Source of the DNA: an uncultured bacterium
GTDB taxonomy: Bacteria; Edwardsbacteria; AC1; EtOH8
Assembly: GCA_964588285.1 (NCBI GenBank)
Contig: CAZPNX010000001.1
Span: forward strand, 143 to 64,142
Reading direction: 5' to 3'
Length of the DNA stretch: 64,000 nucleotides
Shown: in pieces, positions 1 to 64,000 of the stretch
Layout of the letters: each line of letters opens with the position of its first letter
Position numbering within the stretch: position 1 is the first letter of the stretch
Position numbers and translations under genes: made by a program
The notes under the pieces: generated by a model
Told to the model about the DNA's origin: nothing
Seen by the model: only the letters and a program-made list of their open reading frames with translations
Database searches by the model: none

Positions 1-8
1 GGGAAGAG

Positions 9-1283
9 GTGGCCGGGCTGGTGATGGAGTTCAAGCCCAAGTTGGTAGTTGTGGATACCAGCACCCCCAGCATCTACAACGACGTCGAAGTGGCGGCCCG
101 GATAAAGGAATTGTCTCCGGATATCTTCACGGTCCTGGTAGGCCCGCATGTGTCAGCCTTGCCTAAAGAGACGTTGCAGCTGAACGCCAAAGTAGACGCC
201 GTGGCCCTCAAGGAATACGAGCACACCATGGCCGACCTGGCCAAGGCGCTGGAGGAGGGGAAGGACCCGGCCGCGGTTCCAGGGCTGGTATTGCAAAAGG
301 AAGGCCGGCTTATCACCACGCCGGCCCGCCCATTGGTCGAAGATCTGGACTCGATACCCTTCGTCAGCAAAGCATACAAGAGGCACCTGGATTATAAGAA
401 TTACTTCTACGCCCACAGCAAGTACCCCATCGTCACCATCATCACCGGGCGGGGATGTCCCTACCAATGCGTCTACTGCGTCTACCCCCAGGTGTTCTGC
501 AGCCACAAACCCAGGCTGCGCAGCATCCCCAACGTGGTGGACGAGATCGAGTACATCCTGCATGAGTTTCCCGACATCAAGGAGATCATGTTCGAGGACG
601 ACACCCTGACCTTCGACAAGAAACGCTGCCTGGAATTCTCCGAGGAGGTGCTGCGGCGCGGGGTAAAGTTCAAATGGTCGGCCAATTCCCGCTGCGATCT
701 GGACCTGGAGACCATGAAGGCCCTCAAGCGGGCCGGGGCCAGGCTGTTCTGCGTGGGGGTGGAGAGCGGCGACCAGGGCGTTCTGGATAGGATGAAGAAG
801 AGCCTGAAGGTGGAACGGGTGCGCCGGTTCTTTGCCGACGCCAAGCGGGCCGGGATAAAGATACACGGGTGCTTCATGGTGGGCAACCCGGGCGAGACCA
901 AGGAGACCCTGGAGACCACCCTGAGGTTCGCCATCGAGCTGGAGCCGGACACGGCCCAGTTCTTTCCCATCATGGTCTATCCCGGCACCGAGGCCTACGA
1001 CTGGGCCAAGCGAGAGGGGTATCTGACCACCGACAATTTTAGGGAGTGGCTGACGCCTGACGGCCTGCACAACAGCATCGTCAGCCGGCCCGGGCTTTCG
1101 AACACCGAGCTGGTCGAGTTCTGCGACCGGGCCAGGCAAAAGTTCTACATGCGTCCGTCCTATATCGCCAAAAAACTGGGGCAGAGCCTGACCGATTTTC
1201 AGGAGTTCAAGCGTCTGGCCAAGGGCGGTCTGACCTTGGGCCGCTATCTGTTCCGCGGCACCTATGGAAAGCCAAGGACATGA
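9..1283 (+). CDS. B12-binding domain / radical SAM protein (class B radical SAM; likely 5'-truncated by window edge)
   Basis: CxxxCxxC motif 'CPYQCVYC' after an N-terminal Rossmann-like B12-binding region. Frame is open to base 1, so the true start is probably upstream. Confidence 0.8.
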   Translation: MAGLVMEFKPKLVVVDTSTPSIYNDVEVAARIKELSPDIFTVLVGPHVSALPKETLQLNAKVDAVALKEYEHTMADLAKALEEGKDPAAVPGLVLQKEGRLITTPARPLVEDLDSIPFVSKAYKRHLDYKNYFYAHSKYPIVTIITGRGCPYQCVYCVYPQVFCSHKPRLRSIPNVVDEIEYILHEFPDIKEIMFEDDTLTFDKKRCLEFSEEVLRRGVKFKWSANSRCDLDLETMKALKRAGARLFCVGVESGDQGVLDRMKKSLKVERVRRFFADAKRAGIKIHGCFMVGNPGETKETLETTLRFAIELEPDTAQFFPIMVYPGTEAYDWAKREGYLTTDNFREWLTPDGLHNSIVSRPGLSNTELVEFCDRARQKFYMRPSYIAKKLGQSLTDFQEFKRLAKGGLTLGRYLFRGTYGKPRT

Positions 1284-2287
1284 AGGCTTCGGTCATCATA
1301 CCGGCCTATAACGCCGAGGAGTTGCTGCCCGAATGCTTGCGGTCGCTATCCGACCAGACCATCCCCAGGGACCAGTACGAGGTCATCGTGGTGGACGACG
1401 GGTCGACTGACGGCACGGCCGGGGTTGCCGGATCTTTTCCGGGCGTCAGGGTCATCAGCCAAAAGAACCAGGGGCCGGCGGCCGCCAGGAACCTGGGCGC
1501 CAAAGAGTCGAAGGGCGAGTTCATCCTTTTCACCGACTCCGACTGCGTGCCGGAGCGGGACTGGCTGGAGCGCATGCTGGAGCCGTTCGTCGATGACCAA
1601 AAGCTGGCCGGCGACAAGGGGCGGTACCTGACCAGACAGAAGGAGCTGGCGGCGCGTTTCGTCCAGGCCGAGTACCAAGACAAGTACCGCCTGCTGGAGA
1701 GGCACCGGGAGATTGACTTCATAGATACCTACTCGGCCGGGTTCCGCCGTGACGTCTTTCTACGCTACGGGGGCTACGACACCAGCTTTCCGGTGGCCTG
1801 CGCCGAGGATGTCGAGCTTTCGTACCGAATGTCCAACGGCGGGGAGAGGATGGCCTACGTGCCCGGGGCCGTGGTCTACCATCGCCATCCCGACCGCTGG
1901 GGGGCATATTTTCGCAAGAAGTACAAGTTCGCCTACTGGAGGATGCTGGCGGTGCGCAAGAACCCCAATAAGGTTATCAAGGATTCGCACACCCCCCAGT
2001 TGATGAAGCTGCAGCTGCTGCTGGCCCCGGCATCTCTGGCGGCGCTGGCGGCGGGTATCGCATTCAAACCTTTTCTTTGGCTGGCGGCAGCGCTGGCGTT
2101 TTTTTCCCTGATTTCCTCGATCCCTTTCGCATTGAGGGAGGGTAAAAGGGACGCGGCGGTTGGGCTGGCCGCTCCGGCCGCGCTTTTCGTGCGGGCCCTG
2201 TACCAGTTCGCCGGCGTGGCCGCGGGTACCGTGGATTCATTGCTGCTGGGAAGGCACAACCGACCGATAGGTGCGGCCAACGTCTAA
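1280..2287 (+). CDS. glycosyltransferase family 2 with C-terminal membrane anchor
   Basis: N-terminus 'VIIPAYNAEELL...VIVVDDGSTDGT...DSDC' (GT-A DxD-type fold signature); hydrophobic C-terminal helices; ATGA overlap with the upstream gene. Confidence 0.85.
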   Translation: MKASVIIPAYNAEELLPECLRSLSDQTIPRDQYEVIVVDDGSTDGTAGVAGSFPGVRVISQKNQGPAAARNLGAKESKGEFILFTDSDCVPERDWLERMLEPFVDDQKLAGDKGRYLTRQKELAARFVQAEYQDKYRLLERHREIDFIDTYSAGFRRDVFLRYGGYDTSFPVACAEDVELSYRMSNGGERMAYVPGAVVYHRHPDRWGAYFRKKYKFAYWRMLAVRKNPNKVIKDSHTPQLMKLQLLLAPASLAALAAGIAFKPFLWLAAALAFFSLISSIPFALREGKRDAAVGLAAPAALFVRALYQFAGVAAGTVDSLLLGRHNRPIGAANV

Positions 2288-3374
2288 AATTGCCATCGTC
2301 CACGACTGGCTGGTGAGGTCAGGAGGGGCGGAGAGGGTGCTGGAGCGCCTGCTCGGCATTTTCCCGGAGTCCGATCTCTACACGCTCTTTCGCATCCCCG
2401 GGGCGGTTCCCCGAACTATCGAATCGAGGATCAAGGGCGTTTCGTTCCTCCAGGGCCTGCCAGGGCTGGAACGCAACTATGGAAGATACCTGCCGCTGTT
2501 CCCCAAGGCGGTAGAGTCCCTGCCGCTGTCCGGATACGACCTGGTGGTGTCCTCGAGCTACTGCGTGGCCAAGGGGGCGGTGGCGGGCGGGAACGCCAGG
2601 CACCTGTGCTACTGCCACACGCCGATGCGCTATGTCTGGCACCAGCAGGCATTCTACGAAAAAGGATTAGATCCGGTTTCCAAAGCTCTTTTTAGGATAA
2701 CCGCTAAAAAGCTCAGAAAGTGGGATGTCTCAAGCGCGGCAAGGGTTGACATTTTTACCGCCAACAGCCGGTGTGTGGCCCAGCGCATAAAAGAATATTA
2801 CGGCCGGACGGCTGTGGTAATCCACCCTCCGGTGGATGTAGGTTTCTTTACTCCCGGCAAGTCCGGCAGCCGGGGAGAATATTATCTAACCGTCGGCGCC
2901 CTGGTCCCGTATAAGGGTTTCATGAGGGCAATCGCGGCCTGCGCCAGAACGAAACGAGGCCTGATCGTGGTCGGCGATGGGCCGGAAGCAAAAAACCTAA
3001 AAAAAATAGCCGGTTCTGGAATCACTTTCGTCGGCTGGCAGGACCGGGATGGCGTAAGAGAATTGATGCGGGGATGTCGTGCCCTGCTGTCTCCGGGTGA
3101 GGAGGACTTTGGCATAGTTTTGGCCGAAGCCCAGGCTTGCGGGCGGCCGGTGATCGCCCTGGACCGCGGCGGCGCCGGGGAGACGGTGGTTGACGGTGTG
3201 ACCGGCGTCCTATATCAAGAGGATACGGTCGAAGGCTTGATAGGTGCTTTGGAAAAAGCCGAGAACTGCCGTTTTGACCCCGAGGCCATCCGAAAGCATT
3301 CCTTGAAGTATTCGGCCGGTTTTTTCAAAGAAGGCATAACTTCCATGGTCAAGCGATTGACAAGAGGAAGCTAA
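2271..3374 (+). CDS. glycosyltransferase family 4 (GT-B, group 1)
   Basis: C-terminal 'EDFGIVLAEAQACGRPVIALDRGGAGETV' is the typical GT4 E-x7-E region; GTG start overlapping the upstream gene. Confidence 0.8.
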   Translation: MRPTSKIAIVHDWLVRSGGAERVLERLLGIFPESDLYTLFRIPGAVPRTIESRIKGVSFLQGLPGLERNYGRYLPLFPKAVESLPLSGYDLVVSSSYCVAKGAVAGGNARHLCYCHTPMRYVWHQQAFYEKGLDPVSKALFRITAKKLRKWDVSSAARVDIFTANSRCVAQRIKEYYGRTAVVIHPPVDVGFFTPGKSGSRGEYYLTVGALVPYKGFMRAIAACARTKRGLIVVGDGPEAKNLKKIAGSGITFVGWQDRDGVRELMRGCRALLSPGEEDFGIVLAEAQACGRPVIALDRGGAGETVVDGVTGVLYQEDTVEGLIGALEKAENCRFDPEAIRKHSLKYSAGFFKEGITSMVKRLTRGS

Positions 3375-3375
3375 A

Positions 3376-4794
3376 ATGCTGAGGAAAGGGCAGATCCCAT
3401 TTTCCGGCATACTGATGCTGGTTGACGCCGCCTTGGTATTCGCCTCATTCCTGATCGCCTTCATGTTCCGGTTCTATTCCGGCTGGATTCCGCTGCGCCA
3501 TGCGGTGCCGCCGTTCCAGCCCTATCTGGTGGGCTCGCTGGTGGTGGCCGCCTTGTGGATACTTGTCTTCTGGCTGCTGGGGCTGTACGAGACCCGCCTC
3601 CGGCTGACCAAGGACGAGGAGGTGTACCGGGTGGTCAAGGGCACCTTCGTCTGCGTGGTGGCGGTGATGGCCTTTTCATTCTTCTACCGCGAGGTGGTCT
3701 GGTCGCGGTTGGTGCTGATCATGGCGGTGGGCGTCTCCCTGGTCCTGGTGAGCGCGGAGAGGGTGGTGCTGGTAGGGGTCTTTCGCCGCTGGATGGCCGT
3801 CCACGGCTACGGCATCAAACGCTCGGCCCTCATCGGCAGCGGCAAGACCGCCAAGCACATACTGGAATACATAAACCAGCATCCGGAATACGGCTATCGA
3901 ATCGACTGTCTGCTGAGCGTCGAGGGTCTGGCGGAATCCGGTTGGCGCGGCTCCAAATCACTCCTCTGCGAGCGGGTGTCATCGATGTCCGGGCTATCCG
4001 ACGCCATAGATCGGCATCGACTGGATGCTCTGTTCATTGTTCTGCCCCATGAGCTGCAGCCCCGGGTGATGGACATCGTCAGCAGCACCGAACACCGGCC
4101 GGTGGAACTGAAATTTGTGCCCGATCTAATTGACGTCATCAGCAGCAATACCCGGGTCTCCCAGCTGGGCGAGATTCCGGTCATCGGCCTGCGGGAGCTT
4201 CCCTTGACCGCCTGGGATATAATCATCAAATCGGCCTTCGACTTCATTTTCGCTCTGCTGGGAATCATCCTAATATCGCCGCTGCTTCTGATAATCGCCG
4301 TCATGGTGAAGCTGACCTCGAAAGGGCCTTTGATCTATACCCAGGAGCGGGTGGGATTCGACGGCCGGGTTTTTAAGATGTATAAATTCCGCTCCATGAA
4401 AGTGGATGCCGAAAAGGAAACCGGCCCGGTCTGGGCCAAGGAGGGGGACGACCGGCGCACTCCCATAGGGGCTTTCCTGCGCAAATACAGTTTGGACGAA
4501 CTTCCCCAGCTTTTCAACGTTCTTAAGGGCGACATGAGTTTGGTCGGACCCAGACCAGAGAGACCTTTCTTCGTAAAGCAGTTCGAACAGAGGATTCCGG
4601 GCTACGCTTCCCGCCACCGGATGAAGTCGGGCATCACCGGCTGGGCCCAGGTTCACGGTCTGCGCGGGGACACCTCCATCGAGAAAAGGACCGCCTTCGA
4701 CATCTATTACATACAGAACTGGTCGCTGCTTTTGGACCTGAAGATCCTTATCAGAACCGTTCTCCAGGTGATCATCCCTGACAACGCCTATTGA
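3376..4794 (+). CDS. polyprenyl-phosphate hexose-1-phosphate transferase, WbaP/WcaJ-type initiating phosphoglycosyl transferase
   Basis: Four or five N-terminal TM helices, then the C-terminal bacterial sugar transferase domain 'KGPLIYTQERVGFDGRVFKMYKFRSM...DELPQLFNVLKGDMSLVGPRPE'. Confidence 0.85.
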   Translation: MLRKGQIPFSGILMLVDAALVFASFLIAFMFRFYSGWIPLRHAVPPFQPYLVGSLVVAALWILVFWLLGLYETRLRLTKDEEVYRVVKGTFVCVVAVMAFSFFYREVVWSRLVLIMAVGVSLVLVSAERVVLVGVFRRWMAVHGYGIKRSALIGSGKTAKHILEYINQHPEYGYRIDCLLSVEGLAESGWRGSKSLLCERVSSMSGLSDAIDRHRLDALFIVLPHELQPRVMDIVSSTEHRPVELKFVPDLIDVISSNTRVSQLGEIPVIGLRELPLTAWDIIIKSAFDFIFALLGIILISPLLLIIAVMVKLTSKGPLIYTQERVGFDGRVFKMYKFRSMKVDAEKETGPVWAKEGDDRRTPIGAFLRKYSLDELPQLFNVLKGDMSLVGPRPERPFFVKQFEQRIPGYASRHRMKSGITGWAQVHGLRGDTSIEKRTAFDIYYIQNWSLLLDLKILIRTVLQVIIPDNAY

Positions 4795-4803
4795 GGTGGC
4801 CTT

Positions 4804-5535
4804 ATGTCCTCAGAATACGTTATCGACATCTTCGAGCTGTGGCGCATCGTCCTGCGCAGACGGTGGCTGGTGTTGGCTTCTGTGCTGCTTTTTGTCGCCG
4901 GTACCGGCGTGGCAACCCTTTTAACACCTCGTATCTACCGCTGTCGTTCGACGATCTCCCTGCCTGGTGAGCCATACCGGTGGATCGGGATACCCGAGGT
5001 TAAGGAAATGGTGACCGCGGCCTGGGCTAGGGCCAATCGAGGGAAATTATTGAATGGGATGAAATCCGAAGATGTAAATAAAATAAAAGCGATTAAAGTT
5101 CAGGAAATACCAGGTAGTGAGACAATTTTTAAATTAGTAGTAACGACTAAAAATGATGCCAACCTGGCAAGGGAAATCTCAGGCGTTATTTTCCAATTTC
5201 TTGCCACAGATTCCACAGTTCAATCCCGGCTTAAGGTAGTGGCCCAAGGAGCCGATTCCGTAATTGCTTTTGCCGAGAAAATATTTCGCAATTACCAAAG
5301 CCGCAATCGTTTTCCAAATATGCGGGATGCGGAGTTAGTGGCCTTATATGATAAAGTTATAGAATATCGTATACGTAGGGCAAATATGCGCAATTTCGAG
5401 TATATAAGCCCGCCGGAATTGGAACTTTCTCCAGTCAGCCCCCGTCCTTGGATCAATTTATCCGTGGCTTCTCTGGTAGGGTTGATGGTTGGTATTTTGT
5501 TGTCGGTAACAATCGATCGCAAAAATGACTGTTGA
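4804..5535 (+). CDS. Wzz-like polysaccharide chain-length determinant (PCP) family protein, short
   Basis: N-terminal TM 'WLVLASVLLFVAGTGVATLL', soluble middle and C-terminal TM 'LSVASLVGLMVGILLSVTI' give a Wzz-type topology. The 3' half is markedly AT-rich. Confidence 0.5.
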   Translation: MSSEYVIDIFELWRIVLRRRWLVLASVLLFVAGTGVATLLTPRIYRCRSTISLPGEPYRWIGIPEVKEMVTAAWARANRGKLLNGMKSEDVNKIKAIKVQEIPGSETIFKLVVTTKNDANLAREISGVIFQFLATDSTVQSRLKVVAQGADSVIAFAEKIFRNYQSRNRFPNMRDAELVALYDKVIEYRIRRANMRNFEYISPPELELSPVSPRPWINLSVASLVGLMVGILLSVTIDRKNDC

Positions 5536-5579
5536 TCTTCCTTACCATACAATCTTGTTTTAACTACGATAACATTCAG

Positions 5580-7373
5580 ATGGCACGTTTCCGATACCGG
5601 GTGTTGTTCCTGACCAGCTGGTATCCTCACCCGGAGAATCCATATAACGGAATTTTCGTAAAGCGAAAGGCGGAGGCCCTAAAGCACCGCGCCGATGTCG
5701 CGGTGCTATTTGTTATTGGTGTGAAAGACACAAGGGGAAGATACCAAATTAAATCTTCTTACGAGTCTGGTATAAAGACTTGGAGGATATTTTATCGTTC
5801 TCCTTACTCCAAGCTGGGTCCTTTTAAAGTATTAACCGATCGGTTGCGATATCTTAGGTCTTGTCTGATAGGCCTTAGGATGGTTAAAGATGGTTTTGGA
5901 CGTCCTGACTTGGTTCATCTTCATGTCGTTCATCCAGCCGGATACGCGGCCTTGGCATTAAAACTATTTACCGGCATTCCTTATGTGCTGACAGAGCATT
6001 GCGATCTGGCCCTCAGGATTTCCCGAGGGCTGCAGAGGATCGGTCCAATCTCAAGGTGGCTGATGAGGCTGGTGATGGATCAGGCAGTAAAGGTAATGGT
6101 TGATTCCACCGCCATGCGCCAGGCATTGTGTGCCGAGGGTTTTCGAGACGATGCCGTGGTTATCGCCAATATCGTTGAGCCGGTTTCTGACACTGCGATT
6201 CGCCGACGGAAAGATAATGGATTTCGCTTGGTGCATGTGTCCTCGTTATGGGATCGGCAAAAAAATGTTTCCGGACTGTTGCATGCTTTAGTTGCTGCTG
6301 TCAAACAGTTGGTCCCGGAGAAAATTGTTCTCGATATTATCGGGGACGGGCCGGATAGAGAAATTTTACAATCTCTGGCTGGGGAACTTGGACTACTGGG
6401 GAAAGAGGTGCGTTTTCATGGGCAGCTGGATGAAGTAAATAAAAAAAAGCTTTTATTACAAGCCGATTGTTTTATATTAAGCAGCCGTTTTGAGGGTTTT
6501 TCTGTGGCCACCGCCGAAGCGTTATCTGCCGGATTGCCGGTGATCGTTACCGACTGCGGCGGTCCCCGTGACTTCGTGAATGAAGAAAACGGGATAACGG
6601 TACCGCCAGATGATCACCTTGCGCTTTCCCAAGCCATTGTCAGGATGTGCCGCGAAAGAGACAAGTATTCCCGGTTGGCAATCCAGAAGCAGGCCCAAAA
6701 AGCATTCGATTCGGAGAGCCTTATCAATGCCACTTTGGCAATTTATGACCAAGTGCCGGTGCGTTGGACGGCTGGCCTAAGCTGGGAAAGGATCGAGGTA
6801 AATCCAGAATGGCTGGTGCTGGATGTCGGCAGCGGCCACAACCCGAACGGACGGGCCGACATCCTGCTGGATCGCGGCCTGGAGCCCTCGGAACACCGTA
6901 CCGGGCAGCGAACGGTCATCCCTACAGGGAGAGGAATGGTCATCGGCGATGCCACCGCCATGCCATTTATTAACGGCGCCTTTGACTACGCCATCGCCTC
7001 CCACATAGCCGAACATGTGGAGCAAGTAGAGGCCCTGATGTCGGAACTACAGCGGGTTGCCCAGAGGGGGTATCTGGAGACTCCGGGTCTCTTGACCGAA
7101 TATATAAGCAACGTGCCTTATCACCGTTGGCTGGTGCGTAAAACCATTGATGGGATTGTATTTGAGCGAAAGAAAATATTCCGAGTTCCCAACCCGCTGC
7201 TCTTCGCTTTTTTTAATTTGAACGACAGCATAGACGGCAGAAAAACATATAAAAGCCATAATTCATTCTTGATGGCCGTCCACCGATCGATAACTAGAGT
7301 CTGGAAATTTCTGCCGTCGGCTTACACTAAATACCACTGGCAGGGAAACATAAAATATCAAGTCCGACGTTAG
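5580..7373 (+). CDS. GT4 glycosyltransferase fused to a C-terminal class I SAM-dependent methyltransferase domain
   Basis: N-terminal GT4 region ('RYRVLFLTSWYP', 'EGFSVATAEALSAGLPVIVTDCGGPRDFV'). C-terminal region has 'LVLDVGSGHNPNGRADILLDRGLEP...DATAMPFINGAFDYAIASHIAEHV' (SAM-binding motif I plus the Methyltransf_11-like post-I region). Start chosen at the internal Met 'MARFRY'. Confidence 0.75.
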   Translation: MARFRYRVLFLTSWYPHPENPYNGIFVKRKAEALKHRADVAVLFVIGVKDTRGRYQIKSSYESGIKTWRIFYRSPYSKLGPFKVLTDRLRYLRSCLIGLRMVKDGFGRPDLVHLHVVHPAGYAALALKLFTGIPYVLTEHCDLALRISRGLQRIGPISRWLMRLVMDQAVKVMVDSTAMRQALCAEGFRDDAVVIANIVEPVSDTAIRRRKDNGFRLVHVSSLWDRQKNVSGLLHALVAAVKQLVPEKIVLDIIGDGPDREILQSLAGELGLLGKEVRFHGQLDEVNKKKLLLQADCFILSSRFEGFSVATAEALSAGLPVIVTDCGGPRDFVNEENGITVPPDDHLALSQAIVRMCRERDKYSRLAIQKQAQKAFDSESLINATLAIYDQVPVRWTAGLSWERIEVNPEWLVLDVGSGHNPNGRADILLDRGLEPSEHRTGQRTVIPTGRGMVIGDATAMPFINGAFDYAIASHIAEHVEQVEALMSELQRVAQRGYLETPGLLTEYISNVPYHRWLVRKTIDGIVFERKKIFRVPNPLLFAFFNLNDSIDGRKTYKSHNSFLMAVHRSITRVWKFLPSAYTKYHWQGNIKYQVRR

Positions 7374-7383
7374 GATCCACGCC

Positions 7384-8661
7384 TTGTTGCGAATAATGAT
7401 GCATACCTTCATGTTTCGAGTGGCCGCTGCGCTGCTGTCGCTTGGACTTCTGATAGCCAGCACCAGGTATCTAGGGGCTGATGGCCGTGGTGTCCTGAGT
7501 TTGGCCTTGACCGGTATTGGGATCATTGGTATGCTGAGCGGCTTCATGGGTGGATCCAGCATGGTCTACCTGCTTTCCCAGAGAAAGGACAGAGCACATC
7601 GCCAACGAATCATCGGAATAGCAGCTGTTTGGTCGATAGTTTCCTCGGTTATAGGAACAATATTCATGGGGCTTTTAGGGATCATACCCCAGCCAGTTAT
7701 CGTTCACGTTTTCTTATTGGGAATGCTGGCAAATCTGTTGGCTATTTTTTCCTATGCACTTCTTTCAATCGAAAGGATAACTTATTATAATCGAATCGCT
7801 TTTCTCCAAGTGGCCACTACCTTGGCTATCTTCGGGCTATGGCCAAAGCTGGGGGGGAGGGCAAACGTAGGGCTATATTTGGCTGCATTGTATTGTTCCT
7901 ATCTGATATGTCTGGGAATAGCATCGGCTCTATTGGGCAGAATCAAACAGGCGCCCGAACCGATTGTTGAAAAAAACAGCAGCATAATTGATACAGCCCG
8001 GCAAGTTCTTGGCTATGGGATGATTTCCCAGGCCGGTTTGGTCATACAATTCTTAAATTATCGCCTGAGCTATTTTTTTCTGGACCATTATGCCGGCAGG
8101 GCGGCGGTCGGGATTTATTCAGTAGGGGCGATTTTAGCCGAGTCTCTATGGATGTTTCCCGGAAGCATCGCTCTGGTCCTTTACGCCAGGGTATCCTCGG
8201 TTGGCGAAAGCCGGACAGTTCAGGAAACGACTATCGCTCTGTCCAAATTGAGTTTGGTTGTCACCGCCGCAATGTTGATTGTTTTACTGGCAGTGCCGCC
8301 GGCTTCTTTATCCGCTATATTCGGGAAAGATTTCATCGGCGTGAGCCGGGTAATCTTGTGTTTGTCTCCAGGGATAATGGCCCTCAGTTATGCCATGATC
8401 ATTAACCATTATATGGCGGGTATAGGCCGTTTCAGGGTGAATACCGAGGCTGCGGCCTTGGGTTTGGTATTGACTGTAACCGGCAACGTTCTTTTAGTCC
8501 CCCGGCTAGGGTTGATGGGCGCGGCCCTAGCTGCCAGCATGGCTTATATGGCGGCCGCGGTATATGCAACCAGCTATTTTATAAAACGATCAGGGTTAAA
8601 ATTTGTAGAACTGCTTCCTGGTCGGGACGATTTTTTAAGGTTTAAGTCAATAATTACGTAA
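7384..8661 (+). CDS. Wzx-type oligosaccharide flippase (MOP superfamily polysaccharide biosynthesis protein)
   Basis: About 12 predicted TM helices across 425 aa; positioned between GT genes and asnB. TTG start; alternative ATG at 7396. Confidence 0.75.
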   Translation: MLRIMMHTFMFRVAAALLSLGLLIASTRYLGADGRGVLSLALTGIGIIGMLSGFMGGSSMVYLLSQRKDRAHRQRIIGIAAVWSIVSSVIGTIFMGLLGIIPQPVIVHVFLLGMLANLLAIFSYALLSIERITYYNRIAFLQVATTLAIFGLWPKLGGRANVGLYLAALYCSYLICLGIASALLGRIKQAPEPIVEKNSSIIDTARQVLGYGMISQAGLVIQFLNYRLSYFFLDHYAGRAAVGIYSVGAILAESLWMFPGSIALVLYARVSSVGESRTVQETTIALSKLSLVVTAAMLIVLLAVPPASLSAIFGKDFIGVSRVILCLSPGIMALSYAMIINHYMAGIGRFRVNTEAAALGLVLTVTGNVLLVPRLGLMGAALAASMAYMAAAVYATSYFIKRSGLKFVELLPGRDDFLRFKSIIT

Positions 8662-8668
8662 AAAGCGT

Positions 8669-10648
8669 ATGTGTGGTATAGCCGGATTCCACCTTCCAAA
8701 TTCAGAAAACATGTCTGACGCGCTGGAAGCCATGGCCCAAGCCCTCAGGCATCGCGGTCCTGACGATGAGGGCTATCTAGTTGTAGAATGCTCTACAGGT
8801 AAAACCAACCAGCTGGGGGGCGCTGATTGTCAGCTCGAATTGCCTCCGATAAAAACCTATCGGGGCAAGGCCGATCTCTATCTGGCTCATCGCCGTCTGT
8901 CGATTATCGACACCTCGCCCCGAGGCCATCAGCCAATGCCATCCCCAGACGGAAGACATTGGATAGTATTCAACGGAGAGATATATAATTTTGTAGAACT
9001 TAGGGGGGAGCTTAAATCACATGGCCATCGCTTTCGTACCGGCACCGATACCGAAGTGGCGCTGGCTGCTTATGGTACTTGGGGAATTGAAGCTTTGCAT
9101 CGCTTTAACGGCATGTGGTCTTTCGCTCTTTATGATGTCGAGAAAAAAGAATTGATTTTATGCCGGGACCGGTTCGGGGTTAAGCCCCTCTATTATTTTC
9201 ACCTGAATGACATATTTGCCTTTGCTTCCGAAATAAAATCTCTAGCCTCTTTCCCTCAGTTCAATTTAAATACCGACCTGGCACAAGTGTTTGACTATCT
9301 TCTTTTCGGATGGGAGGGAGAGGCGGGAAAGACCTTGTTCCAAGAAATACGGGAGTTGGAGCCCGGCTCAGTGCTGCGATATCGGCTGGACCGGCGTTCA
9401 CTAAAAATCAACAAGTATTATCAACTTCCGCAAAATGATGATTGTCCCGCTTATAATTCTGTTCTAGCACAGAATTATTCGCAGGAAATATCCTATCTTC
9501 TGAGGCAAGCAGTTGAGCTGAGGTTGCGTTCTGATGTGCCTATCGGTTCCTGTTTAAGCGGCGGATTAGACAGTTCAACTATCGTCTGCACCATTGACCG
9601 TCTTTTAAAAAAGGGGAAACTGGAGCAGGTGGGGGAAAAGCAAGCCGTTTTTACTGCAGGATATCATGATTACTCTAAGGATGAAACAAAATGGGCTAAA
9701 ATGGTAGCGGAATCTGTCGCCTTAACATGGTACATTTCATATCCTCGGGCGAGGGAACTTTTAACAGACATAGAAGATCTAGTATATTACCAAGAAATAC
9801 CATTTATTTCCACCAGCATCTATGCCCAGTACCGGATCATGAAATTGGCCAGGGAGCAAGGGATAAAGGTTCTTTTGGACGGCCAGGGCGGAGATGAGCT
9901 ATTTGGCGGTTATGCCAGCTTTTATGCGATGCAGCATCGAGAGATGTTGACAAATGGCAAATGGAGCGCCTTGTGGCAGGAATGGAAGTCACAAAAAGAA
10001 GCCTCGGTAAGCTTATGGGCGACCCTATTAAATCTAATTATGCCCGCCATTAAGCGGTTGGCGCCTTCCGACTTTATGTCGACCATGTACCGCAGCATTA
10101 GACCCGAGTGCAAATATATTTCAGGAGATTTCTGGAGGCATTATCGGCATCGGACCGAGGCTATAACGGAGAGATATCATCGTGGTTTGAACCATATGCT
10201 TCGTGATATGATGACCGGCCTCAGCCTTAAAAACCTTCTCCGTTACGAAGACCGTAATTCTATGCGTTTTTCCATAGAATCACGGACTCCTTTTGCCGAC
10301 GACCTGCCTCTGATTGAACGGCTTTTCTCAATACCCGGGATATACAAAATCCATCATGGATGGAGCAAGCATCTATTGCGCATGGCCGCCAAAGATTTAG
10401 TGCCAGAACCCATCCGCTGGCGTCACGATAAAATAGGATTTGCCACTCCGGAGTCCAAGTGGCTAAGGGAGATAGGGCCTTCTCTATTGGCCTACATGGA
10501 CCACAGGCTGTCGTCGGTTATCGATATCGGAAAATTTATAAGGGACTGGCCGTCCATTATCAATAATCAGAGCCGGGAAGGAGTGACCACTGTCTGGCGC
10601 TTTCTTAACCTAGGAATATGGGCCAGGGTTTTCAAGCTGAATTTATGA
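8669..10648 (+). CDS. asnB: asparagine synthetase (glutamine-hydrolysing) family amidotransferase
   Basis: N-terminal 'MCGIAGF' (Ntn Cys2 nucleophile) and PP-loop 'SGGLDSS'. The position suggests a sugar-amidating role, as for WbpS-like enzymes. Confidence 0.9.
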   Translation: MCGIAGFHLPNSENMSDALEAMAQALRHRGPDDEGYLVVECSTGKTNQLGGADCQLELPPIKTYRGKADLYLAHRRLSIIDTSPRGHQPMPSPDGRHWIVFNGEIYNFVELRGELKSHGHRFRTGTDTEVALAAYGTWGIEALHRFNGMWSFALYDVEKKELILCRDRFGVKPLYYFHLNDIFAFASEIKSLASFPQFNLNTDLAQVFDYLLFGWEGEAGKTLFQEIRELEPGSVLRYRLDRRSLKINKYYQLPQNDDCPAYNSVLAQNYSQEISYLLRQAVELRLRSDVPIGSCLSGGLDSSTIVCTIDRLLKKGKLEQVGEKQAVFTAGYHDYSKDETKWAKMVAESVALTWYISYPRARELLTDIEDLVYYQEIPFISTSIYAQYRIMKLAREQGIKVLLDGQGGDELFGGYASFYAMQHREMLTNGKWSALWQEWKSQKEASVSLWATLLNLIMPAIKRLAPSDFMSTMYRSIRPECKYISGDFWRHYRHRTEAITERYHRGLNHMLRDMMTGLSLKNLLRYEDRNSMRFSIESRTPFADDLPLIERLFSIPGIYKIHHGWSKHLLRMAAKDLVPEPIRWRHDKIGFATPESKWLREIGPSLLAYMDHRLSSVIDIGKFIRDWPSIINNQSREGVTTVWRFLNLGIWARVFKLNL

Positions 10649-11898
10649 TGGCCGATAAAGGTCGTAAGACCAATATATTATTTGTCTCGGCGCTGGATTT
10701 TAAGGAAAAATCGATTCAGGTTATTCGCAAAACCCCAGAAGCTTTCCGAGATAGCGGCTGGGAAGTGACTTTTATTGTCGCCCGGGACGAATCTAAATCC
10801 GGCGATTACTTCTACGAAAGGGTTTTTAACCCGACTGGGATAAGGGTGGTAAGGATCAATTGGCCGTTATCACGGCTGCAGGATCGGACCCGGGGAAGTG
10901 TCAAAGGGACCATCGTTTCAAAGCTGAGAAGCTATTTGGCCATCATTGGACTGGCGGCCAAGGCCGCCGGAATGCTGTCTATCGAGAGATTCGATGTTGT
11001 TTATGGATATGAAGTCCACGGCTATCTGGCCGTCTGCCTGATGCGTTTGTTAGGAATGGTCCGCGGAGCCAGGGTAGTGGCCCGTTTCCAAGGATTCAAA
11101 CAGAAACAAGGGTTGATGGCCCTGCTTAATTGGGAAATGTTTCTGGCGCTTTTAGTTCCGGCTCATGTTTGCATCATGACCGACGATGGGACCCAGGGAG
11201 ACCGGGTGCTGCGCTATCTGAGATCAGCCAATGCGGCTGGCCTCAGGTTCTGGACCAATGGTGTCGATCCAGTTCCCCCTTTATCAGAGAGTGAGAATAT
11301 TTGTATAAGACAGAAGATGGGATGCCCTAGTAAATGTTTTCTGTTGGTATCCATCAGCCGGTTGGTGCCCTGGAAACGGGTGGACCGGGGCATAAGGATA
11401 GTGGAACGTTTGGTCAAGGAGTACGGCCGAAAGAACATCTTCTATTGCATCGTCGGAGGAGGAATTGAGAGCGGCCGGCTGCAGAACCTGATAGCCGAAC
11501 TGGACCTGACCAGCCATGTCAAACTGGCCGGGCCGCTCGAGCATTCCAAGGCGCTGGATTTACTGAGAGCGGCCGACGCCTTTATCTCGACTTACGACCT
11601 CTCCAACGTCGGCAACCCCCTGCTGGAGGCCATCCGGGCCCACAAGATGATCTTCACCCTGGACAACGGCGATACTGGGAAATGGATAAAGCACGACGAG
11701 AACGGCTTCCTTTATTTACCCAACGATGAGTCGATCCCGGCCATAGCGCGCGACCTGGACCGGCTGATGGGATCCCCGGAACTTGCTATCGCTATAAAAA
11801 AAGGTATACTCAAAACCGAACACCGCCTATGGACCTGGGAACAGAGGATGAAGGCCGAGGTGGATGAAATCGCCGGGCTGGTCCAAGCATGTCGATGA
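10645..11898 (+). CDS. glycosyltransferase (GT-B, group 1-like)
   Basis: ATGA start/stop overlap with asnB. GT4-like C-terminal region 'LLEAIRAHKMIFTL...'. Divergent sequence. Confidence 0.65.
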   Translation: MMADKGRKTNILFVSALDFKEKSIQVIRKTPEAFRDSGWEVTFIVARDESKSGDYFYERVFNPTGIRVVRINWPLSRLQDRTRGSVKGTIVSKLRSYLAIIGLAAKAAGMLSIERFDVVYGYEVHGYLAVCLMRLLGMVRGARVVARFQGFKQKQGLMALLNWEMFLALLVPAHVCIMTDDGTQGDRVLRYLRSANAAGLRFWTNGVDPVPPLSESENICIRQKMGCPSKCFLLVSISRLVPWKRVDRGIRIVERLVKEYGRKNIFYCIVGGGIESGRLQNLIAELDLTSHVKLAGPLEHSKALDLLRAADAFISTYDLSNVGNPLLEAIRAHKMIFTLDNGDTGKWIKHDENGFLYLPNDESIPAIARDLDRLMGSPELAIAIKKGILKTEHRLWTWEQRMKAEVDEIAGLVQACR

Positions 11899-13208
11899 TT
11901 GGTGTCCTGTTGAAGGCTTTTCTGCTGTCCGCATTTATCGGACTTGGCATCAGTTACGGACCGTTCTACCTATCGCATATTGCTCTGGCCGGAGTGCTGG
12001 TTGTTATCCTGGTTCATCTCTATAAGCGGAGAGGTCTTTTACAATTACCCCGTTTGACCACCAACCTGCACCTTTTCCCGGCATTGATGTTAGCTTGGTA
12101 TCTGGTGACCTGTCTGTGGAGCCCCAACCTGACGGTCAGCCTAAAATATCTACTGTATCTGACGTTCGGTGCCTGTATATCGCTGGGGGTGGTTTATTAT
12201 TCCAGGAGCGAACAGCGTCTTCTATGGTTGATCCGGGCATTTCTGATACTTCTGGGGATTGAGATAGTTCTGAGCCTGTTGGAAGCTTTTACTCCTTTTC
12301 GGTATCCTATCTCGCCCCAATCTACGTTGGCGGCTTATTTCGGACGGGAGATGCTGTTGGAGCCTTGGACTATGGCAAAAAAAACGCTGGAGGTGGTGAC
12401 CAGCTATCCCACCGGTTTTCGTTGGAATCCAAACAATCTGGCTACGGTCCTGAACCTTTTCCTCCCATTCATTCTGATGCAGCGTCAGCGGGGGGTGAAA
12501 GCAGCCGGGGCCGGTTCGATTCTGTTGATCATAGTCATGACCAGCTCCAGAATAAATCTGGCTGTCTGCATATTAATCATTGCCCTTTACCTGATTTTCT
12601 TTTCTACCCACCGTGGTCTTTATACCGTTATGCTGTTGCTGGTTGTAACCACCTGGCTTTTGGCCATGCCTCTATTAAATGATAATTATGAGGGTCGGAT
12701 GCCACAATCCCTGAACGAGGTTCTGCACACCTGGGATGCAGTGAAGCGTTTTTTCTCGGAGGAAAGGTTCGTTGGAGACTCAGTCACTCTAAGAAGAAAT
12801 TACCTTAAAAACGGTCTGGAGGCCATTGCCGGTTCCGGCGGCTGGGGGGTGGGGGCAGGATGCGCTGGCGAGGAGCTATATCAATCCGGCGCAATAGCCC
12901 CGGGTGCGGAAAGGGCCAGCCTGCACAATTACTGGCTGGAGATGGCAGTCGATGCCGGTCTTCTCTTCGCTTTTCTTTTCTGGATGTGGTATGCTACTAT
13001 CGTTATTTGGTTGTTACGACTGTATGGTCGAAGCCTCAAGTCTACAATCAGATATCTGGCTTCGACGTCTGGCTTGGCTTTAATCGGAATGGTTCCGGCC
13101 GCGACCGGCACCAGCAGCGTTGTTTATGAGCCAGTCCTGTGGTTGATGTACGGCATCGGCATAGCCACCATCAATCTTGGCTATGCGGACAATCTAAAAG
13201 CCGGTTGA
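11889..13208 (+). CDS. Wzy-like O-antigen polymerase / O-antigen ligase family membrane protein
   Basis: At least 10 TM helices with a large loop late in the protein carrying 'HNYWLEMAVDAGLLFAFLF' (Wzy_C-like motif). Confidence 0.65.
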   Translation: MSMIGVLLKAFLLSAFIGLGISYGPFYLSHIALAGVLVVILVHLYKRRGLLQLPRLTTNLHLFPALMLAWYLVTCLWSPNLTVSLKYLLYLTFGACISLGVVYYSRSEQRLLWLIRAFLILLGIEIVLSLLEAFTPFRYPISPQSTLAAYFGREMLLEPWTMAKKTLEVVTSYPTGFRWNPNNLATVLNLFLPFILMQRQRGVKAAGAGSILLIIVMTSSRINLAVCILIIALYLIFFSTHRGLYTVMLLLVVTTWLLAMPLLNDNYEGRMPQSLNEVLHTWDAVKRFFSEERFVGDSVTLRRNYLKNGLEAIAGSGGWGVGAGCAGEELYQSGAIAPGAERASLHNYWLEMAVDAGLLFAFLFWMWYATIVIWLLRLYGRSLKSTIRYLASTSGLALIGMVPAATGTSSVVYEPVLWLMYGIGIATINLGYADNLKAG

Positions 13209-13209
13209 G

Positions 13210-14286
13210 GTGATGAAGATAATGATGCTGGCTCCGGCCAGCTCGATTCACACTAGGAGGATTGCATCTTCGCTGGCGGACAGAGGATGCCTTGTGGAGG
13301 TAGCCACCTATCATCCCGGTTTGATCCCTGGAGTCAGGATCCACGTATTGCCCAGGATCCCGATGTTTAGAAAAATCGGATATCTTTCGGCGATCCCTGC
13401 AATTAAGATCCTGATTAGGCTTATGAATCCTGACATTCTTCATGCCCATTACCTTTCGAGTTACGGAGCGGCAGCCTGGATCTGCGGTTTTCATCCCTTG
13501 GTAGTATCCGCCTGGGGCACCGACATCTTTGTTTTCCCTCATCATAGCCTGATAAATCGGTGGCTGATACGGCGGATTACGGATTCAGCCGATGCTATTT
13601 TGTCCACCAGCCGTTTCATGGCCTCCGAAGTTAAACGATACACCGCCAAGCAGGTGATGGTGACTCCATTTGGGGTGGACACCTCGCTGTTCCGGCCCAT
13701 GCCGATGATTAGAAGAAAAGGCCAAGAGGAAACTATCGGCTCGGTCAAGGCGCTGGAACGGCAATATGGCATGGATGTGGTCATAAAGTCATTCGCCGGA
13801 GTTGTTGCTGATAAAAAAAAGAAACCGCTGAAGCTGGAGATTGTGGGCTCGGGACAACAGGAGGGTGAACTTAAGAGATTGGCCATCCATTTAGGAATAG
13901 CTAGCAAGGTCAATTTTGCCGGTTTTATAGAGCATTCGAAACTTCCAGAAATATTCAACAGTTTTTCGGTGGCCGCCTATGGGTCGATATGTCCGGAATC
14001 ATTCGGGGTTTCCCTCTTGGAAGCCCAAGCTTGCGGGGTGCCGGTGGTGGCCAGCGATATCGGCGGTTTTCGCGAGGTGGTGCGTCATGGTTTTACTGGC
14101 CTTCTGGTACCTGCGGGCAATCATCAGGCTATGGCCGAAGCCATTGGGGAATTACTTGATGATCATGAGAAAAGAAAACGTTTCTCTCGTGCCGCCAGAG
14201 AATTCGTCGCAGCCGAGTATTTCTGGGAGAAAACAATCGACTGTTTTATGGCACAATACTACAGGCTAATCTCTACTGACAAATGA
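13210..14286 (+). CDS. glycosyltransferase family 4
   Basis: 'ESFGVSLLEAQACGVPVVASDIGGFREVV' is the GT4 consensus. Confidence 0.8.
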   Translation: MMKIMMLAPASSIHTRRIASSLADRGCLVEVATYHPGLIPGVRIHVLPRIPMFRKIGYLSAIPAIKILIRLMNPDILHAHYLSSYGAAAWICGFHPLVVSAWGTDIFVFPHHSLINRWLIRRITDSADAILSTSRFMASEVKRYTAKQVMVTPFGVDTSLFRPMPMIRRKGQEETIGSVKALERQYGMDVVIKSFAGVVADKKKKPLKLEIVGSGQQEGELKRLAIHLGIASKVNFAGFIEHSKLPEIFNSFSVAAYGSICPESFGVSLLEAQACGVPVVASDIGGFREVVRHGFTGLLVPAGNHQAMAEAIGELLDDHEKRKRFSRAAREFVAAEYFWEKTIDCFMAQYYRLISTDK

Positions 14287-15512
14287 GGCGGACTGCCAGA
14301 CAGACTACAGATACAGGGTTCGATTTCCTGATCGACAATTTACTGCGGGCCTCATTGGTAGGTTTTGTCGGCTCAATGCCGGTTTCCATAGCCTTTTGCC
14401 AAATTTCTTTAGGGGTTGCCTGGCTGTCATGGCTCGCTATTTGTTGGCGGAAAAAGCGGTGGCTTGGCTACGCCACCGGGCTCGAAATTGCAGTGGGCCT
14501 TTTCCTTGCTGCCTGTGTCCTATCTACGATTTTATCCGCCCAGCCTTTGGACAGCCTAATTGGTCTAAAGAAATTTTACCTGGCCTCGTCCCTTTTCCTA
14601 GTAGCCTATGCCTGCCATTCACCTGAAGATGGCAGAAAATTAATAACAGTCTTTCTTTTCTTTTCATCTCTTACAGCAGGCTATGGTCTGCTGATGTACC
14701 TTGCCGGAATGCAGGGAAGGGTGACCGGCATTCAAACCATGGCCCTGACGGCCGGCGGCATATTTATGATGGCCGCCTTGTTGTCACTAGTTTTTGCTAT
14801 CCAGGGAAGAATATTAACGCGCTGGCTATCGGTGCCCATTTCAATTATATTGTTAGCGGCATTATTATTAAGCCAAAGCGCCGGTTCGTTGGTATCACTT
14901 ATTATAGGGTCGATTAGCGTGCTTATTTTATCTCGTCGTTGGAAGATATTGGCGGCGACAGCAATAGCCGCTACCGTTATAACGGTTTTCTTTTTCAAAC
15001 TACCATCAGGGACTGGGTCGACAGTGGCGATCCAGAAGTCCAACACTTGGGAACTGCGGAAAACCATCTGGAACGTGGGATGGAAGGTTTTTAAGGAAAA
15101 ACCAGTGACTGGCCATGGGCTGATAGACCTGGGGGAAGCCTACCACCGAAACCGGGAGCGTTGGGACTTGGAAAGAGACCCATGGAACACCTGGAATTAC
15201 GGACACCTGCACAATATTTTTCTCCAGATTGCCGCCAACACCGGGGTGATTGGATTAGCGGCTTTTATTTTTCTGCTTTATTCGGTGCTGTCATTATCAT
15301 TGGGATTGATAAAATGCGTGAAACAAGACATAAAGGCTCTGGGTTTGGCTCTATCCGGTGTTATTATTGGGTTTATAGTCAATGGTTTGGCCGAATGGAA
15401 CTTTGGAGACTCCGAAGTAGTGACTGTCTTCTGGTTTGCCGTGGGGCTTTCGGTCCTGTTGAAGAAATCAATAAAATGGAATCCGATTGTTTCAGATAAT
15501 GCCGGCTATTAA
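14283..15512 (+). CDS. O-antigen ligase (Wzy_C) family membrane protein; WaaL/PglL-like
   Basis: Multi-TM protein with 'NYGHLHNIFLQIAANTGVIGLAAFIFLL', the Wzy_C/O-antigen-ligase hallmark (conserved His in the periplasmic loop). Confidence 0.7.
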   Translation: MRRTARQTTDTGFDFLIDNLLRASLVGFVGSMPVSIAFCQISLGVAWLSWLAICWRKKRWLGYATGLEIAVGLFLAACVLSTILSAQPLDSLIGLKKFYLASSLFLVAYACHSPEDGRKLITVFLFFSSLTAGYGLLMYLAGMQGRVTGIQTMALTAGGIFMMAALLSLVFAIQGRILTRWLSVPISIILLAALLLSQSAGSLVSLIIGSISVLILSRRWKILAATAIAATVITVFFFKLPSGTGSTVAIQKSNTWELRKTIWNVGWKVFKEKPVTGHGLIDLGEAYHRNRERWDLERDPWNTWNYGHLHNIFLQIAANTGVIGLAAFIFLLYSVLSLSLGLIKCVKQDIKALGLALSGVIIGFIVNGLAEWNFGDSEVVTVFWFAVGLSVLLKKSIKWNPIVSDNAGY

Positions 15513-16764
15513 ATTGAAACTACTATTTTTAACCCACTACTTTCCACCCGAGGTGGGCGCCCCTCAATCGCGCATTGATGAGATAGCGAAGGTACTAGCA
15601 AAGCGGGGCCATAAGGTATCGGTGCTGACCAATTTCCCCCATTATCCCGATGGTGTCATCAAAACGCCTTATCAAAGGGCTGTACTGCTTAAAGAGTCCA
15701 GGGGCGAGGTGGATGTAATCCGTTCCTATGTCTGGGCCAGACCCAATAAGGGTTTCGCCAGCAGAATGGCCAATCATCTTTCTTTCTGCATTACCTCGTT
15801 GGTAGCGGCATCCAAACTGCCGCCGTGCGATGTGGTGGTGACGGAATCGCCGCCCCTGTTCCTGGGATTCAGCGGTTGGATAATTTCCCGGATGCTGGGC
15901 GCCTCCCATATTTTCAATGTGGCCGACGTCTGGCCACAATCGGCAGTGGAAATGGGTGCCCTAACCAACCGAACAGCCGTTACGATGGCAGAATGGTTGG
16001 AACGTTTCATCTACGACCATAGCCATCTGATAACGGTGGTCACTGAGGGCATCAGAAAAGACCTGTTGGCCCGCGGGCTGGCGACAGAGAAGGTAGCCAC
16101 CCTGACCAATGGGGTGGACCTGGATTTTTTCCAGTCTCAGGGAAAGGGTTTGTCTGTTAAAAATGAACTAAATCTATCCGGCAAGTTCATAGCATTATAC
16201 GCCGGCACTCATGGGATGGCCCAGGGCTTGCATGTGGTGCTTAGAGCCGCAGGAATATTGGCAAACGAACCGAATATTGTTTTTGTGATGGCGGGCGACG
16301 GTGCCGAAAAAGCGGGGCTGGTGGAAACTGCCCAAAAAATGAACCTAAAAAATGTGAGATTTCTGAATACTTGGCCAAAATCACGCATGCCCGAGTTGCT
16401 CGAGGCCGCCGATGTCTGTCTGGTGACTCTGAGGAAACTGCCGGTTTTTCGACGGGCACTTCCGTCCAAGATGTACGAGGCTATGGCCATGGCCAGGCCT
16501 CTGGTTGTTTCCGCCGAGGGCATGGCCGCCGAATTGGTGGACTCAACCAACTGCGGAATGGCCATCCCTCCGGAAAATCCGGAAAAGCTTGCAGAAGCGG
16601 TTAAAGACCTGTTTCGGAATCCCTCTAAAAGAGCCAAAATGGGGCTTCGGGGAAGGAATTTGGTGGAGAGGGAATACTCACGTGAAAAGATTGCCGGGAA
16701 ATGGGAGCGCCTGCTGGCGGAAACGGCTGAGAGAATAGATTTGCAATCGTTGTATGGACAATGA
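15487..16764 (+). CDS. glycosyltransferase family 4 (WcaI-like)
   Basis: 'LKLLFLTHYFPPEVGAPQSRIDEIAKVLAKRGHKVSVLT' N-terminus and C-terminal GT4 region 'VSAEGMAAELVDS'. Confidence 0.8.
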   Translation: MFQIMPAIKLKLLFLTHYFPPEVGAPQSRIDEIAKVLAKRGHKVSVLTNFPHYPDGVIKTPYQRAVLLKESRGEVDVIRSYVWARPNKGFASRMANHLSFCITSLVAASKLPPCDVVVTESPPLFLGFSGWIISRMLGASHIFNVADVWPQSAVEMGALTNRTAVTMAEWLERFIYDHSHLITVVTEGIRKDLLARGLATEKVATLTNGVDLDFFQSQGKGLSVKNELNLSGKFIALYAGTHGMAQGLHVVLRAAGILANEPNIVFVMAGDGAEKAGLVETAQKMNLKNVRFLNTWPKSRMPELLEAADVCLVTLRKLPVFRRALPSKMYEAMAMARPLVVSAEGMAAELVDSTNCGMAIPPENPEKLAEAVKDLFRNPSKRAKMGLRGRNLVEREYSREKIAGKWERLLAETAERIDLQSLYGQ

Positions 16765-17315
16765 AAAGAGTATTTGATATAATTATTTGTTTTACATTGC
16801 TGCCGCTTCTTTTGCCTCTGATGCTGGCGGCTGGTTTGGCGGTGGTCATCGATTCCGGGCCTCCGGCGCTCTTTTTACAGGAAAGGGTGGGCCGCGGCGG
16901 AAAAATTTTTCGCATTTACAAGTTTCGCACCATGATTCGGGACGCCGAATCCAAGGGGCCTTTACTGGCGGAACGGGGAGATCCCCGGGTGACCAAGGTG
17001 GGAAGGTTTCTGAGACGCTGGAGTTTGGACGAGCTGCCCCAGTTATTTAATGTTATCAAGGGGGAAATGAGCCTGGTGGGGCCGCGGCCGGAGCTGCCGC
17101 CGCTGGTGGACGTCTATACTCCCTGGCAGCGACAAGTGCTTTCGGTGCTGCCGGGCGTCACCGGGTTTTCCCAGGTTCACGGCCGCGATGATCTTTCCAT
17201 GGACACCAAGCTACGTCTGGATGTTTACTATATAAAACACCGCAGCCTGGCGATGGACCTCTGGATCATCTGGCGTACCGCCTTCGAGCTTGTTTCCGGA
17301 CGGGGGGCTTTCTGA
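16761..17315 (+). CDS. small monotopic phosphoglycosyl transferase, PglC/WecP-like (bacterial sugar transferase)
   Basis: 184 aa with a single N-terminal re-entrant helix, then 'RVGRGGKIFRIYKFRTM...DELPQLFNVIKGEMSLVGPRPE'. This is the second initiating transferase in the cluster. Confidence 0.85.
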   Translation: MKRVFDIIICFTLLPLLLPLMLAAGLAVVIDSGPPALFLQERVGRGGKIFRIYKFRTMIRDAESKGPLLAERGDPRVTKVGRFLRRWSLDELPQLFNVIKGEMSLVGPRPELPPLVDVYTPWQRQVLSVLPGVTGFSQVHGRDDLSMDTKLRLDVYYIKHRSLAMDLWIIWRTAFELVSGRGAF

Positions 17316-17318
17316 CAT

Positions 17319-18011
17319 ATGGGAGAGGCCGAGAGGATTGCCGAACGCTATCAACGCCGCAAGATCTTGCCGGCCGGTCGTTATTCCATGTTCGATCCCG
17401 GCAACCTTTTCATCATCCACCAACGCGAGAGGCTTCTACTGCGGTTGCTCCGAAAACATGGTCTGGCAAACCTGGCCGGGGCCACCCTTCTGGAGGTTGG
17501 CTGCGGCGACGGTTGGTGGTTAAGAAGGTTTGTGGAATACGGGTTCAGGCCGGAGAACCTAAGGGGCATAGAGCTTTTGCCGGAGAGGGTGGAGCGGGCC
17601 ATGTTTTTAAGCCCCAACATCAGGATAGAGTCGGGCGATGCCTCTTGCCTGGCTCTTCCGGATGGTTCATTTGATATAATTTTCCAGAGCACCGTCTTCA
17701 GTTCGATGCTCGATACGGCTATGCGGCGGGAGACGGCCAAGGAGATGCTTCGAGTCCTTCGGCCGGGCGGGATGATCATCTGGTACGATCTTCGGGTGAA
17801 CAATCCAAGCAACCCCGACGTTAAGGGACTGGGCCGCCGGGAGATTGAATCTCTTTTTCCGGGTTGCTGCTACTGCTTCCATCGAACTACTTTGGCTCCG
17901 CCTTTGGCGAGAACCCTGGCTCCGGTAAGCTGGTCGCTCTGCCATCTGCTTTCGCGGCTGCCCCTACTTCTTACCCATTATCTGGCGTTCATATCCAAAC
18001 CCGCTTTCTAA
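17319..18011 (+). CDS. class I SAM-dependent methyltransferase
   Basis: 'LLEVGCGDGWW' (motif I) ... 'LRPGGMIIWYDL' (motif III/post-II). Confidence 0.75.
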   Translation: MGEAERIAERYQRRKILPAGRYSMFDPGNLFIIHQRERLLLRLLRKHGLANLAGATLLEVGCGDGWWLRRFVEYGFRPENLRGIELLPERVERAMFLSPNIRIESGDASCLALPDGSFDIIFQSTVFSSMLDTAMRRETAKEMLRVLRPGGMIIWYDLRVNNPSNPDVKGLGRREIESLFPGCCYCFHRTTLAPPLARTLAPVSWSLCHLLSRLPLLLTHYLAFISKPAF

Positions 18012-18014
18012 GCG

Positions 18015-19892
18015 ATGGAGAGATTCGAAAAAAGGCGCTGGTTTCTTTTTCTGGCAGATATCCTGCTGGTGAATTTGGCTCTGTGGCTGGCATTCGCTTT
18101 GCGATTCGAATGGGCCATCCCCGAGGTCTATCGGCCTTACTACTGGCAGATAGCGGTTTTCGTCACCCTTCTCAGGATAACGCTACTGGCGTTGCTAGGG
18201 CTTTATCGCGGTGTCTGGCGATACATCGGAATCAGCGACCTGATGGCCATCCTCAAGGCGGTCAGCCTGGGAACGGTGATGATGGCGGCTTCCGCTTTCC
18301 TGGCCAGGCGTTTGGATTACGCCTCCTGGGGATTGCCGCTGGAATGGCTGGAGGGCTATCCCCTGAGCGTGATGGTGGCCGAGTGGCTGGGAGCCATCAT
18401 CCTGATCGGTGGCCTGCGTCTGGGTCTGAGGCTACTGCAGCGGCACCGGGTGATTACCCGATACCGCCACCTGGAAAGGAAGCGGGTTTTGATCATCGGA
18501 GCAGGCGATGCCGGCGAAATGGTGGCCAGGCAGCTGCTGGCCCATCCCGAGTTCGGCTATCAGCCGGTTGGCTTTATCGACGACGATCCCCGCAAGCAAA
18601 ATAGGCGCATACACGGCCTGCCCATTATAGCCGGACGCGACCAGATATTCCAGGTGGTACTGGAACGCCGAGTGGAGGAGATCATTATCGCCATCCCCTC
18701 GGCCCCAGGCTCAGTTGTCCGGGAACTGGTGGAGCAGTGTCGTCGGGCCAAGCTCAAATTCAAGATCGTGCCCGGCATCAAGGACATCATCGAGGGGGAG
18801 GTCAGCCTCAGCCAGATCCGGGAGGTGGAGCTTGAGGATCTGTTGGGGCGCCAGCCGGTCAGCCTCAATATGGATGAGATCTCGGGTTATCTGACCGGAA
18901 AAAGAGTGCTGGTGAGCGGGGCCGGCGGCTCCATCGGAGCTGAGCTCTGTCGTCAGATAGCCGGTTTAGGACCGGAACGGTTGGTGATGTTGGGCAAGGG
19001 CGAGAACAGCCTCTACGAGATCGAGTATGAACTTACCCATCGCTTTAAGGGGCTTCCCCTGATAGCGGCGGTGGGGGATGTGGGCGACCGGGCGCGGATG
19101 GAACAAATCTTTGGAGAGTACCGGCCCCAAGTGGTATTTCATGCGGCCGCCCACAAGCATGTTCCCTTGATGGAAGCCAATCCCGGCGAGGCTGTTAAAA
19201 ACAACGTTTTCGGCACCAAAACGCTAGCCGAGGCCTCTATTGCGGCTGGTGTGGAACGCTTCGTATTCATCTCTACAGACAAGGCGGTCAATCCCACCAG
19301 CATTATGGGGGCCACCAAGCGGCTGGCCGAGGATGTGCTTTCCGCTTTGGAGGCTAAAGGCCGAACCAAGTTCATCACCGTCCGCTTCGGCAATGTGCTG
19401 GGCAGCCGCGGCAGCGTGGTGCCTCTCTTCAAGCGGCAGATCGCGGCCGGGGGGCCGGTCACCGTCACCCACCCGGAAGTGGAGCGCTATTTCATGACCA
19501 TCCCCGAGGCGGTGCAGCTGGTGATCCAAGCTGGGGCTATGGGCCGGGGCGGCGAGATCTTCGTCTTGGACATGGGCAAACCCGTCAAGATAGTGGATCT
19601 GGCCCGAGACCTGATAATCCTTTCCGGCTTGGAGCCGGAAACCGACATTTCCATCGAGTTCACCGGACTGCGGCCGGGAGAGAAACTCTATGAGGAATTG
19701 ATGACGGCCGAGGAGGGGGTAAACGCCACCAGACATTCCCAGATTTTCGTGGCCCGGGCCAGACGTTTCCAGCCGGGCCAACTCGACAAGATCCTGAAAC
19801 GTCTGGAGAATGCCTCACGTAGAGGACACCACAGACAGATCGTAAGCGCCCTGAAAAGCTGTCTTCCCAGCTATCGGCCGAGCGAAAAATGA
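18015..19892 (+). CDS. membrane-anchored UDP-N-acetylglucosamine 4,6-dehydratase (PglF/WbpM/CapD family)
   Basis: Four N-terminal TM helices, then two Rossmann domains: 'VLIIGAGDAGEMV' and 'VLVSGAGGSIGAELCRQI'; 'FISTDKAVNPTSIMGATKRLAE' catalytic region. Confidence 0.9.
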   Translation: MERFEKRRWFLFLADILLVNLALWLAFALRFEWAIPEVYRPYYWQIAVFVTLLRITLLALLGLYRGVWRYIGISDLMAILKAVSLGTVMMAASAFLARRLDYASWGLPLEWLEGYPLSVMVAEWLGAIILIGGLRLGLRLLQRHRVITRYRHLERKRVLIIGAGDAGEMVARQLLAHPEFGYQPVGFIDDDPRKQNRRIHGLPIIAGRDQIFQVVLERRVEEIIIAIPSAPGSVVRELVEQCRRAKLKFKIVPGIKDIIEGEVSLSQIREVELEDLLGRQPVSLNMDEISGYLTGKRVLVSGAGGSIGAELCRQIAGLGPERLVMLGKGENSLYEIEYELTHRFKGLPLIAAVGDVGDRARMEQIFGEYRPQVVFHAAAHKHVPLMEANPGEAVKNNVFGTKTLAEASIAAGVERFVFISTDKAVNPTSIMGATKRLAEDVLSALEAKGRTKFITVRFGNVLGSRGSVVPLFKRQIAAGGPVTVTHPEVERYFMTIPEAVQLVIQAGAMGRGGEIFVLDMGKPVKIVDLARDLIILSGLEPETDISIEFTGLRPGEKLYEELMTAEEGVNATRHSQIFVARARRFQPGQLDKILKRLENASRRGHHRQIVSALKSCLPSYRPSEK

Positions 19893-21085
19893 GCGACCGA
19901 GACGATTTTCTCCAAACAAGACGGCCTCTCAGACAAGAGATGCTGGCCTTTTCGCCTCCCGATATCAGCCAGGCCGAGATAGACGAAGTAGTAGATACCC
20001 TTCGCTCCGGATGGCTGACTACCGGGCCAAAAACCCAGAGGTTCGAGCGGGAATTCGCCGAATATGTAGGCGCCCGTTCCTGCCTGGGTCTGGGATCGGC
20101 CACGGCTGGGCTTTTTTTGGGTCTGAAAGCTTTGGGGGTTGGCTCGGGCGACGAGGTAATCACCACTCCCTACACCTTTGCCGCCACGGTCAATGTCATT
20201 CTTCACGTCGGGGCCAAGCCGGTGTTGGCCGACGTCAAGGAGCACGATTTCAACATCGACCCGGAGATGGTGGAGCGGGCGGTTACCTCGAGGACCAAGG
20301 CCCTCATCCCGGTTCATTTTGCCGGCCATCCCTGCGATATGGACGCCTTGGGAGAGATTGCGAAAAAAAACGGCTTGGTTGTTATCGAGGATGCTGCCCA
20401 TGCCGTCGGCGCCGAATACAAGGGCAAAAGGATCGGCTCCATAAGCCGGCTGACGGTCTTCAGTTTGCATGCCGTCAAGAACGTGACCACCGGCGAGGGG
20501 GGCATGGCGGCCTCGAACGATGACCAGCTTCTGCAGCGCCTGCGGGTTCTTTGCCTGCACGGCATGGACAAGGATGCCTGGTGCCGCTTCGCCCCGGGCG
20601 GAAAATGGAAGTACGACATCGTAGAGGCGGGCTACAAGTGCAACCTGATGGACATTCAATCGGCCATCGGCCTCCACCAGCTTAAGCGGGCCGAGAGCAT
20701 GCTGGCTCGGCGGCGGGAGATAGTTGCTCTTTATCGAAAACGTTTGGAGGGAGTGGAATATCTGAGGCTGCCGCCGGATGCCACAAACGGACGTCATGCC
20801 TGGCACCTGTTTCCGGTCATCATCGACTTCGACAAGCTAAGGTTAGATCGCGACGGCTTTATCGAACAGCTGGCGGCCAGGAAAATAACCGCCAACGTCC
20901 ATTATCAGCCGGTTCACCTATTCAGCTATTACCGAAGCCTGGGCTTTGCTCCCGGTGATTTTCCGGTAGCCGAGCGTCTGGCGCAAAACGAGGTCACCTT
21001 GCCGCTGTATACCCGGATGACCGATGAGGATGTTGAGGATGTGGCTGTTGCGGTCTGCGAGATCATCAAAGAGCATAGTAAATAA
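19889..21085 (+). CDS. DegT/DnrJ/EryC1/StrS-family PLP-dependent sugar aminotransferase (PglE/WbpE-like)
   Basis: 'DEVVDTLRSGWLTTGPKTQRFEREFAEYVGA', 'VIEDAAHAVGAEYKGKRIGS', and Lys in 'FSLHAVKNVT'. Confidence 0.9.
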   Translation: MSDRDDFLQTRRPLRQEMLAFSPPDISQAEIDEVVDTLRSGWLTTGPKTQRFEREFAEYVGARSCLGLGSATAGLFLGLKALGVGSGDEVITTPYTFAATVNVILHVGAKPVLADVKEHDFNIDPEMVERAVTSRTKALIPVHFAGHPCDMDALGEIAKKNGLVVIEDAAHAVGAEYKGKRIGSISRLTVFSLHAVKNVTTGEGGMAASNDDQLLQRLRVLCLHGMDKDAWCRFAPGGKWKYDIVEAGYKCNLMDIQSAIGLHQLKRAESMLARRREIVALYRKRLEGVEYLRLPPDATNGRHAWHLFPVIIDFDKLRLDRDGFIEQLAARKITANVHYQPVHLFSYYRSLGFAPGDFPVAERLAQNEVTLPLYTRMTDEDVEDVAVAVCEIIKEHSK

Positions 21086-21100
21086 ATAAAAGGATCAAAA

Positions 21101-21676
21101 ATGTCCGACTACTTCGTCCATCAGAGCGCCTTTGTCGACGAGCCGGTGGAGATAGGCGCCGGCACCAAGATCTGGCATTTCTGCCACGTCTCCAAGGGTG
21201 CCAAAATCGGAAAAGCATGTTCGTTGGGCCAGAACGTCTATGTGGGCAGCCGGGTGGTCATTGGTAACAACTGCAAGATTCAAAATAATGTCTCGGTTTA
21301 CGACCTGGTGACTTTGGAGGACGATGTTTTCTGCGGGCCATCCATGGTGTTCACCAACGACATGAACCCACGGGCGGCATTTCCCAAAGGGGGAAAGTGG
21401 ATACCGACTTTGGTCAAAAAGGGCGCCAGCTTGGGAGCCAATTGCACCATCGTCTGCGGCATCACCATCGGCAGCCATGCCTTTGTGGCCGCCGGCTCCT
21501 TGGTGCGCAAGGACGTGCCGGACTACGCGGTGGTGGCCGGGGTCCCTTCGAGAATAATAGGCTGGATGTGCCAGTGCGGGGGAAGGCTCAATTTCGAAAA
21601 GTCCGACCAGGAGGCCTGCGCACTTTGTCAGAGGAAATATCATAAGAGCGGAGATAAGGTCTCCATTGTTGATTGA
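21101..21676 (+). CDS. left-handed beta-helix (hexapeptide) sugar N-acetyltransferase, PglD/WbpD-like, with C-terminal Cys4 tail
   Basis: Tandem hexapeptide repeats ('IGAGTKIWHFCHVSKGAKIGKACSLGQNVYVGSRVVIGNNCKI'); C-terminal 'CQCGG...CALCQ'. Confidence 0.8.
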   Translation: MSDYFVHQSAFVDEPVEIGAGTKIWHFCHVSKGAKIGKACSLGQNVYVGSRVVIGNNCKIQNNVSVYDLVTLEDDVFCGPSMVFTNDMNPRAAFPKGGKWIPTLVKKGASLGANCTIVCGITIGSHAFVAAGSLVRKDVPDYAVVAGVPSRIIGWMCQCGGRLNFEKSDQEACALCQRKYHKSGDKVSIVD

Positions 21677-21732
21677 GCGATACAATTCAACAAACCAACG
21701 GCGATTGTTGGAAATAGTCTGATAGATTTTAT

Positions 21733-22803
21733 ATGTCCTTTGCCGAATTGGATGAAACCCGACGTCTGGAATGGGACCGTTCCGACATGGGAAGCCTGCT
21801 GGCGCAGTTCTCCCACCAGTGCCGACAGGCGATGGAGATAGGCTCTAATTTTCGCGCGGGGATGGCATCCGGCAAACCCCGCTGTGCCCTAGTCTGCGGC
21901 ATGGGCGGGTCGGCCATCGCTGGGGATGTGGCTGCGTCCTGGGCCGAAAGAACATTGGCCGGCCCCCTTTTGGTCCATCGCAACTACGACCTGCCGCACT
22001 GGGCTGGCCCCGAAGATCTGGTGGTAACCAGCAGCTATTCGGGAGACACCGAGGAAACGCTATCCTCCTATGCCAGAGCACGCCAGGTCGGAGCCGAAAT
22101 ATTGGCCATCACCACCGGCGGAGAGCTGGCGAGGAGGTGTGCGGCTGACGGCGTTCCCTTGATAAAAATACCGGGCGGCATGCCGCCGCGCTGCGCCTTC
22201 GGTTTTTCTTTTTTTACCCTGATCCATGCTTTGGCTGATCGCCATGTTATTGAAATCGGCCAAAACCAGTTATCCGAAGCAATAGAGACGTTGGAGCGGC
22301 TATCACAGGAATGCCATTGGTCGACAGCCGAGCATACCAACCAGGCAAAACAGATCGCCCGGCATCTGGAGAAATCCTTGCCGGTGATCTATGCCTCAGC
22401 CGATCTTTTGGGACCGGCGGCCAGGCGCTGGGCCAACCAGATTAATGAAAATGCCAAGCAGCCGTCGTATGCCGCATTTTTCCCGGAGCTTTGCCATAAT
22501 GAGATAGTGGGATGGGATCTTGGCGAGGGACCGGCCAAGGGGATGTCGGTGGTGATGCTGGGAGATCCCGACGATCATAGACGCAACGTTATCAGGTCCC
22601 AAGCGGTGGCCGAGCTGGTGGGAGACGCGGCCCGGGCGGTATTAAGGCTTGAGGGCAAGGGACAAGGGCTGCTGGCCCGGATGCTATACCTGATACATCT
22701 GGGGGACTGGGTGAGCTATTATCTGGCTTGGTTGAACCGAGTAGACCCCACCCCCATTGGGCCGATCGTAAAACTGAAGAACATCCTCAAGGAAGCGAAA
22801 TGA
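21733..22803 (+). CDS. bifunctional phosphoglucose/phosphomannose isomerase family protein (SIS domain)
   Basis: SIS motif 'ALVCGMGGSAIAGDVAASW'; ~350 aa is the typical size for the PGI/PMI family. Confidence 0.7.
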   Translation: MSFAELDETRRLEWDRSDMGSLLAQFSHQCRQAMEIGSNFRAGMASGKPRCALVCGMGGSAIAGDVAASWAERTLAGPLLVHRNYDLPHWAGPEDLVVTSSYSGDTEETLSSYARARQVGAEILAITTGGELARRCAADGVPLIKIPGGMPPRCAFGFSFFTLIHALADRHVIEIGQNQLSEAIETLERLSQECHWSTAEHTNQAKQIARHLEKSLPVIYASADLLGPAARRWANQINENAKQPSYAAFFPELCHNEIVGWDLGEGPAKGMSVVMLGDPDDHRRNVIRSQAVAELVGDAARAVLRLEGKGQGLLARMLYLIHLGDWVSYYLAWLNRVDPTPIGPIVKLKNILKEAK

Positions 22804-23777
22804 AGGCGATCATACCGGTGGCCGGGGCCGGGACCAGGCTGCGGCCGCACACCCACAGCACCCCCAAGGTGCTGATCGAGCTGGCCGGCAAGCCCATCAT
22901 CGGACACATCCTGTCCCAGCTGGAAGGCCTGCCCATCGACGAAGTGGTGATGGTGGTGGGGCAAAAGGGAGAGATGATCAAAGATTACGTCGACGCCCAC
23001 TACAAGATCAAAACCTCCTTTATAATACAGGAGGAAGCCAAGGGACTGGGCGACGCCATCTACCTCACCAAAGCAGCGGTGGGCAAAGATGCGGCGCTTA
23101 TTATTCTGGGGGACACCATCTTCAAGGCCGACTTCGGCTCACTGCTGGACAAGCCCACCAGCCTGATCGGGGTCAAAGAGGTGGAGGATCCCAGGAGGTT
23201 CGGAGTGGTGGAGCTGGAGGGCCGGCGGATAACCCGGCTGGTGGAGAAGCCCGAGCACCCAAAAAGCAAACTGGCTATCGTCGGTATTTACCTGATAAAG
23301 GAAACGGCCGGACTCTACCAGGCCATCGAAACCCTTTACCACCGCAAATTACGCACCAAAGGAGAATACCAACTGACCGACGCTCTCCAAGTGATGCTGG
23401 AACAGGGCACCGAGATGGAGGCTTTTCCGGTTGAAGGCTGGTTCGACTGCGGCAAGCCGGAGACCCTGCTGGAGACCAACCGCCAGCTGTTGGAGATGGC
23501 GGGCGACGTTGCGCCGTCTTACCCGGGCTCGGTGATCATCCCTCCGGTGTTCATCGATCCCAGCGTAAAAATCGAACATTCCATTGTCGGCCCCCATGTC
23601 TCCATCGCTGCCGGAAGCCAGATCAAGCAGACGGTGGTCAGCAACACCATCATCGGCGGCAATGTTCTGGTGGAGCGGGCCCTGCTACAAGGTTCTCTGC
23701 TGGGAGACAACGCCACCGTTAGGGGCAAGCTGGGAAGGCTCAACGTGGGGGACGACTCGGAGGTGGATATTTATTAA
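22800..23777 (+). CDS. sugar-1-phosphate nucleotidyltransferase with C-terminal hexapeptide domain (RmlA/ManC-like)
   Basis: 'MKAIIPVAGAGTRLRPHTHSTPKVL' (G-x-G-T-R-L NTP-transferase motif); C-terminal LbH repeats. ATGA overlap with the upstream gene. Confidence 0.8.
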   Translation: MKAIIPVAGAGTRLRPHTHSTPKVLIELAGKPIIGHILSQLEGLPIDEVVMVVGQKGEMIKDYVDAHYKIKTSFIIQEEAKGLGDAIYLTKAAVGKDAALIILGDTIFKADFGSLLDKPTSLIGVKEVEDPRRFGVVELEGRRITRLVEKPEHPKSKLAIVGIYLIKETAGLYQAIETLYHRKLRTKGEYQLTDALQVMLEQGTEMEAFPVEGWFDCGKPETLLETNRQLLEMAGDVAPSYPGSVIIPPVFIDPSVKIEHSIVGPHVSIAAGSQIKQTVVSNTIIGGNVLVERALLQGSLLGDNATVRGKLGRLNVGDDSEVDIY

Positions 23778-23893
23778 TTAATCTCACACAGATGATATCA
23801 ATAAAAACAGTTTTTCGCCGATCAACATTTCTTGAATAATATTCCTGTAAATACATGTATTAAATAAGCATATCAAACACGAAAGGCAAACAC

Positions 23894-25039
23894 ATGATTG
23901 AAAAAAGGCTTCTGACCTCGGAGTCGGTGACCGAGGGCCACCCCGACAAGATGTGCGACCAGATATCCGACGCCATCTTGGACGCCATCCTGGACAACGA
24001 CCCCAACGGCCGGGTGGCCTGCGAGACCCTGGTGACCACCGGGCTGGTGATGGTGGCCGGCGAGATCTCCACCTCGGCCTACATCGACATCCCGGGCCTG
24101 GTGCGGGAAACGGTCAAGGAGATCGGCTACACCGACGCCAAGAGCGGGCTGGACTACGAGACCTGCGGCGTCATTACCGCCATCCAGGAGCAGTCGTCGG
24201 ACATCGCCCTGGGGGTGAACACCGGCGGAGCCGGGGACCAGGGGATGATGTTCGGCTTCGCCTGCAACGAGACCCCGGAGCTGATGCCCATGCCCATCAT
24301 GATGGCCCACAAGCTCTGCCGCCGGCTGACCGAGGTGCGCAAGTCCGGGACCATGGACTACCTGCGCCCCGACGGCAAGTCCCAGGTGACGGTGGAGTAC
24401 GACAACGGGAAGCCCAAGAGGATCGACACCATCATCATCTCCGCCCAGCACCATCCCGACGTCCCCGAGGCCAGGGTGAAGAAGGACGTTGTAAAGCACG
24501 TCATCGCCCGGGTGGTCGACAAAAAGCTGATGGACGACAAGACCAAGATCCTGGTCAATCCCACCGGTCGCTTCGTCATCGGCGGGCCCCAGGGCGACTC
24601 AGGCCTGACCGGCCGCAAGATCATCGTCGACACCTATGGCGGGCTGGGGCGGCACGGCGGCGGCTGCTTCTCGGGCAAGGATCCCACCAAGGTCGACCGA
24701 TCGGCCGCCTACGCCGCCCGCTATATAGCCAAGAACGTGGTGGCTGCCGGACTGGCGGAGCGCTGCGAAATCCAGCTGGCCTATGCCATCGGCGTGGCCG
24801 ATCCGGTGTCCATCGCCGTCGATACCTTCGGCACCGGCCGGGCCGACGAGGCCAGGCTGTGCAAGGCCATCCGCCAGCACTTCGACCTGACGCCGCACGG
24901 GATAATTGACATGCTTAAATTGAAACGGCCCATCTACCGGCGGACCGCTGCTTACGGGCACTTTGGGCGTGAGGAGGAGGGCTTCACCTGGGAGAAGACC
25001 GACGTGGCCGCCAAGCTGAAAGCGGCGTTAAAGAAGTAA
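23894..25039 (+). CDS. metK: S-adenosylmethionine synthetase
   Basis: '[18 protein letters not shown]', '[12 protein letters not shown]', '[28 protein letters not shown]' are canonical MetK motifs. Confidence 0.95.
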
Positions 25040-25140
25040 CGAAAATTCACCACAAAGACACCAAGGCACTAATCCGGATAAATTTCGTATCTTTGCGCCT
25101 TGGTGGTTAACCCCGGTTCCAACCGGATTAGGAGATTTGA
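25040..25140 (+). ncRNA. candidate structured 5' leader of ahcY (pseudoknot-like; possible SAH-responsive element)
   Basis: Two interleaved perfect 9-bp helices: 25059-25067 with 25097-25105, and 25069-25077 with 25123-25131. The second overlaps the SD 'AGGAG' (25130-25134) of ahcY. Confidence 0.35.
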
Positions 25141-26397
<1,257 letters not shown>

Positions 26398-26659
26398 AAG
26401 CGAAGGTGCGAAACTGAGAAGTTGAGAGAATAAAATGGGTGGGTCCCCGCCGCCAGGAAGAACCCGCCCTAACCCATCTTACAGGGAGAATATCTAGCAG
26501 ACGCCTGAATGTAGGTTGTCCCGGCATCGTCAGACGAAACGATGGCACCGGAGCCAGAAGGCCCGGTGAAGGGACGGCCTATATTCAGGCGTATTTTTTG
26601 GCATCAGGCCGGAATTATCCGGGCAGATGTTGGGCCCGGCTCTTTGAACCAGAATCCGT

Positions 26660-27742
26660 TTACTTGGGAGCCCGGTGGAGCAGCCAGGCGCCCACCATTC
26701 CAAATACCAAGTTGGGCAGCCAGGCCGCCAGCAGGGGTGAGAGGGAGCCGCCGTGTCCTAAGGCCCGTCCCGTCTGGAGGATGCCCCAGAAGGCAAAACA
26801 GATGAGCATGGAGACGGCAAAGCTGAGGGCGGCCCCGCTGCGGCGGGCATTGGCCATAAGAGGAAGGCCGAACAGCAGGATAATAAGGTTGGCGAAGGGA
26901 AAAGAGAGCTTGAGATAGAGGTCGACCACCGGCCGACGGACGTCCCCACCGGAGCGGCGAATGCGGTCAATATATTTGCGCAGCTCGAAAAAGCCCATCT
27001 CATCGGGTAGCAGCACCGGCTCCACAAAGTCGGCCGGAGTTTCCGGGCAATCCTCCAACACCAGGCTGGCCAGGCTGTCGGCCTGCTCCGAGCCGTCGGG
27101 TCCGAAGCGGCGGCGGATGACCCCCGAGAGAACCCAGCGTCCTTCCCGCCATACCCCCCGGCCTGCGTCGAGGCGCAGCACGATGTTGTGGTTTTTGTCC
27201 AGCTGCAGCAGGCTGAGGGAATCCATCACCCCGCGGTCAGCGTCAAGGCGCTTGATGTAGTATTGGCGGCCCTGAGCTCCGTCGTATAGGAAATGATGGC
27301 GAAGGCTGCGGTCCACCTGAGCTTCCTGGCGGATGCGACGGCGCTCCAGCTCTCCCTTGAGCCGGTTGGTGGCCGGTATCAGGGTCTCGCCCACCGTCAG
27401 GGTGGCCAAGCTGACGGCCAAGCCCAGCAGGAAAAGGGGCAGAAAGATGCGGTAGAGGTGAAGGCCGGCCGCCTTCATGGAGATCATCTCATTATGGCGG
27501 GCCAGAGACCCGGTGACGGCCATGCTGGCCAGAAGCATGGCCACCGGCATCACCAGAACCGTGATGTAGGGGATCTGATAAAGATAATAGAGAAACGCCA
27601 GGGAGACGGTCACCCTGTGGTCTATTAAAAAATCGAGCTTTTCGAAAACATCCACCAGGACGAATATCAAAATGAAGGCCAACAGGCTGAAAAGCAGGGC
27701 CTGGAGAAATTCGGCTAGCAGATAGCGGTCTAAAAGTTTCAT
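26660..27742 (-). CDS. lptG: LptF/LptG-family LPS export permease (YjgP/YjgQ)
   Basis: 'MKLLDRYLLAEFLQALLFSLLAFILIFVLVDVF' is the family N-terminus; 6 TM plus a periplasmic beta-jellyroll insert. Assignment as G rather than F is by gene order only. Confidence 0.8.
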   Translation of the reverse strand: MKLLDRYLLAEFLQALLFSLLAFILIFVLVDVFEKLDFLIDHRVTVSLAFLYYLYQIPYITVLVMPVAMLLASMAVTGSLARHNEMISMKAAGLHLYRIFLPLFLLGLAVSLATLTVGETLIPATNRLKGELERRRIRQEAQVDRSLRHHFLYDGAQGRQYYIKRLDADRGVMDSLSLLQLDKNHNIVLRLDAGRGVWREGRWVLSGVIRRRFGPDGSEQADSLASLVLEDCPETPADFVEPVLLPDEMGFFELRKYIDRIRRSGGDVRRPVVDLYLKLSFPFANLIILLFGLPLMANARRSGAALSFAVSMLICFAFWGILQTGRALGHGGSLSPLLAAWLPNLVFGMVGAWLLHRAPK

Positions 27743-27743
27743 C

Positions 27744-28979
27744 TCAAAGATCTCCTTGTCCGGAACGGGTGCGGCGCCGAACCAGCCTCAGTTCCCATTG
27801 CTGCTTCAGGGTCAAAGCCAGGCCGCAGCAACCCAATATGATATTGGCCGCCCACATGGCCAGAACCGGAGACATCAGCTGTCGATCGGCCAGCTCTTCG
27901 CCGCCGATGAGGCAGGCCCAGTAAAGCAGGAAGAAAGCCAGGGACAGCCCGGCGCTGACGCCGAAGCCACCCCGCCGGGTAACGACACCTAAAGAGGCCC
28001 CCAACAGGACAAAGACGATGCAGGCGGCCGGGATGGCCAGCTTTTTCTGAATCTCAACCTCCAGGCTTCTTTTCTGGCGACACTGGCTCTTGATGTCGTT
28101 TTCCAGCTGCTGACGTTGCCAGTCCGCCGATGGGCCGGCTCCGGAAAGCTGGGCGCGCAGCGGAGCCACCTGGCTGTCGATTTTAGCGATGGCTTGGCGC
28201 ATCATGGCGATGGACATCTCGCGGTCTCCCCGATGCTCCCGGACTTGATGCCGAATCTTATCGTCCAGAGGTAGGTTGATGGTGTGGCGGGAGAAACTCA
28301 TGCGGTGGTAGCGGCCGGGATCGCCGGCGTCCAGTTCGTGGATCTCGCCCCGGGACAACTCCAGGCGCAGTACGTTAAGATCGGGCAGGGATATCAGCCG
28401 GCCTTTTTCGGCGATGATGGTGCGGGGAGTGGCGCCCACCCCCTGCTCGTAGATGGTGATGCCGTAAAGTTGGGATTTGGCCTCATCCACTCGCCGAATG
28501 AGAATGTTATAGCCGGGGAAGTCGCTGATAAAGGCGTTTTCCTGAAGCTTGACGGCCGGCTTGGCCTGGTGGATGTCCATCAGAAGATTTTTGAAGGCGT
28601 GGTTGGCTTCGGGCAGCACCCGGTCGGAAAACCAGAAAAGGCCCAGGCAGATCAGGACCGAGGCCATTCCGGGGAAGGCCAGCAGCCTGGCAAAAGAAAC
28701 ACCGCTGGAGCGCAGGGCGGTGAACTCGTTGTCCTGGGTGAGGCGGCCGAAGGTCATCAGCACCGACACCAGCACCGCCATGGGCACAGTCAGGGCGACG
28801 ATGTTGGGTAGGCCCAGGCCGAAAAGCTTTATCACCAAGCCCAGAGGTACCTTCTTGTTGACGAACAGGTTGATCAGCTCGAACAGCCGATCCATCAGCA
28901 AGATGAAGGTGCACACCGACAATGCCAGCAGGAAAGGCGCCAGGTGTTCGCGAAGCAGGTAGCGATCTATAATGCGCAA
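27744..28979 (-). CDS. lptF: LptF/LptG-family LPS export permease (YjgP/YjgQ)
   Basis: 'MRIIDRYLLREHLAPFLLALSVCTFILLMDRLFE'; tandem with the paralogue downstream. Confidence 0.8.
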   Translation of the reverse strand: MRIIDRYLLREHLAPFLLALSVCTFILLMDRLFELINLFVNKKVPLGLVIKLFGLGLPNIVALTVPMAVLVSVLMTFGRLTQDNEFTALRSSGVSFARLLAFPGMASVLICLGLFWFSDRVLPEANHAFKNLLMDIHQAKPAVKLQENAFISDFPGYNILIRRVDEAKSQLYGITIYEQGVGATPRTIIAEKGRLISLPDLNVLRLELSRGEIHELDAGDPGRYHRMSFSRHTINLPLDDKIRHQVREHRGDREMSIAMMRQAIAKIDSQVAPLRAQLSGAGPSADWQRQQLENDIKSQCRQKRSLEVEIQKKLAIPAACIVFVLLGASLGVVTRRGGFGVSAGLSLAFFLLYWACLIGGEELADRQLMSPVLAMWAANIILGCCGLALTLKQQWELRLVRRRTRSGQGDL

Positions 28980-29158
28980 GGGTCGAATATCTTTTGATTC
29001 ACGGATGCAAAGAGATATTTGATTTTTCAGGTATCGTCAGAGCGGGCCGGATCAAGGTAACCGGGCACGGGCCTTACATCCATAATATTAACCTTTATCG
29101 GCTGAAATATCAAGATTTATCTGTTGCCATCAACTGGCGGGTATGATAAACTAAAGCC

Positions 29159-32100
29159 ATGCCTAAAAGTAGGCTCAAGATAATTAAGGCTGCCGCCGGG
29201 CTGCTTTTGCTATTGCTGGCGGGAAAGCTGGAGGCCCAGGGCTTTGGGGCCATGGATTCCCTGGCCGGGACAGTGGCCGGCCGCGACCTGCAGATGCCCG
29301 CCACCACTGTTCAGTACGATCCCGACCTCGACCTCTGGCTGGAGCAGGAACTGGCCCAGGGCATCGTCTTTGATCTGCGCTACCGCACCTTTGATGGTCA
29401 ATGGCAGAGGCGGAGGGAGGAATCGTTGGAATCCCTGACCAGGGCCAGCCGCTACGATTTTCTCTCCAAACCGGCCGAAGCCAGGACCGGCGAAGGGCTG
29501 ATCCCGGATATCTCGGTGCCTCTGCCGGGGCTGGACAAAGTGCTGGGGGCCGGGGCCCAGGTCAAGATCAACGGCAATCAGAAGATCTCGGTGGGCGGCG
29601 AGCAGACGGTCTATCCCAACAGCAAGAGCACCTCGGAGCTGGAGAGGGCCCGAAGCAATTTCGACCTGAAGATCAAGCAGGAGCAGCGCATCAACTTGGA
29701 GGGGGTTATCGGCGACCGTGTCCACGTGCTCATCGACCACGACAGCCAGGCCGATATCGACAAAAAAAGCAAGGTGCGGCTGCGCTACGAGGGCAAGGAG
29801 GACGAAATCATAGAAAGCCTGGAGGCCGGGGACACCGAGTTCTCCATCCAGGGCTCCTCTCTGGTGGGCGGCCTGACCACGGTCCACAAGGGCCTGTTCG
29901 GCATAAAGGGGGTGGCCCGGCTGGGGGGACTGGAGCTTTCGGCCATCGCCAGCAAGGACGAGGGCCAGAGCCAAAGCGAAAGCTATACCGGCCAGAGCCA
30001 GAAGGACAGTTTCGCTTTGCGCGATTACGAGTTCATCAACTATCGATTCTATCGTCTGCCCCTGGCCCAGGGCGACTCCATCATGGACCTGCGGGTCTAC
30101 GTCAACGACAACACCCAGACCAGCCAGGCCATCAATGCCTGGCTCCTGGACCACAGCTGGCGGGACTTCGGCTATGACCCCAGCCGGGTTGACACCCTCT
30201 ACGGCAGCCTGACCCAGATCATGCTTAAGGAGAACCTTACCGACTACGTGCTGGATGACCGCCGCAACGGGATTCTGTACACCCGGCACAGCCTGGACCG
30301 CAGCCACATCATGGCGGTGGCCATGAAGGTCTACAATCCGGGATACGGCGTCCGCTACTATCCGGATTCCACCGCCTTCTATCCCGGAGTCTTCATCAAC
30401 CCCAACCTGGCGGTGATGAAGCGAAGCAACCCCCAGCCTCCGGACAGCATCAACGGCTACAGCTGGCTCTATCAGGAGCGGCGTTTCTACGACCTGCGCA
30501 AGCCGCAGATTATCCAGTCCAGCCTCAAGATCAGGATCTACAAGGACACCGGGGAGAATGTGTTGTTGGAGCGCGACACCCTGATGCCGGGCCGGCCGAC
30601 CTTCATCCACCGGCTGGGGCTGGACCGTGACGACAACGGCGAAATCGACCCCGATTTCCTCCGCCTGGGCGACGAGGGTTTCTTCTATTTCCCCTATAGC
30701 GAACCGTTCGCCATGGACAGTCTGCTTACGGATCCCAACACCGTCATCTACCGCAAGGTTGACCCCGAGCCCAGCGACTCCAAATACCGGGTGGTGATAA
30801 CCTTCCTGACGTCCACCGCCATTTTCAACCTGAGGGCGCCGGGCCGCATCATCGAGGGCAGCGTCAAAGTCTATGTCGGCGGACAGCTGCTGCCAGAGAG
30901 CGATTACCAAATGGACTACGACACGGGATTGATTACCTTTACCGCGGCGGCTTCGGACCGCATCAACCGGCCGGACGTCCAACTGAAGATAGACTATCAA
31001 TACTATCCCATCTTCGCCTTAGGATCCAAGACTCTGGCCGGGGTCCGCGGCCTCTACAAGTTCAACGAATCGTCCCAGCTGGGGGCCACCTGGATGTACC
31101 GCAGCGAACGGACGCCCGAGGACAAGCCGCGCTTGGGCGAAGAGCCGCGGCGCATCATCGTAGCCGGAGTTGACGGAAGTTTTACAGCCAAGCCCGAGCT
31201 GATGACCAGGTTGGCCGATGCCCTACCCGGAGTCGAGACAGAAGCCCCCTCCCGGATGAGCTTTTCTGGCGAGGCGGCCGCCAATTTTCCCAACCCCAAC
31301 ACCAAGGGTCAGGTCTATATAGATGACATGGACGGGGCCAAGCTTTCCGACGAGTTCACCCTGTCGCGGCTCAATTGGGCCCGCTCCAGCGTTCCGACCG
31401 GCAAGCAGGCGTCCCAGCTGGCCCGGACCTTCTATTGGTACAACCCCCGCAACCGGGTTACCATGGGCGAGCTCAACCCCAACCTAACCGACCCGGCCGA
31501 ACGCTCCCAGCAGCTGACCACCCTCAAGATGCACTTAGTGCCGGACACGGCCGCCGGGCCGGCCGATTCCTCTTGGGCCGGGATCACCACAGTCCTCAGC
31601 AAGACGGGTTTGGATCTCACGGAGCGCCGGCTGCTGAATGTTTGGGTGAGGTCGATACGGAGCGATCAGCCGACGGCCGGCCAGGGAAAGCTGCATATCG
31701 ACATCGGCAAGAGCATCCACGAGGACCAGGCCCGGCGCAACGCAGCCGGTCTGCTGGTGGGGCCCAACGATTCGGTGAACGGAGAGCCTCTGAGCGCCGC
31801 CGGGGAGCAGGTGACCACCGACGCCAACGATATCGGCATCGACGGCTTCGCCAACGGCAGCCCCTACGATGACGGCAGCGACGACTTCAACCGGGACGAC
31901 TCCACCCGGATGAACGGCACCGAGGGCAACGGCTACTACGACACCGAGGACCTGCTGTTGACCGGCAAGCCGCTGGGGACGCCCTACGGCACCCCTCAGA
32001 ACAACTACCACACCTTCAGCTTCGATCTTTCCGGCGGCTCGGGTTGGCAGAAACTGACGATCGCCTTGGACAGCGCCCGGCAGGTGGGCAACATCGCCCG

Positions 32101-34780
32101 GAACGAATGGAACAATCTGGTCTACGCCCGGGTCTGGATGGACGGGCTGTCGGCGCCGGGCGACATAGAATTGGCCATGGTCGAGGTCACCGGCAACCGC
32201 TGGCTTTCCCAGGGGGTGGCCACCGAGGACACGGCCAATCCGGTGGATCCGCAATCCGAACGTTTTGACATCAGCGTCAAGAACAACCGGGACGACGCCG
32301 ACTATTCCCAGAATCCGCCTTACACCCCGGACAAAGACGAACAGGGCCGGGTCAAATTCGAGCAGAGCCTGGTGTACAAGATCGCCTCCCTGGACTCGGG
32401 ACATACGGTCAGCGCCAGGAGGAGCCTAAGGGAGGGCGAGAACAACTACACCGGCTACCGTACCATGAGGCTCTACGTCCGCAACCACGGCCGGGCGGTG
32501 CGGGGCTCGTTCTTCGTCAGGCTGATAGCCAGCGACAGCAACAGCTACTATGAATACCGGGAGCCGTTGACCGGCTATTGGCGGGACGTGGGCATCGAGC
32601 TCGACCGTTTCAGCGATCTTAAAAAGCTGCCCCGGGATTCCGGCCAGATCTTTGTCCGACAGGGCAATTACAGCATGCGGGGCCGCCCCAACCTTACCCA
32701 GCTATCGCGCATCGCCCTGGGAGCCTATGTCGATGAAAACGTCGCCACCGGGGACAACGTCGAGGTTTGGTTCGACGACCTGCGGCTGGACGACGTTCGT
32801 CGCGACGGAGGCGCCGCCATGATCACCCGGCTGGACCTGGGCTTCGCCGATCTGCTAGATGTCAACCTGAGCTACAACGACCGGAGCAGCCATTTCTATC
32901 GGATCGATGAGAGGCCGCCGACTTCGGGCAGCCGCAGCCAGGCCTTTGGGGCCAGCGGCACCATCAGGCTTCATAAGTTTTTCCTGGAGAAGCTGGGGCT
33001 GACCCTGCCGCTAACCTACCGTTATGCCGCCAGCAACACCTATCCCGAATTCGGCCGGGACGATATCCGTTTGAACAAGGAGGAGAGCCGGGAGGAAGCG
33101 ACGCGCCGCCGGGAATTGGGCTTTGGGGCCGGCATCAGCAAAAGCCTGTCCAAGTATTGGCTGACCAACCTGACGGTGGACCGTCTGTCTCCCTCTGTCA
33201 GCTGGAGCCGGAACACCGGACGGGATCCCAATTCGGCCGACAGCAACACCACCCTCACCATGGCTTTGGGCTACCGTTGGTCCCCGGCGACTCGGAGGGA
33301 GCTCAAGGTATTCCGGGGTTGGAAACTTTCCTACCTGCCCTCCAACCTCTCTTGGGACTGGAATAGCTCACAAACCAGGATATGGCGCTGGGACAAGCTG
33401 GCCAATGTGGTGAGCACTGTCGGCAGCGGCCGGACCCGCACTGCCCAAGGCCAGTTCGGCTGGCAGCCGGTGGAGCAGCTGACCTACAGTTTTGGCACCC
33501 AGCGCAACCTGCTGCAGAAAAGGATGGCCGGCCATCTGGCCCAGAGGCTGGGGCTGGGTTCGGAGGTGGGCCGCAATCAGAGTATAGATTACCGCACCAA
33601 CGTCAAATGGCTGAAGGTGGTTCAACCCACCGTCTCCTACACCGTCCGGTACAACGAGAGCCACCAGATGTACGGAGGCCAGGCCGGCGCCGACTCGGTG
33701 GACGTTATGGCCACCACCAACTCCAACAGCTTTTCCTCATCGGCCGGATTGGGCCTGGGCAAATGGATGTCCTTCTTGACCGGGCTGCGAAACGAGAAGC
33801 ACGACACCTCGGCCGAAGCCGGCAGTCCCAGGTGGGCGGTGATCCAGTTGGAGAAGTTCTTCAAGAGATGGAACGGAGTCTCGCTGGAATTTTCCCAGAC
33901 CAAGTCCAGCCAGACTTCGGGACTGTTGAGCCGGCCCGGATTTCTCTATCAGATCGGATGGCAAAGGGATCCTTCAGGCATCGCCCGCTACCGGCAGGCC
34001 GGCTCGGATCAGAGCAGTTTGGGCAACAACTATTCGGCCACCACCCAGGCGTCTATGGGAAGGATAAGCCTGGACCTGGCCTGGAGGCTGGGCGATGAAT
34101 GGAGGTGGTCGGGAGGCGTCACCAGCAGCCGCCGAAGCTTGACCTGGCCGGACGTCAGGGCCACCATGGGGTCTCTGGAGAGGCTGGGTTTTTGGAGGAA
34201 GGCCATGTCCAGCTCCAGCCTGACCGCCAACTACAGCCTGACCGCCGACAGCAGCTGGCAGCAGGACCGCGGATTTTTAAGCAAGGGCCAAAGGCAGAGG
34301 ATAGGAGCCGCCTGGAACGGCCGCTGGAAGAACCAAATCAACTCAGACCTGTCGGCCGATTATTCGCTGGAGGAAACCCGCGAGCCCAACCAGAACTATC
34401 CCGACGGCATCTTCCACAAGGTGACCTCCAGCCGCAAGCTTTCCACTTCGCTCTCCTATGCTTTCAGCGCCCCCAAGGGACTGGTGCTGAATTTTGGCAA
34501 GCTGGGTAAGCGACGCTTTAGATTCACAAGCTCCTTGAGCATGTCGCTGCGGGCCGAGTACACCGAGCGCGAGGAGAAAAGCAACTCGGTCGCCTCCAGG
34601 GATCTGGTGCCGTCGCGGCGTAGCCAGGAACTTTCTGTAGCCCCCAGCGCCAGCTACAATTTCTCCCGCAGCATTACCGGAAACCTGGCTATGGAGTACG
34701 CCTTCAACAAAGACAGGATCTCCTCGGTCAACAATTGGCGCCGCTATAGCCTTAACGCCGCGGTGGATATCAAGTTCTGA
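29159..34780 (+). CDS. giant (1873 aa) secreted outer-membrane protein; predicted very large beta-barrel (SprA-like?)
   Basis: Sec signal peptide 'MPKSRLKIIKAAAGLLLLLLAGKLEAQG'. Long C-terminal region of alternating-polarity beta-strand patterns rich in W/Y/S/R/N. C-terminus 'LNAAVDIKF' matches the OMP beta-signal (terminal Phe). No secretin motif seen. Confidence 0.8.
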   Translation: MPKSRLKIIKAAAGLLLLLLAGKLEAQGFGAMDSLAGTVAGRDLQMPATTVQYDPDLDLWLEQELAQGIVFDLRYRTFDGQWQRRREESLESLTRASRYDFLSKPAEARTGEGLIPDISVPLPGLDKVLGAGAQVKINGNQKISVGGEQTVYPNSKSTSELERARSNFDLKIKQEQRINLEGVIGDRVHVLIDHDSQADIDKKSKVRLRYEGKEDEIIESLEAGDTEFSIQGSSLVGGLTTVHKGLFGIKGVARLGGLELSAIASKDEGQSQSESYTGQSQKDSFALRDYEFINYRFYRLPLAQGDSIMDLRVYVNDNTQTSQAINAWLLDHSWRDFGYDPSRVDTLYGSLTQIMLKENLTDYVLDDRRNGILYTRHSLDRSHIMAVAMKVYNPGYGVRYYPDSTAFYPGVFINPNLAVMKRSNPQPPDSINGYSWLYQERRFYDLRKPQIIQSSLKIRIYKDTGENVLLERDTLMPGRPTFIHRLGLDRDDNGEIDPDFLRLGDEGFFYFPYSEPFAMDSLLTDPNTVIYRKVDPEPSDSKYRVVITFLTSTAIFNLRAPGRIIEGSVKVYVGGQLLPESDYQMDYDTGLITFTAAASDRINRPDVQLKIDYQYYPIFALGSKTLAGVRGLYKFNESSQLGATWMYRSERTPEDKPRLGEEPRRIIVAGVDGSFTAKPELMTRLADALPGVETEAPSRMSFSGEAAANFPNPNTKGQVYIDDMDGAKLSDEFTLSRLNWARSSVPTGKQASQLARTFYWYNPRNRVTMGELNPNLTDPAERSQQLTTLKMHLVPDTAAGPADSSWAGITTVLSKTGLDLTERRLLNVWVRSIRSDQPTAGQGKLHIDIGKSIHEDQARRNAAGLLVGPNDSVNGEPLSAAGEQVTTDANDIGIDGFANGSPYDDGSDDFNRDDSTRMNGTEGNGYYDTEDLLLTGKPLGTPYGTPQNNYHTFSFDLSGGSGWQKLTIALDSARQVGNIARNEWNNLVYARVWMDGLSAPGDIELAMVEVTGNRWLSQGVATEDTANPVDPQSERFDISVKNNRDDADYSQNPPYTPDKDEQGRVKFEQSLVYKIASLDSGHTVSARRSLREGENNYTGYRTMRLYVRNHGRAVRGSFFVRLIASDSNSYYEYREPLTGYWRDVGIELDRFSDLKKLPRDSGQIFVRQGNYSMRGRPNLTQLSRIALGAYVDENVATGDNVEVWFDDLRLDDVRRDGGAAMITRLDLGFADLLDVNLSYNDRSSHFYRIDERPPTSGSRSQAFGASGTIRLHKFFLEKLGLTLPLTYRYAASNTYPEFGRDDIRLNKEESREEATRRRELGFGAGISKSLSKYWLTNLTVDRLSPSVSWSRNTGRDPNSADSNTTLTMALGYRWSPATRRELKVFRGWKLSYLPSNLSWDWNSSQTRIWRWDKLANVVSTVGSGRTRTAQGQFGWQPVEQLTYSFGTQRNLLQKRMAGHLAQRLGLGSEVGRNQSIDYRTNVKWLKVVQPTVSYTVRYNESHQMYGGQAGADSVDVMATTNSNSFSSSAGLGLGKWMSFLTGLRNEKHDTSAEAGSPRWAVIQLEKFFKRWNGVSLEFSQTKSSQTSGLLSRPGFLYQIGWQRDPSGIARYRQAGSDQSSLGNNYSATTQASMGRISLDLAWRLGDEWRWSGGVTSSRRSLTWPDVRATMGSLERLGFWRKAMSSSSLTANYSLTADSSWQQDRGFLSKGQRQRIGAAWNGRWKNQINSDLSADYSLEETREPNQNYPDGIFHKVTSSRKLSTSLSYAFSAPKGLVLNFGKLGKRRFRFTSSLSMSLRAEYTEREEKSNSVASRDLVPSRRSQELSVAPSASYNFSRSITGNLAMEYAFNKDRISSVNNWRRYSLNAAVDIKF

Positions 34781-34855
34781 TCGCAGAAGACCCCGGCCTG
34801 CAAATCGGCGGCTCCAGGGATGCTTGAAAAGAGCACAACTTAGGATGGTTTTTTA

Positions 34856-35299
34856 ATGCTGGGATTAACCAAGGACGAAAAGCTGGTCATCGTTTTCCTC
34901 AGCATCAGCCTGGCGGCGGGGAGCTTGTTGTTGCTCTATAAAAGATTTCACCCCTCCTTCGCTACCGGACTACTCCGGTCGGACAAAGTTCTGCCGGCTC
35001 CGCTTACGGATACACTGTTTTCAGAGGCATCAGATTCCCTGCTTTCCCAGGAACCGGCCGCTGTCCGGACGGAAAAAATTGGTCCCGCCCGGGTTCCCTT
35101 GGCTCCGGTAAACATCAACACTGCCGGCCAAAAGACACTGGAAGCCCTGCCGCATATCGGCCCCTCAATGGCCAAGAGGATCATCGAGTACCGCAGCGCC
35201 TCGGGCGGATTTACCAACATCGAGCAACTGGGAAGGGTCAAAGGCATCGGCCCCAAGCGTCTGGAACAGCTCAGGCAGCATGTGACGGTTGACAGATGA
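34856..35299 (+). CDS. comEA: ComEA-family competence protein (membrane-anchored helix-hairpin-helix DNA-binding protein)
   Basis: N-terminal TM 'LVIVFLSISLAAGSLLLLY'; C-terminal tandem HhH 'ININTAGQKTLEALPHIGPSMAKRIIEYR...GFTNIEQLGRVKGIGPKRLEQL'. Confidence 0.8.
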   Translation: MLGLTKDEKLVIVFLSISLAAGSLLLLYKRFHPSFATGLLRSDKVLPAPLTDTLFSEASDSLLSQEPAAVRTEKIGPARVPLAPVNINTAGQKTLEALPHIGPSMAKRIIEYRSASGGFTNIEQLGRVKGIGPKRLEQLRQHVTVDR

Positions 35300-35355
35300 C
35301 GGCCGGAGGACAAAGTTTGACCGCCGGCCTTTATATTCCGGGCTTAGTTTTTTTC

Positions 35356-35384
35356 TTGACAAGCTCGGCTGGGTGTGATATAGT
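35356..35384 (+). promoter_or_regulatory. sigma-70 consensus promoter for the pilB operon
   Basis: TTGACA (35356-35361), 17-nt spacer, TGaTATAGT extended -10 (35376-35384), then SD 'AAGGGGAGGA' and ATG at 35408. Preceded by a GGCCGG...CCGGCC hairpin after comEA. Confidence 0.55.
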
Positions 35385-35407
35385 AAAATCAAGGGGAGGA
35401 AAGGTTT

Positions 35408-37102
35408 ATGGCGTTGAAACTCGGCGATTTCCTGGTTCAGAATAAGCTGATCACCAATGATCAGTTAAATGCCGCTTTGGCCGAGCAGAAGAACTCCGGC
35501 GAGCGACTGGGCTCCTGCCTGATCAAGCTGAAGTTCATCTCCGAGGAAAAGATCACCGAGGCTCTGGGCAAGCAGTTCAACCTGCCCACGATCAACCTCT
35601 CCAATATTGAGATCGATCCCCAGATACTGAAGCTGATACCGCACGAGATGGCTCACAAGTTCCAGATCGTCCCCATATCCAAGACCGGCCGCGTTCTGCA
35701 GCTGGCCATGTCCAACCCAGCCGACGTCTTTACCATCGACAACATCCAGTTTCTTACCGGACTGGAGGTAAAACCGGTGGTCTGCGCCGAGACCGCCATT
35801 GCCCGGGCGGTGGACAAGCTCTACGCCGCCTCAACCGGCCTGACCGAGGCCATGAAGGCGGTGCAGGAGGAGGAGGCCGCCGAGGTGGAGTTCGTGGAGA
35901 GGGAGGCCGAGCAGAACGTCACCCAGGCCGACATCGACGCCGCCCCGGTGGTCAAGCTGGTCAACAGCATGATCTTTGACGCCATCAAGCGGGGAGCCTC
36001 GGACATCCACATCGAGCCCTACGAGAAGGTGCTGCGGGTGCGCTTCCGCATCGACGGGGTTCTTCAGGAGACCATGTCGCCTCCAAAGCGCATTGCGGCC
36101 GCGGTAGCCTCGCGCATCAAGGTGCTCTCCAAGCTCAATCTGACCGAGCGCCGCCTGCCCCAGGACGGACGCTTCTCGGTCAAATCCGGCGACCAGAACG
36201 TCGACTTCCGCGTCTCCACCATGCCCATCAAGCACGGGGAGAAAATCTGCATCCGCATCCTGCGGCAGTCCGGCCTGTCCGGGGACCTTAACAAGCTGGG
36301 CCTTCAAGGCAAACCGCTGGAAGACCTTCTCAGTGCCATTGCCAAACCTCAGGGCATGGTGCTGATCACCGGACCCACCGGTTCGGGCAAGACCAACACC
36401 CTCTACTCCTGCATCAGCCGGCTGAACACGCCCAAGGTCAACATCAGCACCGCCGAGGATCCGGTGGAATACGACATCATGGGCATCAACCAGGTAAACG
36501 TTCAGACCGAGATCGGCTACACCTTCGCTAAGGCGCTCAAGGCCTTTCTGAGGCAGGATCCCAACATCATCCTGGTGGGCGAGATCCGGGACCGGGAGAC
36601 CGGCCAGATCGCCATGGAGGCGGCCATGACCGGCCACATGGTGCTTTCCACCCTGCACACCAACGACGCCCCCAGCACCCTGAACCGCCTGATCGAGATG
36701 GAGATCCCCACCTTCCTGATCGCGGCCACGGTCATCCTGATCGAGGCCCAGCGGCTGGTGCGCACCATCTGCCCCCACTGCAAGCAGCCTGACAAGCTGA
36801 GCCCGGACGACATCGCCAAGATGGGGGTGGACCCCCAGCTTTTGGCCGGAGCCACCCTCTACAAGGGGGCCGGCTGCATGGAATGCAACCGCACCGGCTA
36901 CAAGGGCCGGGTGGGCCTGTTCGAGATCCTGCCGGTGACCCCGGCCATCCGGGCGGCCATTTTGGCCAAGGCCACCTCGGACGAGATTAGAAAGATCGCG
37001 GTCAGGGAGGGGGTGAAGCTGTTGCGCGAAGACGGACTGGACAAGGTGCGGGCCGGGATCACCACCCTGGAGGCGGTCATCGCCAAGACGGTGGTCGACT
37101 GA
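35408..37102 (+). CDS. pilB: type IV pilus assembly ATPase PilB/GspE family (paralogue 1) with MshEN-type N-domain
   Basis: Walker A 'GPTGSGKT', Asp box, His box, tetracysteine 'CPHC...CMEC'. N-domain repeats 'KLGDFLVQNKLITNDQLNAALAEQ' and 'RLGSCLIKLKFISEEKITEALGKQ' match the 24-residue c-di-GMP-binding MshEN motif. Confidence 0.9.
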   Translation: MALKLGDFLVQNKLITNDQLNAALAEQKNSGERLGSCLIKLKFISEEKITEALGKQFNLPTINLSNIEIDPQILKLIPHEMAHKFQIVPISKTGRVLQLAMSNPADVFTIDNIQFLTGLEVKPVVCAETAIARAVDKLYAASTGLTEAMKAVQEEEAAEVEFVEREAEQNVTQADIDAAPVVKLVNSMIFDAIKRGASDIHIEPYEKVLRVRFRIDGVLQETMSPPKRIAAAVASRIKVLSKLNLTERRLPQDGRFSVKSGDQNVDFRVSTMPIKHGEKICIRILRQSGLSGDLNKLGLQGKPLEDLLSAIAKPQGMVLITGPTGSGKTNTLYSCISRLNTPKVNISTAEDPVEYDIMGINQVNVQTEIGYTFAKALKAFLRQDPNIILVGEIRDRETGQIAMEAAMTGHMVLSTLHTNDAPSTLNRLIEMEIPTFLIAATVILIEAQRLVRTICPHCKQPDKLSPDDIAKMGVDPQLLAGATLYKGAGCMECNRTGYKGRVGLFEILPVTPAIRAAILAKATSDEIRKIAVREGVKLLREDGLDKVRAGITTLEAVIAKTVVD

Positions 37103-37142
37103 ACTGGGTTGCTGAACTATAATAATATAGCAAAATAGGTAG

Positions 37143-38867
37143 ATGGCACTCAAGATAGGCGACATGCTGCTCAAGGCCGGTCTGATTTCCGGCGAGCAGC
37201 TGGACAAGGCCCTCAAGGAGCAGCAAAACACCAGCGGCCGGCTGGGATCCATCCTGGTGAAGCTGGGCTTCATCACCGAGGACGAGATCGTCCAGTTCCT
37301 CTCCAAACAGTTCAACGTGCCCTCGGTCAACCTGTCGGAGTACAAGATAGACGCCGCCACCATCAAGCTGATCCCTCCCCACATCGCCCAGAAGTACGGG
37401 GTCATCCCCCTGACTCGGCTGGGCCGGGTGATCACCGTGGCCATGGTCAATCCCAACGACGTTCTGGCCATGGACGACATCAAGTTCTCCACCGGCTTCG
37501 ACGTCCGGCCGGTGGTGGCCTCGGAGGGAGCCATCTGGTCGGCCATCGACAAGCAATACGGGTCGGCCGGAATGCTGGAGGACATGATGAAGTCATTGGA
37601 CGAGGCCATGGAGTCCGAGGACGAAGCGGGGCTGGAGGTGCTGGAGGAGGAGAAGGAGGACCAGAACGACGCCGCCTCGGAGATGGCGGCCGCCATCGAG
37701 AACAGCCCGGCCGCCAAGCTGGTCAACAAGCTGATAGCCGAGGCGGTGCAGCGCAGGGCCACCGACATCCACATCGAACCCTATGAGAAGGAGATGAGGG
37801 TGCGGATGTCGGTGGACGGGGTGCTCCACGAGATCATGAACCCACCGCTGAAGATGAAATCGTCGCTGGTGGCCCGCACCAAGATCATCTCCAAGCTCAA
37901 GGTGGAGGAAAAGCGCCTGCCCCAGGACGGCCGCATCCGGATGGTGCTTCAGGGCAAACCCATCGACATCCGGGTGTCCATCGTCCCCACCGCCTTCGGG
38001 GAGAAGGTGGCCATGCGCATCCTGGACCGGAGCAACGTCTCCTTCGACTTCAAGGACCTGGGGTTCGAGGAGGGTCCGCTGAAGCACCTGATCAAGGCCA
38101 TCACCACCCCCTTCGGCATCGTGCTGGTGACCGGCCCCACCGGCTGCGGCAAGACCACCACTCTCTACGCCTGTCTGGAGTACGTCAACAAGCCGGACAC
38201 CAACGTCATGACGGCCGAGGAGCCGGTGGAATACAGCTTGGTGGGAATCAACCAGGTCCCGGTCAAGGAGGAGGGGGGCACCACCTTCGCCGCCGCCCTC
38301 AAGGCCTTCCTGCGGCAGGACCCAAACATCATCATGGTGGGCGAGATCCGGGACAAGGAGACGGCCGAGATCGCCATCCGCTCCTCTCTCACCGGCCACC
38401 TGGTGATGTCCACCGTCCACACCAACAGCGCCGCCCTGACCATCACCCGTCTGGTGGACATGGGGGTCGAGCCTTTCATGATCGCCTCGTCCCTGCTGTG
38501 CGTCGAATCGCAGCGTCTGGTGCGGAGGATCTGCCCCTACTGCAAGGAAGAGCACCGGCCGGACGAGAAGCTGACGGCCGAGTTTTTAGGCAAGCACGTG
38601 GACATGCGCAGCATGAAGTTCTACCGGGGGAGGGGCTGCGCCGAGTGCCGCAACACCGGCTACAAGGGGCGGCTGGGGCTCTACGAGATCCTGCCCATCA
38701 CTCCGGCCATCAGGGACCTGATCCTGCAGAGCGCCACCACCGAAATCATCGAGAAAAAGGCGGTGGAGGAGGGCATGCCCACTCTGCGGCGCGACGGCAT
38801 CCTCAAGGTCTCCAAGGGTCTGACCACCATCGAGGAAGTCATCAAGGAAACCGTGGCCGAGGACTAG
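37143..38867 (+). CDS. pilB: PilB/GspE-family ATPase (paralogue 2) with MshEN-type N-domain
   Basis: '[10 protein letters not shown]', 'CPYC...CAEC'. N-domain '[24 protein letters not shown]' / '[24 protein letters not shown]'. Confidence 0.9.
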
Positions 38868-38921
38868 GATTTCGCGACCACTTGTCACCAAAAAATTGAT
38901 CATTCTTTGCAAGATTAGATA

Positions 38922-40694
38922 ATGGCGCAGAACCTGGCCGAGATGCTGATGAAGATGGGCCTTTTAACCAAGGCCCAGTACGATAAAGCGGTGCTGGAGC
39001 AGAAGACGGCGGCCGAGCCTCAGGCGGCCACCTTGGTGCGCCTGGGCATGGTCACCGAGAACGTCATGACCCAGTTTCTCTCCCGCCAGTTCAACGTACC
39101 CTCCATGGACCTGTCAAACTTTCAGGTGGAGCCGGCAGTGCTGAAGCTGGTCAAGGCCGACGTGGCCAACCGCTTCCTGGCGGTGCCCATCAAGCGGTTG
39201 GGCCGCAGCCTGACGGTGGCCATGGTCGATCCCTCGGATATCTTCGCCCTGGAGGATATCAAGTTTCTCACCGGGCTGGAGGTCAAGCCGGTGGCCGCCG
39301 GCTACAACGCCATCCGCAAACTCTTGGAGCAGCATTATCCTCTGGGAAAGGACCTGACGGTCATCTCGGAGACGGCCGGAAATCTTGCCCAGATCAAGGA
39401 TCAGGTTCTGGAGGAGCTGCCCGTATCCGAACTGGCCGAGGCCGGCTCCGGGGACATGGAGATGGAGTGGGTGGACGATGGGGAGGTCGAGGAGGACGTG
39501 GACATCTCCCAACTGCAGCAGGCCGGCCAGGCCACCCCGGTGGTCAAGATGGTAAACTACATCATGACCGAGGCGGTGCGGCGAGGGGCCTCGGACATCC
39601 ACATTGAGCCCTACGAGAAACTGTTCCGGGTGCGCCTGCGTCAGGACGGGGTGCTGCAGACCCTGATGGAGCCGCCCCTGAGGATGAAGGCTCCGTTGGT
39701 GGCCCGCATCAAGGTCATGTCCAAGCTCAACGTCACCGAGAGGCGCAAGCCCCAGGATGGCCGCATCGCCCTCAAGGTGCTGGGGAAGAAGATCGACCTG
39801 CGGGTTTCCACACTGCCGGTGCTGTTCGGCGAAAAGGTGGTGATGCGTATCTTGGACGCCAGCTCCCTGACGCTGGACCTGGCCAACTTTGGCTTTACAG
39901 AGCTGGCCCTGCGCAACTTCATGAAGGCCATCCACGCCCCCTACGGCATTCTGCTGATAACCGGCCCCACCGGCTCGGGCAAGACCACCACATTGTACTC
40001 GGCCCTGTCCCAGCTGAACACGCCCGACCGCCACATTCTGACGGTGGAGGACCCCATCGAGTACAACCTTAAGGGCATAAACCAGATCCAGGCCGAGCCC
40101 CAGATAGGCCTGACCTTTGGGGCGGCCCTGAGGGCCATGCTCCGGCAGGCGCCCAATATCATCATGCTGGGCGAGATCCGTGACGGGCCGACGGCCGAAA
40201 TCGCGGTCCGGGCGGCTCTCACCGGACACCTGGTTCTATCCACCCTGCACACCAACGACGCCCCGTCCTCGGTGTCGCGTCTGATAGACATGGGCATCGA
40301 GCCGTTCCTGGTGGCCTCCTCGTGCATTCTGATCCAGGCCCAGCGTTTGGTGCGCCGCATTTGCAAACAGTGTAAGGCCCCGGCCAATGTCAACCCCCAG
40401 CTTTTGTACGACATGGGATACAAACCCGAGGACATCAAGGATGTGGCCTTCTTCAAGGGCAAAGGCTGCTCGGTCTGCAACAATACCGGATACAAGGGCC
40501 GGGTGGGTCTGTACGAGGTGATGCCCATCACCCCGGAGATACGGGAGATGATACTTACCAAGCAGGCGGTGACCACCATTCGGGCCAAGGCGGTGGAGCA
40601 GGGCATGCTCACCCTGCGCATGGACGCCTGGGGCAAGGTCAAGCAGGGGATGACCACGGTGGAGGAGATGATCCGGGAAACGGCCGAAGGCTAA
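38922..40694 (+). CDS. pilB: PilB/GspE-family ATPase (paralogue 3); N-domain MshEN motifs degenerate
   Basis: 'GPTGSGKTTT', 'CKQC...CSVC'. N-domain 'NLAEMLMKMGLLTKAQYDKAVLEQ' (LG to LA) and 'AATLVRLGMVTENVMTQFLSRQ' (leading RLG lost). Confidence 0.9.
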   Translation: MAQNLAEMLMKMGLLTKAQYDKAVLEQKTAAEPQAATLVRLGMVTENVMTQFLSRQFNVPSMDLSNFQVEPAVLKLVKADVANRFLAVPIKRLGRSLTVAMVDPSDIFALEDIKFLTGLEVKPVAAGYNAIRKLLEQHYPLGKDLTVISETAGNLAQIKDQVLEELPVSELAEAGSGDMEMEWVDDGEVEEDVDISQLQQAGQATPVVKMVNYIMTEAVRRGASDIHIEPYEKLFRVRLRQDGVLQTLMEPPLRMKAPLVARIKVMSKLNVTERRKPQDGRIALKVLGKKIDLRVSTLPVLFGEKVVMRILDASSLTLDLANFGFTELALRNFMKAIHAPYGILLITGPTGSGKTTTLYSALSQLNTPDRHILTVEDPIEYNLKGINQIQAEPQIGLTFGAALRAMLRQAPNIIMLGEIRDGPTAEIAVRAALTGHLVLSTLHTNDAPSSVSRLIDMGIEPFLVASSCILIQAQRLVRRICKQCKAPANVNPQLLYDMGYKPEDIKDVAFFKGKGCSVCNNTGYKGRVGLYEVMPITPEIREMILTKQAVTTIRAKAVEQGMLTLRMDAWGKVKQGMTTVEEMIRETAEG

Positions 40695-40789
40695 CACTAA
40701 GAAACACAAAATACAAAATCCAAATCTCAAAAGATCAGCGCCAAAGCCGTACTTTGAATTTTGAATTTTGGATTTAGAGGAGTAAAGAG

Positions 40790-41863
40790 ATGATCACCCT
40801 GCAGCAGCTTCTGGAGGAACTGATCCAAAAGAAGGCCACCGACCTCCACCTGACGGCCGGGGTGCCCCCGGTTTTCCGCATCGACGGGGAGCTGGTCCAG
40901 TCCAACCACGAGATCATGACCCCGCAGATGACCGAGCAGCTGGCCTACAGCATTCTTACCGACCAGCGGAAAAAGCGCTTTGAAATGGAAAAGGAACTGG
41001 ACCTGTCCATAGGCATCACCGGCCTGTCGCGATTTAGGGGCAACGTCTTCCTGCAGCGGGGCGGGGTGGCCATGGCCCTGCGCACCATTCCCTGGGAGAT
41101 CCGCTCCTTCCAGGCCCTGGGTCTGCCTCCGGTGGCGGCCGAGCTGTCCGACAAGCCCAAGGGGCTGGTGCTGGTGACCGGGCCCACCGGTTCCGGCAAA
41201 TCCACCACCCTGGCCACCATGCTGGACAAGGTCAATTCCGAGCGCCGCTCCCACATTCTGACAGTGGAGGACCCCATCGAATATATGCACCACCACAAGA
41301 AGTGCATCGTCAACCAGCGGGAATTGGAGTCAGACACCAAGAGCTTCGGAAACGCCCTGAAGTACGCCCTGCGCCAGGATCCGGACGTGGTGCTGATAGG
41401 CGAAATGCGGGACCTGGAAACCATCGAGGCCGCTTTGCGCATCTCGGAGACCGGGCACCTGACCTTTGCCACCCTGCACACCAACTCGGCCATGGAGTCC
41501 ATCCACCGCATCATCGACGTCTTCCCGCCGCACCAGCAGTCACAGGTGCGGGCCCAGCTGGCCTTTGTGCTGGAGGGGGTGATGACCCAGCAGCTGGTGC
41601 CTATGACCCGCGGGGGCCGCTGTCTGGCGTTGGAGATCATGATCTGCACCCCGGCCATCAAAGCCCTGATCCGCGACGACAAGGTTCACCAAATCTACTC
41701 CCTGATGCAGGCCGGCCAGAAGTACGGCATGCAGACCATGAACCAATCACTGTTCCAGCTGTTTATGGACAAGAAGATTTCTTTAGACACGGCCCTGGAT
41801 TACTCTCCGGCTGTGGAAGAGCTGGATCAGATGATCAAGCGGAGAACGGCAAACGCGGTGTGA
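40790..41863 (+). CDS. pilT: twitching motility retraction ATPase PilT
   Basis: Lacks the GspE N-domain. 'ATDLHLTAGVPPVFRIDGEL', Walker A 'GPTGSGKSTT', 'AIKALIRDDKVHQIYSLMQAGQKYGMQTMNQSL' PilT C-terminal motif. Confidence 0.9.
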   Translation: MITLQQLLEELIQKKATDLHLTAGVPPVFRIDGELVQSNHEIMTPQMTEQLAYSILTDQRKKRFEMEKELDLSIGITGLSRFRGNVFLQRGGVAMALRTIPWEIRSFQALGLPPVAAELSDKPKGLVLVTGPTGSGKSTTLATMLDKVNSERRSHILTVEDPIEYMHHHKKCIVNQRELESDTKSFGNALKYALRQDPDVVLIGEMRDLETIEAALRISETGHLTFATLHTNSAMESIHRIIDVFPPHQQSQVRAQLAFVLEGVMTQQLVPMTRGGRCLALEIMICTPAIKALIRDDKVHQIYSLMQAGQKYGMQTMNQSLFQLFMDKKISLDTALDYSPAVEELDQMIKRRTANAV

Positions 41864-42227
41864 GAGGACAGGAATTTTCATCCCGCGCATTTCCCATGCC
41901 TGGCAAATTGATGAGGTGCCCTGAGGCGGGCATACACGACTGCATGCGAAGGGGATGACGAGCAGAGTCGCCCTTCAGTTTGCCGGGCAGGGAGCCATCC
42001 CTCGGCAGGCGTTTGACCGAGCTCAAGCCTAGGTCTCGGGACAAGACTCAGGGTGACAAGTAAGCAGAAAACCTGTCATCCCGAGAAAGGCGGAGTGCCC
42101 GACAGGCTGTGGGATGACGATAAAGCAGAAAAGCCTCACCCTTCATCCAGTCAGGCGAGAATGCCAGATTCAGGGTGACAGCATGGAAGGTTAATAACAC
42201 TAGATAAACCCCATAGGGAGCACCAAA
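41864..42227. repeat. cluster of 4-5 imperfect ~40-nt dispersed repeats in the pilT-pilC spacer
   Basis: Units such as 'GGGGATGACGAGCAGAGTCGCCCTTCAGTTTGCCGGGCAGGG' and 'GGGATGACGATAAAGCAGAAAAGCCTCACCCTTCATCCAGTCAGGC'. Related copies lie at ~43490-43560 and 61930-62005. Confidence 0.5.
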
Positions 42228-43442
42228 ATGCCAGTCTACGTATGGAAGGGGCGGGACTCCAAGTCCGGCATTGCTACCGGCGAGATGACGGCCGAAAACG
42301 AGGCGGCAGTCATCGAGGCCCTGCGCAAACGGAACGTCATCGTCTCCTCGGTCAGGCCCAAGCCCAAAGAGCTGAAGATGCCGGGCTTCATGGCCAGCAA
42401 GGTCTCCAGCCGGGACCTGTCCATCTTTACCCGCCAGTTTGCCACCATGATCAACGCCGGCCTGCCCCTGGTGCAGTGCCTGGAGATCCAGGCCGCCCAG
42501 CAGGAGAGCCCGGTGTTCAAGAAGGTTATCGAACAGGTGAAAACCGACGTCGAGGGCGGCTCCACCTTGGCCGAGGCCCTTAAGCGGCAGAAGCAGGTCT
42601 TCTCCGAGCTATACATCAACATGGCCGCGGCCGGAGAGGCCGGCGGTATTTTGGACAACATCCTTCTCCGCCTGGCGGTCTACTTGGAGAAGGCCGAGGC
42701 CCTGGCCCGGAAGATCAAAGGGGCCATGATCTACCCGGTGATCATGATCTGCGTGGCCATCGGCGCGGCCGCGGTGCTCTTGATATTCGTCATCCCCATC
42801 TTCGAGAAAATGTTCGGCGAGATGGGGGCCAAGCTGCCGGGCCCAACCCTGTTTGTCATCGGGCTTTCCAAATTTCTTCAAAAATATATAATTCTGATAA
42901 TTGCCGTCATTGCCGGAGCCATCTTCGCCATTCGCAACTGGTACAAAACAGACAAGGGCCAGTTATTTTTAGACCAGTTGATGCTGAAGATTCCCATTCT
43001 GGGAGACCTGCAGCAGAAATCTTCCATCGCCCGGTTCGCCCGGACCCTGGGGACGCTCTTGGCCTCGGGCGTGGCCATTTTGGACGCTCTGGAGATCACG
43101 GCCAAGACGGCCGGCAACCGGGTGGTCCAGGACGCCATTTTGTCGGCCCGCAAGTCAATCGGCGGCGGCGAGACCATCTCGGCGCCTTTAAAGACCATGA
43201 AGATCTTCCCGCCGATGGTGGTCCAGATGATCTCGGTGGGCGAGGCCACCGGCGGCCTGGACGAGATGCTCAACAAGATCGCCGATTTCTACGACGAGGA
43301 GGTGGACACCGCGGTGGAGAACCTGACCGCGGCCATGGAGCCCATGATCATGGTGGTTTTGGGCTTGGGCATTGGCGGCCTGGTGATCTCCATGTATCTG
43401 CCCATCTTCACCATGACCTCGGCCCTGATGGGCGGTAAATGA
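42228..43442 (+). CDS. pilC: type IV pilus platform protein PilC (GspF family)
   Basis: Duplicated GspF domains, 3 TM helices, 'MPVYVWKGRDSKSGIATGEMTAENEAAVIEALRKRNV' N-terminus. Confidence 0.9.
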   Translation: MPVYVWKGRDSKSGIATGEMTAENEAAVIEALRKRNVIVSSVRPKPKELKMPGFMASKVSSRDLSIFTRQFATMINAGLPLVQCLEIQAAQQESPVFKKVIEQVKTDVEGGSTLAEALKRQKQVFSELYINMAAAGEAGGILDNILLRLAVYLEKAEALARKIKGAMIYPVIMICVAIGAAAVLLIFVIPIFEKMFGEMGAKLPGPTLFVIGLSKFLQKYIILIIAVIAGAIFAIRNWYKTDKGQLFLDQLMLKIPILGDLQQKSSIARFARTLGTLLASGVAILDALEITAKTAGNRVVQDAILSARKSIGGGETISAPLKTMKIFPPMVVQMISVGEATGGLDEMLNKIADFYDEEVDTAVENLTAAMEPMIMVVLGLGIGGLVISMYLPIFTMTSALMGGK

Positions 43443-43687
43443 CGGACACTCCTGTTAAAGCGATGTCCTGAGGTGGGCAAAGAGGAGGGAATGATTCTAG
43501 CGTCATTCCCTACGAAGTCAAACCAGAGATAGTGCTCGGCCTCATCCTTCAACCAGTAGGGCATGGACCAATCTCTCGGTGGCAGAAAACGAACCACCCC
43601 TCGTTCCTCTCAATAAAAATAGAGGGGAGTAAGGGGTGGTCAATTATAAGGATCAACTATTGTTAAGTACACCTCTAAAATCTACTC

Positions 43688-45904
43688 ATGAACCTTAAAA
43701 CCCCGTTTGCCGGCAATATTTCCTGGCTGGTTCGGTTGGGGCTTATGGTCCTGCTCCTGACCAGCGCGGCCGCCCTGGGCCGAATGGGCGTTCTTTCGAT
43801 CCGGCTGGGATGGGCTTTGTTGTTCAGCGCCGTATATCTGGCGGCCACCGCCGGACTGGCCGTCTGGAGGCGTCCGGATCTGAGGGCTGCAGCCGATTAC
43901 GCTCACATTTTGCTGGATATTTTATGGATTTTCGCCTTCATCCGGGCCGTGGGCGGGGCAGAAAGCCCGTTCTCACTGCTCTTCTTCCTGACCATCATCC
44001 AGGCGGCCAACGTCCGTTTTTTACGGGGGGCCATCGGGTCGGCGGCGCTCTCCAGCTTGGCCTTTGCCCTTTTGCTAGTCATGGAGTATAAATCCTGGGC
44101 CGCCGTTCAGCAGGGGGCGGGGTCGGCCGAGCTGATGGCCGCCTTCAGGGCCGACTTCCTTTTCCGGGGATATGTCTACGCCATCTGCTTCTTTGTGGTG
44201 GCCGCGCTTTCCGGCATCCTGGCCGAGAGGCTACGCCTTAAGGGCCGCCAGCTGGAGGCGGCCGCCCGCGGCTGGGAGGAGTTCCGTCTCTCCACCGGAG
44301 ACATCCTCAAGAAAATGGGCTCCGGCCTGCTGACGGTCAACGCCAACGGCCAGGTACGCTATTGCAACCGGACCGGGGCCGAAATTTTGGGCCTAGCAGA
44401 AGACAATATCGAGGGTTTGCAGATCAGCGAGGCCTTTAAGGGGAGGAACAACGCCTTTGGTTCGATTCTGGAATCAACCCTGCGGGCCGATCTGGAGCCG
44501 CCGGATGATGAAAGCCAGAGTGCCCAGGCCTCCAAGCGCCGATTGACCGATGTCCGTCGGGAACTGATTCTGCAGCGGGAGGATGGGTCGGAAATACCAA
44601 TCGGCATAAGCACCACCACGGTGCGGGACGCCGAGGGCAGGGTGCAGGGTCTGATCGCCATTTTCCAAAACCTGACAGAGGCCAAGCGCATTGAGGGCCG
44701 CCTGCAACAGATGGAGAAACTGGAGGCCCAGAACGAGCACACCCATATATTGTTGACCATGGTCCAGCCGATGCTGGCCGGCATCGAGCAGGACATCGGC
44801 CGGGCGACCGAGCGCTTTTCCGGGGCCGAGCTTGAAGAGTTGTCCCGGGACATCGGGGCCAAGGTGGAATCGGTGCGCCGGGTGATTGAGGACTTCATGC
44901 GCTATGCCCGGATCGAGATCCCCCAGGAACGCCGTGAGGACGGGGGGAATCCGCCGTCCGAAGAGAAGGCGGTCATCGGACGTTCCCGTATTTTTCTAAA
45001 AACCATGGAGCTGGTGGGACAGGTGGCGGCCTCTGACAGCACGGTGCTGCTCCAGGGCGAGTCCGGCACCGGCAAGGAGCTGCTGGCCCGGGAGATCCAC
45101 CGGTTAAGCAAGCGGCGCCACGGGCCTTTCGTCACCATCAACTGCGCCGCCCTGCCCGAGGGTCTTTTGGAGTCCGAGCTTTTTGGGCATGTCCGGGGCT
45201 CGTTCACCGGGGCGGTGCGGGACAAGGACGGTCTGTTTAGGGCAGCCGACGGGGGCACCTTCTTTTTGGACGAGGTTTCCGAGACTTCGCCGGCCATCCA
45301 GGTCAAGCTTTTAAGGGTGCTGCAAGAGAGGGAGATCGTTCCGGTCGGCGGTTCCAAGCCCATCAAGGTGGATGTCAGGTTGATTTCGGCCACCAATGCC
45401 GTTTTGGCAGACTTGGTGGAAAAGGGCCGGTTCCGCAGCGACCTGTTCTACCGGCTTAATGTAATCCCCATAAGCATTCCGCCCCTAAGGGAGCGGGAGG
45501 ATGACATCCTGCTGTTGGCCGAGCACTTTATCGCCAAATACTGCCAAAAGACGGGAAAGCCAATGATGGGGTTTTCCGAGCGGGCCGAGAAGGCCTTAAA
45601 ATCGTATAGATGGCCTGGGAACGTCAGGGAGCTGGAGAACGCCATGGAAAGGGCGGTGGTGGTTTCAGATTCGGTCAAAATAGAATTGGAGGACCTGCCC
45701 AAGAACGTTCAGGAGGCTGGGAAGTCACAGAAACAAATCCCTGAAATCAGGGCCGGCGAAGGGACCCTGCGCGAAAAGGAGATGGAGTCCATTGTCCGCG
45801 CTCTTAGGGAGGAGAAAGGCAACAAGAAGCTGGCGGCCAAAAGGTTGGGGATACATTACGCCACGCTGTATCGGAAGATCAAGCAGTATGGGCTGGAAGG
45901 CTAA
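43688..45904 (+). CDS. sigma-54-dependent transcriptional activator with N-terminal integral-membrane sensor and PAS domain (no receiver domain)
   Basis: ~190-aa N-terminus with 5-6 TM helices, then a PAS-like region ('[22 protein letters not shown]'). AAA+ sigma54 domain '[18 protein letters not shown]', 'GSFTGA', 'GGTFFLDEV'. C-terminal Fis-type HTH '[23 protein letters not shown]'. Confidence 0.85.
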
Positions 45905-45993
45905 CATACCCACCTCGAACATGCCCTTCGGCTATGCTCAGGGCAGCGCTCGGTATATGCCACGTTCCCATCGATTCTAAGTGAACAAGGCAT

Positions 45994-46025
45994 ATTGCAA
46001 AATGCGAAAAGTTGCATTTTGCAAT
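45994..46025. promoter_or_regulatory. perfect 12-bp inverted repeat (candidate enhancer/UAS) upstream of the pilin sigma-54 promoter
   Basis: ATTGCAAAATGC-gaaaagtt-GCATTTTGCAAT, ~115 bp upstream of the -24 element. Confidence 0.45.
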
Positions 46026-46138
46026 ATAAAAGAACAGTAAGAAAATTAAGAAAACATTGCTGGAAATATCTGTGATTTATAAACTCTTTATATTCAAAGA
46101 CTAACAAAATCATAAAAATTATAAAAAACTGTTGACTT

Positions 46139-46154
46139 TGGCACTTCGATTGCA
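46139..46154 (+). promoter_or_regulatory. sigma-54 (-24/-12) promoter of the major pilin gene
   Basis: TGGCAC-ttcga-TTGCA exactly matches the TGGCAC-N5-TTGC(A/T) consensus, 67 nt upstream of the pilin ATG and directly downstream of the sigma-54 activator gene. Confidence 0.75.
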
Positions 46155-46220
46155 TTATAATTTAATGGAATTCTAACAAAACCAACAACCAACCATTTAA
46201 CACTTTAGGAGGCAAAACGG

Positions 46221-46763
46221 ATGAACAACAAAGGCTTCACCCTCATCGAGCTGATGATCGTGGTGGTCATCATCGGCATCTTGGCAGCCATCGCCATCCC
46301 CAACTTCATCTCCATGCAAAACCGGGCTAAGGAAGCCAGCGTCAAGTCTAACATGCATACAATCCAGTTGGCGGCCGAGGACTTTAGCACCATTACCGAG
46401 GGAACATATCCTTCGGACTGCGCTACAACCATAGGGCAAGTAAGAACAGTCATTTTCGGCGCTGGCGATCCATTGGCAGCCGATCCTCGCTCGCTTTGTG
46501 GCGCAGCTGCCGGCTTAACTCCTGCCGCTGCCAACAGCATGGTCCCATCCAACATGAGAAATCCGATAGTGGGCGCCAATAACGCGTTCCAGTCGGTAGG
46601 TATCAATGCGGTGCACGCTCCCGGCACTTCGGGGACAGTCGGTTTCGAATCCTTTGACAACGCGGCAGCTACACCAGCTGCGATCGGAGCTGCCGTGCGG
46701 TACGAGATTGATGGTGACGGTGTCACCGCAGTCATAGCGACTGTATTGACCTCTGGTCAGTAA
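46221..46763 (+). CDS. pilA: type IVa major pilin (PilA-like)
   Basis: Prepilin leader 'MNNKG' then 'FTLIELMIVVVIIGILAAIAIPNF' (class III signal, Glu+5). SD AGGAGG. Ala/Pro/Ser/Thr-rich C-terminal half. Confidence 0.9.
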   Translation: MNNKGFTLIELMIVVVIIGILAAIAIPNFISMQNRAKEASVKSNMHTIQLAAEDFSTITEGTYPSDCATTIGQVRTVIFGAGDPLAADPRSLCGAAAGLTPAAANSMVPSNMRNPIVGANNAFQSVGINAVHAPGTSGTVGFESFDNAAATPAAIGAAVRYEIDGDGVTAVIATVLTSGQ

Positions 46764-46780
46764 TAATCAGCTCGATGGAA

Positions 46781-46815
46781 GATGGGCCGTATTGTAAAAT
46801 ACGGCCCATCTTTTT
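46781..46815 (+). terminator. rho-independent terminator after the pilin gene
   Basis: GATGGGCCGTAT-tgtaaa-ATACGGCCCATC followed by TTTTT. Confidence 0.75.
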
Positions 46816-46901
46816 CGAAATTCACAAAATGAATTTTAGGCGGACAGGAAATCTCTCGCCTCCTTTTCTCGAGAGAAGGGGTAAGGTGATGGGTTAAATT
46901 C

Positions 46902-47276
46902 TTGGATAAAAGATTATTAGCTTCTCTAGCTGTGATCGGACTCATGTCCTGCGCCTCCGACACGCCCGAGGCCGGGGTCAAACGCTACTGGCAGGCGGTG
47001 GCCGAGGGCAATGCCGACAAAATGCTGCGCACCCAGATTTACTATCGACCGGGGATGACCTCGGAATATCTGATGACGATAAAGGACATCGAATGGCTGT
47101 ATCTGGACAGCTGTTCCACGGTCTACCAGAGCCCGGCCCGAGCCATCGTCTACTACCAGGTGGTTTTTAAAAAAAGAGGACGGGCAAAGTCAACAAGATA
47201 TGCGACCGGCACCATGGTTATTCTACGCAACAGAAAGTGGCTGGTTGGGCGGCCGGTGGGTGCGATTCGCCGATGA
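46902..47276 (+). CDS. small predicted lipoprotein, unknown function
   Basis: TTG start; signal peptide with lipobox 'LMSC'. Sits between the two pilin genes. Confidence 0.5.
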   Translation: MDKRLLASLAVIGLMSCASDTPEAGVKRYWQAVAEGNADKMLRTQIYYRPGMTSEYLMTIKDIEWLYLDSCSTVYQSPARAIVYYQVVFKKRGRAKSTRYATGTMVILRNRKWLVGRPVGAIRR

Positions 47277-47360
47277 GTAATGCCGTCAATTATCCGGCCG
47301 GAATCTTAGCGAAGAGGTTGGGAAAAAATCGTTTTTTGCAGAAGAATACTGGAGGCCGAC

Positions 47361-48359
47361 ATGAAGCACGGGAACAGAAGAAAAAGCATTCTGCTCAATA
47401 AGCGGATGCAGCTTAGCCTGGTATTCAGGATACTTGGAATTTCTTTGATCAGCATCCTGCTGATTGGCGGTTGCATATATCTGACCATCTGGATCCACGT
47501 AACATCTTCGGCCTTTGCTTCCGGAAAGATGTCGATGATCCAGATTTTCGACCGAGTCCATATGTTGCTGGCAGCGGTCCTTCCGGCGGCAGTCCTCTTA
47601 GTATTGTGGATGGGATTGCACATTTCCCATTCGATACTGGGGCCGCTGGTGAGGCTGGAAAACGAGTTCAAATCCATCAGACAGAATGGCTGGCATGGCC
47701 AGCCATTGAAGTTCAGGAAAAACGACGGCTTCGCCGAGCTAGCGATGGAGTTCAACGCCATGATGGATAGTCTGCAGCCTCAGGGAAAACCCTCCATTGG
47801 CCCTACAACTCCTGCTACTGAGCCTGGGAAAGAAAAATTCAAGTACGCCGGAGGCTTCACCCTCATCGAGTTGATGATCGTAGTCGTCATTATCGGCATA
47901 TTAGCGGCTATCGCGGTCCCCAACTACATCTCTATGCGTTTGCGGGCGCTTGAGGCCTCCTTAAAAGCGAATATGCATACCCTACAATGCGTTGTCGAGG
48001 AGTTCAACACCATGGCCGACGGCACATACCCGGGCGGTCTTGATGTCAGAGTGTCTGCCGTCATTCCAGCAGGGATAAATTCGTCCATTGCCGAAGGCGT
48101 CAGGATACCACCATTCCCCGCCAATGCGCTTATAAGCCCCCATGCAGGATATGCTAACCCGTTCAACCGCGCGTCAAATGCACTAGATGACTTAGCGGCT
48201 GGACCACCAGCGGTTGCACCCAGCGGTAACGTTTATTATACAGCCTATAATCAATTAGGTAATGTGACAAACGGCGTAGAAAACGCCGCATCAAGATATG
48301 TAATAACAGCTTATGGCAATAATGCACCGCTAAGCTTAGTGTTGAGATCCGGGCAATAG
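47361..48359 (+). CDS. 2TM-HAMP module fused in frame to a type IV pilin domain (or pilin with an extraordinarily long leader)
   Basis: Residues 1-135: two TM helices plus HAMP-like 'ILGPLVRLENEFKSIRQNG...NDGFAELAMEFNAMMDSL'. Then a Pro/Thr-rich linker, then 'KFKYAGG|FTLIELMIVVVIIGILAAIAVPNY' at residue 166 (F codon at 47856). No stop codon between the two parts. Confidence 0.7.
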   Translation: MKHGNRRKSILLNKRMQLSLVFRILGISLISILLIGGCIYLTIWIHVTSSAFASGKMSMIQIFDRVHMLLAAVLPAAVLLVLWMGLHISHSILGPLVRLENEFKSIRQNGWHGQPLKFRKNDGFAELAMEFNAMMDSLQPQGKPSIGPTTPATEPGKEKFKYAGGFTLIELMIVVVIIGILAAIAVPNYISMRLRALEASLKANMHTLQCVVEEFNTMADGTYPGGLDVRVSAVIPAGINSSIAEGVRIPPFPANALISPHAGYANPFNRASNALDDLAAGPPAVAPSGNVYYTAYNQLGNVTNGVENAASRYVITAYGNNAPLSLVLRSGQ

Positions 48360-48412
48360 TGATTTGTGTGGTAGAAATATGGTTTTAGCAAGTTAATTGT
48401 TGGATACAAGAC

Positions 48413-49357
48413 ATGCACCTACCCATCCTCCAGATCGTAAACCTCTCCAAGACCTTCCACGACTGGGAGCACCTCAGATTCCGCCCCATCCCTGTGCTCA
48501 AGAGTATCTCGTTGGAGGTGCAAAAAGGGGAGATCTTTGGCTTTTTGGGCCCCAACGGGGCCGGCAAGACCACTACCATCAAGACCCTGATGGGCATCAT
48601 CCGGCCAACCTCGGGCACGGCCCGCATCCTGGGCCATGACCTGGTGGAGCATTCCCAGGAGGTGAAAAAACGCACCGGATTCCTGCCGGAGAACCCATAT
48701 TTTTACGATTACCTGAAGGTGGGCGAGTTCGTGGAATTCTGCGGGTCGCTGTTCGGCCAGGACCGGGCTTTCCGCCGTCGACGAGCGGCCGAGCTTTTGG
48801 AGATGGTGGGCATGTCTCATGCCGCCAACCTGCCCTTGAGAAAATGCTCCAAAGGGATGCTGCAGAGGACCGGCATCGCACAGTCCCTGGTCAACGACCC
48901 CGACTTCCTGGTGTGGGACGAGCCGGTCTCGGGCCTGGACCCGATAGGGAGGAAGGAGATCAAGGACCTGATGCTGGACTTGAGAAGGCGGGGCAAGACC
49001 ATCTTCTTCAGTTCCCACATCCTGCCCGATGCCGAGGCCCTGTGCGACAGGGTGGCCATTATTATCAATGGAGAAGTGAATACCATCGGAACCCTTCCCG
49101 AACTGATGAAAGACGCGGTTTCGTGGGTTGAAATCGTGGCCGAGGACCTCAAGCAAGGCTTTAAGTACCGGGAGGCGACGGTGGAGAACGTGGCCAATCA
49201 GACAATCTTTAAGATAAAAGATATCAAGCATTTAGATAATATTCTTAAAGCGATTATTGAGAAAAAAGGCAGAGTAATCTCCGTGACCCCACAAAGGGAG
49301 AACCTGGAAACCTACTTTGCCAGGCAGGTTAAGGCCCGGGGCCGGAAGCCGGGTTGA
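48413..49357 (+). CDS. ABC transporter ATP-binding protein (ABC-2 type exporter)
   Basis: Walker A 'GPNGAGKTTT', signature-like 'CSKGMLQRTGIAQSL', Walker B 'FLVWDEP'. Confidence 0.85.
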   Translation: MHLPILQIVNLSKTFHDWEHLRFRPIPVLKSISLEVQKGEIFGFLGPNGAGKTTTIKTLMGIIRPTSGTARILGHDLVEHSQEVKKRTGFLPENPYFYDYLKVGEFVEFCGSLFGQDRAFRRRRAAELLEMVGMSHAANLPLRKCSKGMLQRTGIAQSLVNDPDFLVWDEPVSGLDPIGRKEIKDLMLDLRRRGKTIFFSSHILPDAEALCDRVAIIINGEVNTIGTLPELMKDAVSWVEIVAEDLKQGFKYREATVENVANQTIFKIKDIKHLDNILKAIIEKKGRVISVTPQRENLETYFARQVKARGRKPG

Positions 49358-49359
49358 GG

Positions 49360-49965
49360 ACCTTACCCTCTGTTCCCTCCCCCGCAGGGAGAGGGACGGC
49401 CCCTTCCCCTGCGGGGAAGGGGCCGGGGTTAGGTCAAAGGGCTGGCTGGTCGTTGAGTGCCGCCTTGTCCCGATAAAACCTACGGCCACTTGACATGCGG
49501 CGGGTGTACTTGTGCCGAGCCGGGTCGAGGCTTCGAGACGGCCGGCGGCCCCCTCTCCGGGATCGGAGAGGGCAGGGTGAGGGCATGTCCCGCTTGGTGC
49601 GCCATGCCCGAAGCTTGAGACAGGGTTCCACTGATGCCGAAAGGTTATTGTGGAGGCATTTAAGGGATAGAAGACTGGCGGGTTTCAAATTCAGAAGGCA
49701 GTCCCCTATAGGTAGATATATAGTAGATTTCGTCTGCTTCGAAGCCAAGGTGATATTGGAATTGGATGGAAGCCAGCATGCCGAGGAAGCTCAGGCCGAG
49801 AGGGATTGTGTCAGGGACGAGTGGCTGGGAAGCCAGGGGTTCGAGGTGCTTAGGTTTTGGAACACGGAAGTGATAAAGAACGTAAGTGGTGTGCTGATGA
49901 AGATAAGGGAGGCGTGCCAGCGCACCCTCACCTAAGTCCTCTCCCATCAAGGGAGAGGTGTCGAG
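49360..49965. mobile_element. DUF559 (Vsr-like endonuclease) mini-element with flanking CCCTCTCC/GGAGAGGG hairpins, inserted between the ABC ATPase and permease genes
   Basis: Hairpins at 49398-49424 (GGCCCCTTCCCC-tgc-GGGGAAGGGGCC), 49551-49572 (CCCTCTCCG-ggat-CGGAGAGGG) and 49938-49958 (CCTCTCCC-atcaa-GGGAGAGG). Inverted GGGTGAGGG (49575-49583) / CCCTCACC (49924-49931) bracket the ORF. Confidence 0.65.
49585..49935 (+). CDS. DUF559 domain protein (very-short-patch-repair endonuclease-like fold)
   Basis: 'ERLLWRHLRDRRLAGFKFRRQSPIGRYIVDFVCFEAKVILELDGSQH...DEWLGSQGFEVLRFWNTEV' is the characteristic DUF559 sequence. Start chosen at internal Met 'MSRLV'. Confidence 0.75.
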   Translation: MSRLVRHARSLRQGSTDAERLLWRHLRDRRLAGFKFRRQSPIGRYIVDFVCFEAKVILELDGSQHAEEAQAERDCVRDEWLGSQGFEVLRFWNTEVIKNVSGVLMKIREACQRTLT

Positions 49966-49992
49966 CGGAGTAAGTAGAATCGGGTACAAGCC

Positions 49993-50760
49993 ATGAAACG
50001 CATACTTGCCATCGCCCAAAACACCTTCAAGGAGACGGTGCGGGACCGGATCCTCTACGGACTGGTGGTCTTCGTCCTGTTGCTGCTGCCGGGCTCCCGC
50101 CTGGTGATACCCCTGGCCATCGGCCAGGAGCTGAAAATCATGAAGGACTTCGGCTTTGCCGCCATCGCCCTGTTCGGGCTGATGATCGCAGTGGTGGTGG
50201 GCACCGCCTTGGTGCACAAGGAACTGGACAAACGGACCATCTACGTGCTGGTGGCCAAACCGGTGCGGCGCTGGGAGCTTTTGGTGGGCAAGTATTTCGG
50301 CCTGATGGCCACCATTCTGCTGGCCTTTCTGGTGATGTTCGCAGTTTTGGCGGCCACGGTGCTGTCGCTGGGAGGCAGGCTGGACTGGCTGCTGGTCCTG
50401 ACCGTGGCCGGTCTTTTCCTGCAACTGGCGGCGGTGACCGGCCTGGCCATTTTCTTTTCCACCTTGGCCTCCCCGGCCCTATCGGCCGTTTTCACCATCT
50501 GCCTTTATATCGCAGGCACGGCCGCCGATCAGCTGCGACTGTTCGCCGAGCGCATGCCGGGGACCTTCGTCAAGCTGGCGGTCAAGGGTGCCTCATATCT
50601 GGTACCCAACCTCCACCTGTGCAGCTTCCGCAACGAGGCCGTCTACGGACTGCCGGTGTCTGGGGGCAAGGTGCTGATCATGCTGGCATATATACTGATC
50701 TACACCTCCCTGGTCCTGCTGATATCCTCGGCCATCCTGGAGAGGAAGGACCTTAAGTGA
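49993..50760 (+). CDS. ABC-2 family transporter permease
   Basis: Six TM helices; 'MKRILAIAQNTFKETVRDRILYGLVVFVLLLL' is the typical ABC-2 permease N-terminus. Confidence 0.8.
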   Translation: MKRILAIAQNTFKETVRDRILYGLVVFVLLLLPGSRLVIPLAIGQELKIMKDFGFAAIALFGLMIAVVVGTALVHKELDKRTIYVLVAKPVRRWELLVGKYFGLMATILLAFLVMFAVLAATVLSLGGRLDWLLVLTVAGLFLQLAAVTGLAIFFSTLASPALSAVFTICLYIAGTAADQLRLFAERMPGTFVKLAVKGASYLVPNLHLCSFRNEAVYGLPVSGGKVLIMLAYILIYTSLVLLISSAILERKDLK

Positions 50761-50809
50761 CGGATTGTCGTCAGGCCGTGCAAGGTCGAATCATGACCTG
50801 ACTCGGCGC

Positions 50810-51658
50810 ATGAAAAAGCTTCTCCTCATAGTCATCATCCTGGCCCTGCTGGCCTCGGCCGTCTGGCTGCTGCAGGCCCATGACCGCAGTTATTTGAGCA
50901 GCGAGGAATCGGTGCGGGAACTGATGTACTTTCCCACCGCCCAAGCGGTCAGGCTCTTGGCGGCCGGCAACGAGCTGGTGGCGGCCGACTACCTGTGGCT
51001 GAGGATGATTCAGTACTACGCCTATCATATGCGCCGCGATCAGAAGTACGAATATCTCTTTCCCATTATCGACCGGCTGACCGACCTCGACCCCCGCTTT
51101 GTTTATCCCTACACCTTCGGGGCCCTGCTTTTAGTGCACGACGCACAGGATAGTATCCAATCGCTAAAACTTTTGGACAAGGCCAAGAGGCTGAATCCGG
51201 ATCGTTGGGAGTTTCCTTATATGAAGGGTTTCATCCTCTACACCTTTCTGCGCCGGGACGAGGAGGCGGCCCTCCAGTTTGTCGAAGCCTCCAAGAAACC
51301 CAACGCCTGGGAAGGCGCCTTGCGTTTTGCCGGATGGATATACCGCAAGACCGGCCGGCGCGAGGTTTCCAAGGCCATGTGGCAGGAGCTCTTCGATACC
51401 GCCAAAGATCCTCTGGATCGGGCGGTGGCCGAGTATTATTTGAGGGCCATCGCCATGGAGGAGGAGTTGGAGCGCTTAAACTCGCTGGCGGCCCGCTTCC
51501 GTTCGGAGCAGGGCCGGTGGCCGTCAGGTTTTCGCGATCTGATGATGGCCGAACTGCTTTCTGAAATACCGAAGGAACCCTTCGGCAGAAAATATTACTG
51601 GGATTTATCATCGAACACCTTTAAAAGCCAGACCAGGCTGAATAAAAGGGTCTACTGA
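50810..51658 (+). CDS. membrane-anchored hypothetical protein (TPR-like helical repeats?)
   Basis: N-terminal signal anchor 'MKKLLLIVIILALLASAVWLL'; helical Trp/Tyr-rich repeats. Co-oriented with the ABC transporter. Confidence 0.45.
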   Translation: MKKLLLIVIILALLASAVWLLQAHDRSYLSSEESVRELMYFPTAQAVRLLAAGNELVAADYLWLRMIQYYAYHMRRDQKYEYLFPIIDRLTDLDPRFVYPYTFGALLLVHDAQDSIQSLKLLDKAKRLNPDRWEFPYMKGFILYTFLRRDEEAALQFVEASKKPNAWEGALRFAGWIYRKTGRREVSKAMWQELFDTAKDPLDRAVAEYYLRAIAMEEELERLNSLAARFRSEQGRWPSGFRDLMMAELLSEIPKEPFGRKYYWDLSSNTFKSQTRLNKRVY

Positions 51659-51745
51659 AGTATAGTTTTAAGTTGTTCCGGATAAGATCAGTAGCCGCAG
51701 CCCGGCTACTTTTTTACTTTATGGGGCGGAAGCGTCCGGACGGGG

Positions 51746-51774
51746 TTGACAAAAGCGCCTTCATAGTGTATCAT
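51746..51774 (+). promoter_or_regulatory. sigma-70 consensus promoter of topA
   Basis: TTGACA (51746-51751), 17-nt spacer, TATCAT (51769-51774), ~35 nt before the topA ATG. Confidence 0.5.
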
Positions 51775-51809
51775 AGCCGTCCTTTGATGAAATCCAATCT
51801 CTGAACACG

Positions 51810-54050
51810 ATGGCCAAGAAGCTCGTCATAGTGGAATCGCCGGCCAAGTCCCGCACCATCGGCAAGTACCTGGGGCGGGAGTACTCGGTGGTATCCTCCA
51901 TGGGACACGTCCGCGACCTGCCGGCCAGCAAGCTGGGGGTGGATCTCAAGAAGGATTTCCAGCCCACCTATGTCCCCATCAAGGGCAAGGCCAAGGTCCT
52001 GGCCCAGATCAAGGCCGCGGCCGCCAAGGCCGAGAAAATCTTCATCGCCACCGACCCGGACCGCGAGGGCGAGGCCATTGCCTGGCACATCGCCGGAGAG
52101 ATCAAGGGCAAGGGCGGCAAGATCAGCCGGGCCATGTTCTACGAGATCACCAAGGAGAGCGTAGCCAAAGCCATCGCCCATCCCGGCAAAATTGACCAGA
52201 AGAAGGTGGACGCCCAACAGGCCCGGAGGATACTGGACCGGCTGGTGGGCTATCAGGTGAGCCCGTTTTTATGGAAGACGGTGCGAAGGGGCCTTTCGGC
52301 CGGACGGGTTCAGACAGTGGCCCTGCGCCTCATCTGCGAGCGCGAGGAGGAGATAAAAAATTTCAAGCCTCAGGAGTATTGGACCCTGGCCGCTCGCCTC
52401 CAGGGCAGGGATGACGGCCCGTTCGAGGCCGCCCTGGTCAAGATAGACGAAAAGAAACCGCACATCAAGGACCAGGAGGCCAGCCGGCGGATCGTCAACG
52501 AGCTGAGGGGTGCCGAGTTTGCGGTGTCCGGGGTCGACACCCGGGACAAAAAGCGCCACCCCTATCCGCCCTTCATCACCAGCACCATGCAGCAGGCGGC
52601 CTACCGCAGCCTGGGTTTTTCGGCCAAAAAGACCATGTCGGTGGCTCAGCAGCTCTACGAGGGAGTGGAGCTGGGGGCGGAGGGAGCGGTGGGCCTGATC
52701 ACCTACATGAGGACCGATTCGGTGCGCCTGGCTCCCGAGGCGGTGGCCGCGGCCCGGTCCTTCATTACCTCGCATTTTGGGAATGCCTATCTGCCGCCCG
52801 AGCCCCAGCATTATCGCTCCCGCAAGAGCGCCCAGGAGGGCCACGAGGCCATCAGGCCCACTGCGGCTGAGCGCACGCCGGAAAGCGTCAAACAGTACCT
52901 GACTCCCGACCAATTCAAGCTCTACGGCCTCATCTGGAGCCGTTTTCTGGCCTGCCAGATGACCTCGGCCGTCTACTCGGTGCGGTCGGCCGACATCAAG
53001 GCCGGCAGGTTTTTGTTCCGGGCCAGCGGCTCCAAACTGGTCTTCAACGGTTTTTTGGCCGCCTACGGCGTGCAGGAGGAAGACAGTGAGCAGTATGACG
53101 AGTCGAAAGACCTTCCGTTGCTGGAACCGGGCGAGGTCCTGAAGCTTTTGGAACTCTTGCCCAAACAACACTTCACCGAGCCGCCGCCGCGCTACAACGA
53201 GGCCAGCCTCATCAAGGCCCTGGAGGCCGACGGCATCGGCCGGCCCTCGACCTACGCCGTCATCCTGAGCACTATCATCGACCGGGAGTACGTCACCAAG
53301 GAGCGGGGGCCGCTGGAGCCCACAGAGCTGGGGATGGTGGTCAACCGCATCCTGACCGAGAAGTTCCCCCACGTCTTTCAGGTGCAGTTCACCGCCGACA
53401 TGGAGGGGGAGCTGGACAAGATAGAGCAGGGGAAGCTGGAGTGGGTCCAGGCACTGAAGGATTTCTACGGTCCGTTTTCCCAGGATTTGAAGTCTGCCGA
53501 AGCCGGACGCCAGGAAGTGAAGAGATCTTTGGAGGTGAAGACCGATATCGCCTGTCCGGAGTGCGGCCAGCCCATGGTCATCAAATGGGGCCGCTTCGGC
53601 AAGTTCTACGCCTGTTCCCGCTATCCGGACTGCAAAACCACCATGCCCCTGGACGCCGAGCAGGACCTGAAGGACGCCGAGGGCCAGACCTGCGAAAAGT
53701 GCGGCAGTCCCATGAAGGTCAAGCGAAGCAAGTTCGGAAAATTTCTGGCCTGCTCCAACTATCCCCAGTGCCAAAGCACTCGGCCTATCACCACCGGCGT
53801 CCCCTGCCCCGAGCCGGATTGCGGCGGAGAACTGGCCGAGAGGCGCTCCAAGCGGGGCAAAAGCTTCTATTCCTGCACCCGTTATCCCGACTGCAAGTAT
53901 GCGGTCTGGAACCGTCCCCTAGCCAAGGCCTGCGAATCCTGCGGCTTCGGACATCTGGTGCAGCGTTACAGCAAAGCCCGAGGCCAGTATCTGGCCTGTC
54001 CCAAGTGTAAGTGGGAGCCGCCGACCGAGGAGACCAAGAGGAATGAATGA
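51810..54050 (+). CDS. topA: DNA topoisomerase I with three C-terminal Cys4 zinc ribbons
   Basis: TOPRIM 'LVIVESPAKSRTIGKYLG...VVSSMGHVRDLP'. Active-site region 'GLITYMRTDS' (catalytic Tyr). Zinc ribbons 'CPECGQPM...C', 'CEKCGSPM...C', 'CPEPDCGG...C'. Confidence 0.95.
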   Translation: MAKKLVIVESPAKSRTIGKYLGREYSVVSSMGHVRDLPASKLGVDLKKDFQPTYVPIKGKAKVLAQIKAAAAKAEKIFIATDPDREGEAIAWHIAGEIKGKGGKISRAMFYEITKESVAKAIAHPGKIDQKKVDAQQARRILDRLVGYQVSPFLWKTVRRGLSAGRVQTVALRLICEREEEIKNFKPQEYWTLAARLQGRDDGPFEAALVKIDEKKPHIKDQEASRRIVNELRGAEFAVSGVDTRDKKRHPYPPFITSTMQQAAYRSLGFSAKKTMSVAQQLYEGVELGAEGAVGLITYMRTDSVRLAPEAVAAARSFITSHFGNAYLPPEPQHYRSRKSAQEGHEAIRPTAAERTPESVKQYLTPDQFKLYGLIWSRFLACQMTSAVYSVRSADIKAGRFLFRASGSKLVFNGFLAAYGVQEEDSEQYDESKDLPLLEPGEVLKLLELLPKQHFTEPPPRYNEASLIKALEADGIGRPSTYAVILSTIIDREYVTKERGPLEPTELGMVVNRILTEKFPHVFQVQFTADMEGELDKIEQGKLEWVQALKDFYGPFSQDLKSAEAGRQEVKRSLEVKTDIACPECGQPMVIKWGRFGKFYACSRYPDCKTTMPLDAEQDLKDAEGQTCEKCGSPMKVKRSKFGKFLACSNYPQCQSTRPITTGVPCPEPDCGGELAERRSKRGKSFYSCTRYPDCKYAVWNRPLAKACESCGFGHLVQRYSKARGQYLACPKCKWEPPTEETKRNE

Positions 54051-54056
54051 GGGAAA

Positions 54057-54080
54057 GCGGGGGACACCCCGCTTTTTTAT
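54057..54080 (+). terminator. rho-independent terminator after topA
   Basis: GCGGGG-gaca-CCCCGC followed by TTTTTTATT. Confidence 0.6.
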
Positions 54081-54350
54081 TGCTTGGTTAAATAAACTAG
54101 TACACTAAATCGGTTGTCATACCCTTGAAAAATAATATTCAGGTCTTGATTGCCTTTGGTTCTTGCTTCTGTATTTCCGCCGGAGCCTGGACCGAACCCA
54201 TCATGTCTTTCAGATTATGCTTTGTGGACGTGCGGGAATGACAAAAGAAAGGAAATGGCATAAGGCTAGATTTAGCTGTCAACCCATTGGGCCGGTTCGA
54301 GCTCTTAAAAAATACTTTGTGTCTTCGTGTCTTTATGGTAAAATATTCCC

Positions 54351-54989
54351 ATGCGAAATTCACGGGAGAAACCGCGCTGCCCCGTTTGCCTGATGGTCCG
54401 GGAATTATGCCTCTGCTCCTTAGCTCCGCGGCTTGAGCTTAAGACCAGGGTGGGTCTGATCATGCACGTTTCGGAGCGCGGCCGCACCAGCAATACCGGG
54501 CGTTTGGTGCCGCTGGCGCTTTCAAACAGCTATGTTTGTCTTCGCGGAGACAGGAACGGGCCGACCGAGTCCTCGGGCCTGGTGCCTGATGGCTATTGCG
54601 GCCTGGTGCTTTACCCTTCGTCCGATTCCGTGGCTCTGGACAGGGCCTTTGCTGAAGGACTGGACGGCCCGGCGGCCCTGATCGCCCTGGACGGCAGCTG
54701 GAGCCAGGCAGCCAGAATGGCCCGGCGAGAGCCTTCGGTGAGAAACCTGACCAGGGTCAGACTTCCGCCAGGAGGGCCATCATCCTACCGCCTTAGGACG
54801 CAAAGCCACCCGTCCAGGGTCTGCACCTTCGAGGCCGTGGCCAGGGCTTTGGGCGTTCTGGAGGGGCCGGCGGTTAAGAGTGTCCTAGAAAGATTTTTCT
54901 GCATCATGGTAGAAAGGATGCTGTGGGCCCGGGGAAAACTCAAACCTGAGGAAGTAACCGGCGGTCTGCCGTTATCCGCTTTATCTTGA
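54351..54989 (+). CDS. DTW-domain tRNA-uridine aminocarboxypropyltransferase (TapT/YfiP family)
   Basis: N-terminal 'CPVCLMVRELCLCS' Cys cluster and 'ALDGSWSQA' (DTW/DxxW motif). Confidence 0.7.
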   Translation: MRNSREKPRCPVCLMVRELCLCSLAPRLELKTRVGLIMHVSERGRTSNTGRLVPLALSNSYVCLRGDRNGPTESSGLVPDGYCGLVLYPSSDSVALDRAFAEGLDGPAALIALDGSWSQAARMARREPSVRNLTRVRLPPGGPSSYRLRTQSHPSRVCTFEAVARALGVLEGPAVKSVLERFFCIMVERMLWARGKLKPEEVTGGLPLSALS

Positions 54990-55014
54990 TTTTGCCTTCA
55001 TCTTGGTGTAAGCT

Positions 55015-56376
55015 TTGAATTTTAAAACCGGCAAATCGGTGGCAGTCATCGGCGGAGGTCTGGCCGGGTGCGAGGCTGCTTGGCAGCTGGCCGAACGCGG
55101 GGTCGGGGTGGAATTGTACGAAATGAGGTTCACCGGCAGACAGCAGCCGGCGGCCCGGACTACCCCGGCCCACAGCACCGGCCTTCTGGCCGAGCTGATC
55201 TGCAGCAATTCTCTCAAATCGGTGGAAAGATGCAACGCCCACGGATTGCTGAAAGCCGAGCTGGAGGTGCTGGATTCTGTAGTGATTAAATCCGCCAAAA
55301 CCTGCGCCGTGCCGGCAGGCAAGGCCCTGGCAGTCGACCGAATGATGTTTGCTTGGGAGATGACCCAAAAAATCATTTCCCACCCCTTGATAAAAGTTAT
55401 ACCCGAAGAGTTCAATTCGGTTCCCCAAGCGCCGGCCATAGTGGCCACCGGCCCGCTGACCTCGGAACCGATGGCAGCCTCCCTGGCCGCGCTGTTCGGA
55501 TCGGAAAATCTGTTCTTCTTTGATGCCATCGCTCCCATCATTTCGGCCGAATCCATAGACCTGGCCAAGCTTTTCAGGGCCAGCCGCTACGGCCGGGAGG
55601 GCGGAGATTATCTCAACATTCCCCTGGACCGCCGGCAGTACCAAAGACTGGTCGAAAACCTGATAACGGCCAGGCGTCACCAGCCTCACGGTTTCGAGGA
55701 AGGCAGATATTTCGAGGGCTGCTTGCCGGTTGAGGTACTGGCCTCCAGGGGCGTAAACACTCTACGATTCGGCTTGATGAAACCGGTCGGACTGCGCGAT
55801 CCGGCCACCGGCCAAAGGCCTTACGCCGTAATCCAGCTAAGAGCCGAAGACCGTCAAGGCTCCATGTATAACCTGGTGGGCTTTCAGACCCAGCTGGTTC
55901 GGGAGGAGCAGAGGCGGGTGTTCCGCCAGCTCCCGGGTCTGGAAAGGGCTGAGTTCCTGCGCTATGGCAGCATGCACCGCAACACCTTTATTGACTCGCC
56001 CCGCGTCTTGTCGGAAAGCCTGGAGTCAAGAGGCCTAGCCGGTCTTTTCATTGCCGGCCAGCTGTGCGGTGTGGAGGGCTATGTGGAGTCGGCGGCAGCC
56101 GGTCTGCTGGCCGGTATAAACTGTGCCCGGGTTTTGTTAGGAAAGCCGGCCTCAACCCCACCCCGTGAGACCATGATCGGGGCCCTCGGCCGCTATGTAT
56201 CCCAAGGCCCGGCCCAAGGGTTTTTCCAACCGATGAATGCCAATTTTGGGCTATTGCCGCCGCTGGGTTCCAGGATCCGGGATAAAAGACAGAAGGGGCA
56301 GGCCCTGGCCGAAAGAGCGCTGCAGTCTTTATGTCAATGGATTAGGTCTGACTTTATCCAAACAACAAAGCAGTGA
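55015..56376 (+). CDS. trmFO: methylenetetrahydrofolate--tRNA-(uracil54-C5)-methyltransferase (FADH2-oxidising)
   Basis: 'VAVIGGGLAGCEAAWQLAERG' FAD-binding motif. 'GQLCGVEGYVESAAAGLLAGINCAR' matches the TrmFO/Gid C-terminal FAD region. TTG start; GTG alternative at 55039. Confidence 0.9.
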   Translation: MNFKTGKSVAVIGGGLAGCEAAWQLAERGVGVELYEMRFTGRQQPAARTTPAHSTGLLAELICSNSLKSVERCNAHGLLKAELEVLDSVVIKSAKTCAVPAGKALAVDRMMFAWEMTQKIISHPLIKVIPEEFNSVPQAPAIVATGPLTSEPMAASLAALFGSENLFFFDAIAPIISAESIDLAKLFRASRYGREGGDYLNIPLDRRQYQRLVENLITARRHQPHGFEEGRYFEGCLPVEVLASRGVNTLRFGLMKPVGLRDPATGQRPYAVIQLRAEDRQGSMYNLVGFQTQLVREEQRRVFRQLPGLERAEFLRYGSMHRNTFIDSPRVLSESLESRGLAGLFIAGQLCGVEGYVESAAAGLLAGINCARVLLGKPASTPPRETMIGALGRYVSQGPAQGFFQPMNANFGLLPPLGSRIRDKRQKGQALAERALQSLCQWIRSDFIQTTKQ

Positions 56377-56386
56377 TGAACCGTAG

Positions 56387-57256
56387 ATGGAATACGGAAA
56401 GCTAATCAAGGATGCCCTGGGTTTGGCCTGGCGCAAAAGATACCTATGGGTGTTCGGCTTTTTCGCCGGGGCTGGTTCGCCCAATATCGACAACAAGATG
56501 GCGGCCGAGAAGCTTGGCGATGCCTGGGAATGGGCGGCCGCCAATCCGGGGCTGGTGGCTGTATTGCTCTTGGCGGCCTTGGCTTTGGGGCTGGTCTTCT
56601 GGGTTCTGCAGGTGGTCTCGCAGGGAAGCCTAGTGCGCGGGGCTTCCGACGCCGAACAGGGGATGGAGAGCGGTTTCGAAACGGCTCTGTCGCATGGCCT
56701 GAGATCTTTCTGGCCGGTGTTGGGCCTTCAATTGCTGCTGATCGCCGCCATCGTCGGAGCCGTGGCCCTGACGGCCGGCCCGCCTATTATGATGGTCATC
56801 TTCGGCGGCACCGGCGTCAAGGTGCTGGGCGTGGCTTGGCTGGTGGCCGCGGCCATACCCCTGCTGGCCGGTTTGGTAACCGCCGGGCTGATCTGGAACT
56901 ACTCGTTGCGCTTTTGCGTGCTGCACCGGCAACGGGTTTTCCAGTCGATCGGCTCCTCTTGGTCGCTTATTAAGTGCGATTTTTCGGAATCGGTCATCCT
57001 GTTCGCCATCGGCTTGGGCATCGGGCTGGCCCTGGGGCTGGCGGTGGTTCTGGCTTTAATTGTACTGGCCATTCCCTTTGTCATCCTGGGGATCATCAAT
57101 TTGGCGCTGGGTCTGGTGCCCGGACTTCTCATCGGCGTTCCGGCTTTCATTTTATCTATCTGCATTCTGGGCGTCTTCCAGTCGGCCTACTGGACTTTAG
57201 GGTTCATGCGCCTGCCTTCGATCAGGTGCCGGCCGCCGGAGCCGACTGAGCCGTGA
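56387..57256 (+). CDS. polytopic membrane protein, unknown function
   Basis: Six to seven predicted TM helices; no recognisable catalytic motif. Confidence 0.5.
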   Translation: MEYGKLIKDALGLAWRKRYLWVFGFFAGAGSPNIDNKMAAEKLGDAWEWAAANPGLVAVLLLAALALGLVFWVLQVVSQGSLVRGASDAEQGMESGFETALSHGLRSFWPVLGLQLLLIAAIVGAVALTAGPPIMMVIFGGTGVKVLGVAWLVAAAIPLLAGLVTAGLIWNYSLRFCVLHRQRVFQSIGSSWSLIKCDFSESVILFAIGLGIGLALGLAVVLALIVLAIPFVILGIINLALGLVPGLLIGVPAFILSICILGVFQSAYWTLGFMRLPSIRCRPPEPTEP

Positions 57257-58248
57257 AAAGAATCCTGCTTATCAGGCTGGGGGCCATCGGAGATATCGTC
57301 CTGGCCACCGCGGCGATCGAGGCTCTTAAAAAGGCTTTCTCCCAAGCCTCGGTCGAGTTTCTGGTTAAGGAGCGTTTCTCAGGCCTGCTGGAAGGAGATT
57401 CCCGGATCTCAAGACTCTGGTGTTTCGACGAACAGGGCAGACACCGGGGCACCAGGGGCCTGCTGTCCTTTATGCGACAGATCCAATTCCAGCACTTTGA
57501 CCTGGCGGTGGACCTGCAGGATAACCTACGAAGCCGGATGATCTGCCGTTGTCTTAGGGCGGCCCGGGTTTTGAGATGGGACAAGAGAGCCTGGCAAAGA
57601 AGGCTGATGCTTTTGGGCCGGAGCTCTGTCGAAGCCGGCGCTCCGGTATATGTACGCTATCTGGAAGCATTGCGACCGTTGGGGATCAACCTGGATGGTA
57701 TTCGCCCAAAATTAAAACCCCAAAAAGCCGGCACCGATACCGGAGCAAAAAAAGAATTCATGGCCATGGCTCCCGGAGCCCACTGGCCTTCCAAGAGGTG
57801 GCCGGCCGGCCACTATGCGGAGCTGGCCGCCCGCATCATTAAGGAGACATCCTTCGATCTGGTCCTGTTCGGCAGCGCCGAAGACCGGGAGGTTTGCGAA
57901 AAAATCCAAACAGCGAGTTCCGAAAGGATAGTCAACCTTTGTGGCCAGTTAGAATTGAAACAGCTGGTTTCAAACATTGCCGGAGCCAGAATACTGATAA
58001 CCAATGACACCGGCCCCATGCACATCGCCGAGGCGGCGGGGGTTCCGGTGCTGGCCTTCTTCGGCCCCACGGTCAGGGGCTTCGGTTTTGCGCCCTGGAT
58101 GAGTGAGAGCCGGGTGCTGGAGAGGGAGATGACATGCCGCCCCTGCAGTTTGCACGGACGCAAGCCATGTCGCCGAAAAAGCAGATGTCTGTCGGACATT
58201 TCACCGCAGGAGGCTTGGCGGGTGTTGAAGGGAATGCTGGATGGCTGA
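57253..58248 (+). CDS. ADP-heptose:LPS heptosyltransferase (GT9)
   Basis: 'ILLIRLGAIGDIVLATAAIEALKKAF' GT9 N-terminus and C-terminal 'ITNDTGPMHIAEAAGVPVLAFFGPT'. Confidence 0.85.
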   Translation: MKRILLIRLGAIGDIVLATAAIEALKKAFSQASVEFLVKERFSGLLEGDSRISRLWCFDEQGRHRGTRGLLSFMRQIQFQHFDLAVDLQDNLRSRMICRCLRAARVLRWDKRAWQRRLMLLGRSSVEAGAPVYVRYLEALRPLGINLDGIRPKLKPQKAGTDTGAKKEFMAMAPGAHWPSKRWPAGHYAELAARIIKETSFDLVLFGSAEDREVCEKIQTASSERIVNLCGQLELKQLVSNIAGARILITNDTGPMHIAEAAGVPVLAFFGPTVRGFGFAPWMSESRVLEREMTCRPCSLHGRKPCRRKSRCLSDISPQEAWRVLKGMLDG

Positions 58249-59236
58249 GCGGATTCTGGTTCGGGCGCCCAACTGGATCGGCGACGCGGTGATGTCGCTG
58301 GGCTTTCTGGCCGCACTGAGAAAAGCCTCTCCGGAGGCCGGGATCTCGGTGCTGGCCAACGAAGCCGTGACCGATATATTCCGATGGCATCCGGCGGTGG
58401 GCGGATTGATGGAGTTTCGTAGGGGCGAGTCGCTTTTTTCGATCGCTTTGAGATCGAAAAGCTATCGGTTCGACTCCTGCTATATTCTGCCTCTCTCTTT
58501 CTCCTCGGCCGCCATCGCCTTTCTGTCCGGGATCCCGGAGAAGATAGGATTTGATTCGGAATGTCGCGGCTGGCTGTTGACGAAAAGGTATCCGTACCGA
58601 AAGAATGATTTCCGCTCCCGCCATCTGTTGCTGGACTATTGCCGGCTTTTGGGAGGGGATTCGCCGCCGGAAGATCCGGTTGTCAAATTATTAGAGGAGG
58701 AGTTAGTTTCTGCCGACAAATGGCTTGCCAAAAAAGATATCCGTGTAATGCCGATCGGCCTTGGCCCCGGCGCCACCTATGGACCAGCCAAAAGATGGCC
58801 TGAGGATCGCTGGATAGAATTGGGACGGGCGCTGATAAAGAATGGCCGCCGCCTTATAATTTTCGGCTCGGCGGCCGAGGCGGATCTTTGCCGGCGGATT
58901 GCGGCCGCTATCGGTAGTGGTGCCTCATCCTGCGCCGGGGAGACGGACCTGCGGCAGAGCGCGGCCTTGCTCTCGAAATGCCGCCTGTTCGTCAGCAACG
59001 ACACCGGTGTCATGCACCTGGCGGCTGCCGCAGGGACTAAAGTGGTGGCCCTGTTCGGCTCCACCAACACGGGCTGGACCAGGCCCTGGGGAAGCGGTCA
59101 TTTGGTGATCTATGAGAAAGAACCGTGCAGCCCCTGCTATGGCCGCACCTGCCGCTACGGCCATTATCGCTGCTTGACGAAAATATCGGCAGCATCGGTG
59201 ATCGAGGCCATTGACAAAGAAGCCCAAATTCGATAA
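58241..59236 (+). CDS. ADP-heptose:LPS heptosyltransferase (GT9), second paralogue
   Basis: 'ILVRAPNWIGDAVMSLGFLAALRK' and 'VSNDTGVMHLAAAAGTKVVALFGST'. Confidence 0.85.
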   Translation: MAERILVRAPNWIGDAVMSLGFLAALRKASPEAGISVLANEAVTDIFRWHPAVGGLMEFRRGESLFSIALRSKSYRFDSCYILPLSFSSAAIAFLSGIPEKIGFDSECRGWLLTKRYPYRKNDFRSRHLLLDYCRLLGGDSPPEDPVVKLLEEELVSADKWLAKKDIRVMPIGLGPGATYGPAKRWPEDRWIELGRALIKNGRRLIIFGSAAEADLCRRIAAAIGSGASSCAGETDLRQSAALLSKCRLFVSNDTGVMHLAAAAGTKVVALFGSTNTGWTRPWGSGHLVIYEKEPCSPCYGRTCRYGHYRCLTKISAASVIEAIDKEAQIR

Positions 59237-59297
59237 AATTATATGAGATTTCGGAGGCAATTCGCCAGCGCCAGATTGAGGGCGCAGTTGTATATAA

Positions 59298-59372
59298 GCG
59301 GGTGTAGTTCAGTGGTAGAACGTCAGCTTCCCAAGCTGAATATTGTGGGTTCGATTCCCATCACCCGCTCCA
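59298..59372 (+). tRNA. tRNA-Gly (anticodon CCC), CCA encoded
   Basis: GCGGGTG acceptor stem pairs with CACCCGC; D-arm 'TAGTTCAGTGGTAGAAC'; anticodon loop 'TTCCCAA'; T-arm 'GGGTTCGATTCCC'; 3' 'TCCA'. Confidence 0.85.
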
Positions 59373-59425
59373 ATAAATAGATTATGGGAGATGGAGTTCT
59401 CCTTAGCGCCGAAAGGCTGATGACT

Positions 59426-59462
59426 CCTATCGGATACTTCAATCCGATAGGCTTTTTGTTTT
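59426..59462 (+). terminator. rho-independent terminator after tRNA-Gly
   Basis: CCTATCGGAT-acttca-ATCCGATAGG followed by CTTTTTGTTTT. Confidence 0.6.
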
Positions 59463-59483
59463 GCGATCGATGAGGAGACGAAC

Positions 59484-60686
59484 ATGGAGCATATCTTCAC
59501 CGTGGCCTTTGTTTGGCTTGGACTGGCGGTGCTCTCGGCCATCATCGCCTATCACCTTAAGATCTCCATCGCCCTGGTGGAGATCTGTGTCGGCATCTTG
59601 GCCGCCGCCGTAGCCGCCAGGATGGGGTTGATGGAGCTGCTGGGGCCGAATCAGGAATGGCTGCGCTTTTTGGCATCATCAGGAGCGGTTCTGCTCACCT
59701 TTCTGGCCGGGGCCGAACTGGACCCCGAGGTCATCAGGACCAAGTGGAAAGAGGTGTCCGTCATCGGTCTGGTCGGTTTCTTAGCGCCGTTTCTAGGATG
59801 CAGCGCCGTGGCTTTTTTTCTCCTTCACTGGAGCGTCAAGTCTAGCCTGCTTTGCGGGGTGGCCCTGTCCACCACCTCCATGGCTGTGGTCTACGCGGTG
59901 ATGCTGGAGACCGGACTCAATAAGACCGAATTCGGCAAGGGGATACTGGCAGCCTGCTTTGTAAACGATCTGGGAACGGTGATCGCCTTAGGCCTGTTGT
60001 TTGCCCCCTTCACTTACCGGACGCTGATCTTCGTGGCCGTCATGGCCGCCGCGCTCTGGGCCCTGCCCCATCTCACCCACTGGCTGACCAAGTTATACGC
60101 CTACCGGACCGCGGCCATCAGAACCAAATGGGTGATGCTCATCGTCTTTGGATTGGGAGCCTTAGCCCTGTGGTCGGGCAGCGAGGCGGTGTTGCCGGCC
60201 TATCTCATCGGCATGGTGCTGGCCGAGTTCTCCAGCGCCGACACCTTCTGGATCCGGCGCCTCCGCACCTTGACGGTGGGTCTTTTGACTCCGTTCTACT
60301 TCATCCGGGCCGGATCGCTGGTCTCATTGCCGGCCCTGGTTTCGGCGCCGCTGGTGTTTTTGGTATTGTTCTTATCCAAGGTGGCCTCTAAGATATTCGG
60401 ACTTTTTCCGATGGTCAGCCGTTTCCGACAGGAACATCATGAGCGCTGGTATTACACCTTGCTGATGTCCACCGGCCTCACCTTCGGGACCATTTCCGCC
60501 CTCTACGGATATTCGCACGGGATAATCGACGCCGGCCAGTACTCCTTCCTGGTGGCCGTGGTCATCGCCAGCGCCGTGATCCCGACCCTGATTGCGGGAT
60601 ACGCCTTCCTGCCCAAACACCTTCTGCCAAAGGTCAAACAGGAGATCGGGGTATTGCCCGAGGAGGACCTGGAGGAGGAGGGATGA
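59484..60686 (+). CDS. cation:proton antiporter (CPA family Na+/H+ or K+/H+ exchanger)
   Basis: ~12 TM helices; 'FLAGAELDPEVIRTKWKEV' and 'VNDLGTVIALGLLFAP' are typical Na_H_Exchanger family segments; acidic C-terminal tail. Confidence 0.8.
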   Translation: MEHIFTVAFVWLGLAVLSAIIAYHLKISIALVEICVGILAAAVAARMGLMELLGPNQEWLRFLASSGAVLLTFLAGAELDPEVIRTKWKEVSVIGLVGFLAPFLGCSAVAFFLLHWSVKSSLLCGVALSTTSMAVVYAVMLETGLNKTEFGKGILAACFVNDLGTVIALGLLFAPFTYRTLIFVAVMAAALWALPHLTHWLTKLYAYRTAAIRTKWVMLIVFGLGALALWSGSEAVLPAYLIGMVLAEFSSADTFWIRRLRTLTVGLLTPFYFIRAGSLVSLPALVSAPLVFLVLFLSKVASKIFGLFPMVSRFRQEHHERWYYTLLMSTGLTFGTISALYGYSHGIIDAGQYSFLVAVVIASAVIPTLIAGYAFLPKHLLPKVKQEIGVLPEEDLEEEG

Positions 60687-60766
60687 GCTTGGATGATTTT
60701 CGGATTGATAGTCAAGAGGGTGGGGCCGCGGTCCCACCCTCTTGACTATGGGATGCCTAAAGAAGG

Positions 60767-61081
60767 CTATTTCTTGTTCGGGGGCTGGCCGTCGAACTTG
60801 AATCCCATGGCCTTCTCCTCCGGCCCGGGCACCTTGATGGTCCCGAACTGGGCCTCGAACTTCTTGATGTTTTCCTCCAAGGCCATTAAAAACATCTTGG
60901 CGTGCTGTGGGGTGGTGACTATCCGGGCATGAACCTTGGCCTTGGGGACTCCAGGCAGCACCCGGGCAAAGTCGATGATGAACTCTGATGGGGAGTGGGT
61001 GATGAAGGCCAGGTTGGAGTAAACTCCCTCGGCCTCCTTCTCGCCGATCTCGATGTTCAGCTGCGGGGGCATGTTTTCCAT
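60767..61081 (-). CDS. DUF3467 family protein
   Basis: 'LNIEIGEKEAEGVYSNLAFITHSPSEFIIDFARVLPG...AKVHARIVTTPQHAKMFLMALEENIKKFEAQFG' is the conserved DUF3467 sequence. The only minus-strand gene in the 3' half. Confidence 0.75.
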   Translation of the reverse strand: MENMPPQLNIEIGEKEAEGVYSNLAFITHSPSEFIIDFARVLPGVPKAKVHARIVTTPQHAKMFLMALEENIKKFEAQFGTIKVPGPEEKAMGFKFDGQPPNKK

Positions 61082-61273
61082 TTAAGCTTCCTCTCGTAAA
61101 GCAGATTTCCCTTTGGCCATTATTATAGGCCAGTCGGAGCCATATGTCAAGCGATGTAAAATGATTACCGTTTGCGCCTTCCTCTCTTTATCCTTGAAAT
61201 AATGTCCAACTCGTGTTATACTAAATCTGAATTTTAAGGAAAGAACCGTAGAATCATATAAGAAAGCATAGCC

Positions 61274-61909
61274 ATGGCTGGACAGGAATTCGAAAAAACA
61301 CTAAAGCCCGGCGAGGTACTCTTTAAGCAGGGCGATCCCGGCAACGAGATGTTCCTTATCCGCTCCGGCAAGATCAAGATAACCCGAAGCGCCGGCGGAC
61401 AGGAGAAGACCTTGGCGGTGCTCAAGGAGGGGGACTTTTTCGGGGAGATGGCGGTCATCGACGGCAGCCCCCGGTCGGCCACGGCTTCGGCCGCCGAGGA
61501 AGTCAAACTGCTGATCATTGACCGGGAGGCCTTCAAGGCCCACCTCAAGAGCAATCCCATGATCGAATACGTACTGGAAACCATGGCCCGCCGTCTGAGG
61601 GATACCAACAAGATGGTGGAGTTCCTGATGATCCGCGACGAGCTGCGGCGGGTGGTCTCGCTGCTGGTGAACATGGCCAACGAACGCGGCGCCCAGACTC
61701 CGGAAGGCATCATCGTCGATTTCCCTTACGACTACAACGCTCTAGGTGACATGGTTGGCATCGAGGGCGCCAAGGTGGAGGAGATCGTCAAAAAGCTGGT
61801 AGATCTGAAGCTGGTGAGGATTTCGGACCGGAAACTGGTCATTCCCAGTCTGGCCAACATCGACGAGTACCTGCGGTTCATAACCCTCAAGGAGAAGTTC
61901 GGGGCCTAA
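61274..61909 (+). CDS. Crp/Fnr-family transcriptional regulator (cNMP-binding + HTH)
   Basis: 'LKPGEVLFKQGDPGNEMFLIRSGKIKITR...GDFFGEMAVIDGSPRSATASA' cNMP-binding fold; C-terminal HTH 'YNALGDMVGIEGAKVEEIVKKLVDLKLV'. Confidence 0.85.
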   Translation: MAGQEFEKTLKPGEVLFKQGDPGNEMFLIRSGKIKITRSAGGQEKTLAVLKEGDFFGEMAVIDGSPRSATASAAEEVKLLIIDREAFKAHLKSNPMIEYVLETMARRLRDTNKMVEFLMIRDELRRVVSLLVNMANERGAQTPEGIIVDFPYDYNALGDMVGIEGAKVEEIVKKLVDLKLVRISDRKLVIPSLANIDEYLRFITLKEKFGA

Positions 61910-62044
61910 GGCCCATCACCCGTCATCCTGGGGTCTCTTCTCGCCTTGCAAGCTGAAGGATGACGTGAACGCGTTAGAGTCACCCTTCAGCCCGTAGGGC
62001 AGGAGCACCAACATCAAGGCGACAATTGTAGATAGTATGAATCG

Positions 62045-63337
62045 ATGATCGAACGCTACACCCGGCCCCGGATGGGGGCCATCTGGTCGGAACAGCACAA
62101 GTTTGACACTTGGCTGCGTATCGAGCTTTTAGCCTGCCAGGCCCAGCACCGGCTGGGTCGAATCCCGGACGGAGACCTCAAGGCCATCGAGGAGAAGGCC
62201 GGGTTCGACATCGAACGCATAAGCGAAATTGAAAACGAAGTCCAGCACGACGTCATTGCCTTCCTGACGGCAGTGGGGGAGAGAGTAGGGCCTTCATCTC
62301 GATACATCCACCTGGGCATGACATCGTCCGACGTCTTGGACACGGCCTGGGGGGTGCTGATGAAAGAGGCCGGTGAAGAGCTTCTTTCCGGACTGGACAG
62401 GCTGGCCCAGGCTTTAAGGGAGCGGGCCGTCGAGCACAAATACACCGCCATGATGGGCCGAAGCCACGGGGTGCACGCCGAGCCCACCACCTTCGGATTG
62501 AAGCTGGCCCTGTGGTGGCAGGAATGCCTCCGCCAACGGGAACGTCTGAAAAGGTCGGTGGAATCGGTTTCCTGCGGCAAAATATCAGGGGCGGTGGGGA
62601 CTTTCGCCCATATCGATCCCTCGGTGGAGGAATACGTCTGCCGGGAGCTGGGGCTGACCCCGGAGCCGGTATCCACCCAGGTGGTGCAGCGGGACCGTCA
62701 CGCCGAATTCCTCTGCTCTTTGGCCCTTTGCGCCGCCTCCCTCGAGAAGATGGCCTTGGAGATCCGCCACCTGCAGCGCACCGAGGTGCGCGAGGCCGAG
62801 GAGCCTTTCTCCGCCGGGCAGAAGGGTTCATCGGCCATGCCCCACAAACGCAATCCCATCGTCTGCGAGCGGCTGTGCGGCCTGGCCAGGCTGGTGAGGG
62901 CCAACGCTGTGGCCGGCCTGGAGAACGTGGCTCTGTGGCACGAACGCGACATTTCCCACTCCTCGGCCGAGCGAGTGATAATACCCGACAGCACCATCAT
63001 CCTGGACTACATGCTGAACAAGGCTGTCTGGCTGGTGCAGGGGCTGCGGGTCTATCCGGAGCGGATGAAAGCCAACCTCGAGTCCTCAGGGGGACTTTTC
63101 CACTCCCAAGCCCTATTGCTGGCTTTGGTGGGTTCCGGGCTTTCCCGCGAGGAGGCCTATGCCGTTGTCCAGAAAAACTCAATGGAGGTCTGGGAAAAGG
63201 GCGGCTCGCTCCGCCAATTGGCCGGCAGCGATCCTTTGATCTCCCAGAGGCTTTCTTCCCAGCAACTTGACGTCGTTTTCGACCTGGGACGTTACCTCGA
63301 CAAGGTGGACTACATTTTCCAGCGGATCGGATTGTAA
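62045..63337 (+). CDS. purB: adenylosuccinate lyase
   Basis: 'MIERYTRPRMGAIWSEQHKFDTWLRIELLA', 'GSSAMPHKRNPIVCERLCG' (fumarate-lyase signature S-S-x-M-P-x-K-x-N). Confidence 0.95.
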   Translation: MIERYTRPRMGAIWSEQHKFDTWLRIELLACQAQHRLGRIPDGDLKAIEEKAGFDIERISEIENEVQHDVIAFLTAVGERVGPSSRYIHLGMTSSDVLDTAWGVLMKEAGEELLSGLDRLAQALRERAVEHKYTAMMGRSHGVHAEPTTFGLKLALWWQECLRQRERLKRSVESVSCGKISGAVGTFAHIDPSVEEYVCRELGLTPEPVSTQVVQRDRHAEFLCSLALCAASLEKMALEIRHLQRTEVREAEEPFSAGQKGSSAMPHKRNPIVCERLCGLARLVRANAVAGLENVALWHERDISHSSAERVIIPDSTIILDYMLNKAVWLVQGLRVYPERMKANLESSGGLFHSQALLLALVGSGLSREEAYAVVQKNSMEVWEKGGSLRQLAGSDPLISQRLSSQQLDVVFDLGRYLDKVDYIFQRIGL

Positions 63338-63355
63338 ATAAAGGGAGGATCCGGC

Positions 63356-64000
63356 ATGACCATGCTTTTCATTGTGGCCGCCGCGGCCGCGGTGATATTC
63401 TTTATCTCCTTTTTGGTGACCAGTAGCAAGGCGGCCAAACTGGCCCTCGAGAACAAGGCCAGGGAGGAGGAGGCGGCCCGCTTCCGTCTGGAGGAGCGGC
63501 GGCTAAAGGAGATGGCCACCAACCTCAAGTGTAGCTTGAGCAATCTGGAGAAGGAAAGCCACGAGCGTTCCCATGCCTTCATGGTGCTGCTGGAACTGGC
63601 CCGAACCCTGGGCGGCAAGGTTGAGCAGGAAAAACTTCCCCAATTGCTCATCCGCATCGCCCAACAGCTGTTCGATGCCGAGGAGTTGGCTTTCTTCCGC
63701 TATAACGAGGGGCGTCAGGATCTGGTGGTCTTCACCTCCATCGGCATTGCCCCCGAGACGGCCAACAACCTTATCGTCAAGGTGGGTGACGGCTACGTGG
63801 GGCACACCGCCGCCAAGCGGGTGACCATGACCAAGGAGGATTTCCAGCTGGAAAGCAACTTGATCAAGCAGCGTCTGGAGCAGACCAAGGAGAAGGGCAT
63901 CAATCCGGTATTCTGCATTCCGTTCATCCAGCATGATATCCTGCTGGGGGTGGTGGAGGTGGGCAAGATCCAGAGGCGCTCCAAGGAGGAACGCGACCTG
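63356..64000 (+). CDS. membrane-anchored GAF-domain protein (3'-partial; runs off window)
   Basis: ATG at 63356 preceded by SD 'AAGGGAGGA'. N-terminal TM 'LFIVAAAAAVIFFISFLV', coiled-coil, then GAF-like 'LLELARTLGG...VVFTSIGI...GYVGHTAAK...FCIPFI..LLGVVEVG'. Absent from the ORF track because no stop occurs within the window. Confidence 0.55.
   Translation, partial: MTMLFIVAAAAAVIFFISFLVTSSKAAKLALENKAREEEAARFRLEERRLKEMATNLKCSLSNLEKESHERSHAFMVLLELARTLGGKVEQEKLPQLLIRIAQQLFDAEELAFFRYNEGRQDLVVFTSIGIAPETANNLIVKVGDGYVGHTAAKRVTMTKEDFQLESNLIKQRLEQTKEKGINPVFCIPFIQHDILLGVVEVGKIQRRSKEERDL

Follow-up and report, generated by a model that had tools for sequence, protein, structure and literature searches.

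A sparse, multi-phylum family of GT4 glycosyltransferases fused to a compact methyltransferase-like module, described from a Wzx/Wzy-type polysaccharide locus

Fusions of glycosyltransferases (GTs) with S-adenosylmethionine (SAM)-dependent methyltransferases have been characterised in the S-layer glycan system of Geobacillus stearothermophilus NRS 2004/3a (WsaE; PMC2943079) and in the chlorovirus PBCV-1 (A064R; PMC9614988), and the methyltransferase-kinase terminators ORF6 of Klebsiella pneumoniae O7 and WbdD of E. coli O9a/K. pneumoniae O3 physically couple class I methyltransferase modules to the glycan polymerisation machinery (PMC11231755), a feature they have in common with the protein described here. 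WsaE carries GT and SAM-methyltransferase domains in one polypeptide and its methyltransferase domain O-methylates a sugar in the glycan assembled on a lipid carrier by its own GT domains (PMC2943079), as we propose below for the present protein. Its domain order is MT-GT-GT, with two rhamnosyltransferase domains, whereas here a single GT4 domain precedes a compact C-terminal methyltransferase (MT) module, and it adds a 2-O-methyl chain cap in an ABC-transporter-dependent pathway whilst the present locus is of the Wzx/Wzy type, the two being compared here by their descriptions. A064R matches the present domain order, with its GT(s) followed by a C-terminal methyltransferase of ~200 aa that 2-O-methylates the terminal rhamnose placed by the preceding GT domain (PMC9614988); it differs in being viral, in having a protein N-glycan as acceptor and in its two non-GT4 GT domains, and no close viral structural match named A064R was found in BFVD, where the best match was an unnamed 214-aa protein. 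The O7 ORF6/WbdD proteins have a coiled-coil ruler, serve ABC-transporter pathways and methylate the terminal phosphate (O9a/O3, O7), all features absent here; neither the Pfam search nor the AF2 model of the fusion protein revealed a coiled-coil ruler or a kinase domain. The principle of GT-MT fusion is thus already established, which makes the practical impact of the present gene modest, and what the gene adds is a genuine variant, as yet uncharacterised, of an enzyme type already known. We know of no characterised representative of either the GT4-MT family or its compact MT module.

The fusion gene occupies positions 5580..7373 (+ strand) of the window, by which we mean the whole 64,000-nucleotide stretch of metagenome-derived DNA that was analysed. 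It is a complete ORF in which 597 codons run to the stop without interruption, set in an open frame of 5532..7373 (+), and the ATG at 5580 is its true start, as several homologues open with the identical MARFRYRV. A preliminary description had correctly recognised a single ORF, although its length of 598 aa included the stop codon and the protein is 597 aa. Pfam matched both the GT4 lobes and Methyltransf_11 within this one frame, as had been claimed. A frameshift introduced by sequencing or assembly that joined two neighbouring genes might be suspected given the metagenomic source, the A7, A8 and T7 homopolymer runs elsewhere within the gene and one relative (L040) whose MT part is broken over two frames. 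An independent JGI assembly (3300037501, contig Ga0394875_0001129) nevertheless corresponds to window positions 1-17373 at 99.994 % identity, with 0 gaps and 1 mismatch (position 283), and is 100 % identical over the fusion gene, so that the alternative-assembly check proposed earlier turned up no frameshift. The junction between the domains lacks any homopolymer run, its 6-residue linker is too short for a stop/start pair, and the same continuous frame recurs in ~45 loci that differ in phylum and project of origin. We therefore rejected an assembly artefact, the chance of which we regard as negligible.

The N-terminal part of the protein (residues 1-392; 5580..6755, +) is a complete GT4 glycosyltransferase domain of the GT-B fold, identified by Pfam, PDB sequence matches and the AF2 model. 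Pfam models for the N-lobe (PF13439/PF13579, residues 28-200) and C-lobe (PF00534/PF13692, residues 216-368) matched with E values of 1e-15 to 3e-29, and the AF2 model (pLDDT 90) shows two Rossmann-like lobes, each of alternating β-strands and α-helices. The EX7E motif of the GT4 C-lobe (E305-GFSVATA-E313; 6492..6518, +) has both Glu residues invariant in an alignment of 32 sequences. Searching the PDB sequences with phmmer returned PimA, WaaB, MshA, BshA and GlgA (E 1e-10 to 5e-6). Both GT-B lobes and the EX7E motif are common to PimA, WaaB, MshA, BshA and the TuaC/EpsE/stp2-like NCBIfam models, and GT4 enzymes of the PimA/WaaB/MshA/BshA type use lipid-linked or membrane-associated acceptors, as the fusion's GT domain is predicted to do; all of these GT4s lack the MT domain that the fusion protein possesses. 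No NCBIfam equivalog that would name a donor or acceptor sugar came near its cutoff, the best being TIGR03088 with 87.8 bits vs 409. In the full-length AF2 model (pTM 0.84) only 6 residues (DQVPVR, residues 390-395; 6747..6764, +) separate the last GT helix (378-389) from the first MT strand (396-398).

The remainder of the protein (residues 396-597; 6765..7370, +) is a compact class I SAM-methyltransferase-like module that, in a check proposed earlier, matched methyltransferase models, and did so both by sequence and by fold. PF08241 (Methyltransf_11) scored 28.9 bits vs a gathering score of 21.2 at residues 453-497, a match that spans just positions 46-90 of the 95 in the profile (about half). 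The motifs quoted in the preliminary description are all present, as LDVGSGHN (residues 414-421), LLDRGLEP (residues 429-436) and DATAMPFINGAFDYAIASHIAEHV (residues 457-480). In the 32-sequence family alignment the SAM-binding glycine loop of motif I (V413-L-D415-V-G417-S-G419; 6816..6836, +) has V413, L414, D415, G417, S418 and G419 invariant and V416 nearly so, the acidic D431 at the ribose-binding position at the end of strand β2 (6870..6872, +) is D/E in 32/32 members, and D457-A458 at the adenine-binding position after strand β3 (6948..6953, +) is nearly invariant. Further positions are specific to the family. The H439-R440 pair (6894..6899, +; H nearly invariant, R invariant) sits in a loop that replaces helix αB and, judged from the alignment, may contribute substrate or catalytic residues, whilst the invariant E478-H479, Y498, E500, H515 and W517 (AEH ... 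GYxETP ... HxW; 7011..7136, +) form a candidate acceptor or catalytic site.

The AF2 model of the module has the seven-stranded β-sheet of the methyltransferase fold. A Rossmann-type β-sheet core, motif I, the acidic β2 residue and the D-A pair after β3 are all shared with the solved structures 1vlm, 2gs9, 3l8d, 1vl5, RebM (3bus) and the D-glucose O-methyltransferase 6uv6. TM-scores to solved methyltransferases are low (0.30-0.48), helices αA and αB around β1-β3 are replaced by loops (pLDDT 85-92 there), and the spacing between the glycine loop and the acidic β2 residue is 12 residues vs 17 in 1vl5. The lack of helix αA, which normally helps to shape the SAM pocket, means that SAM binding is not guaranteed; since the missing helices are a feature of the model, we kept the module as a divergent class I variant. 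No curated NCBIfam methyltransferase family came near its cutoff (best, the DVU_1556 family with 22.2 bits vs 155), the stand-alone homologues of the module also fall below these cutoffs, and public database names for the fusion family and the module are limited to 'glycosyltransferase', 'methyltransferase domain-containing' and 'hypothetical'. The earlier assignment as a class I SAM-methyltransferase holds for the SAM-binding motifs and the core fold, but the module is compact, divergent and outside any curated family, and so not a standard member of the class.

Both parts are contiguous in one frame in ~45 species-level genomes from at least 7 phyla, including Edwardsbacteria/TA06-like organisms, Ignavibacteriota, Bacteroidota, Nitrospirota and anammox Planctomycetota, and full-length homologues show 31-69 % identity. 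The search for relatives suggested by the preliminary description, run over 185,579 species genomes with 78 loci kept, thus recovered the same fusion, and its characterisation as 'uncommon' is right in that the fusion is sparse (~45 of the 78 loci), but the family is conserved and spans many phyla, and GT-MT fusions with experimental characterisation already exist (PMC2943079; PMC9614988; PMC11231755). The compact module also occurs on its own or joined to other GT4s, to GT2s and to giant (MT)n-TPR-GT4 proteins. Close relatives of the GT lineage carry the module, lack it or swap in a different methyltransferase, making it an optional decoration: in locus L064 its place on the GT is taken by a canonical, full-length methyltransferase, in L055, L042 and L068 a separate methyltransferase gene follows the GT gene, and many GT-only relatives have no methyltransferase within 10 kb, so methylation is not obligatory for the GT lineage. 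Sulfurihydrogenibium (L039) is an example of a GT-only relative, and a Ca. Brocadia pituitae enrichment (L034) is an example of a source of the fused gene. Fused and GT-only forms are intermixed in a rough NJ tree, which lends no support to a single origin of the fusion and is too crude for counting gains and losses.

These relatives also bear on whether the module is an enzyme at all. It could be catalytically dead, an appendage retained for a structural, acceptor-binding or SAM/SAH-sensing role in tuning the GT domain, and the half-length Pfam match, the lack of a curated family, TM-scores of at most 0.48, the helix αA missing from the model and the GT-only relatives that work without the module are all compatible with this. 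Pseudo-enzymes, however, usually lose their SAM-contacting positions, and here each is either invariant or conservatively exchanged between D and E in 32 sequences of 31-69 % identity, alongside a further invariant polar set (H439, R440, E478, H479, Y498, E500 and H515) that resembles an active site. The canonical methyltransferase swapped into L064 and the separate genes after the GT in L055, L042 and L068 argue that methyl transfer is what selection has favoured, and we consider a dead module quite unlikely.

The genes around the fusion are those of a Wzx/Wzy locus. Upstream lie a long phosphoglycosyl transferase with CoA_binding_3 and Bac_transf domains (3376..4794, +) and a Wzz-like chain-length determinant (4804..5535, +; a weak match of 29 bits) that opens a low-GC variable block. 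Directly 3' of the fusion gene is a Wzx-like (MOP-type) flippase (7384..8661, +) with a weak Pfam match to MurJ, the assignment being backed by an iterated HMM across loci, followed by an AsnB-type amidotransferase (8669..10648, +), two Wzy_C family proteins, each a polymerase or ligase (11889..13208 and 14283..15512, both +), a small PglC-like phosphoglycosyl transferase (16761..17315, +), which brings the Bac_transf proteins to two, and a stand-alone canonical class I methyltransferase with a full Methyltransf_11/25 match (17319..18011, +). The locus also encodes a dehydratase, an aminotransferase and an acetyltransferase for amino sugars. A Wzx-like flippase stands alongside the GT(-MT) gene in most loci, and is immediately downstream in ~10 fused and ~7 GT-only loci; as GT-only relatives have the same adjacency, a specific tie between flippase and MT domain, in which methylation would be an export signal, finds no support.

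This context weighs upon a possible role as chain terminator of the WsaE/WbdD/Klebsiella O7 ORF6 type, with methylation at the non-reducing end capping a processive polymer and setting its length and export. All characterised bacterial GT-MT fusions act as terminators (PMC2943079, PMC11231755), and the module's giant (MT)n-TPR-GT4 relatives look like multi-domain terminators of this sort. Neither window positions 1-25 kb nor the 4 kb upstream of the window contain a Wzm/Wzt ABC transporter, however, the Wzx-type flippases, Wzy_C proteins and Wzz-like protein being there instead, the AF2 model has neither a coiled-coil ruler nor a carbohydrate-binding module, and the MT-module profile matched no WbdD chain among PDB sequences at E <= 1. 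With sequence match, kinase, coiled coil and ABC transporter all absent, a WbdD-like terminator was rejected, and a terminator role in general appears very improbable.

Other neighbours had been cited as evidence for a methylated glycan, and all exist where they had been placed: the stand-alone methyltransferase, a radical SAM/B12 protein (9-1283, its ORF truncated by the window start), metK (23894-25039) and ahcY (25141-26397). The radical SAM/B12 protein is nearest to the model for HpnJ, which is not a methylase, at 379 bits vs a 578-bit cutoff, and so nothing argues for C-methylation. Nor is there support for metK and ahcY as members of the glycan cluster, these housekeeping genes lying outside the variable cassette in a conserved high-GC flank, with LptF/G next on the opposite strand. 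No significant BLASTP similarity links the fused module to the stand-alone methyltransferase at 17319-18011 or to the one upstream in L079. A methylated glycan is better backed by the occurrence of the module on varied GT scaffolds and by the different methyltransferases fused or adjacent to GT-only relatives than by most of the context cited for it.

We favour, with a probability of roughly 0.6, a bifunctional enzyme of a Wzx/Wzy O-antigen/EPS pathway, one that would extend the lipid-linked unit by a sugar and then methylate the glycan, a hydroxyl being the probable target. The protein would be a cytoplasmic glycan-assembly enzyme with two predicted activities. Its N-terminal GT4 domain is a predicted retaining GT-B glycosyltransferase that would use a nucleotide-sugar donor and, we infer, as acceptor the undecaprenyl-diphosphate-linked repeat of a surface polysaccharide (LPS O-antigen or exopolysaccharide) of the Wzx/Wzy type. 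The rigidly attached C-terminal module would bind S-adenosylmethionine and methylate the glycan, most likely at a hydroxyl of the newly added sugar or a neighbouring one, in preference to an amino or carboxyl group. Glycosyl transfer would come before methyl transfer, and both before the unit is moved over the membrane by the Wzx flippase from the next gene.

A bifunctional enzyme might instead place its methyl group on a uronic acid carboxylate, on the nitrogen of an amino sugar or on a phosphate. Haloferax AglP forms a methyl ester on a uronic acid carboxylate, and the AsnB-type amidotransferase that follows the GT(-MT)-Wzx pair in the window and in loci L001, L003 and L039 belongs to a group of enzymes that typically act on sugar carboxyl or amide groups; it stands alongside in just ~6 fused loci, however. 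Amino groups would be available on the amino sugars made by the locus. LahSB, described as a 'C-terminal methyltransferase' of RiPP biosynthesis and presumably acting on a carboxylate, is among the best PDB sequence matches of the module (E 1.8e-7), but the matches to sugar O-methyltransferases (RebM, D-glucose O-methyltransferase) are similarly weak. Hydroxyl O-methylation is by far the commonest methylation of glycans, and counts against these targets. The Klebsiella O7 and O3/O9 terminators do methylate phosphate (PMC11231755), but the kinase domain that would provide a phosphate acceptor is absent from the Pfam matches and the AF2 model, and the characterised fusions WsaE and A064R O-methylate hydroxyls (PMC2943079, PMC9614988). 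We thus consider a target other than a hydroxyl unlikely.

Methylation of sugars alters how antigenic and hydrophobic a bacterial surface is and how phages or lectins recognise it, and in most environmental lineages the enzymes responsible are not known. The fusion family, whose host phyla are known almost only from metagenomes, offers a direct link from gene to modification, as methylation would be directed to the sugar that the GT4 domain attaches. More tentatively, the module may represent a previously undescribed compact family of glycan methyltransferases without helix αA, a mobile plug-in whose gain, loss or replacement switches surface-glycan methylation, a possibility that we regard as doubtful. 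Were it true, serotype or phage-receptor identity would be toggled on a conserved GT backbone within a low-GC variable cassette. Under such a reading its fusions to GT4 (in both orders), to GT2 and to giant TPR-GT proteins would be independent, and it stands alone in bacteria, archaea and viruses. Whichever reading holds, the compact module would deserve a family model of its own. Annotation lags behind the fusion family, public records giving just 'glycosyltransferase' for its proteins, and one gene caller trimmed 100 N-terminal codons.

The glycosyltransferase–methyltransferase (GT4–MT) fusion occupies a single open reading frame at window 5532..7373 (+), in which the ATG at 5580 opens 597 residues and a stop codon with no internal stops. 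This ATG is taken as the right start since several homologues share the N-terminus MARFRYRV; the 598 aa given in the preliminary description thus counted the stop codon in, whilst the ORF itself stands and all of the motifs quoted from it were found. As a check for a frameshift against an alternative assembly, the JGI contig Ga0394875_0001129 (3300037501; L079) was aligned to window 1–17373, giving 99.994% identity with no gaps, and with the single mismatch at position 283, outside the fusion gene. No homopolymer run is present at the GT/MT junction, and the chance that the fusion is an artefact is negligible: the observation is real and was correctly read. JGI's annotation of this identical protein (P0001, L079:10001–11494, 497 aa) begins 100 codons late, leaving a 345-nt 'intergenic' gap and losing the conserved GT4 N-terminus.

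Both domains are matched by Pfam in the one frame, as described earlier. Residues 1–392 comprise the GT4/GT-B N-lobe (residues 28–200; PF13439/PF13579) and C-lobe (residues 216–368; PF00534/PF13692) and match PimA, WaaB, MshA, BshA and GlgA among solved structures, with the EX7E motif (E305...E313), K228 and G24 invariant in 32 sequences. Every NCBIfam equivalog compared with the GT domain fell far from its cutoff, so that neither donor nor acceptor can be named. The MT module (residues 396–597) is matched by Methyltransf_11 at residues 453–497 (28.9 bits; gathering threshold 21.2), a match spanning only profile positions 46–90 of 95, and no curated NCBIfam family was found for it. A profile of 24 C-terminal domains matched class I SAM-methyltransferases of solved structure over the stretch between motif I and strand beta5; the best matches, at E ~1e-7, include 1vl5 and LahSB, compared with E ~1e-3 for RebM and D-glucose O-MT, which are sugar O-methyltransferases. 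That the module methylates a carboxyl, amine or phosphate group, rather than a sugar hydroxyl, is an unlikely alternative reading, though the least improbable of those weighed here.

The predicted structure explains the divergence of the MT module. The modelled module has a complete set of strands, but helix alphaA is replaced by a conserved 8-residue loop, H-x-P-x-x-R-A-D, after the glycine loop, alphaB likewise gives way to a loop, which bears the conserved pair H439–R440 (R440 invariant and H439 nearly so in the alignment), and the core is flanked by an N-terminal beta-hairpin and a C-terminal extension of roughly 70 residues. In the full-length model (pLDDT 90, pTM 0.84) six residues link the GT and MT parts. 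Despite this divergence the predicted SAM-contacting positions are intact: D415, G417 and G419 of motif I, D431 at the end of beta2 (D or E in 32 of 32 sequences), D457–A458 after beta3 and S474–H475 after beta4. The polar residues E478, H479, Y498, E500 and H515 are invariant, as is W517, and together with H439 and R440 look like a candidate acceptor or catalytic site. Judged by mean pairwise identity (47.6% for the MT part versus 42.4% for the GT part), the module is at least as conserved as its partner; an inactive MT-like domain, to which the partial Pfam match might point, is improbable. We regard the module as a distinct compact type.

The same fusion occurs in relatives. A search of 5.8 billion proteins yielded 31 full-length homologues (594–646 aa, 31–69% identical), all of them precomputed as GT4 plus PF08241, and scanning GTDB with a single genome for each species gave 78 loci, about 45 with GT and MT contiguous in one frame. 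Fused loci are found in Bacteroidota, Ignavibacteriota, Nitrospirota (L002), Aquificales (L003), Acidobacteriota (L041), a deltaproteobacterium (L065) and Ca. Brocadia pituitae (L034, a complete genome), as well as in the lineage of the window itself (L001, at 63% identity). NCBI names these proteins 'glycosyltransferase' only, leaving the MT domain unannotated, and public names for module and fusion proteins generally are generic or 'hypothetical'. In one Bacteroidota MAG (L040:11233–11786) the module is broken over two overlapping reading frames, reflecting either pseudogenisation or an assembly error.

GT-only relatives, which stop 2–8 codons past the GT domain, account for about 30 of the 78 loci. 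On a rough NJ tree they interleave with fused forms (e.g. L003_F/L039_N, L005_F/L078_N, L025_F/L049_N and L035_F/L058_N, where F is fused and N GT-only), and gain, loss or replacement of the MT module has therefore taken place between closely related forms. At L064:3972–5888 a member of this GT4 lineage has another fusion partner, a canonical class I MTase of full length (Methyltransf_23 positions 16–163 of 164), and this type of MTase is a separate gene 18–76 nt downstream of the GT in three GT-only loci, from Methanotrichaceae (archaeal; L055:11176–11898), Syntrophomonadaceae (Firmicutes; L042:1524–2246) and Altarchaeum (archaeal; L068:9790–10524). The lineage is thus linked physically to a methyltransferase in three independent ways, which argues more strongly than any other evidence that both activities act on one glycan.

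An exhaustive search of 1.84 billion cluster representatives with the MT profile returned 362 matches at E ≤ 1e-30 and 1685 at E ≤ 1e-10. Besides GT4–MT, the module occurs alone (about 205–230 aa), in the reverse order MT–GT4 (P0157), as GT2–MT (P0186, P0232) and, in two to four copies with TPR repeats and a C-terminal GT4, in the giant proteins P0116 (1523 aa), P0125 (1999 aa) and P0132 (1026 aa). Its repeated fusion to unrelated glycosyltransferases is most simply accounted for if the module methylates glycans. P0141 (631 aa) has two to four copies and TPR repeats with no other domains seen; these four metagenomic proteins are possible multi-methylating enzymes of glycan assembly. In Latescibacterota, a stand-alone copy (P0269, L084:6001–6642) lies between FAD-linked oxidase and Polysacc_synt flippase genes, overlapping both, in the latter case at the gene's start. 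The whole MT fold is also present in an unnamed 214-aa viral protein (BFVD A0A516LBT6; TM 0.67), and four IMG/VR contigs (L080–L083) carry relatives of the module.

The fusion gene lies in a large polysaccharide locus. Upstream, in L079, are flippase, MTase, GT4 and GT9 genes, followed by an HpnJ-like B12/radical-SAM protein, GT2, GT4, a long WbaP-like phosphoglycosyl transferase (3376–4794), a Wzz-like protein, the fusion, a Wzx-like flippase, AsnB, and GT4, Wzy_C, GT4, Wzy_C and GT4; then come a small PglC-like phosphoglycosyl transferase (16761–17315), a canonical MTase (17319–18011), a PglF/PseB-like dehydratase, a PseC/ArnB-like aminotransferase, a NeuD/PglD-type acetyltransferase, PMI/PGI, a nucleotidyltransferase, metK and ahcY, with LptF/LptG on the other strand (26660–28979, −). 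Three neighbours had been cited in favour of a methylated glycan. The stand-alone MTase is real and adds to the case, whilst metK–ahcY are housekeeping genes in a conserved flank and the radical-SAM protein is HpnJ-like (379 bits against a 578-bit cutoff), neither having any bearing. The radical-SAM ORF, truncated at window 9–1283 by the window start, is 487 aa in the JGI contig (L079:3941–5404); it scores best against the model for hopanoid-associated HpnJ, which is not a methylase family, and why it sits among polysaccharide genes is puzzling. AhcY, 83–88% identical to its named matches, points to a Ca. Edwardsbacteria/TA06-like lineage.

Two GT9 (heptosyltransferase-family) genes near the locus (L079:2884–3960, 4 kb upstream of the window, and window 57253–58248) together with LptF/LptG indicate that the organism makes LPS, and the polysaccharide locus contains no ABC transporter; the pathway is therefore of the Wzx/Wzy type, in an LPS-making diderm. 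In about 10 fused loci the gene directly 3′ of GT(–MT) encodes a Wzx-like flippase, and most other loci have one no more than a few kb away; the adjacency is not MT-specific because GT-only relatives also have a flippase downstream. From the Wzz-like gene to the last GT4 (about 4.8–16.8 kb, within window 4000–16800, fusion included) GC is near 0.50 versus about 0.60 in the flanks, and protein identity to the syntenic L001 is 48–67% versus 82–91% for flanking genes; by these measures the block looks like a serotype-variable cassette, possibly horizontally exchanged. The two Wzy_C (PF04932) proteins (11889–13208 and 14283–15512) and paired phosphoglycosyl transferases could comprise a polymerase and either a ligase or an O-oligosaccharyltransferase, or the locus could be shared between two glycan pathways.

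On the basis of what is established for GT4 enzymes and for Wzx/Wzy pathways, we infer that the GT4 domain would add a sugar, with retention of configuration, to an Und-PP-linked repeat unit at the cytoplasmic face, after which the MT module would carry out SAM-dependent methylation of the glycan, with a hydroxyl on the newly added sugar as the likeliest target; Wzx would then flip the unit, Wzy polymerise it and a ligase attach the product. This mechanism as a whole is plausible, with a probability of roughly 60%. In predicted function the fusion resembles, in principle, three experimentally characterised enzymes: WsaE (MT–GT–GT; 2-O-methyl cap, ABC-transporter pathway; PMC2943079), chlorovirus A064R (GT–GT–MT; terminal rhamnose 2-O-methylated; PMC9614988) and the terminator Klebsiella O7 ORF6 (MT–kinase–coiled-coil–GT2–GT2; PMC11231755). 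A chain-terminating cap enzyme is nevertheless improbable, as the ABC transporter, coiled coil and kinase that define the terminator class, and any similarity to WbdD, are all absent. The GT–MT principle is hence ordinary, and the moderately interesting part is the compact, mobile, uncharacterised methyltransferase module.

Elsewhere in the window (35408–45904 and 47361–48359), three tandem PilB-like ATPases (T2SSE plus MshEN domains) precede PilT-like, PilC-like and PilS/R-like sigma-54 activator genes, and a pilin-like ORF lies in a low-GC patch; its N_methyl motif is at residues 163–185, so its true start is probably downstream. The sole match to a 1873-aa ORF (29159–34780) is a weak SprA_N (gliding/T9SS-related) at residues 1068–1306. 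A tRNA (59298–59369) is followed at once by a fluoride riboswitch (59378–59436, 48 bits), downstream of which lies an Na_H_Exchanger family gene (59484–60686).

Follow-up and report, generated by a model that had tools for sequence, protein, structure and literature searches.

A putative 4-amino-4,6-dideoxy-HexNAc initiating module adjoining a WlbB/WbpD-type acetyltransferase gene in an uncultured Edwardsbacteria-like bacterium

Closest described pathways and the locus

AATGal (FucNAc4N) is the initiating sugar in pathways that include Spr1654 and an SmPGT in S. pneumoniae teichoic acid, WcfR/WcfS in B. fragilis PSA and WbgX/Y/Z in S. sonnei and Plesiomonas. These pathways combine a PglF-like 4,6-dehydratase, a DegT C4 aminotransferase and a small monotopic phosphoglycosyl transferase (PGT), and need no acetyltransferase. 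The UDP-diNAcBac pathways of C. jejuni (PglF-PglE-PglD-PglC) and B. subtilis (EpsC-EpsN-EpsM-EpsL) follow the same overall scheme from dehydratase through aminotransferase to small PGT, and their acetyltransferases belong to the PglD class (PMC10653937). A further reference system is provided by WlbB of Bordetella petrii and WbpD of P. aeruginosa and P. gingivalis, the UDP-GlcNAc3NA 3-N-acetyltransferase of the Wbp/Wlb pathway.

We analyzed a 64,000-nucleotide stretch of DNA (termed here the window) from the MAG of an uncultured diderm resembling Candidatus Edwardsbacteria/UBP2. A previous sequence-only reading had described a complete bacillosamine set of the PglC-PglF-PglE-PglD type at 16761-21676, and the ORF list and Pfam confirmed five consecutive + strand genes there, with the order and superfamilies proposed (Table 1). 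The locus has the three enzyme types of the AATGal pathways, its DegT protein is nearest to Spr1654 and it carries an aromatic Phe, not Trp, at the N-acetyl-gating position (PMC5936713). It differs from them in the moderate DegT identity (42%), in a methyltransferase gene inserted into the module and in its host. With the UDP-diNAcBac pathways it shares the general scheme and a PglF-type dehydratase retaining the TDK stretch, but its aminotransferase is not PglE-like, its acetyltransferase lacks the N-terminal UDP-binding domain of PglD and its PGT has neither aromatic box, GLLLP motif nor C-terminal extension. The acetyltransferase resembles WlbB/WbpD in its beta-helix-only architecture, whereas the Wbp partner genes are absent from the window and the gene heads a PGI/PMI-nucleotidyltransferase operon in this lineage. 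Its loop 94-103 differs from that of WlbB, though matching the WOR-3 type, and its Cys-rich C-terminal tail (CxCG...CxxC) is absent from WlbB.

Table 1. Features of the gene run and its flanks (window coordinates).
Feature	Coordinates	Strand	Length and support
Wzy_C-family protein	14283-15512	+	Pfam, NCBIfam
WcaI-like GT4 glycosyltransferase	15487-16764	+	Pfam, NCBIfam
Small monotopic PGT, initiating enzyme of the module	16761-17315	+	184 aa; Bac_transf 2e-65
Class I SAM-dependent methyltransferase	17319-18011	+	230 aa; Methyltransf_25/11 at 1e-14
Membrane-anchored PglF/WbpM-type UDP-GlcNAc 4,6-dehydratase	18015-19892	+	625 aa; Polysacc_synt_2 9e-121 with CoA_binding_3
DegT-family PLP sugar aminotransferase	19889-21085	+	398 aa; DegT_DnrJ_EryC1 3e-128
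WlbB/WbpD-type left-handed beta-helix N-acetyltransferase	21101-21676	+	191 aa; Hexapep 7e-22
Bifunctional phosphoglucose/phosphomannose isomerase (PGI/PMI)	21733-22803	+	NF006426 331 bits, cut-off 295
Sugar-1-phosphate nucleotidylyltransferase, C-terminal beta-helix	22800-23777	+	325 aa from ATG at 22800; NTP_transferase 3e-36

Enzymes encoded in the run

The Pfam E-values of the five genes exclude chance assignment. The start of the PGT gene overlaps the GT4 gene by 4 nt, and the Wzy_C and GT4 genes directly upstream are translationally linked to it. Gaps of 3 nt separate the PGT from the methyltransferase and the methyltransferase from the dehydratase gene, the dehydratase and DegT genes overlap by 4 nt, and the acetyltransferase gene is preceded by a 15-nt and followed by a 56-nt gap. 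The identical five-gene order was found on related MAG contigs (L007, L008/L002 and L079), and a Wzy_C gene also lies ahead of the small PGT in L003, L009, L014, L076 and L159.

The dehydratase matched PglF (5bju) with 310 bits and 48% identity over the soluble domain, including an identical 'ISTDKAV' stretch, as compared to 137 bits for PseB (2gn4) and 133 bits for CapE. It fell below the cut-offs of the PseB (TIGR03589, 191 against 408) and LegB (30 against 475) models, so that PglF is by far the better fit. It had been called membrane-anchored, which holds because four hydrophobic segments occupy its N-terminus.

When the DegT protein was ranked against solved structures, Spr1654 (310 bits), ArnB (284-300) and perosamine synthase (228) came first, and PseC of H. 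pylori (201), Pcryo_0638 (190), WbpE (163) and PglE (137) ranked lower. The HAVKN lysine motif is kept, and Phe97 aligns with Trp89 of ArnB and Tyr84 of Spr1654, so that a 2-acetamido sugar could be accommodated (PMC5936713). The enzyme is probably a UDP-4-keto-6-deoxy-HexNAc C4 aminotransferase. Spr1654, whose activity was inferred and not assayed on its own substrate, and ArnB both yield axial C4 amines on UDP-sugars (PMC5936713); judged by these closest characterised enzymes, the product would have the axial galacto form (FucNAc4N, i.e. AATGal), the equatorial bacillosamine form being also possible. It is to be noted that Pcryo_0638 and PglE share 27% identity and yet catalyze the same reaction (PMC8040287), so that similarity among DegT enzymes is a poor guide to the product, which weakens the reading that we prefer below.

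The PGT was compared to PglC and WbaP and matched C. concisus PglC (137 bits, 42% identity) and the catalytic domain of WbaP (135 bits) equally well. Its assignment to the small monotopic class is correct, since its one hydrophobic helix, at the N-terminus, falls on the re-entrant helix in the PglC alignment. The fingerprint of diNAcBac PGTs consists of an 'aromatic box' of five residues and a GLLLP motif (PMC10186338). Read against it in the PglC alignment, the window PGT keeps one of the five residues, with L115, Y119, M147 and L151 at the positions of Y118, Y122, W150 and F154 and no equivalent of F197; GPLLA replaces GLLLP and the C-terminus is about 14 residues short.

The acetyltransferase matched WlbB (3mqg) with 228 bits and 62.5% identity over 160 residues. 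It retains an Asn at the position of the catalytic Asn84 of WlbB. Pfam detected no PglD_N domain in it, PglD was not among its best 60 PDB matches and the NeuD/PglB/VioB model scored it at 82.8 bits, below the cut-off of 160.8; membership of the PglD/NeuD class was therefore rejected.

The description as a complete bacillosamine set could consequently be retained for the dehydratase, one of the four enzymes, and not for the aminotransferase, the acetyltransferase or the PGT. The acetyltransferase clusters with another pathway, and the aminotransferase does not. The first two chemical steps, 4,6-dehydration and C4 amination, and loading by the PGT are supported.

Gene context and the role of the acetyltransferase

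The genes at 16761-21085 may constitute the end of a variable cluster for a surface glycan (O-antigen, EPS or glycoprotein-glycan) spanning about 9-21085, namely the part that provides the initiating sugar. The PglF-type dehydratase would convert UDP-GlcNAc to UDP-2-acetamido-2,6-dideoxy-4-hexulose, DegT would transaminate C4 to give UDP-2-acetamido-4-amino-2,4,6-trideoxyhexose and the small PGT would move the sugar-1-phosphate onto undecaprenyl phosphate, starting a repeat unit that the products of the upstream GT4 and Wzy_C genes would extend and then polymerise or ligate. The methyltransferase would be an optional decorating enzyme. The acetyltransferase would be a WlbB/WbpD orthologue, a 3-N-acetyltransferase of UDP-2-acetamido-3-amino-2,3-dideoxy-hexose or hexuronate, heading an acetyltransferase-PGI/PMI-nucleotidyltransferase-MetK-AhcY backbone and placed beside the aminotransferase only because the variable island would end there. 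We give an even chance to this reading, in which the three genes and the methyltransferase make and load a 4-amino-4,6-dideoxy-HexNAc and the WbpD-like gene is merely a neighbor. It is possible, though we find it doubtful, that the WlbB-type enzyme has instead been recruited for the C4 amine produced by DegT. The chemistry first proposed would then be achieved with non-orthologous parts, the PGT loading UDP-2,4-diacetamido-2,4,6-trideoxyhexose (diNAcBac or its galacto epimer) onto undecaprenyl phosphate.

Recruitment for C4 acetylation is favored by gene proximity: 10 of the roughly 15 lineage loci (the window, L007, L008, L079, L080, L003, L009, L012, L014 and L076) have the acetyltransferase gene directly behind DegT on the same strand, after a gap of 11-15 nt. 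Nevertheless, across relatives it is fixed ahead of the PGI/PMI-nucleotidyltransferase-MetK-AhcY backbone with or without the dehydratase and aminotransferase, and travels with this downstream block. It directly precedes PGI/PMI in L005, L068 and L075, all devoid of DegT; in L005 and L068 it comes after a large PGT, and in L075 after a PGT, PglF, a short SDR and a 286-nt AT-rich gap in which no DegT remnant was found. In L003, L005, L075 and L076 the gene overlaps at its stop with the start of PGI, a coupling to PGI and not to DegT. The PGT-PglF-DegT trio has stayed together in at least 12 loci from two phyla. On the L159 contig of MAG UBA5202 the order is GNAT-Wzy_C-PGT-PglF-DegT-Epimerase_2 with no beta-helix acetyltransferase, which lies on a separate contig (L068) adjoining PGI; since this genome holds both, action in trans is conceivable, contrary to our preferred reading. 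A GNAT acetyltransferase inside the cluster of several module-bearing relatives could serve instead. In the Dehalococcoidia locus L160, the DegT-PGT-PglF trio (DegT 54% identical) has no acetyltransferase of its own, and a beta-helix acetyltransferase lies between a 2-epimerase and WbpE-like and GFO_IDH_MocA genes.

The Edwardsbacteria acetyltransferases form one clade regardless of gene context, unsplit by the presence of DegT, which argues against recruitment for C4 acetylation. The nearest outgroups (L077, L162 and L078) show WbpB-acetyltransferase-WbpE or acetyltransferase-WbpE-WbpA order, and the substrate-side loop has hardly changed between the window enzyme and L077. The core is 73% identical to that of a WOR-3 homologue sandwiched in a GFO_IDH_MocA-acetyltransferase-DegT trio (WbpB-like and WbpE-like), with a near-identical 84-105 loop, and close homologues (64-73% identity) are neighbors of genes for GFO_IDH_MocA (WbpB-like), DegT (WbpE-like) and UDP-sugar dehydrogenase (WbpA-like) proteins. 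However, no WbpA-, WbpB- or WbpE-type gene or second aminotransferase was detected in the 64 kb window or in the ~10 kb around the acetyltransferase in lineage loci, and with the WOR-3 WbpB as query no Edwardsbacteria-labelled protein was among the best 120 matches; both results favor C4 acetylation and count against the preferred reading, for which the 3-amino substrate has to be presumed in this lineage. WlbB reportedly makes very few contacts with the sugar, so that promiscuity of the window enzyme is conceivable, again in disfavor of the preferred reading, and beta-helix enzymes of the no-base class, such as AntD, are able to act on C4 amines. On the other side, the missing diNAcBac fingerprint of the PGT speaks against C4 acetylation, and we found no characterised diNAcBac pathway with a WlbB-type enzyme in the literature.

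Other readings of the module and its accessory genes

It appears improbable that the PGT takes 4-keto UDP-KdgNAc or another non-aminated sugar, with amination or other tailoring following once the sugar is lipid-linked, or affecting another residue, as for WreU/WreQ of Rhizobium etli. In favor of it, there are large SmPGT clusters specific for UDP-KdgNAc, with modification after transfer (PMC11626204), the equal matches to PglC and WbaP leave room for such a specificity and the orthologous PGT and PglF of L075 are paired with a short SDR and no DegT. Conservation of the PGT-PglF-DegT unit, on the other hand, accords with a soluble pathway that supplies the PGT with a UDP-sugar, and no report of DegT enzymes acting on lipid-linked sugars was found in the literature. 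Scarcely any credence can be given to a role in the first steps of pseudaminic or legionaminic (nonulosonic) acid synthesis: DegT reached 394 bits on the PseC equivalog TIGR03588, near the cut-off of 423.5, and some automated homologue names read PseC, but H. pylori PseC itself ranked low, the dehydratase is neither PseB nor LegB, no PseG/PseH/PseI/NeuB-type family was seen when the window's large ORFs were scanned with Pfam and the module contains a dedicated small PGT.

The methyltransferase reached no NCBIfam cut-off, and its PDB matches were weak (phosphoethanolamine N-methyltransferase 36 bits, CalS10 26 bits). Its gene is an optional part of the module, being found in the window and in L007, L008 and L079; L003/L004 carry a truncated copy, and L009, L012, L014, L076 and L159 have none. 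Downstream, the conserved backbone has PGI/PMI as its first clearly housekeeping gene and also includes the nucleotidylyltransferase, whose homologues in L002 and L003 are likewise 325 aa long.

The five-gene run and its glycan cluster

The sequence-only reading had placed five genes between positions 16761 and 21676, and ORF listing combined with Pfam searches confirmed all of them on the plus strand. In order, they carry Bac_transf, class I SAM methyltransferase, Polysacc_synt_2 with CoA_binding_3, DegT_DnrJ_EryC1 and Hexapep domains (E-values from 1e-14 to 1e-128 across the five ORFs), corresponding to a small phosphoglycosyl transferase (PGT), a methyltransferase, a dehydratase, an aminotransferase and an acetyltransferase. 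The genes are tightly packed: the first and fourth junctions are overlaps of 4 nt and the two between them gaps of 3 nt, the acetyltransferase gene being preceded by a 15-nt gap and trailed by one of 56 nt. A promoter and terminator scan detected nothing beyond shuffled expectation that would separate the genes, and an 11/12 sigma-70-like match across the PGT start (16755-16783) is probably due to chance. The run is part of a single plus-strand series from position 9 to 23777, extending from glycan genes through a nucleotidylyltransferase.

Features of the glycan cluster and of the genes downstream
Feature	Coordinates	Strand	Remarks
B12-binding radical-SAM enzyme	9-1283	+	heads the cluster; followed by GT2, then GT4
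Large polytopic-type PGT	3376-4794	+	followed by Wzz-like protein
GT4 with methyltransferase domain fused at C-terminus	5532-7373	+	after Wzz-like protein; followed by protein without Pfam match
AsnB-type glutamine amidotransferase	8669-10648	+	followed by GT4
First Wzy_C protein	11889-13208	+	followed by GT4
Second Wzy_C protein	14283-15512	+	followed by WcaI-like GT4, directly before the five-gene run
Small PGT	16761-17315	+	five-gene run
Methyltransferase	17319-18011	+	five-gene run
Dehydratase	18015-19892	+	five-gene run
DegT aminotransferase	19889-21085	+	five-gene run
Acetyltransferase	21101-21676	+	five-gene run
Cys-rich tail of acetyltransferase	21569-21640	+	residues ~157-180, CxCG...CxxC
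Bifunctional PGI/PMI, then sugar-1-phosphate nucleotidylyltransferase	to 23777	+	after the five-gene run
MetK and AhcY	23894-26397		followed by LptF/LptG
SprA-like protein	29159-34780		1873 aa
Type IV pilus block: PilB-like ATPases and following genes	35408-43442		three tandem T2SSE/MshEN ATPases (564, 574, 590 aa), then PilT-like ATPase and PilC-like platform protein
PilS-TM/PAS/sigma-54 activator fusion	43688-45904
Protein with pilin-like N-methylation motif	47361-48359
Two adjacent GT9 heptosyltransferases	57253-59236

The GC content drops to 0.48-0.51 at 4-16 kb (4800-16760), as compared to about 0.6 on the flanks. In the window, the large PGT and the acetyltransferase lie roughly 16 kb apart, with glycosyltransferase, Wzy and module genes of lower GC content in between, whereas these two genes adjoin each other in two related loci (L005 and L068; loci from other genomes are designated by L-numbers). 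The interval between the two conserved genes therefore looks like an insertion site for variable glycans, and we flag it as a fixed integration site running from the conserved large PGT to the WbpD-like acetyltransferase gene. The radical-SAM, GT2 and large PGT genes heading the cluster are also kept together in L005. Two Wzy_C-family proteins are encoded within the one cluster; polymerase, O-antigen ligase and O-oligosaccharyltransferase functions were not separable for either of them (top NCBIfam score 45 bits, cut-off 188), and, with pilus genes being near, one of the two may have a PglL/TfpO-like role. WbpS-type members of the AsnB-type amidotransferase family amidate uronic acids (PMC7468200). 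The presence of such an amidotransferase together with a WbpD-like gene hints at a uronamide sugar, although no uronic-acid genes were seen.

Dehydratase, aminotransferase and small phosphoglycosyl transferase

The dehydratase was described from the sequence as membrane-anchored and of PglF/WbpM type, and both properties were upheld. Among solved structures it matches C. jejuni PglF best (5bju; 310 bits, 48% of residues identical across the soluble domain, ISTDKAV stretch unchanged), as against 137 bits for PseB, 133 for CapE and 140 for an FnlA-type enzyme, and four hydrophobic segments at the N-terminus form a membrane domain. The possibility that PseB or LegB might fit better had been raised at the same time; the equivalog models for PseB, FnlA and LegB all scored far under their cut-offs (TIGR03589 for PseB, 191 against 408; TIGR04180 for LegB, 30 against 475), and PglF is by far the better match. 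A diNAcBac pathway calls for a membrane-anchored UDP-GlcNAc 4,6-dehydratase of the PglF/WbpM type (Polysacc_synt_2), and the window encodes one; we infer from its similarity to PglF that the enzyme would retain the configuration at C5.

The aminotransferase displays the DegT fold and the catalytic lysine. Among solved structures it scored highest with Spr1654 (310 bits, 42% identity) and four entries of ArnB (284-300 bits, 38% identity), followed by perosamine synthase (228), QdtB (204), PseC (201), Pcryo_0638 (190), WbpE (163), WecE (158), DesI (157) and PglE (137). Spr1654 is a pneumococcal enzyme assigned to the conversion of UDP-4-keto-6-deoxy-GlcNAc to UDP-AATGal, and the 2-acetamido group is shut out by Trp89 of ArnB, a position occupied by Tyr84 in Spr1654 and Phe84 in PseC (PMC5936713). 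The window enzyme carries Phe97 at this position, so a HexNAc-derived substrate fits, which counts against an ArnB role. An Ara4N function was rejected on this ground and because a PglF-type gene overlaps the aminotransferase gene and ArnA, ArnC and ArnT genes are missing. Judging from the configurations of their sugars, Spr1654 and ArnB would both yield an axial C4 amine, and we therefore lean weakly towards a galacto product, FucNAc4N. The equatorial (gluco) C4 amine of diNAcBac pathways is formed by PglE/EpsN orthologues or other Bac-forming enzymes, and PglE and Pcryo_0638 score lower here than Spr1654 and ArnB. It is to be noted that C4 stereochemistry is unreadable from such comparisons, since Pcryo_0638 and PglE catalyze the same reaction at only 27% identity (PMC8040287).

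The small PGT had been called PglC-like. It is indeed a monotopic small PGT, whose one hydrophobic helix, at the N-terminus, corresponds in the alignment to PglC's re-entrant helix, but it lacks the published sequence signature of diNAcBac specificity. Its scores express no preference between C. concisus PglC (137 bits) and the WbaP catalytic domain (135 bits). According to Anderson et al. 2023 (PMC10186338), PGTs acting on diNAcBac share an aromatic box (Tyr118/Tyr122/Trp150/Phe154/Phe197), a GLLLP loop and some 14-19 additional residues at the C-terminus, whereas in PGTs not acting on diNAcBac the motifs are degenerate and the chain is shorter by about 14 residues. Aligned by HMMER to C. concisus PglC without gaps, the window enzyme has L115, Y119, M147 and L151 at the positions of Y118, Y122, W150 and F154, and it stops 14 residues earlier, leaving no equivalent of F197. 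The loop reads GPLLA instead of GLLLP, and the motifs read from this alignment are consequently not those of a diNAcBac PGT. For the adjacent methyltransferase, no family model reached its cut-off and all PDB matches remained at or below 36 bits.

The acetyltransferase and its context in relatives

The last gene of the run was read from the sequence as a PglD-like N-acetyltransferase, an assignment that our searches contradict. Its beta-helix starts around residue 5 and no PglD_N domain was found with Pfam, while the score on the NeuD/PglB/VioB model TIGR03570 was 82.8 bits (cut-off 160.8), with only the beta-helix part aligned (profile 89-165). The best solved relative is the UDP-GlcNAc3NA 3-N-acetyltransferase WlbB (3mqg; 228 bits, 62.5% identity), followed by FdtD and the 3-amino-sugar acetyltransferases of H. 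pullorum; PglD does not figure among the 60 best PDB matches and PerB scored 28 bits. PglD, PerB, VioB and Pcryo_0637 are grouped together as Class I, bilobal enzymes that have a catalytic histidine (PMC9271549, PMC8040287). Unlike these enzymes, in which an N-terminal alpha/beta UDP-binding domain precedes the beta-helix, the window acetyltransferase has no N-terminal domain, and on sequence it falls outside the PglD/NeuD Class I. It has the architecture of WlbB and WbpD: a beta-helix only, about 190 aa, close similarity to WlbB, and a conserved Asn. This residue, N86, aligns with chain residue N86 of WlbB, which we take to be the 'Asn84' that positions the sugar amine.

In an alignment and neighbor-joining tree, every Edwardsbacteria acetyltransferase falls into one clade without any split by gene context. 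The nearest outgroup is a WOR-3 enzyme (L077; 73% identity over the core) whose gene lies between a GFO_IDH_MocA gene and a 365-aa DegT gene, an arrangement also found in L162. Next come WlbB and a Bacteroidota enzyme (L078) flanked by WbpE-like and WbpA-like genes. Behind the conserved FTN, the loop sequence is FTNDMNPRAAFPKGGKWIPTLV for the window enzyme and FTNDMNPRAGFPKGGVWIPTLV for its L077 counterpart, a comparison that gives no hint of the substrate having changed. The C-terminal Cys-rich tail, which may be a zinc ribbon, is common to WOR-3, Bacteroidota and Dehalococcoidia homologues and is lacking in WlbB.

To compare gene order, loci were gathered through homologues of the acetyltransferase, of PGI/PMI and of the nucleotidyltransferase, and neighbours were typed by blastp and tblastn. 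The related contigs come from Candidatus Edwardsbacteria/UBP2 MAGs. A metagenome scan seeded with the nucleotidyltransferase contributed just four further loci of the lineage (L079, L080, L084 and, at a greater distance, L081/82), so that co-occurrence counts are small. The block PGI/PMI-nucleotidyltransferase-MetK-AhcY-(LptFG)-SprA is constant in the lineage and the region upstream of PGI varies. The order PGT-(methyltransferase)-PglF-DegT-acetyltransferase precedes PGI in the window, L007, L008 (=L002), L079, L003/4, L009, L012, L014, L076 (=L084) and probably L080. In L005/6 and L068, the acetyltransferase stands between the large PGT and PGI, and in L075 a short SDR-PGT-PglF series is separated by a 286-nt AT-rich gap from the acetyltransferase, with no DegT gene or remnant; no DegT or PglF remnants were found in loci carrying the acetyltransferase only. 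L010 retains the module with an acetyltransferase gene that has lost residues ~88-115 and is frameshifted (8955-9426), and a remnant of 29 residues is all that is left in L011 (9814-9900); these disruptions could be real decay, with a pseudogene in L010, or MAG assembly errors. In L003, L005, L075 and L076, the end of the acetyltransferase gene and the start of PGI overlap, and the DegT-to-acetyltransferase junction is always a short gap.

The most telling case for an acetyltransferase separate from the module is MAG UBA5202, in which it adjoins PGI on DHVS01000031 (L068), and a GNAT-Wzy_C-PGT-PglF-DegT-Epimerase_2 cluster without any beta-helix acetyltransferase lies on DHVS01000016 (L159). 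In a Dehalococcoidia locus (L160), a DegT (54% identical)-PGT-PglF trio adjoins a 2-epimerase gene and then a beta-helix acetyltransferase with partners of its own, a WbpE-like DegT and a GFO_IDH_MocA gene. By synteny, the acetyltransferase gene adjoining the module in the window belongs to the conserved backbone.

In every relative, the SAM-cycle genes MetK and AhcY come immediately behind the glycan and sugar-nucleotide genes; their position beside a cluster with two methyltransferase domains may be a coincidence.

Pathway reading and alternatives

The run had been presented as a complete bacillosamine module. This was overstated: the acetyltransferase is of another class and by synteny of another operon, and the PGT lacks the diNAcBac fingerprint. 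Domain families alone do not justify a bacillosamine-cluster label for such a gene run. On the simplest account, a variable glycan island would terminate in a three-gene initiating module, and the conserved backbone would begin with the acetyltransferase gene, an orthologue of WbpD/WlbB with partner genes elsewhere. In L159, and in L160 next to the separately partnered acetyltransferase, the dehydratase, C4 aminotransferase and small PGT make up a unit with no beta-helix acetyltransferase of its own, as in a FucNAc4N (AATGal) module. In such a module the aminotransferase would deliver an axial C4 amine, for which its nearest solved relatives, Spr1654 and ArnB, give indirect support, and the PGT may prefer UDP-FucNAc4N. 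The finding is modest: the run is real and ordinary, probably a further member of the known 4-amino-4,6-dideoxy-HexNAc initiating modules, found in an uncultured phylum and adjoined by a WbpD-like gene. It predicts that the reducing-end sugar of the variable surface glycan of Edwardsbacteria/UBP2 is a 4-amino-4,6-dideoxy-HexNAc, possibly one with a free amine, which would make it zwitterionic.

The main weakness of this explanation is that no WbpB/WbpE pair was found in the lineage, in the loci and the best 120 matches searched. With queries from L077 and L078, tblastn detected no WbpB, WbpE or WbpA in the 64-kb window and ~10-kb flanks of 16 lineage loci, the only matches being to the module's own DegT (30-35% identity). 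A search seeded with WOR-3 WbpB returned no Edwardsbacteria-labelled WbpB among its best 120 matches, only more trios of WOR-3 type. Outside the lineage, acetyltransferases of 64-73% identity do have WbpB- and WbpE-type neighbours. In P. gingivalis, WbpA, B, D and E are dispersed in the genome and make the T9SS cargo-linking sugar (PMC7468200), a precedent for partner genes located elsewhere. With a SprA-like gene 7.5 kb from the acetyltransferase, the analogy is an attractive lead.

Because no such pair was found, we retain as a minority possibility that the base-less beta-helix acetyltransferase of WlbB/WbpD type was co-opted in Candidatus Edwardsbacteria, replacing PglD non-orthologously and acetylating the C4 amine of UDP-4-amino-4,6-dideoxy-HexNAc. 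The product would then be a 2,4-diacetamido-trideoxyhexose made by a hybrid route not yet described, with regiospecificity shifted from C3 to C4 and the sugar-side loop almost unchanged. The characterised diNAcBac pathways checked use PglD-class enzymes (PMC10653937), and C4 acetylation in the clusters of L003, L076 and L159 could be performed by a GNAT acetyltransferase, in place of which the window has a methyltransferase. This GNAT gene (Acetyltransf_1) lies just upstream of Wzy_C-PGT-PglF-DegT (L003 1817-2410, L076 1573-2199, L159 1727-2308). If true, co-option would be a small but real case of regiochemical re-use of a WlbB-type enzyme. A Pse/Leg pathway was rejected from the PDB ranking, from PseB, LegB, PseC and LegC models below cut-off (for the aminotransferase, TIGR03588 for PseC gave 394 against 423.5, and LegC 229 against 420), and from the lack of synthase genes, no nonulosonate synthase family being present in Pfam scans of the window's large ORFs.

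Further downstream, the SprA-like protein has a weak SprA_N match (47 bits), is encoded beside LptF/LptG in all relatives and is presumably this candidate phylum's divergent version of the T9SS translocon. Taken together, the GT9 pair and LptF/LptG point to a diderm that has an LPS core, and the glycan cluster could thus specify an O-antigen.

What the first reader, a model, noticed from the sequence alone, without database searches (positions are those of the whole stretch)
29159..34780. 1873-aa signal-peptide protein with OMP beta-signal: a giant outer-membrane barrel heading the pilus/competence locus
This is the largest gene in the window. It has a cleavable Sec signal. Its last ~800 residues are dominated by short amphipathic beta-strand patterns rich in aromatic, Ser, Asn and Arg residues (for example 'LTANYSLTADSSW', 'LSTSLSYAFSAP', 'LSVAPSASYNFSRSITGNLAMEYAFN'). 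It ends with 'YSLNAAVDIKF', a textbook C-terminal beta-signal. This implies a very large (>26-strand) barrel, in the size class of LptD or the ~36-strand SprA translocon of type IX secretion. It sits divergently from lptFG and directly upstream of comEA and the pilB operon. No secretin gene (PilQ/GspD) is present anywhere in the window, and I see no secretin C-domain motif in the protein. Three identities are possible:
(a) a SprA-like T9SS translocon that is merely a neighbour;
(b) an unusually large LptD-like protein paired with lptFG;
(c) a secretin-independent outer-membrane conduit for the adjacent pilus/DNA-uptake machinery.
Option (c) would be new.
Basis: partly seen in the sequence, partly recalled or inferred. 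Interest (0 to 1): 0.8.

Follow-up and report, generated by a model that had tools for sequence, protein, structure and literature searches.

The report
Compact SprA type IX secretion translocon
The giant outer-membrane gene is an ordinary, somewhat shortened orthologue of SprA/Sov, the pore of the type IX protein secretion system, in an uncultured candidate-phylum bacterium; nothing indicates that it is a new channel for the neighbouring pilus and DNA-uptake genes.

Summary
Window 29159-34780 (+) encodes an 1873-aa protein with a Sec-type signal peptide, a beta-strand-rich C-terminal third and a C-terminal ...VDIKF. It lies divergent from lptF/lptG and upstream of comEA, three pilB paralogues, pilT and pilC. 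No secretin is encoded in the window.

The protein is SprA/Sov, the type IX secretion (T9SS) translocon:
- NCBIfam TIGR04189 scores 408 bits (cut-off 200).
- A clade profile aligns colinearly with solved F. johnsoniae SprA (E 1e-111).
- AlphaFold models of both halves hit only SprA chains (E 1e-35 to 1e-55). LptD hits are noise and no secretin appears.

About 1850-1950-aa "compact" SprAs are the norm in UBP2/Edwardsbacteria, TA06, WOR-3, Zixibacteria and Eisenbacteria.

Across SprA loci from other genomes:
- the divergent lptFG pair is widespread (41 of 67), including beside a canonical 2409-aa SprA;
- comEA follows sprA in 16 of 60;
- pilB follows in only 9 of 51;
- other lineages have nusA-infB or other housekeeping genes there.

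Sister genomes encode T9SS C-terminal-domain cargo, one on the same contig as its sprA.

I could not test whether this genome has GldKLMN/PorV or PilQ.

The parts
29159..34780 (+). sprA/sov orthologue, 1873 aa (compact form of the T9SS outer-membrane translocon)
   Evidence: ORF. TIGR04189 scores 407.9 bits against a cut-off of 200. PDB 6h3i_A SprA E 3e-29 with the single sequence and 1.3e-111 with the clade profile.
29159..29236 (+). predicted Sec signal peptide (aa 1-26, cleavage LEA|QG; the mature N-terminus would be Gln)
   Evidence: Read directly from the sequence. Twelve of 16 clade members carry an A-Q dipeptide at or near the end of the N-terminal hydrophobic stretch. No predictor was run.
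29495..30028 (+). conserved N-terminal block of beta-hairpins (aa ~113-290), probably the first barrel strands
   Evidence: Many invariant residues, G113...G278. Aligns to F. johnsoniae SprA 39-328. Eight to nine long strands at aa 133-288 in the N-terminal model.
30827..31414 (+). best-scoring stretch against the SprA HMM and against solved SprA (aa 557-752)
   Evidence: TIGR04189 positions 598-795; 6h3i_A residues 697-882.
31781..31972 (+). invariant Asp/Gly-rich loop (aa 875-938, ...IGIDGFANG..DDGSDDF..NGTEGNGYYDTEDL...), modelled with low confidence
   Evidence: Invariant D891 G893 D895 D904 G906 D908 D909 G920 T921 E922 N924 D928 E930. pLDDT < 50 at fragment residues 202-265. A metal-binding role is my inference only.
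32360..33076 (+). Pfam SprA_N (PF14349) match, aa 1068-1306
   Evidence: 47.4 bits against a cut-off of 27.
32702..34777 (+). C-terminal run of 27 long beta-strands (aa ~1182-1871), the bulk of the barrel wall
   Evidence: DSSP on the AlphaFold model, mean pLDDT 80.6. Foldseek hits SprA chains at E 1.8e-51 to 3.6e-42, TMq 0.52-0.57.
34745..34777 (+). C-terminal OMP beta-signal-like end YSLNAAVDIKF
   Evidence: Sequence. The terminal F is invariant in alignment A1.
26660..28979 (-). two LptF/LptG-family LPS-export permease genes, divergent from sprA (conserved neighbours)
   Evidence: PF03739 at E 1e-84 and 1e-87. The same arrangement occurs in 41 of 67 SprA loci and beside a canonical 2409-aa SprA.
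34856..35299 (+). comEA-like gene (N-terminal membrane anchor plus helix-hairpin-helix domain), 76 bp after sprA, probably co-transcribed
   Evidence: PF12836 at 2.7e-22. TIGR00426 scores 52.9 bits, just under its 53.1 cut-off. No terminator-like site lies between sprA and comEA. comEA is found downstream of sprA in 16 of 60 loci.
35356..35384 (+). sigma-70-like promoter (TTGACA-17-TATAGT with TG) just upstream of pilB1, preceded by a GC hairpin with a U-rich tail after comEA
   Evidence: 11 of 12 consensus matches. The hairpin at 35300-35335 folds at -18.2 kcal/mol but its z-score is only -0.93.
35408..43442 (+). neighbouring type IV pilus genes: pilB x3, pilT, pilC. Context only; not part of the SprA unit.
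   Evidence: Pfam T2SSE/MshEN/T2SSF. The paralogues are 47-50% identical and their Walker A motifs are intact.

Best explanation
The gene encodes the SprA/Sov orthologue of an uncultured bacterium related to the candidate phyla UBP2 and Edwardsbacteria (Edwardsiibacteriota).

Inferred mechanism, by homology with F. johnsoniae SprA:
- The protein is exported by Sec and inserted by BAM through its C-terminal beta-signal.
- It forms a very large single-chain barrel (36 strands in the solved homologue).
- Folded inserts cap the outer end of the barrel. This is known only for the solved homologue; the half-models here were not inspected for it.
- Periplasmic proteins carrying a T9SS C-terminal domain pass through it to the cell surface.

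It is a compact version, about 530 residues shorter than Bacteroidota SprA. The difference comes mostly from many small deletions plus one of about 80 residues.

The divergent lptFG pair is an ancient positional partner of sprA. comEA is probably co-transcribed with sprA in this and several other lineages. The pilB-pilT-pilC operon behind it has its own promoter and is a lineage-specific neighbour.

Shown: family membership, fold, synteny pattern, and T9SS cargo in sister genomes. Inferred: that this copy acts as a protein translocon together with a full T9SS encoded elsewhere in this genome.
For: Sequence and structure:
- TIGR04189 (equivalog, 'T9SS outer membrane translocon Sov/SprA') scores 407.9 bits against a cut-off of 200, E 8.8e-122. 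Pfam SprA_N scores 47.4 bits against 27.
- A profile of the 16-member clade against the PDB matches only SprA (6h3i_A, 6h3j_A), E 1.3e-111. The alignment is colinear: 39-315 to 39-328, 333-1603 to 411-2006, and weakly 1636-1842 to 2164-2384.
- AlphaFold models of aa 674-1873 (pLDDT 80.6) and aa 1-1200 (pLDDT 71.9) both give SprA chains 8gl8_A, 8gl6_A, 6h3i_A and 6h3j_A as the four top Foldseek hits, at E 1e-35 to 4e-55. The next hit is at E 4e-5 or worse.

Distribution:
- There is a graded series of homologues, from 80% identity down to named 'cell surface protein SprA' of Bacteroidota, Balneolaceae and Rhodothermales.
- 279 genome loci encode relatives. Those of ~1750-1950 aa come from UBP2, Edwardsbacteria, WOR-3, Zixibacteria, Eisenbacteria and related groups.
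- The divergent lptF/lptG position is shared with a canonical 2409-aa SprA and with 41 of 67 loci.

T9SS cargo in relatives:
- T9SS type A sorting domains (TIGR04183, 39-44 bits against a cut-off of 23) occur in proteins encoded in sister loci L006, L013 and L025.
- The L006 cargo (P0121; PF18962) is on the same 246,030-bp contig as that genome's SprA, between pilB1 and pilB2.

Literature: the T9SS is described for the Fibrobacteres-Chlorobi-Bacteroidetes superphylum (PMC11205867). The SprA 36-strand capped barrel is described in PMC10202324.
Against: - No other T9SS component (GldK/L/M/N, PorV, PorU, SprE, SprT) and no CTD-bearing cargo is encoded in the 64-kb window or in about 10 kb beyond each end. 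I could not search the rest of this genome.
- The protein is about 22% shorter than characterised SprAs.
- The last ~230 residues align only weakly by sequence to F. johnsoniae SprA.
- No full-length model was possible (1200-aa limit). The strand number and the cap were therefore not verified for the whole chain.
- The recurrent sprA-comEA adjacency has no explanation in the current T9SS model.
Confidence: 0.85

Rival explanations
1. The SprA homologue has been co-opted, or doubles, as the outer-membrane conduit for the adjacent type IV pilus / DNA-uptake machinery in place of a PilQ secretin.
For: - comEA lies 76 bp downstream with no terminator-like site in between.
- sprA followed by comEA, sometimes with a glutaminyl cyclase gene between them, recurs in UBP2/Edwardsbacteria, a 'Gemmatimonadota'-labelled MAG group, WOR-3 and Zixibacteria: 16 of 60 loci.
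- No secretin is encoded in the window or in any fetched locus (regex only).
Against: - pilB follows sprA in only 9 of 51 loci. Elsewhere the downstream genes are rimP-nusA-infB-rbfA-truB, dxs, murB and similar housekeeping genes.
- pilB1 has its own strong promoter-like site.
- pilMNOPQ is commonly a separate operon in bacteria with a pilB-pilT-pilC-pilSR-pilA cluster (my own knowledge). Its absence from 64 kb therefore says little.
- In the solved homologue the outer end of the barrel is closed by folded inserts (PMC10202324). That does not suit a pilus fibre.
- A sister genome with the same layout carries a T9SS cargo gene inside the locus. SprA there has an obvious T9SS job.
Confidence: 0.04
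2. It is an unusually large LptD-like LPS insertase working with the divergent LptF/LptG.
For: - It is immediately divergent from lptF/lptG, and this pairing is conserved in 41 of 67 loci.
- It is a large barrel with a beta-signal.
Against: - No OstA (PF03968) or LptD (PF04453) hit, even at E<=1.
- LptDE structures appear only at E 2e-3 to 6e-3 with TMq 0.12-0.14 for the C-terminal model, and E 6e-3 or worse with TMq 0.07 for the N-terminal model. SprA scores E 1e-51 with TMq 0.52-0.57.
- The same lptFG pairing is seen beside a canonical 2409-aa SprA.
Confidence: 0.01
3. It is a genuine SprA translocon, and the conserved sprA-(QC)-comEA unit reflects a real functional or regulatory coupling. 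Examples would be co-regulated envelope functions, or a periplasmic helix-hairpin-helix protein acting as a T9SS accessory rather than in competence.
For: - The same order and strand, with tiny or overlapping gaps, is found in at least four phylum-level lineages whose SprAs are only 26-33% identical to the window's SprA.
- A glutaminyl cyclase related to the P. gingivalis enzyme is inserted between sprA and comEA in several of them. This fits SprA's predicted N-terminal Gln.
Against: - The adjacency is absent from most lineages, including Bacteroidota.
- The helix-hairpin-helix domain scores as ordinary ComEA.
- No paper links the two genes.
- Shared ancestry of gene order could explain the pattern.
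Confidence: 0.1

Closest known systems
Flavobacterium johnsoniae SprA (PDB 6H3I/6H3J, 8GL6/8GL8) and its P. gingivalis orthologue Sov: the T9SS outer-membrane translocon
   Same: - HMM match above the equivalog cut-off.
- Colinear alignment over nearly the full length.
- Both half-models superpose on SprA only.
- Sec signal and C-terminal aromatic end.
- Divergent lptFG neighbour, as in at least one canonical long SprA locus.
   Different: - 1873 aa against 2403 aa. The shortening comes from many short deletions and one of about 80 aa after residue 1658.
- 13-16% identity in the structural alignments.
- The host is a candidate phylum outside Bacteroidota.
- A comEA-like gene follows it.
- Partner proteins (PorV, Plug, PPI, SprE) were not located.
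LptD (LPS insertase; 26-strand barrel plus OstA jellyroll)
   Same: A large single-chain outer-membrane barrel, genetically next to lpt genes.
   Different: No OstA or LptD domains. Structural similarity is at background level.
PilQ/GspD secretins (outer-membrane channel of type IV pili, competence and T2SS)
   Same: Only the genomic vicinity of pilB/pilT/pilC and comEA.
   Different: Secretins are multimeric rings of ~600-800-aa subunits with a PF00263 domain. This protein is a monomeric giant barrel, has no secretin domain, and gives no secretin among its fold hits.

Membership tests
SprA/Sov (T9SS translocon) | Scores above the curated cut-off of the equivalog HMM TIGR04189 and of Pfam SprA_N | tested here: met
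   407.9 bits against 200; 47.4 bits against 27.
SprA/Sov (T9SS translocon) | Colinear, near full-length sequence homology to the experimentally solved SprA | tested here: met
   The clade profile against 6h3i_A gives E 1.3e-111 and covers profile positions 39-1603 strongly and 1636-1842 weakly. The single sequence gives E 3e-29.
SprA/Sov (T9SS translocon) | SprA fold (giant single-chain barrel with inserted cap domains) | tested here: met
   The models of aa 674-1873 and aa 1-1200 each give four SprA chains as top Foldseek hits (E 1e-35 to 4e-55, TMq 0.37-0.57). The next hits are at least 30 orders of magnitude weaker.
SprA/Sov (T9SS translocon) | 36 transmembrane strands and a closed extracellular cap | tested here: inconclusive
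   DSSP gives about 8-9 long strands at aa 133-288, about 5 at aa 608-710 and 27 at aa 1182-1871. That is compatible with ~36. However, membrane strands cannot be separated from cap strands without coordinates, and no full-length model was possible (1200-aa limit).
SprA/Sov (T9SS translocon) | Sec signal peptide and C-terminal OMP beta-signal | tested here: met
   By inspection of the sequence and by conservation of F1873. Twelve of 16 clade members carry an A-Q dipeptide at or near the end of the N-terminal hydrophobic stretch. No dedicated predictor was run.
Type IX secretion system (whole machine) | Cargo proteins with T9SS C-terminal sorting domains in the same genome | tested here: inconclusive
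   None in the window or ~10 kb beyond each end. Present in sister genomes: L006 (same contig as its SprA), L013 and L025, with TIGR04183 at 39-44 bits against a cut-off of 23.
Type IX secretion system (whole machine) | GldK/L/M/N (PorK/L/M/N), PorV, PorU, SprE/PorW and SprT/PorT encoded in the genome | not testable with these tools
   Only the window and 10-kb flanks are readable. No seed sequences from this lineage were available.
LptD/OstA | OstA N-terminal jellyroll (PF03968) and LptD C-terminal barrel (PF04453) | tested here: not met
   No hit at E<=1. LptDE structures score E 2e-3 or worse with TMq 0.14 or lower.
Secretin (PilQ/GspD) | Secretin C-domain PF00263 | tested here: not met
   No Pfam or NCBIfam hit. 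No secretin among the top 50 listed Foldseek hits for either model.
Dedicated pilus/competence outer-membrane conduit (hypothetical) | Consistent co-occurrence of the gene with pilB/pilT/pilC across genomes | tested here: not met
   pilB lies within 3.5 kb downstream in 9 of 51 loci. These are confined to UBP2/Edwardsbacteria and two 'Gemmatimonadota'-labelled MAGs.

The most novel reading that the evidence does not exclude
In the candidate phyla that carry the compact SprA, sprA-(glutaminyl cyclase)-comEA is a conserved operon. It may be that the translocon, or the machinery around it, is functionally tied to DNA uptake or type IV pili. In the extreme case SprA would serve as the outer-membrane passage for DNA reaching ComEA in organisms that lack a secretin.
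Probability: 0.04. Interest if true: 0.8.

Novelty: new member of a known kind. Interest (0 to 1): 0.2.

Why it matters
It mostly tidies up an annotation. JGI labels the protein 'hypothetical protein', and other sources holding it give it no name. It is in fact the T9SS translocon of a candidate phylum related to UBP2 and Edwardsbacteria. This fits the view that type IX secretion is spread through the wider FCB radiation rather than confined to Bacteroidota.

Two by-products may interest T9SS specialists:
- A naturally minimised SprA (about 1850-1950 aa) shows which parts of the 2400-aa model protein are dispensable.
- sprA keeps a very old divergent pairing with lptF/lptG and, in several phyla, a downstream glutaminyl cyclase and comEA.

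None of this opens a new kind of system.

Tried and rejected
- Pfam/NCBIfam scans of about 50 window proteins for T9SS parts, secretin or LptD found none apart from SprA.
- Extending the window by ~10 kb at each end through the look-up of encoding contigs gave only polysaccharide-synthesis genes on one side and purine/lipid genes on the other.
- A regex for the secretin C-terminal motif over all 88 fetched sequences gave no hit. This is a weak test.
- A regex for T9SS CTD tails gave four hits, none in the window. Three were scanned and confirmed by TIGR04183.
- Searching with the L006 cargo for an orthologue in the window's organism found none.
- Clustering the flanking ORFs of 80 SprA loci to find T9SS genes nearby turned up only housekeeping families: nusA, infB, truB, ribF, dxs, ispA, murB, folD, recG, ftsE, htrA, ptsI.
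- Two 69-sequence alignments failed in the tool and were replaced by 32-sequence ones.
- A tblastn of SprA against plasmids found only a Parabacteroides record. I did not pursue it, because Bacteroidales seeds would not reach this lineage with the word-indexed search.
- The hairpin after comEA looks like a terminator but is not statistically distinguishable from shuffles.
- Literature searches found no statement on T9SS in UBP2/Edwardsbacteria and no sprA-comEA link.
Full report
**Observation**

Window 29159-34780 (+) is one uninterrupted ORF of 1873 codons. It is the longest in the window.
- The N-terminus MPKSRLKIIKAAAGLLLLLLAGKLEA|QGF has the three regions of a Sec signal peptide.
- Twelve of the 16 aligned clade members carry an A-Q dipeptide at or near the end of the N-terminal hydrophobic stretch.
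- The protein ends ...YSLNAAVDIKF, and the terminal Phe is invariant in a 16-sequence alignment.

- two LptF/LptG-family permeases divergent at 26660-28979;
- a membrane-anchored ComEA-like helix-hairpin-helix protein at 34856-35299;
- three PilB paralogues, then PilT and PilC;
- a PilS-like/PAS/sigma-54 activator;
- pilins.

The rest of the window is a polysaccharide/O-antigen cluster, metK, ahcY, topA and other housekeeping genes. No protein of the window has a secretin domain.

**Identity**

Sequence evidence:
- The NCBIfam equivalog model TIGR04189 ('T9SS outer membrane translocon Sov/SprA') scores 407.9 bits against a cut-off of 200.
- Pfam SprA_N is also above threshold. No OstA/LptD or secretin model matches, even at E<=1.
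- Against all PDB sequences the only hits are F. johnsoniae SprA (6h3i_A, 6h3j_A), at E 3e-29.
- A profile of 16 clade members raises this to E 1.3e-111. The alignment is colinear from residue ~39 to ~1603, with a weak continuation to the C-terminus.

Structural evidence. The 1200-residue limit forced two overlapping AlphaFold models: aa 674-1873 (mean pLDDT 80.6) and aa 1-1200 (71.9).
- For both, the four top Foldseek hits in the PDB are the four SprA chains, at E 1e-35 to 4e-55 and query-normalised TM 0.37-0.57.
- The next hits start at E 4e-5.
- LptD appears only at E 2e-3 or worse with TM 0.14 or lower. No secretin appears among the top 50 listed hits.
- DSSP shows about 8-9 long strands at aa 133-288, about 5 at aa 608-710 and 27 at aa 1182-1871.
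- This fits the 36-strand capped barrel described for SprA (PMC10202324). I cannot give an exact membrane-strand count without a full-length model.

**Who else has it**

The database search gives a continuous series:
- 80% identical proteins of the same length;
- 42-48% identical ones from TA06 and Edwardsbacteria;
- 26-33% identical ones from WOR-3;
- then the 2300-2700-aa proteins that sources name 'cell surface protein SprA' (Bacteroidota, Balneolaceae, Rhodothermales, Thermochlorobacter).

A scan of one genome per GTDB species found 279 loci. The nearest are 'bacterium UBP2_UBA4780' (78%) and MAG CAZFJC01 (80%). Further relatives are Edwardsbacteria, WOR-3, Stahlbacteria, Eisenbacteria, Zixibacteria, Cloacimonadota, Krumholzibacteriota and Latescibacterota (taxonomy).

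The ~1750-1950-aa form is therefore the usual SprA of these candidate phyla. Compared with long SprAs, the difference is many small deletions plus one of about 80 residues after aa 1658.

**Gene neighbourhood across genomes**

I ran tblastn with the window's neighbours against the 80 genome loci:
- lptF/lptG divergent and adjacent in 41 of 67 loci with enough upstream DNA;
- comEA within 1.5 kb downstream in 16 of 60;
- pilB within 3.5 kb downstream in 9 of 51.

The pilB cases are all UBP2/Edwardsbacteria, plus two 'Gemmatimonadota'-labelled MAGs.

Clustering the flanking ORFs showed what lies downstream elsewhere: rimP-nusA-infB-rbfA-nrnA-truB-ribF. Other neighbours are dxs, ispA, folD, murB, recG, ftsE and htrA. 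sprA therefore sits in housekeeping territory.

A canonical 2409-aa SprA on a 3.9-Mb contig has the same divergent lptF/lptG pair; a Thermochlorobacter one does not. The lptFG pairing is thus an old positional feature of sprA itself. It is not a sign of an LptD-like function.

**Transcription signals in the window**
- No terminator-like site lies in the 76 bp between sprA and comEA.
- A GC hairpin followed by UUUAUAUU comes after comEA, but it is not significant against shuffles.
- A near-consensus TTGACA-17-TATAGT with an extended TG lies at 35356-35384, 24 bp before pilB1.

The likely units are sprA-comEA and, separately, pilB1-... This is an inference from consensus scans, and these organisms may use other promoter types.

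**Is there a T9SS to serve?**

The window and ~10 kb beyond each end hold no other T9SS gene and no cargo.

Sister genomes do encode T9SS type A sorting domains above the TIGR04183 cut-off:
- a 1431-aa protein in L006, a relative whose SprA is 45% identical;
- a protein in L013 (Edwardsbacteria);
- a protein in L025 (WOR-3).

The L006 cargo (P0121; PF18962) lies on the same 246-kb contig as that genome's SprA. It is inserted between pilB1 and pilB2 of the same lptFG-sprA-comEA-pilB layout. So in a lineage with this very arrangement, SprA has T9SS substrates. The T9SS is described as a feature of the FCB superphylum (PMC11205867).

I could not test whether the window's own genome has GldKLMN, PorV, PorU or a PilQ.

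**Verdict on the three options**
- (a) SprA-like T9SS translocon: supported.
- (b) LptD-like: refuted for membership.
- (c) Secretin-independent pilus/DNA conduit: no positive evidence. The pilB linkage is lineage-restricted, pilB has its own promoter-like site, and the SprA cap known from the solved homologue is ill-suited to a fibre.

What remains mildly unexplained is the recurrent sprA-(glutaminyl cyclase)-comEA order, seen in at least four phylum-level lineages. I give about 10% to a real functional or regulatory coupling. I give about 4% to the strong reading that SprA carries DNA or pili.

**Novelty and score**

This is a new member of a known kind. It is a compact SprA in an uncultured candidate phylum that JGI labels 'hypothetical protein', although Pfam already tags it. 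A specialist would not be surprised. Interest 0.2.

Noticed in passing
window 35408-40694: Three tandem PilB extension-ATPase paralogues (564, 574 and 590 aa) are 47-50% identical to each other. Each has an MshEN N-domain and an intact Walker A motif. The triplet is conserved in UBP2/Edwardsbacteria relatives (L004-L010, L013). Why one pilus cluster needs three PilBs is unexplained.
   Followed up: partly
L013 7536-8492; L020 15424-16356; L027 15454-16350; L044 7522-8445: In several compact-SprA lineages a type II glutaminyl cyclase lies directly downstream of sprA and before comEA. It matches PDB 6qro and 6qql, annotated glutamine cyclotransferase, at E 1e-59 to 1e-52. SprA itself, and 11 of its 15 aligned clade relatives, carry A-Q at or near the end of the N-terminal hydrophobic stretch, so cleavage there would expose an N-terminal Gln. 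The 'Q-rule' paper states that the rule holds in Bacteroidetes but not in the entire FCB group (PMC5837995), so this may extend it. The window has no such gene next to sprA.
   Followed up: partly
window 26660-28979 with 29159-34780; L088 5220-15230: The divergent lptG-lptF | sprA arrangement is conserved in 41 of 67 SprA loci across many FCB candidate phyla. It also occurs next to a canonical 2409-aa SprA. This is an old synteny between LPS export permeases and the T9SS translocon. I did not search the literature for this pairing specifically.
   Followed up: partly
L006 17977-22272: In a sister MAG a 1431-aa T9SS cargo gene (Por_Secre_tail plus FlgD_ig) is inserted between pilB1 and pilB2 of the otherwise conserved pilB triplet.
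   Followed up: yes
window 31781-31972 (SprA aa 875-938): This Asp/Gly-rich stretch (IGIDGF..DDGSDDF..NGTEGNGYYDTEDL) is invariant across the clade and nearly so in long SprAs, yet it is modelled with pLDDT < 50. It looks like a metal-binding loop region. No function was tested.
   Followed up: no
window 4000-16000 and 46000-48000: Two blocks have lower G+C (0.48-0.51, against 0.56-0.63 elsewhere). They coincide with the glycosyltransferase/Wzy/flippase polysaccharide cluster and with the pilin genes. Both are typical places for horizontally exchanged, diversifying surface genes.
   Followed up: no
window 47361-48359: This 332-aa ORF has a HAMP-like segment (aa 88-139) followed by a prepilin N-methylation motif at aa 163-185. 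Either the start codon is miscalled and a pilin begins near aa 160, or this is an odd fusion.
   Followed up: no
window 43688-45904: A single 738-aa protein combines a PilS-like 6-TM domain, a PAS domain, a sigma-54 AAA+ activator domain and a Fis HTH. It is a PilS-PilR fusion without recognisable kinase or receiver modules, and it lies just before the pilin genes. It is conserved in relatives L005 and L008-L010.
   Followed up: no
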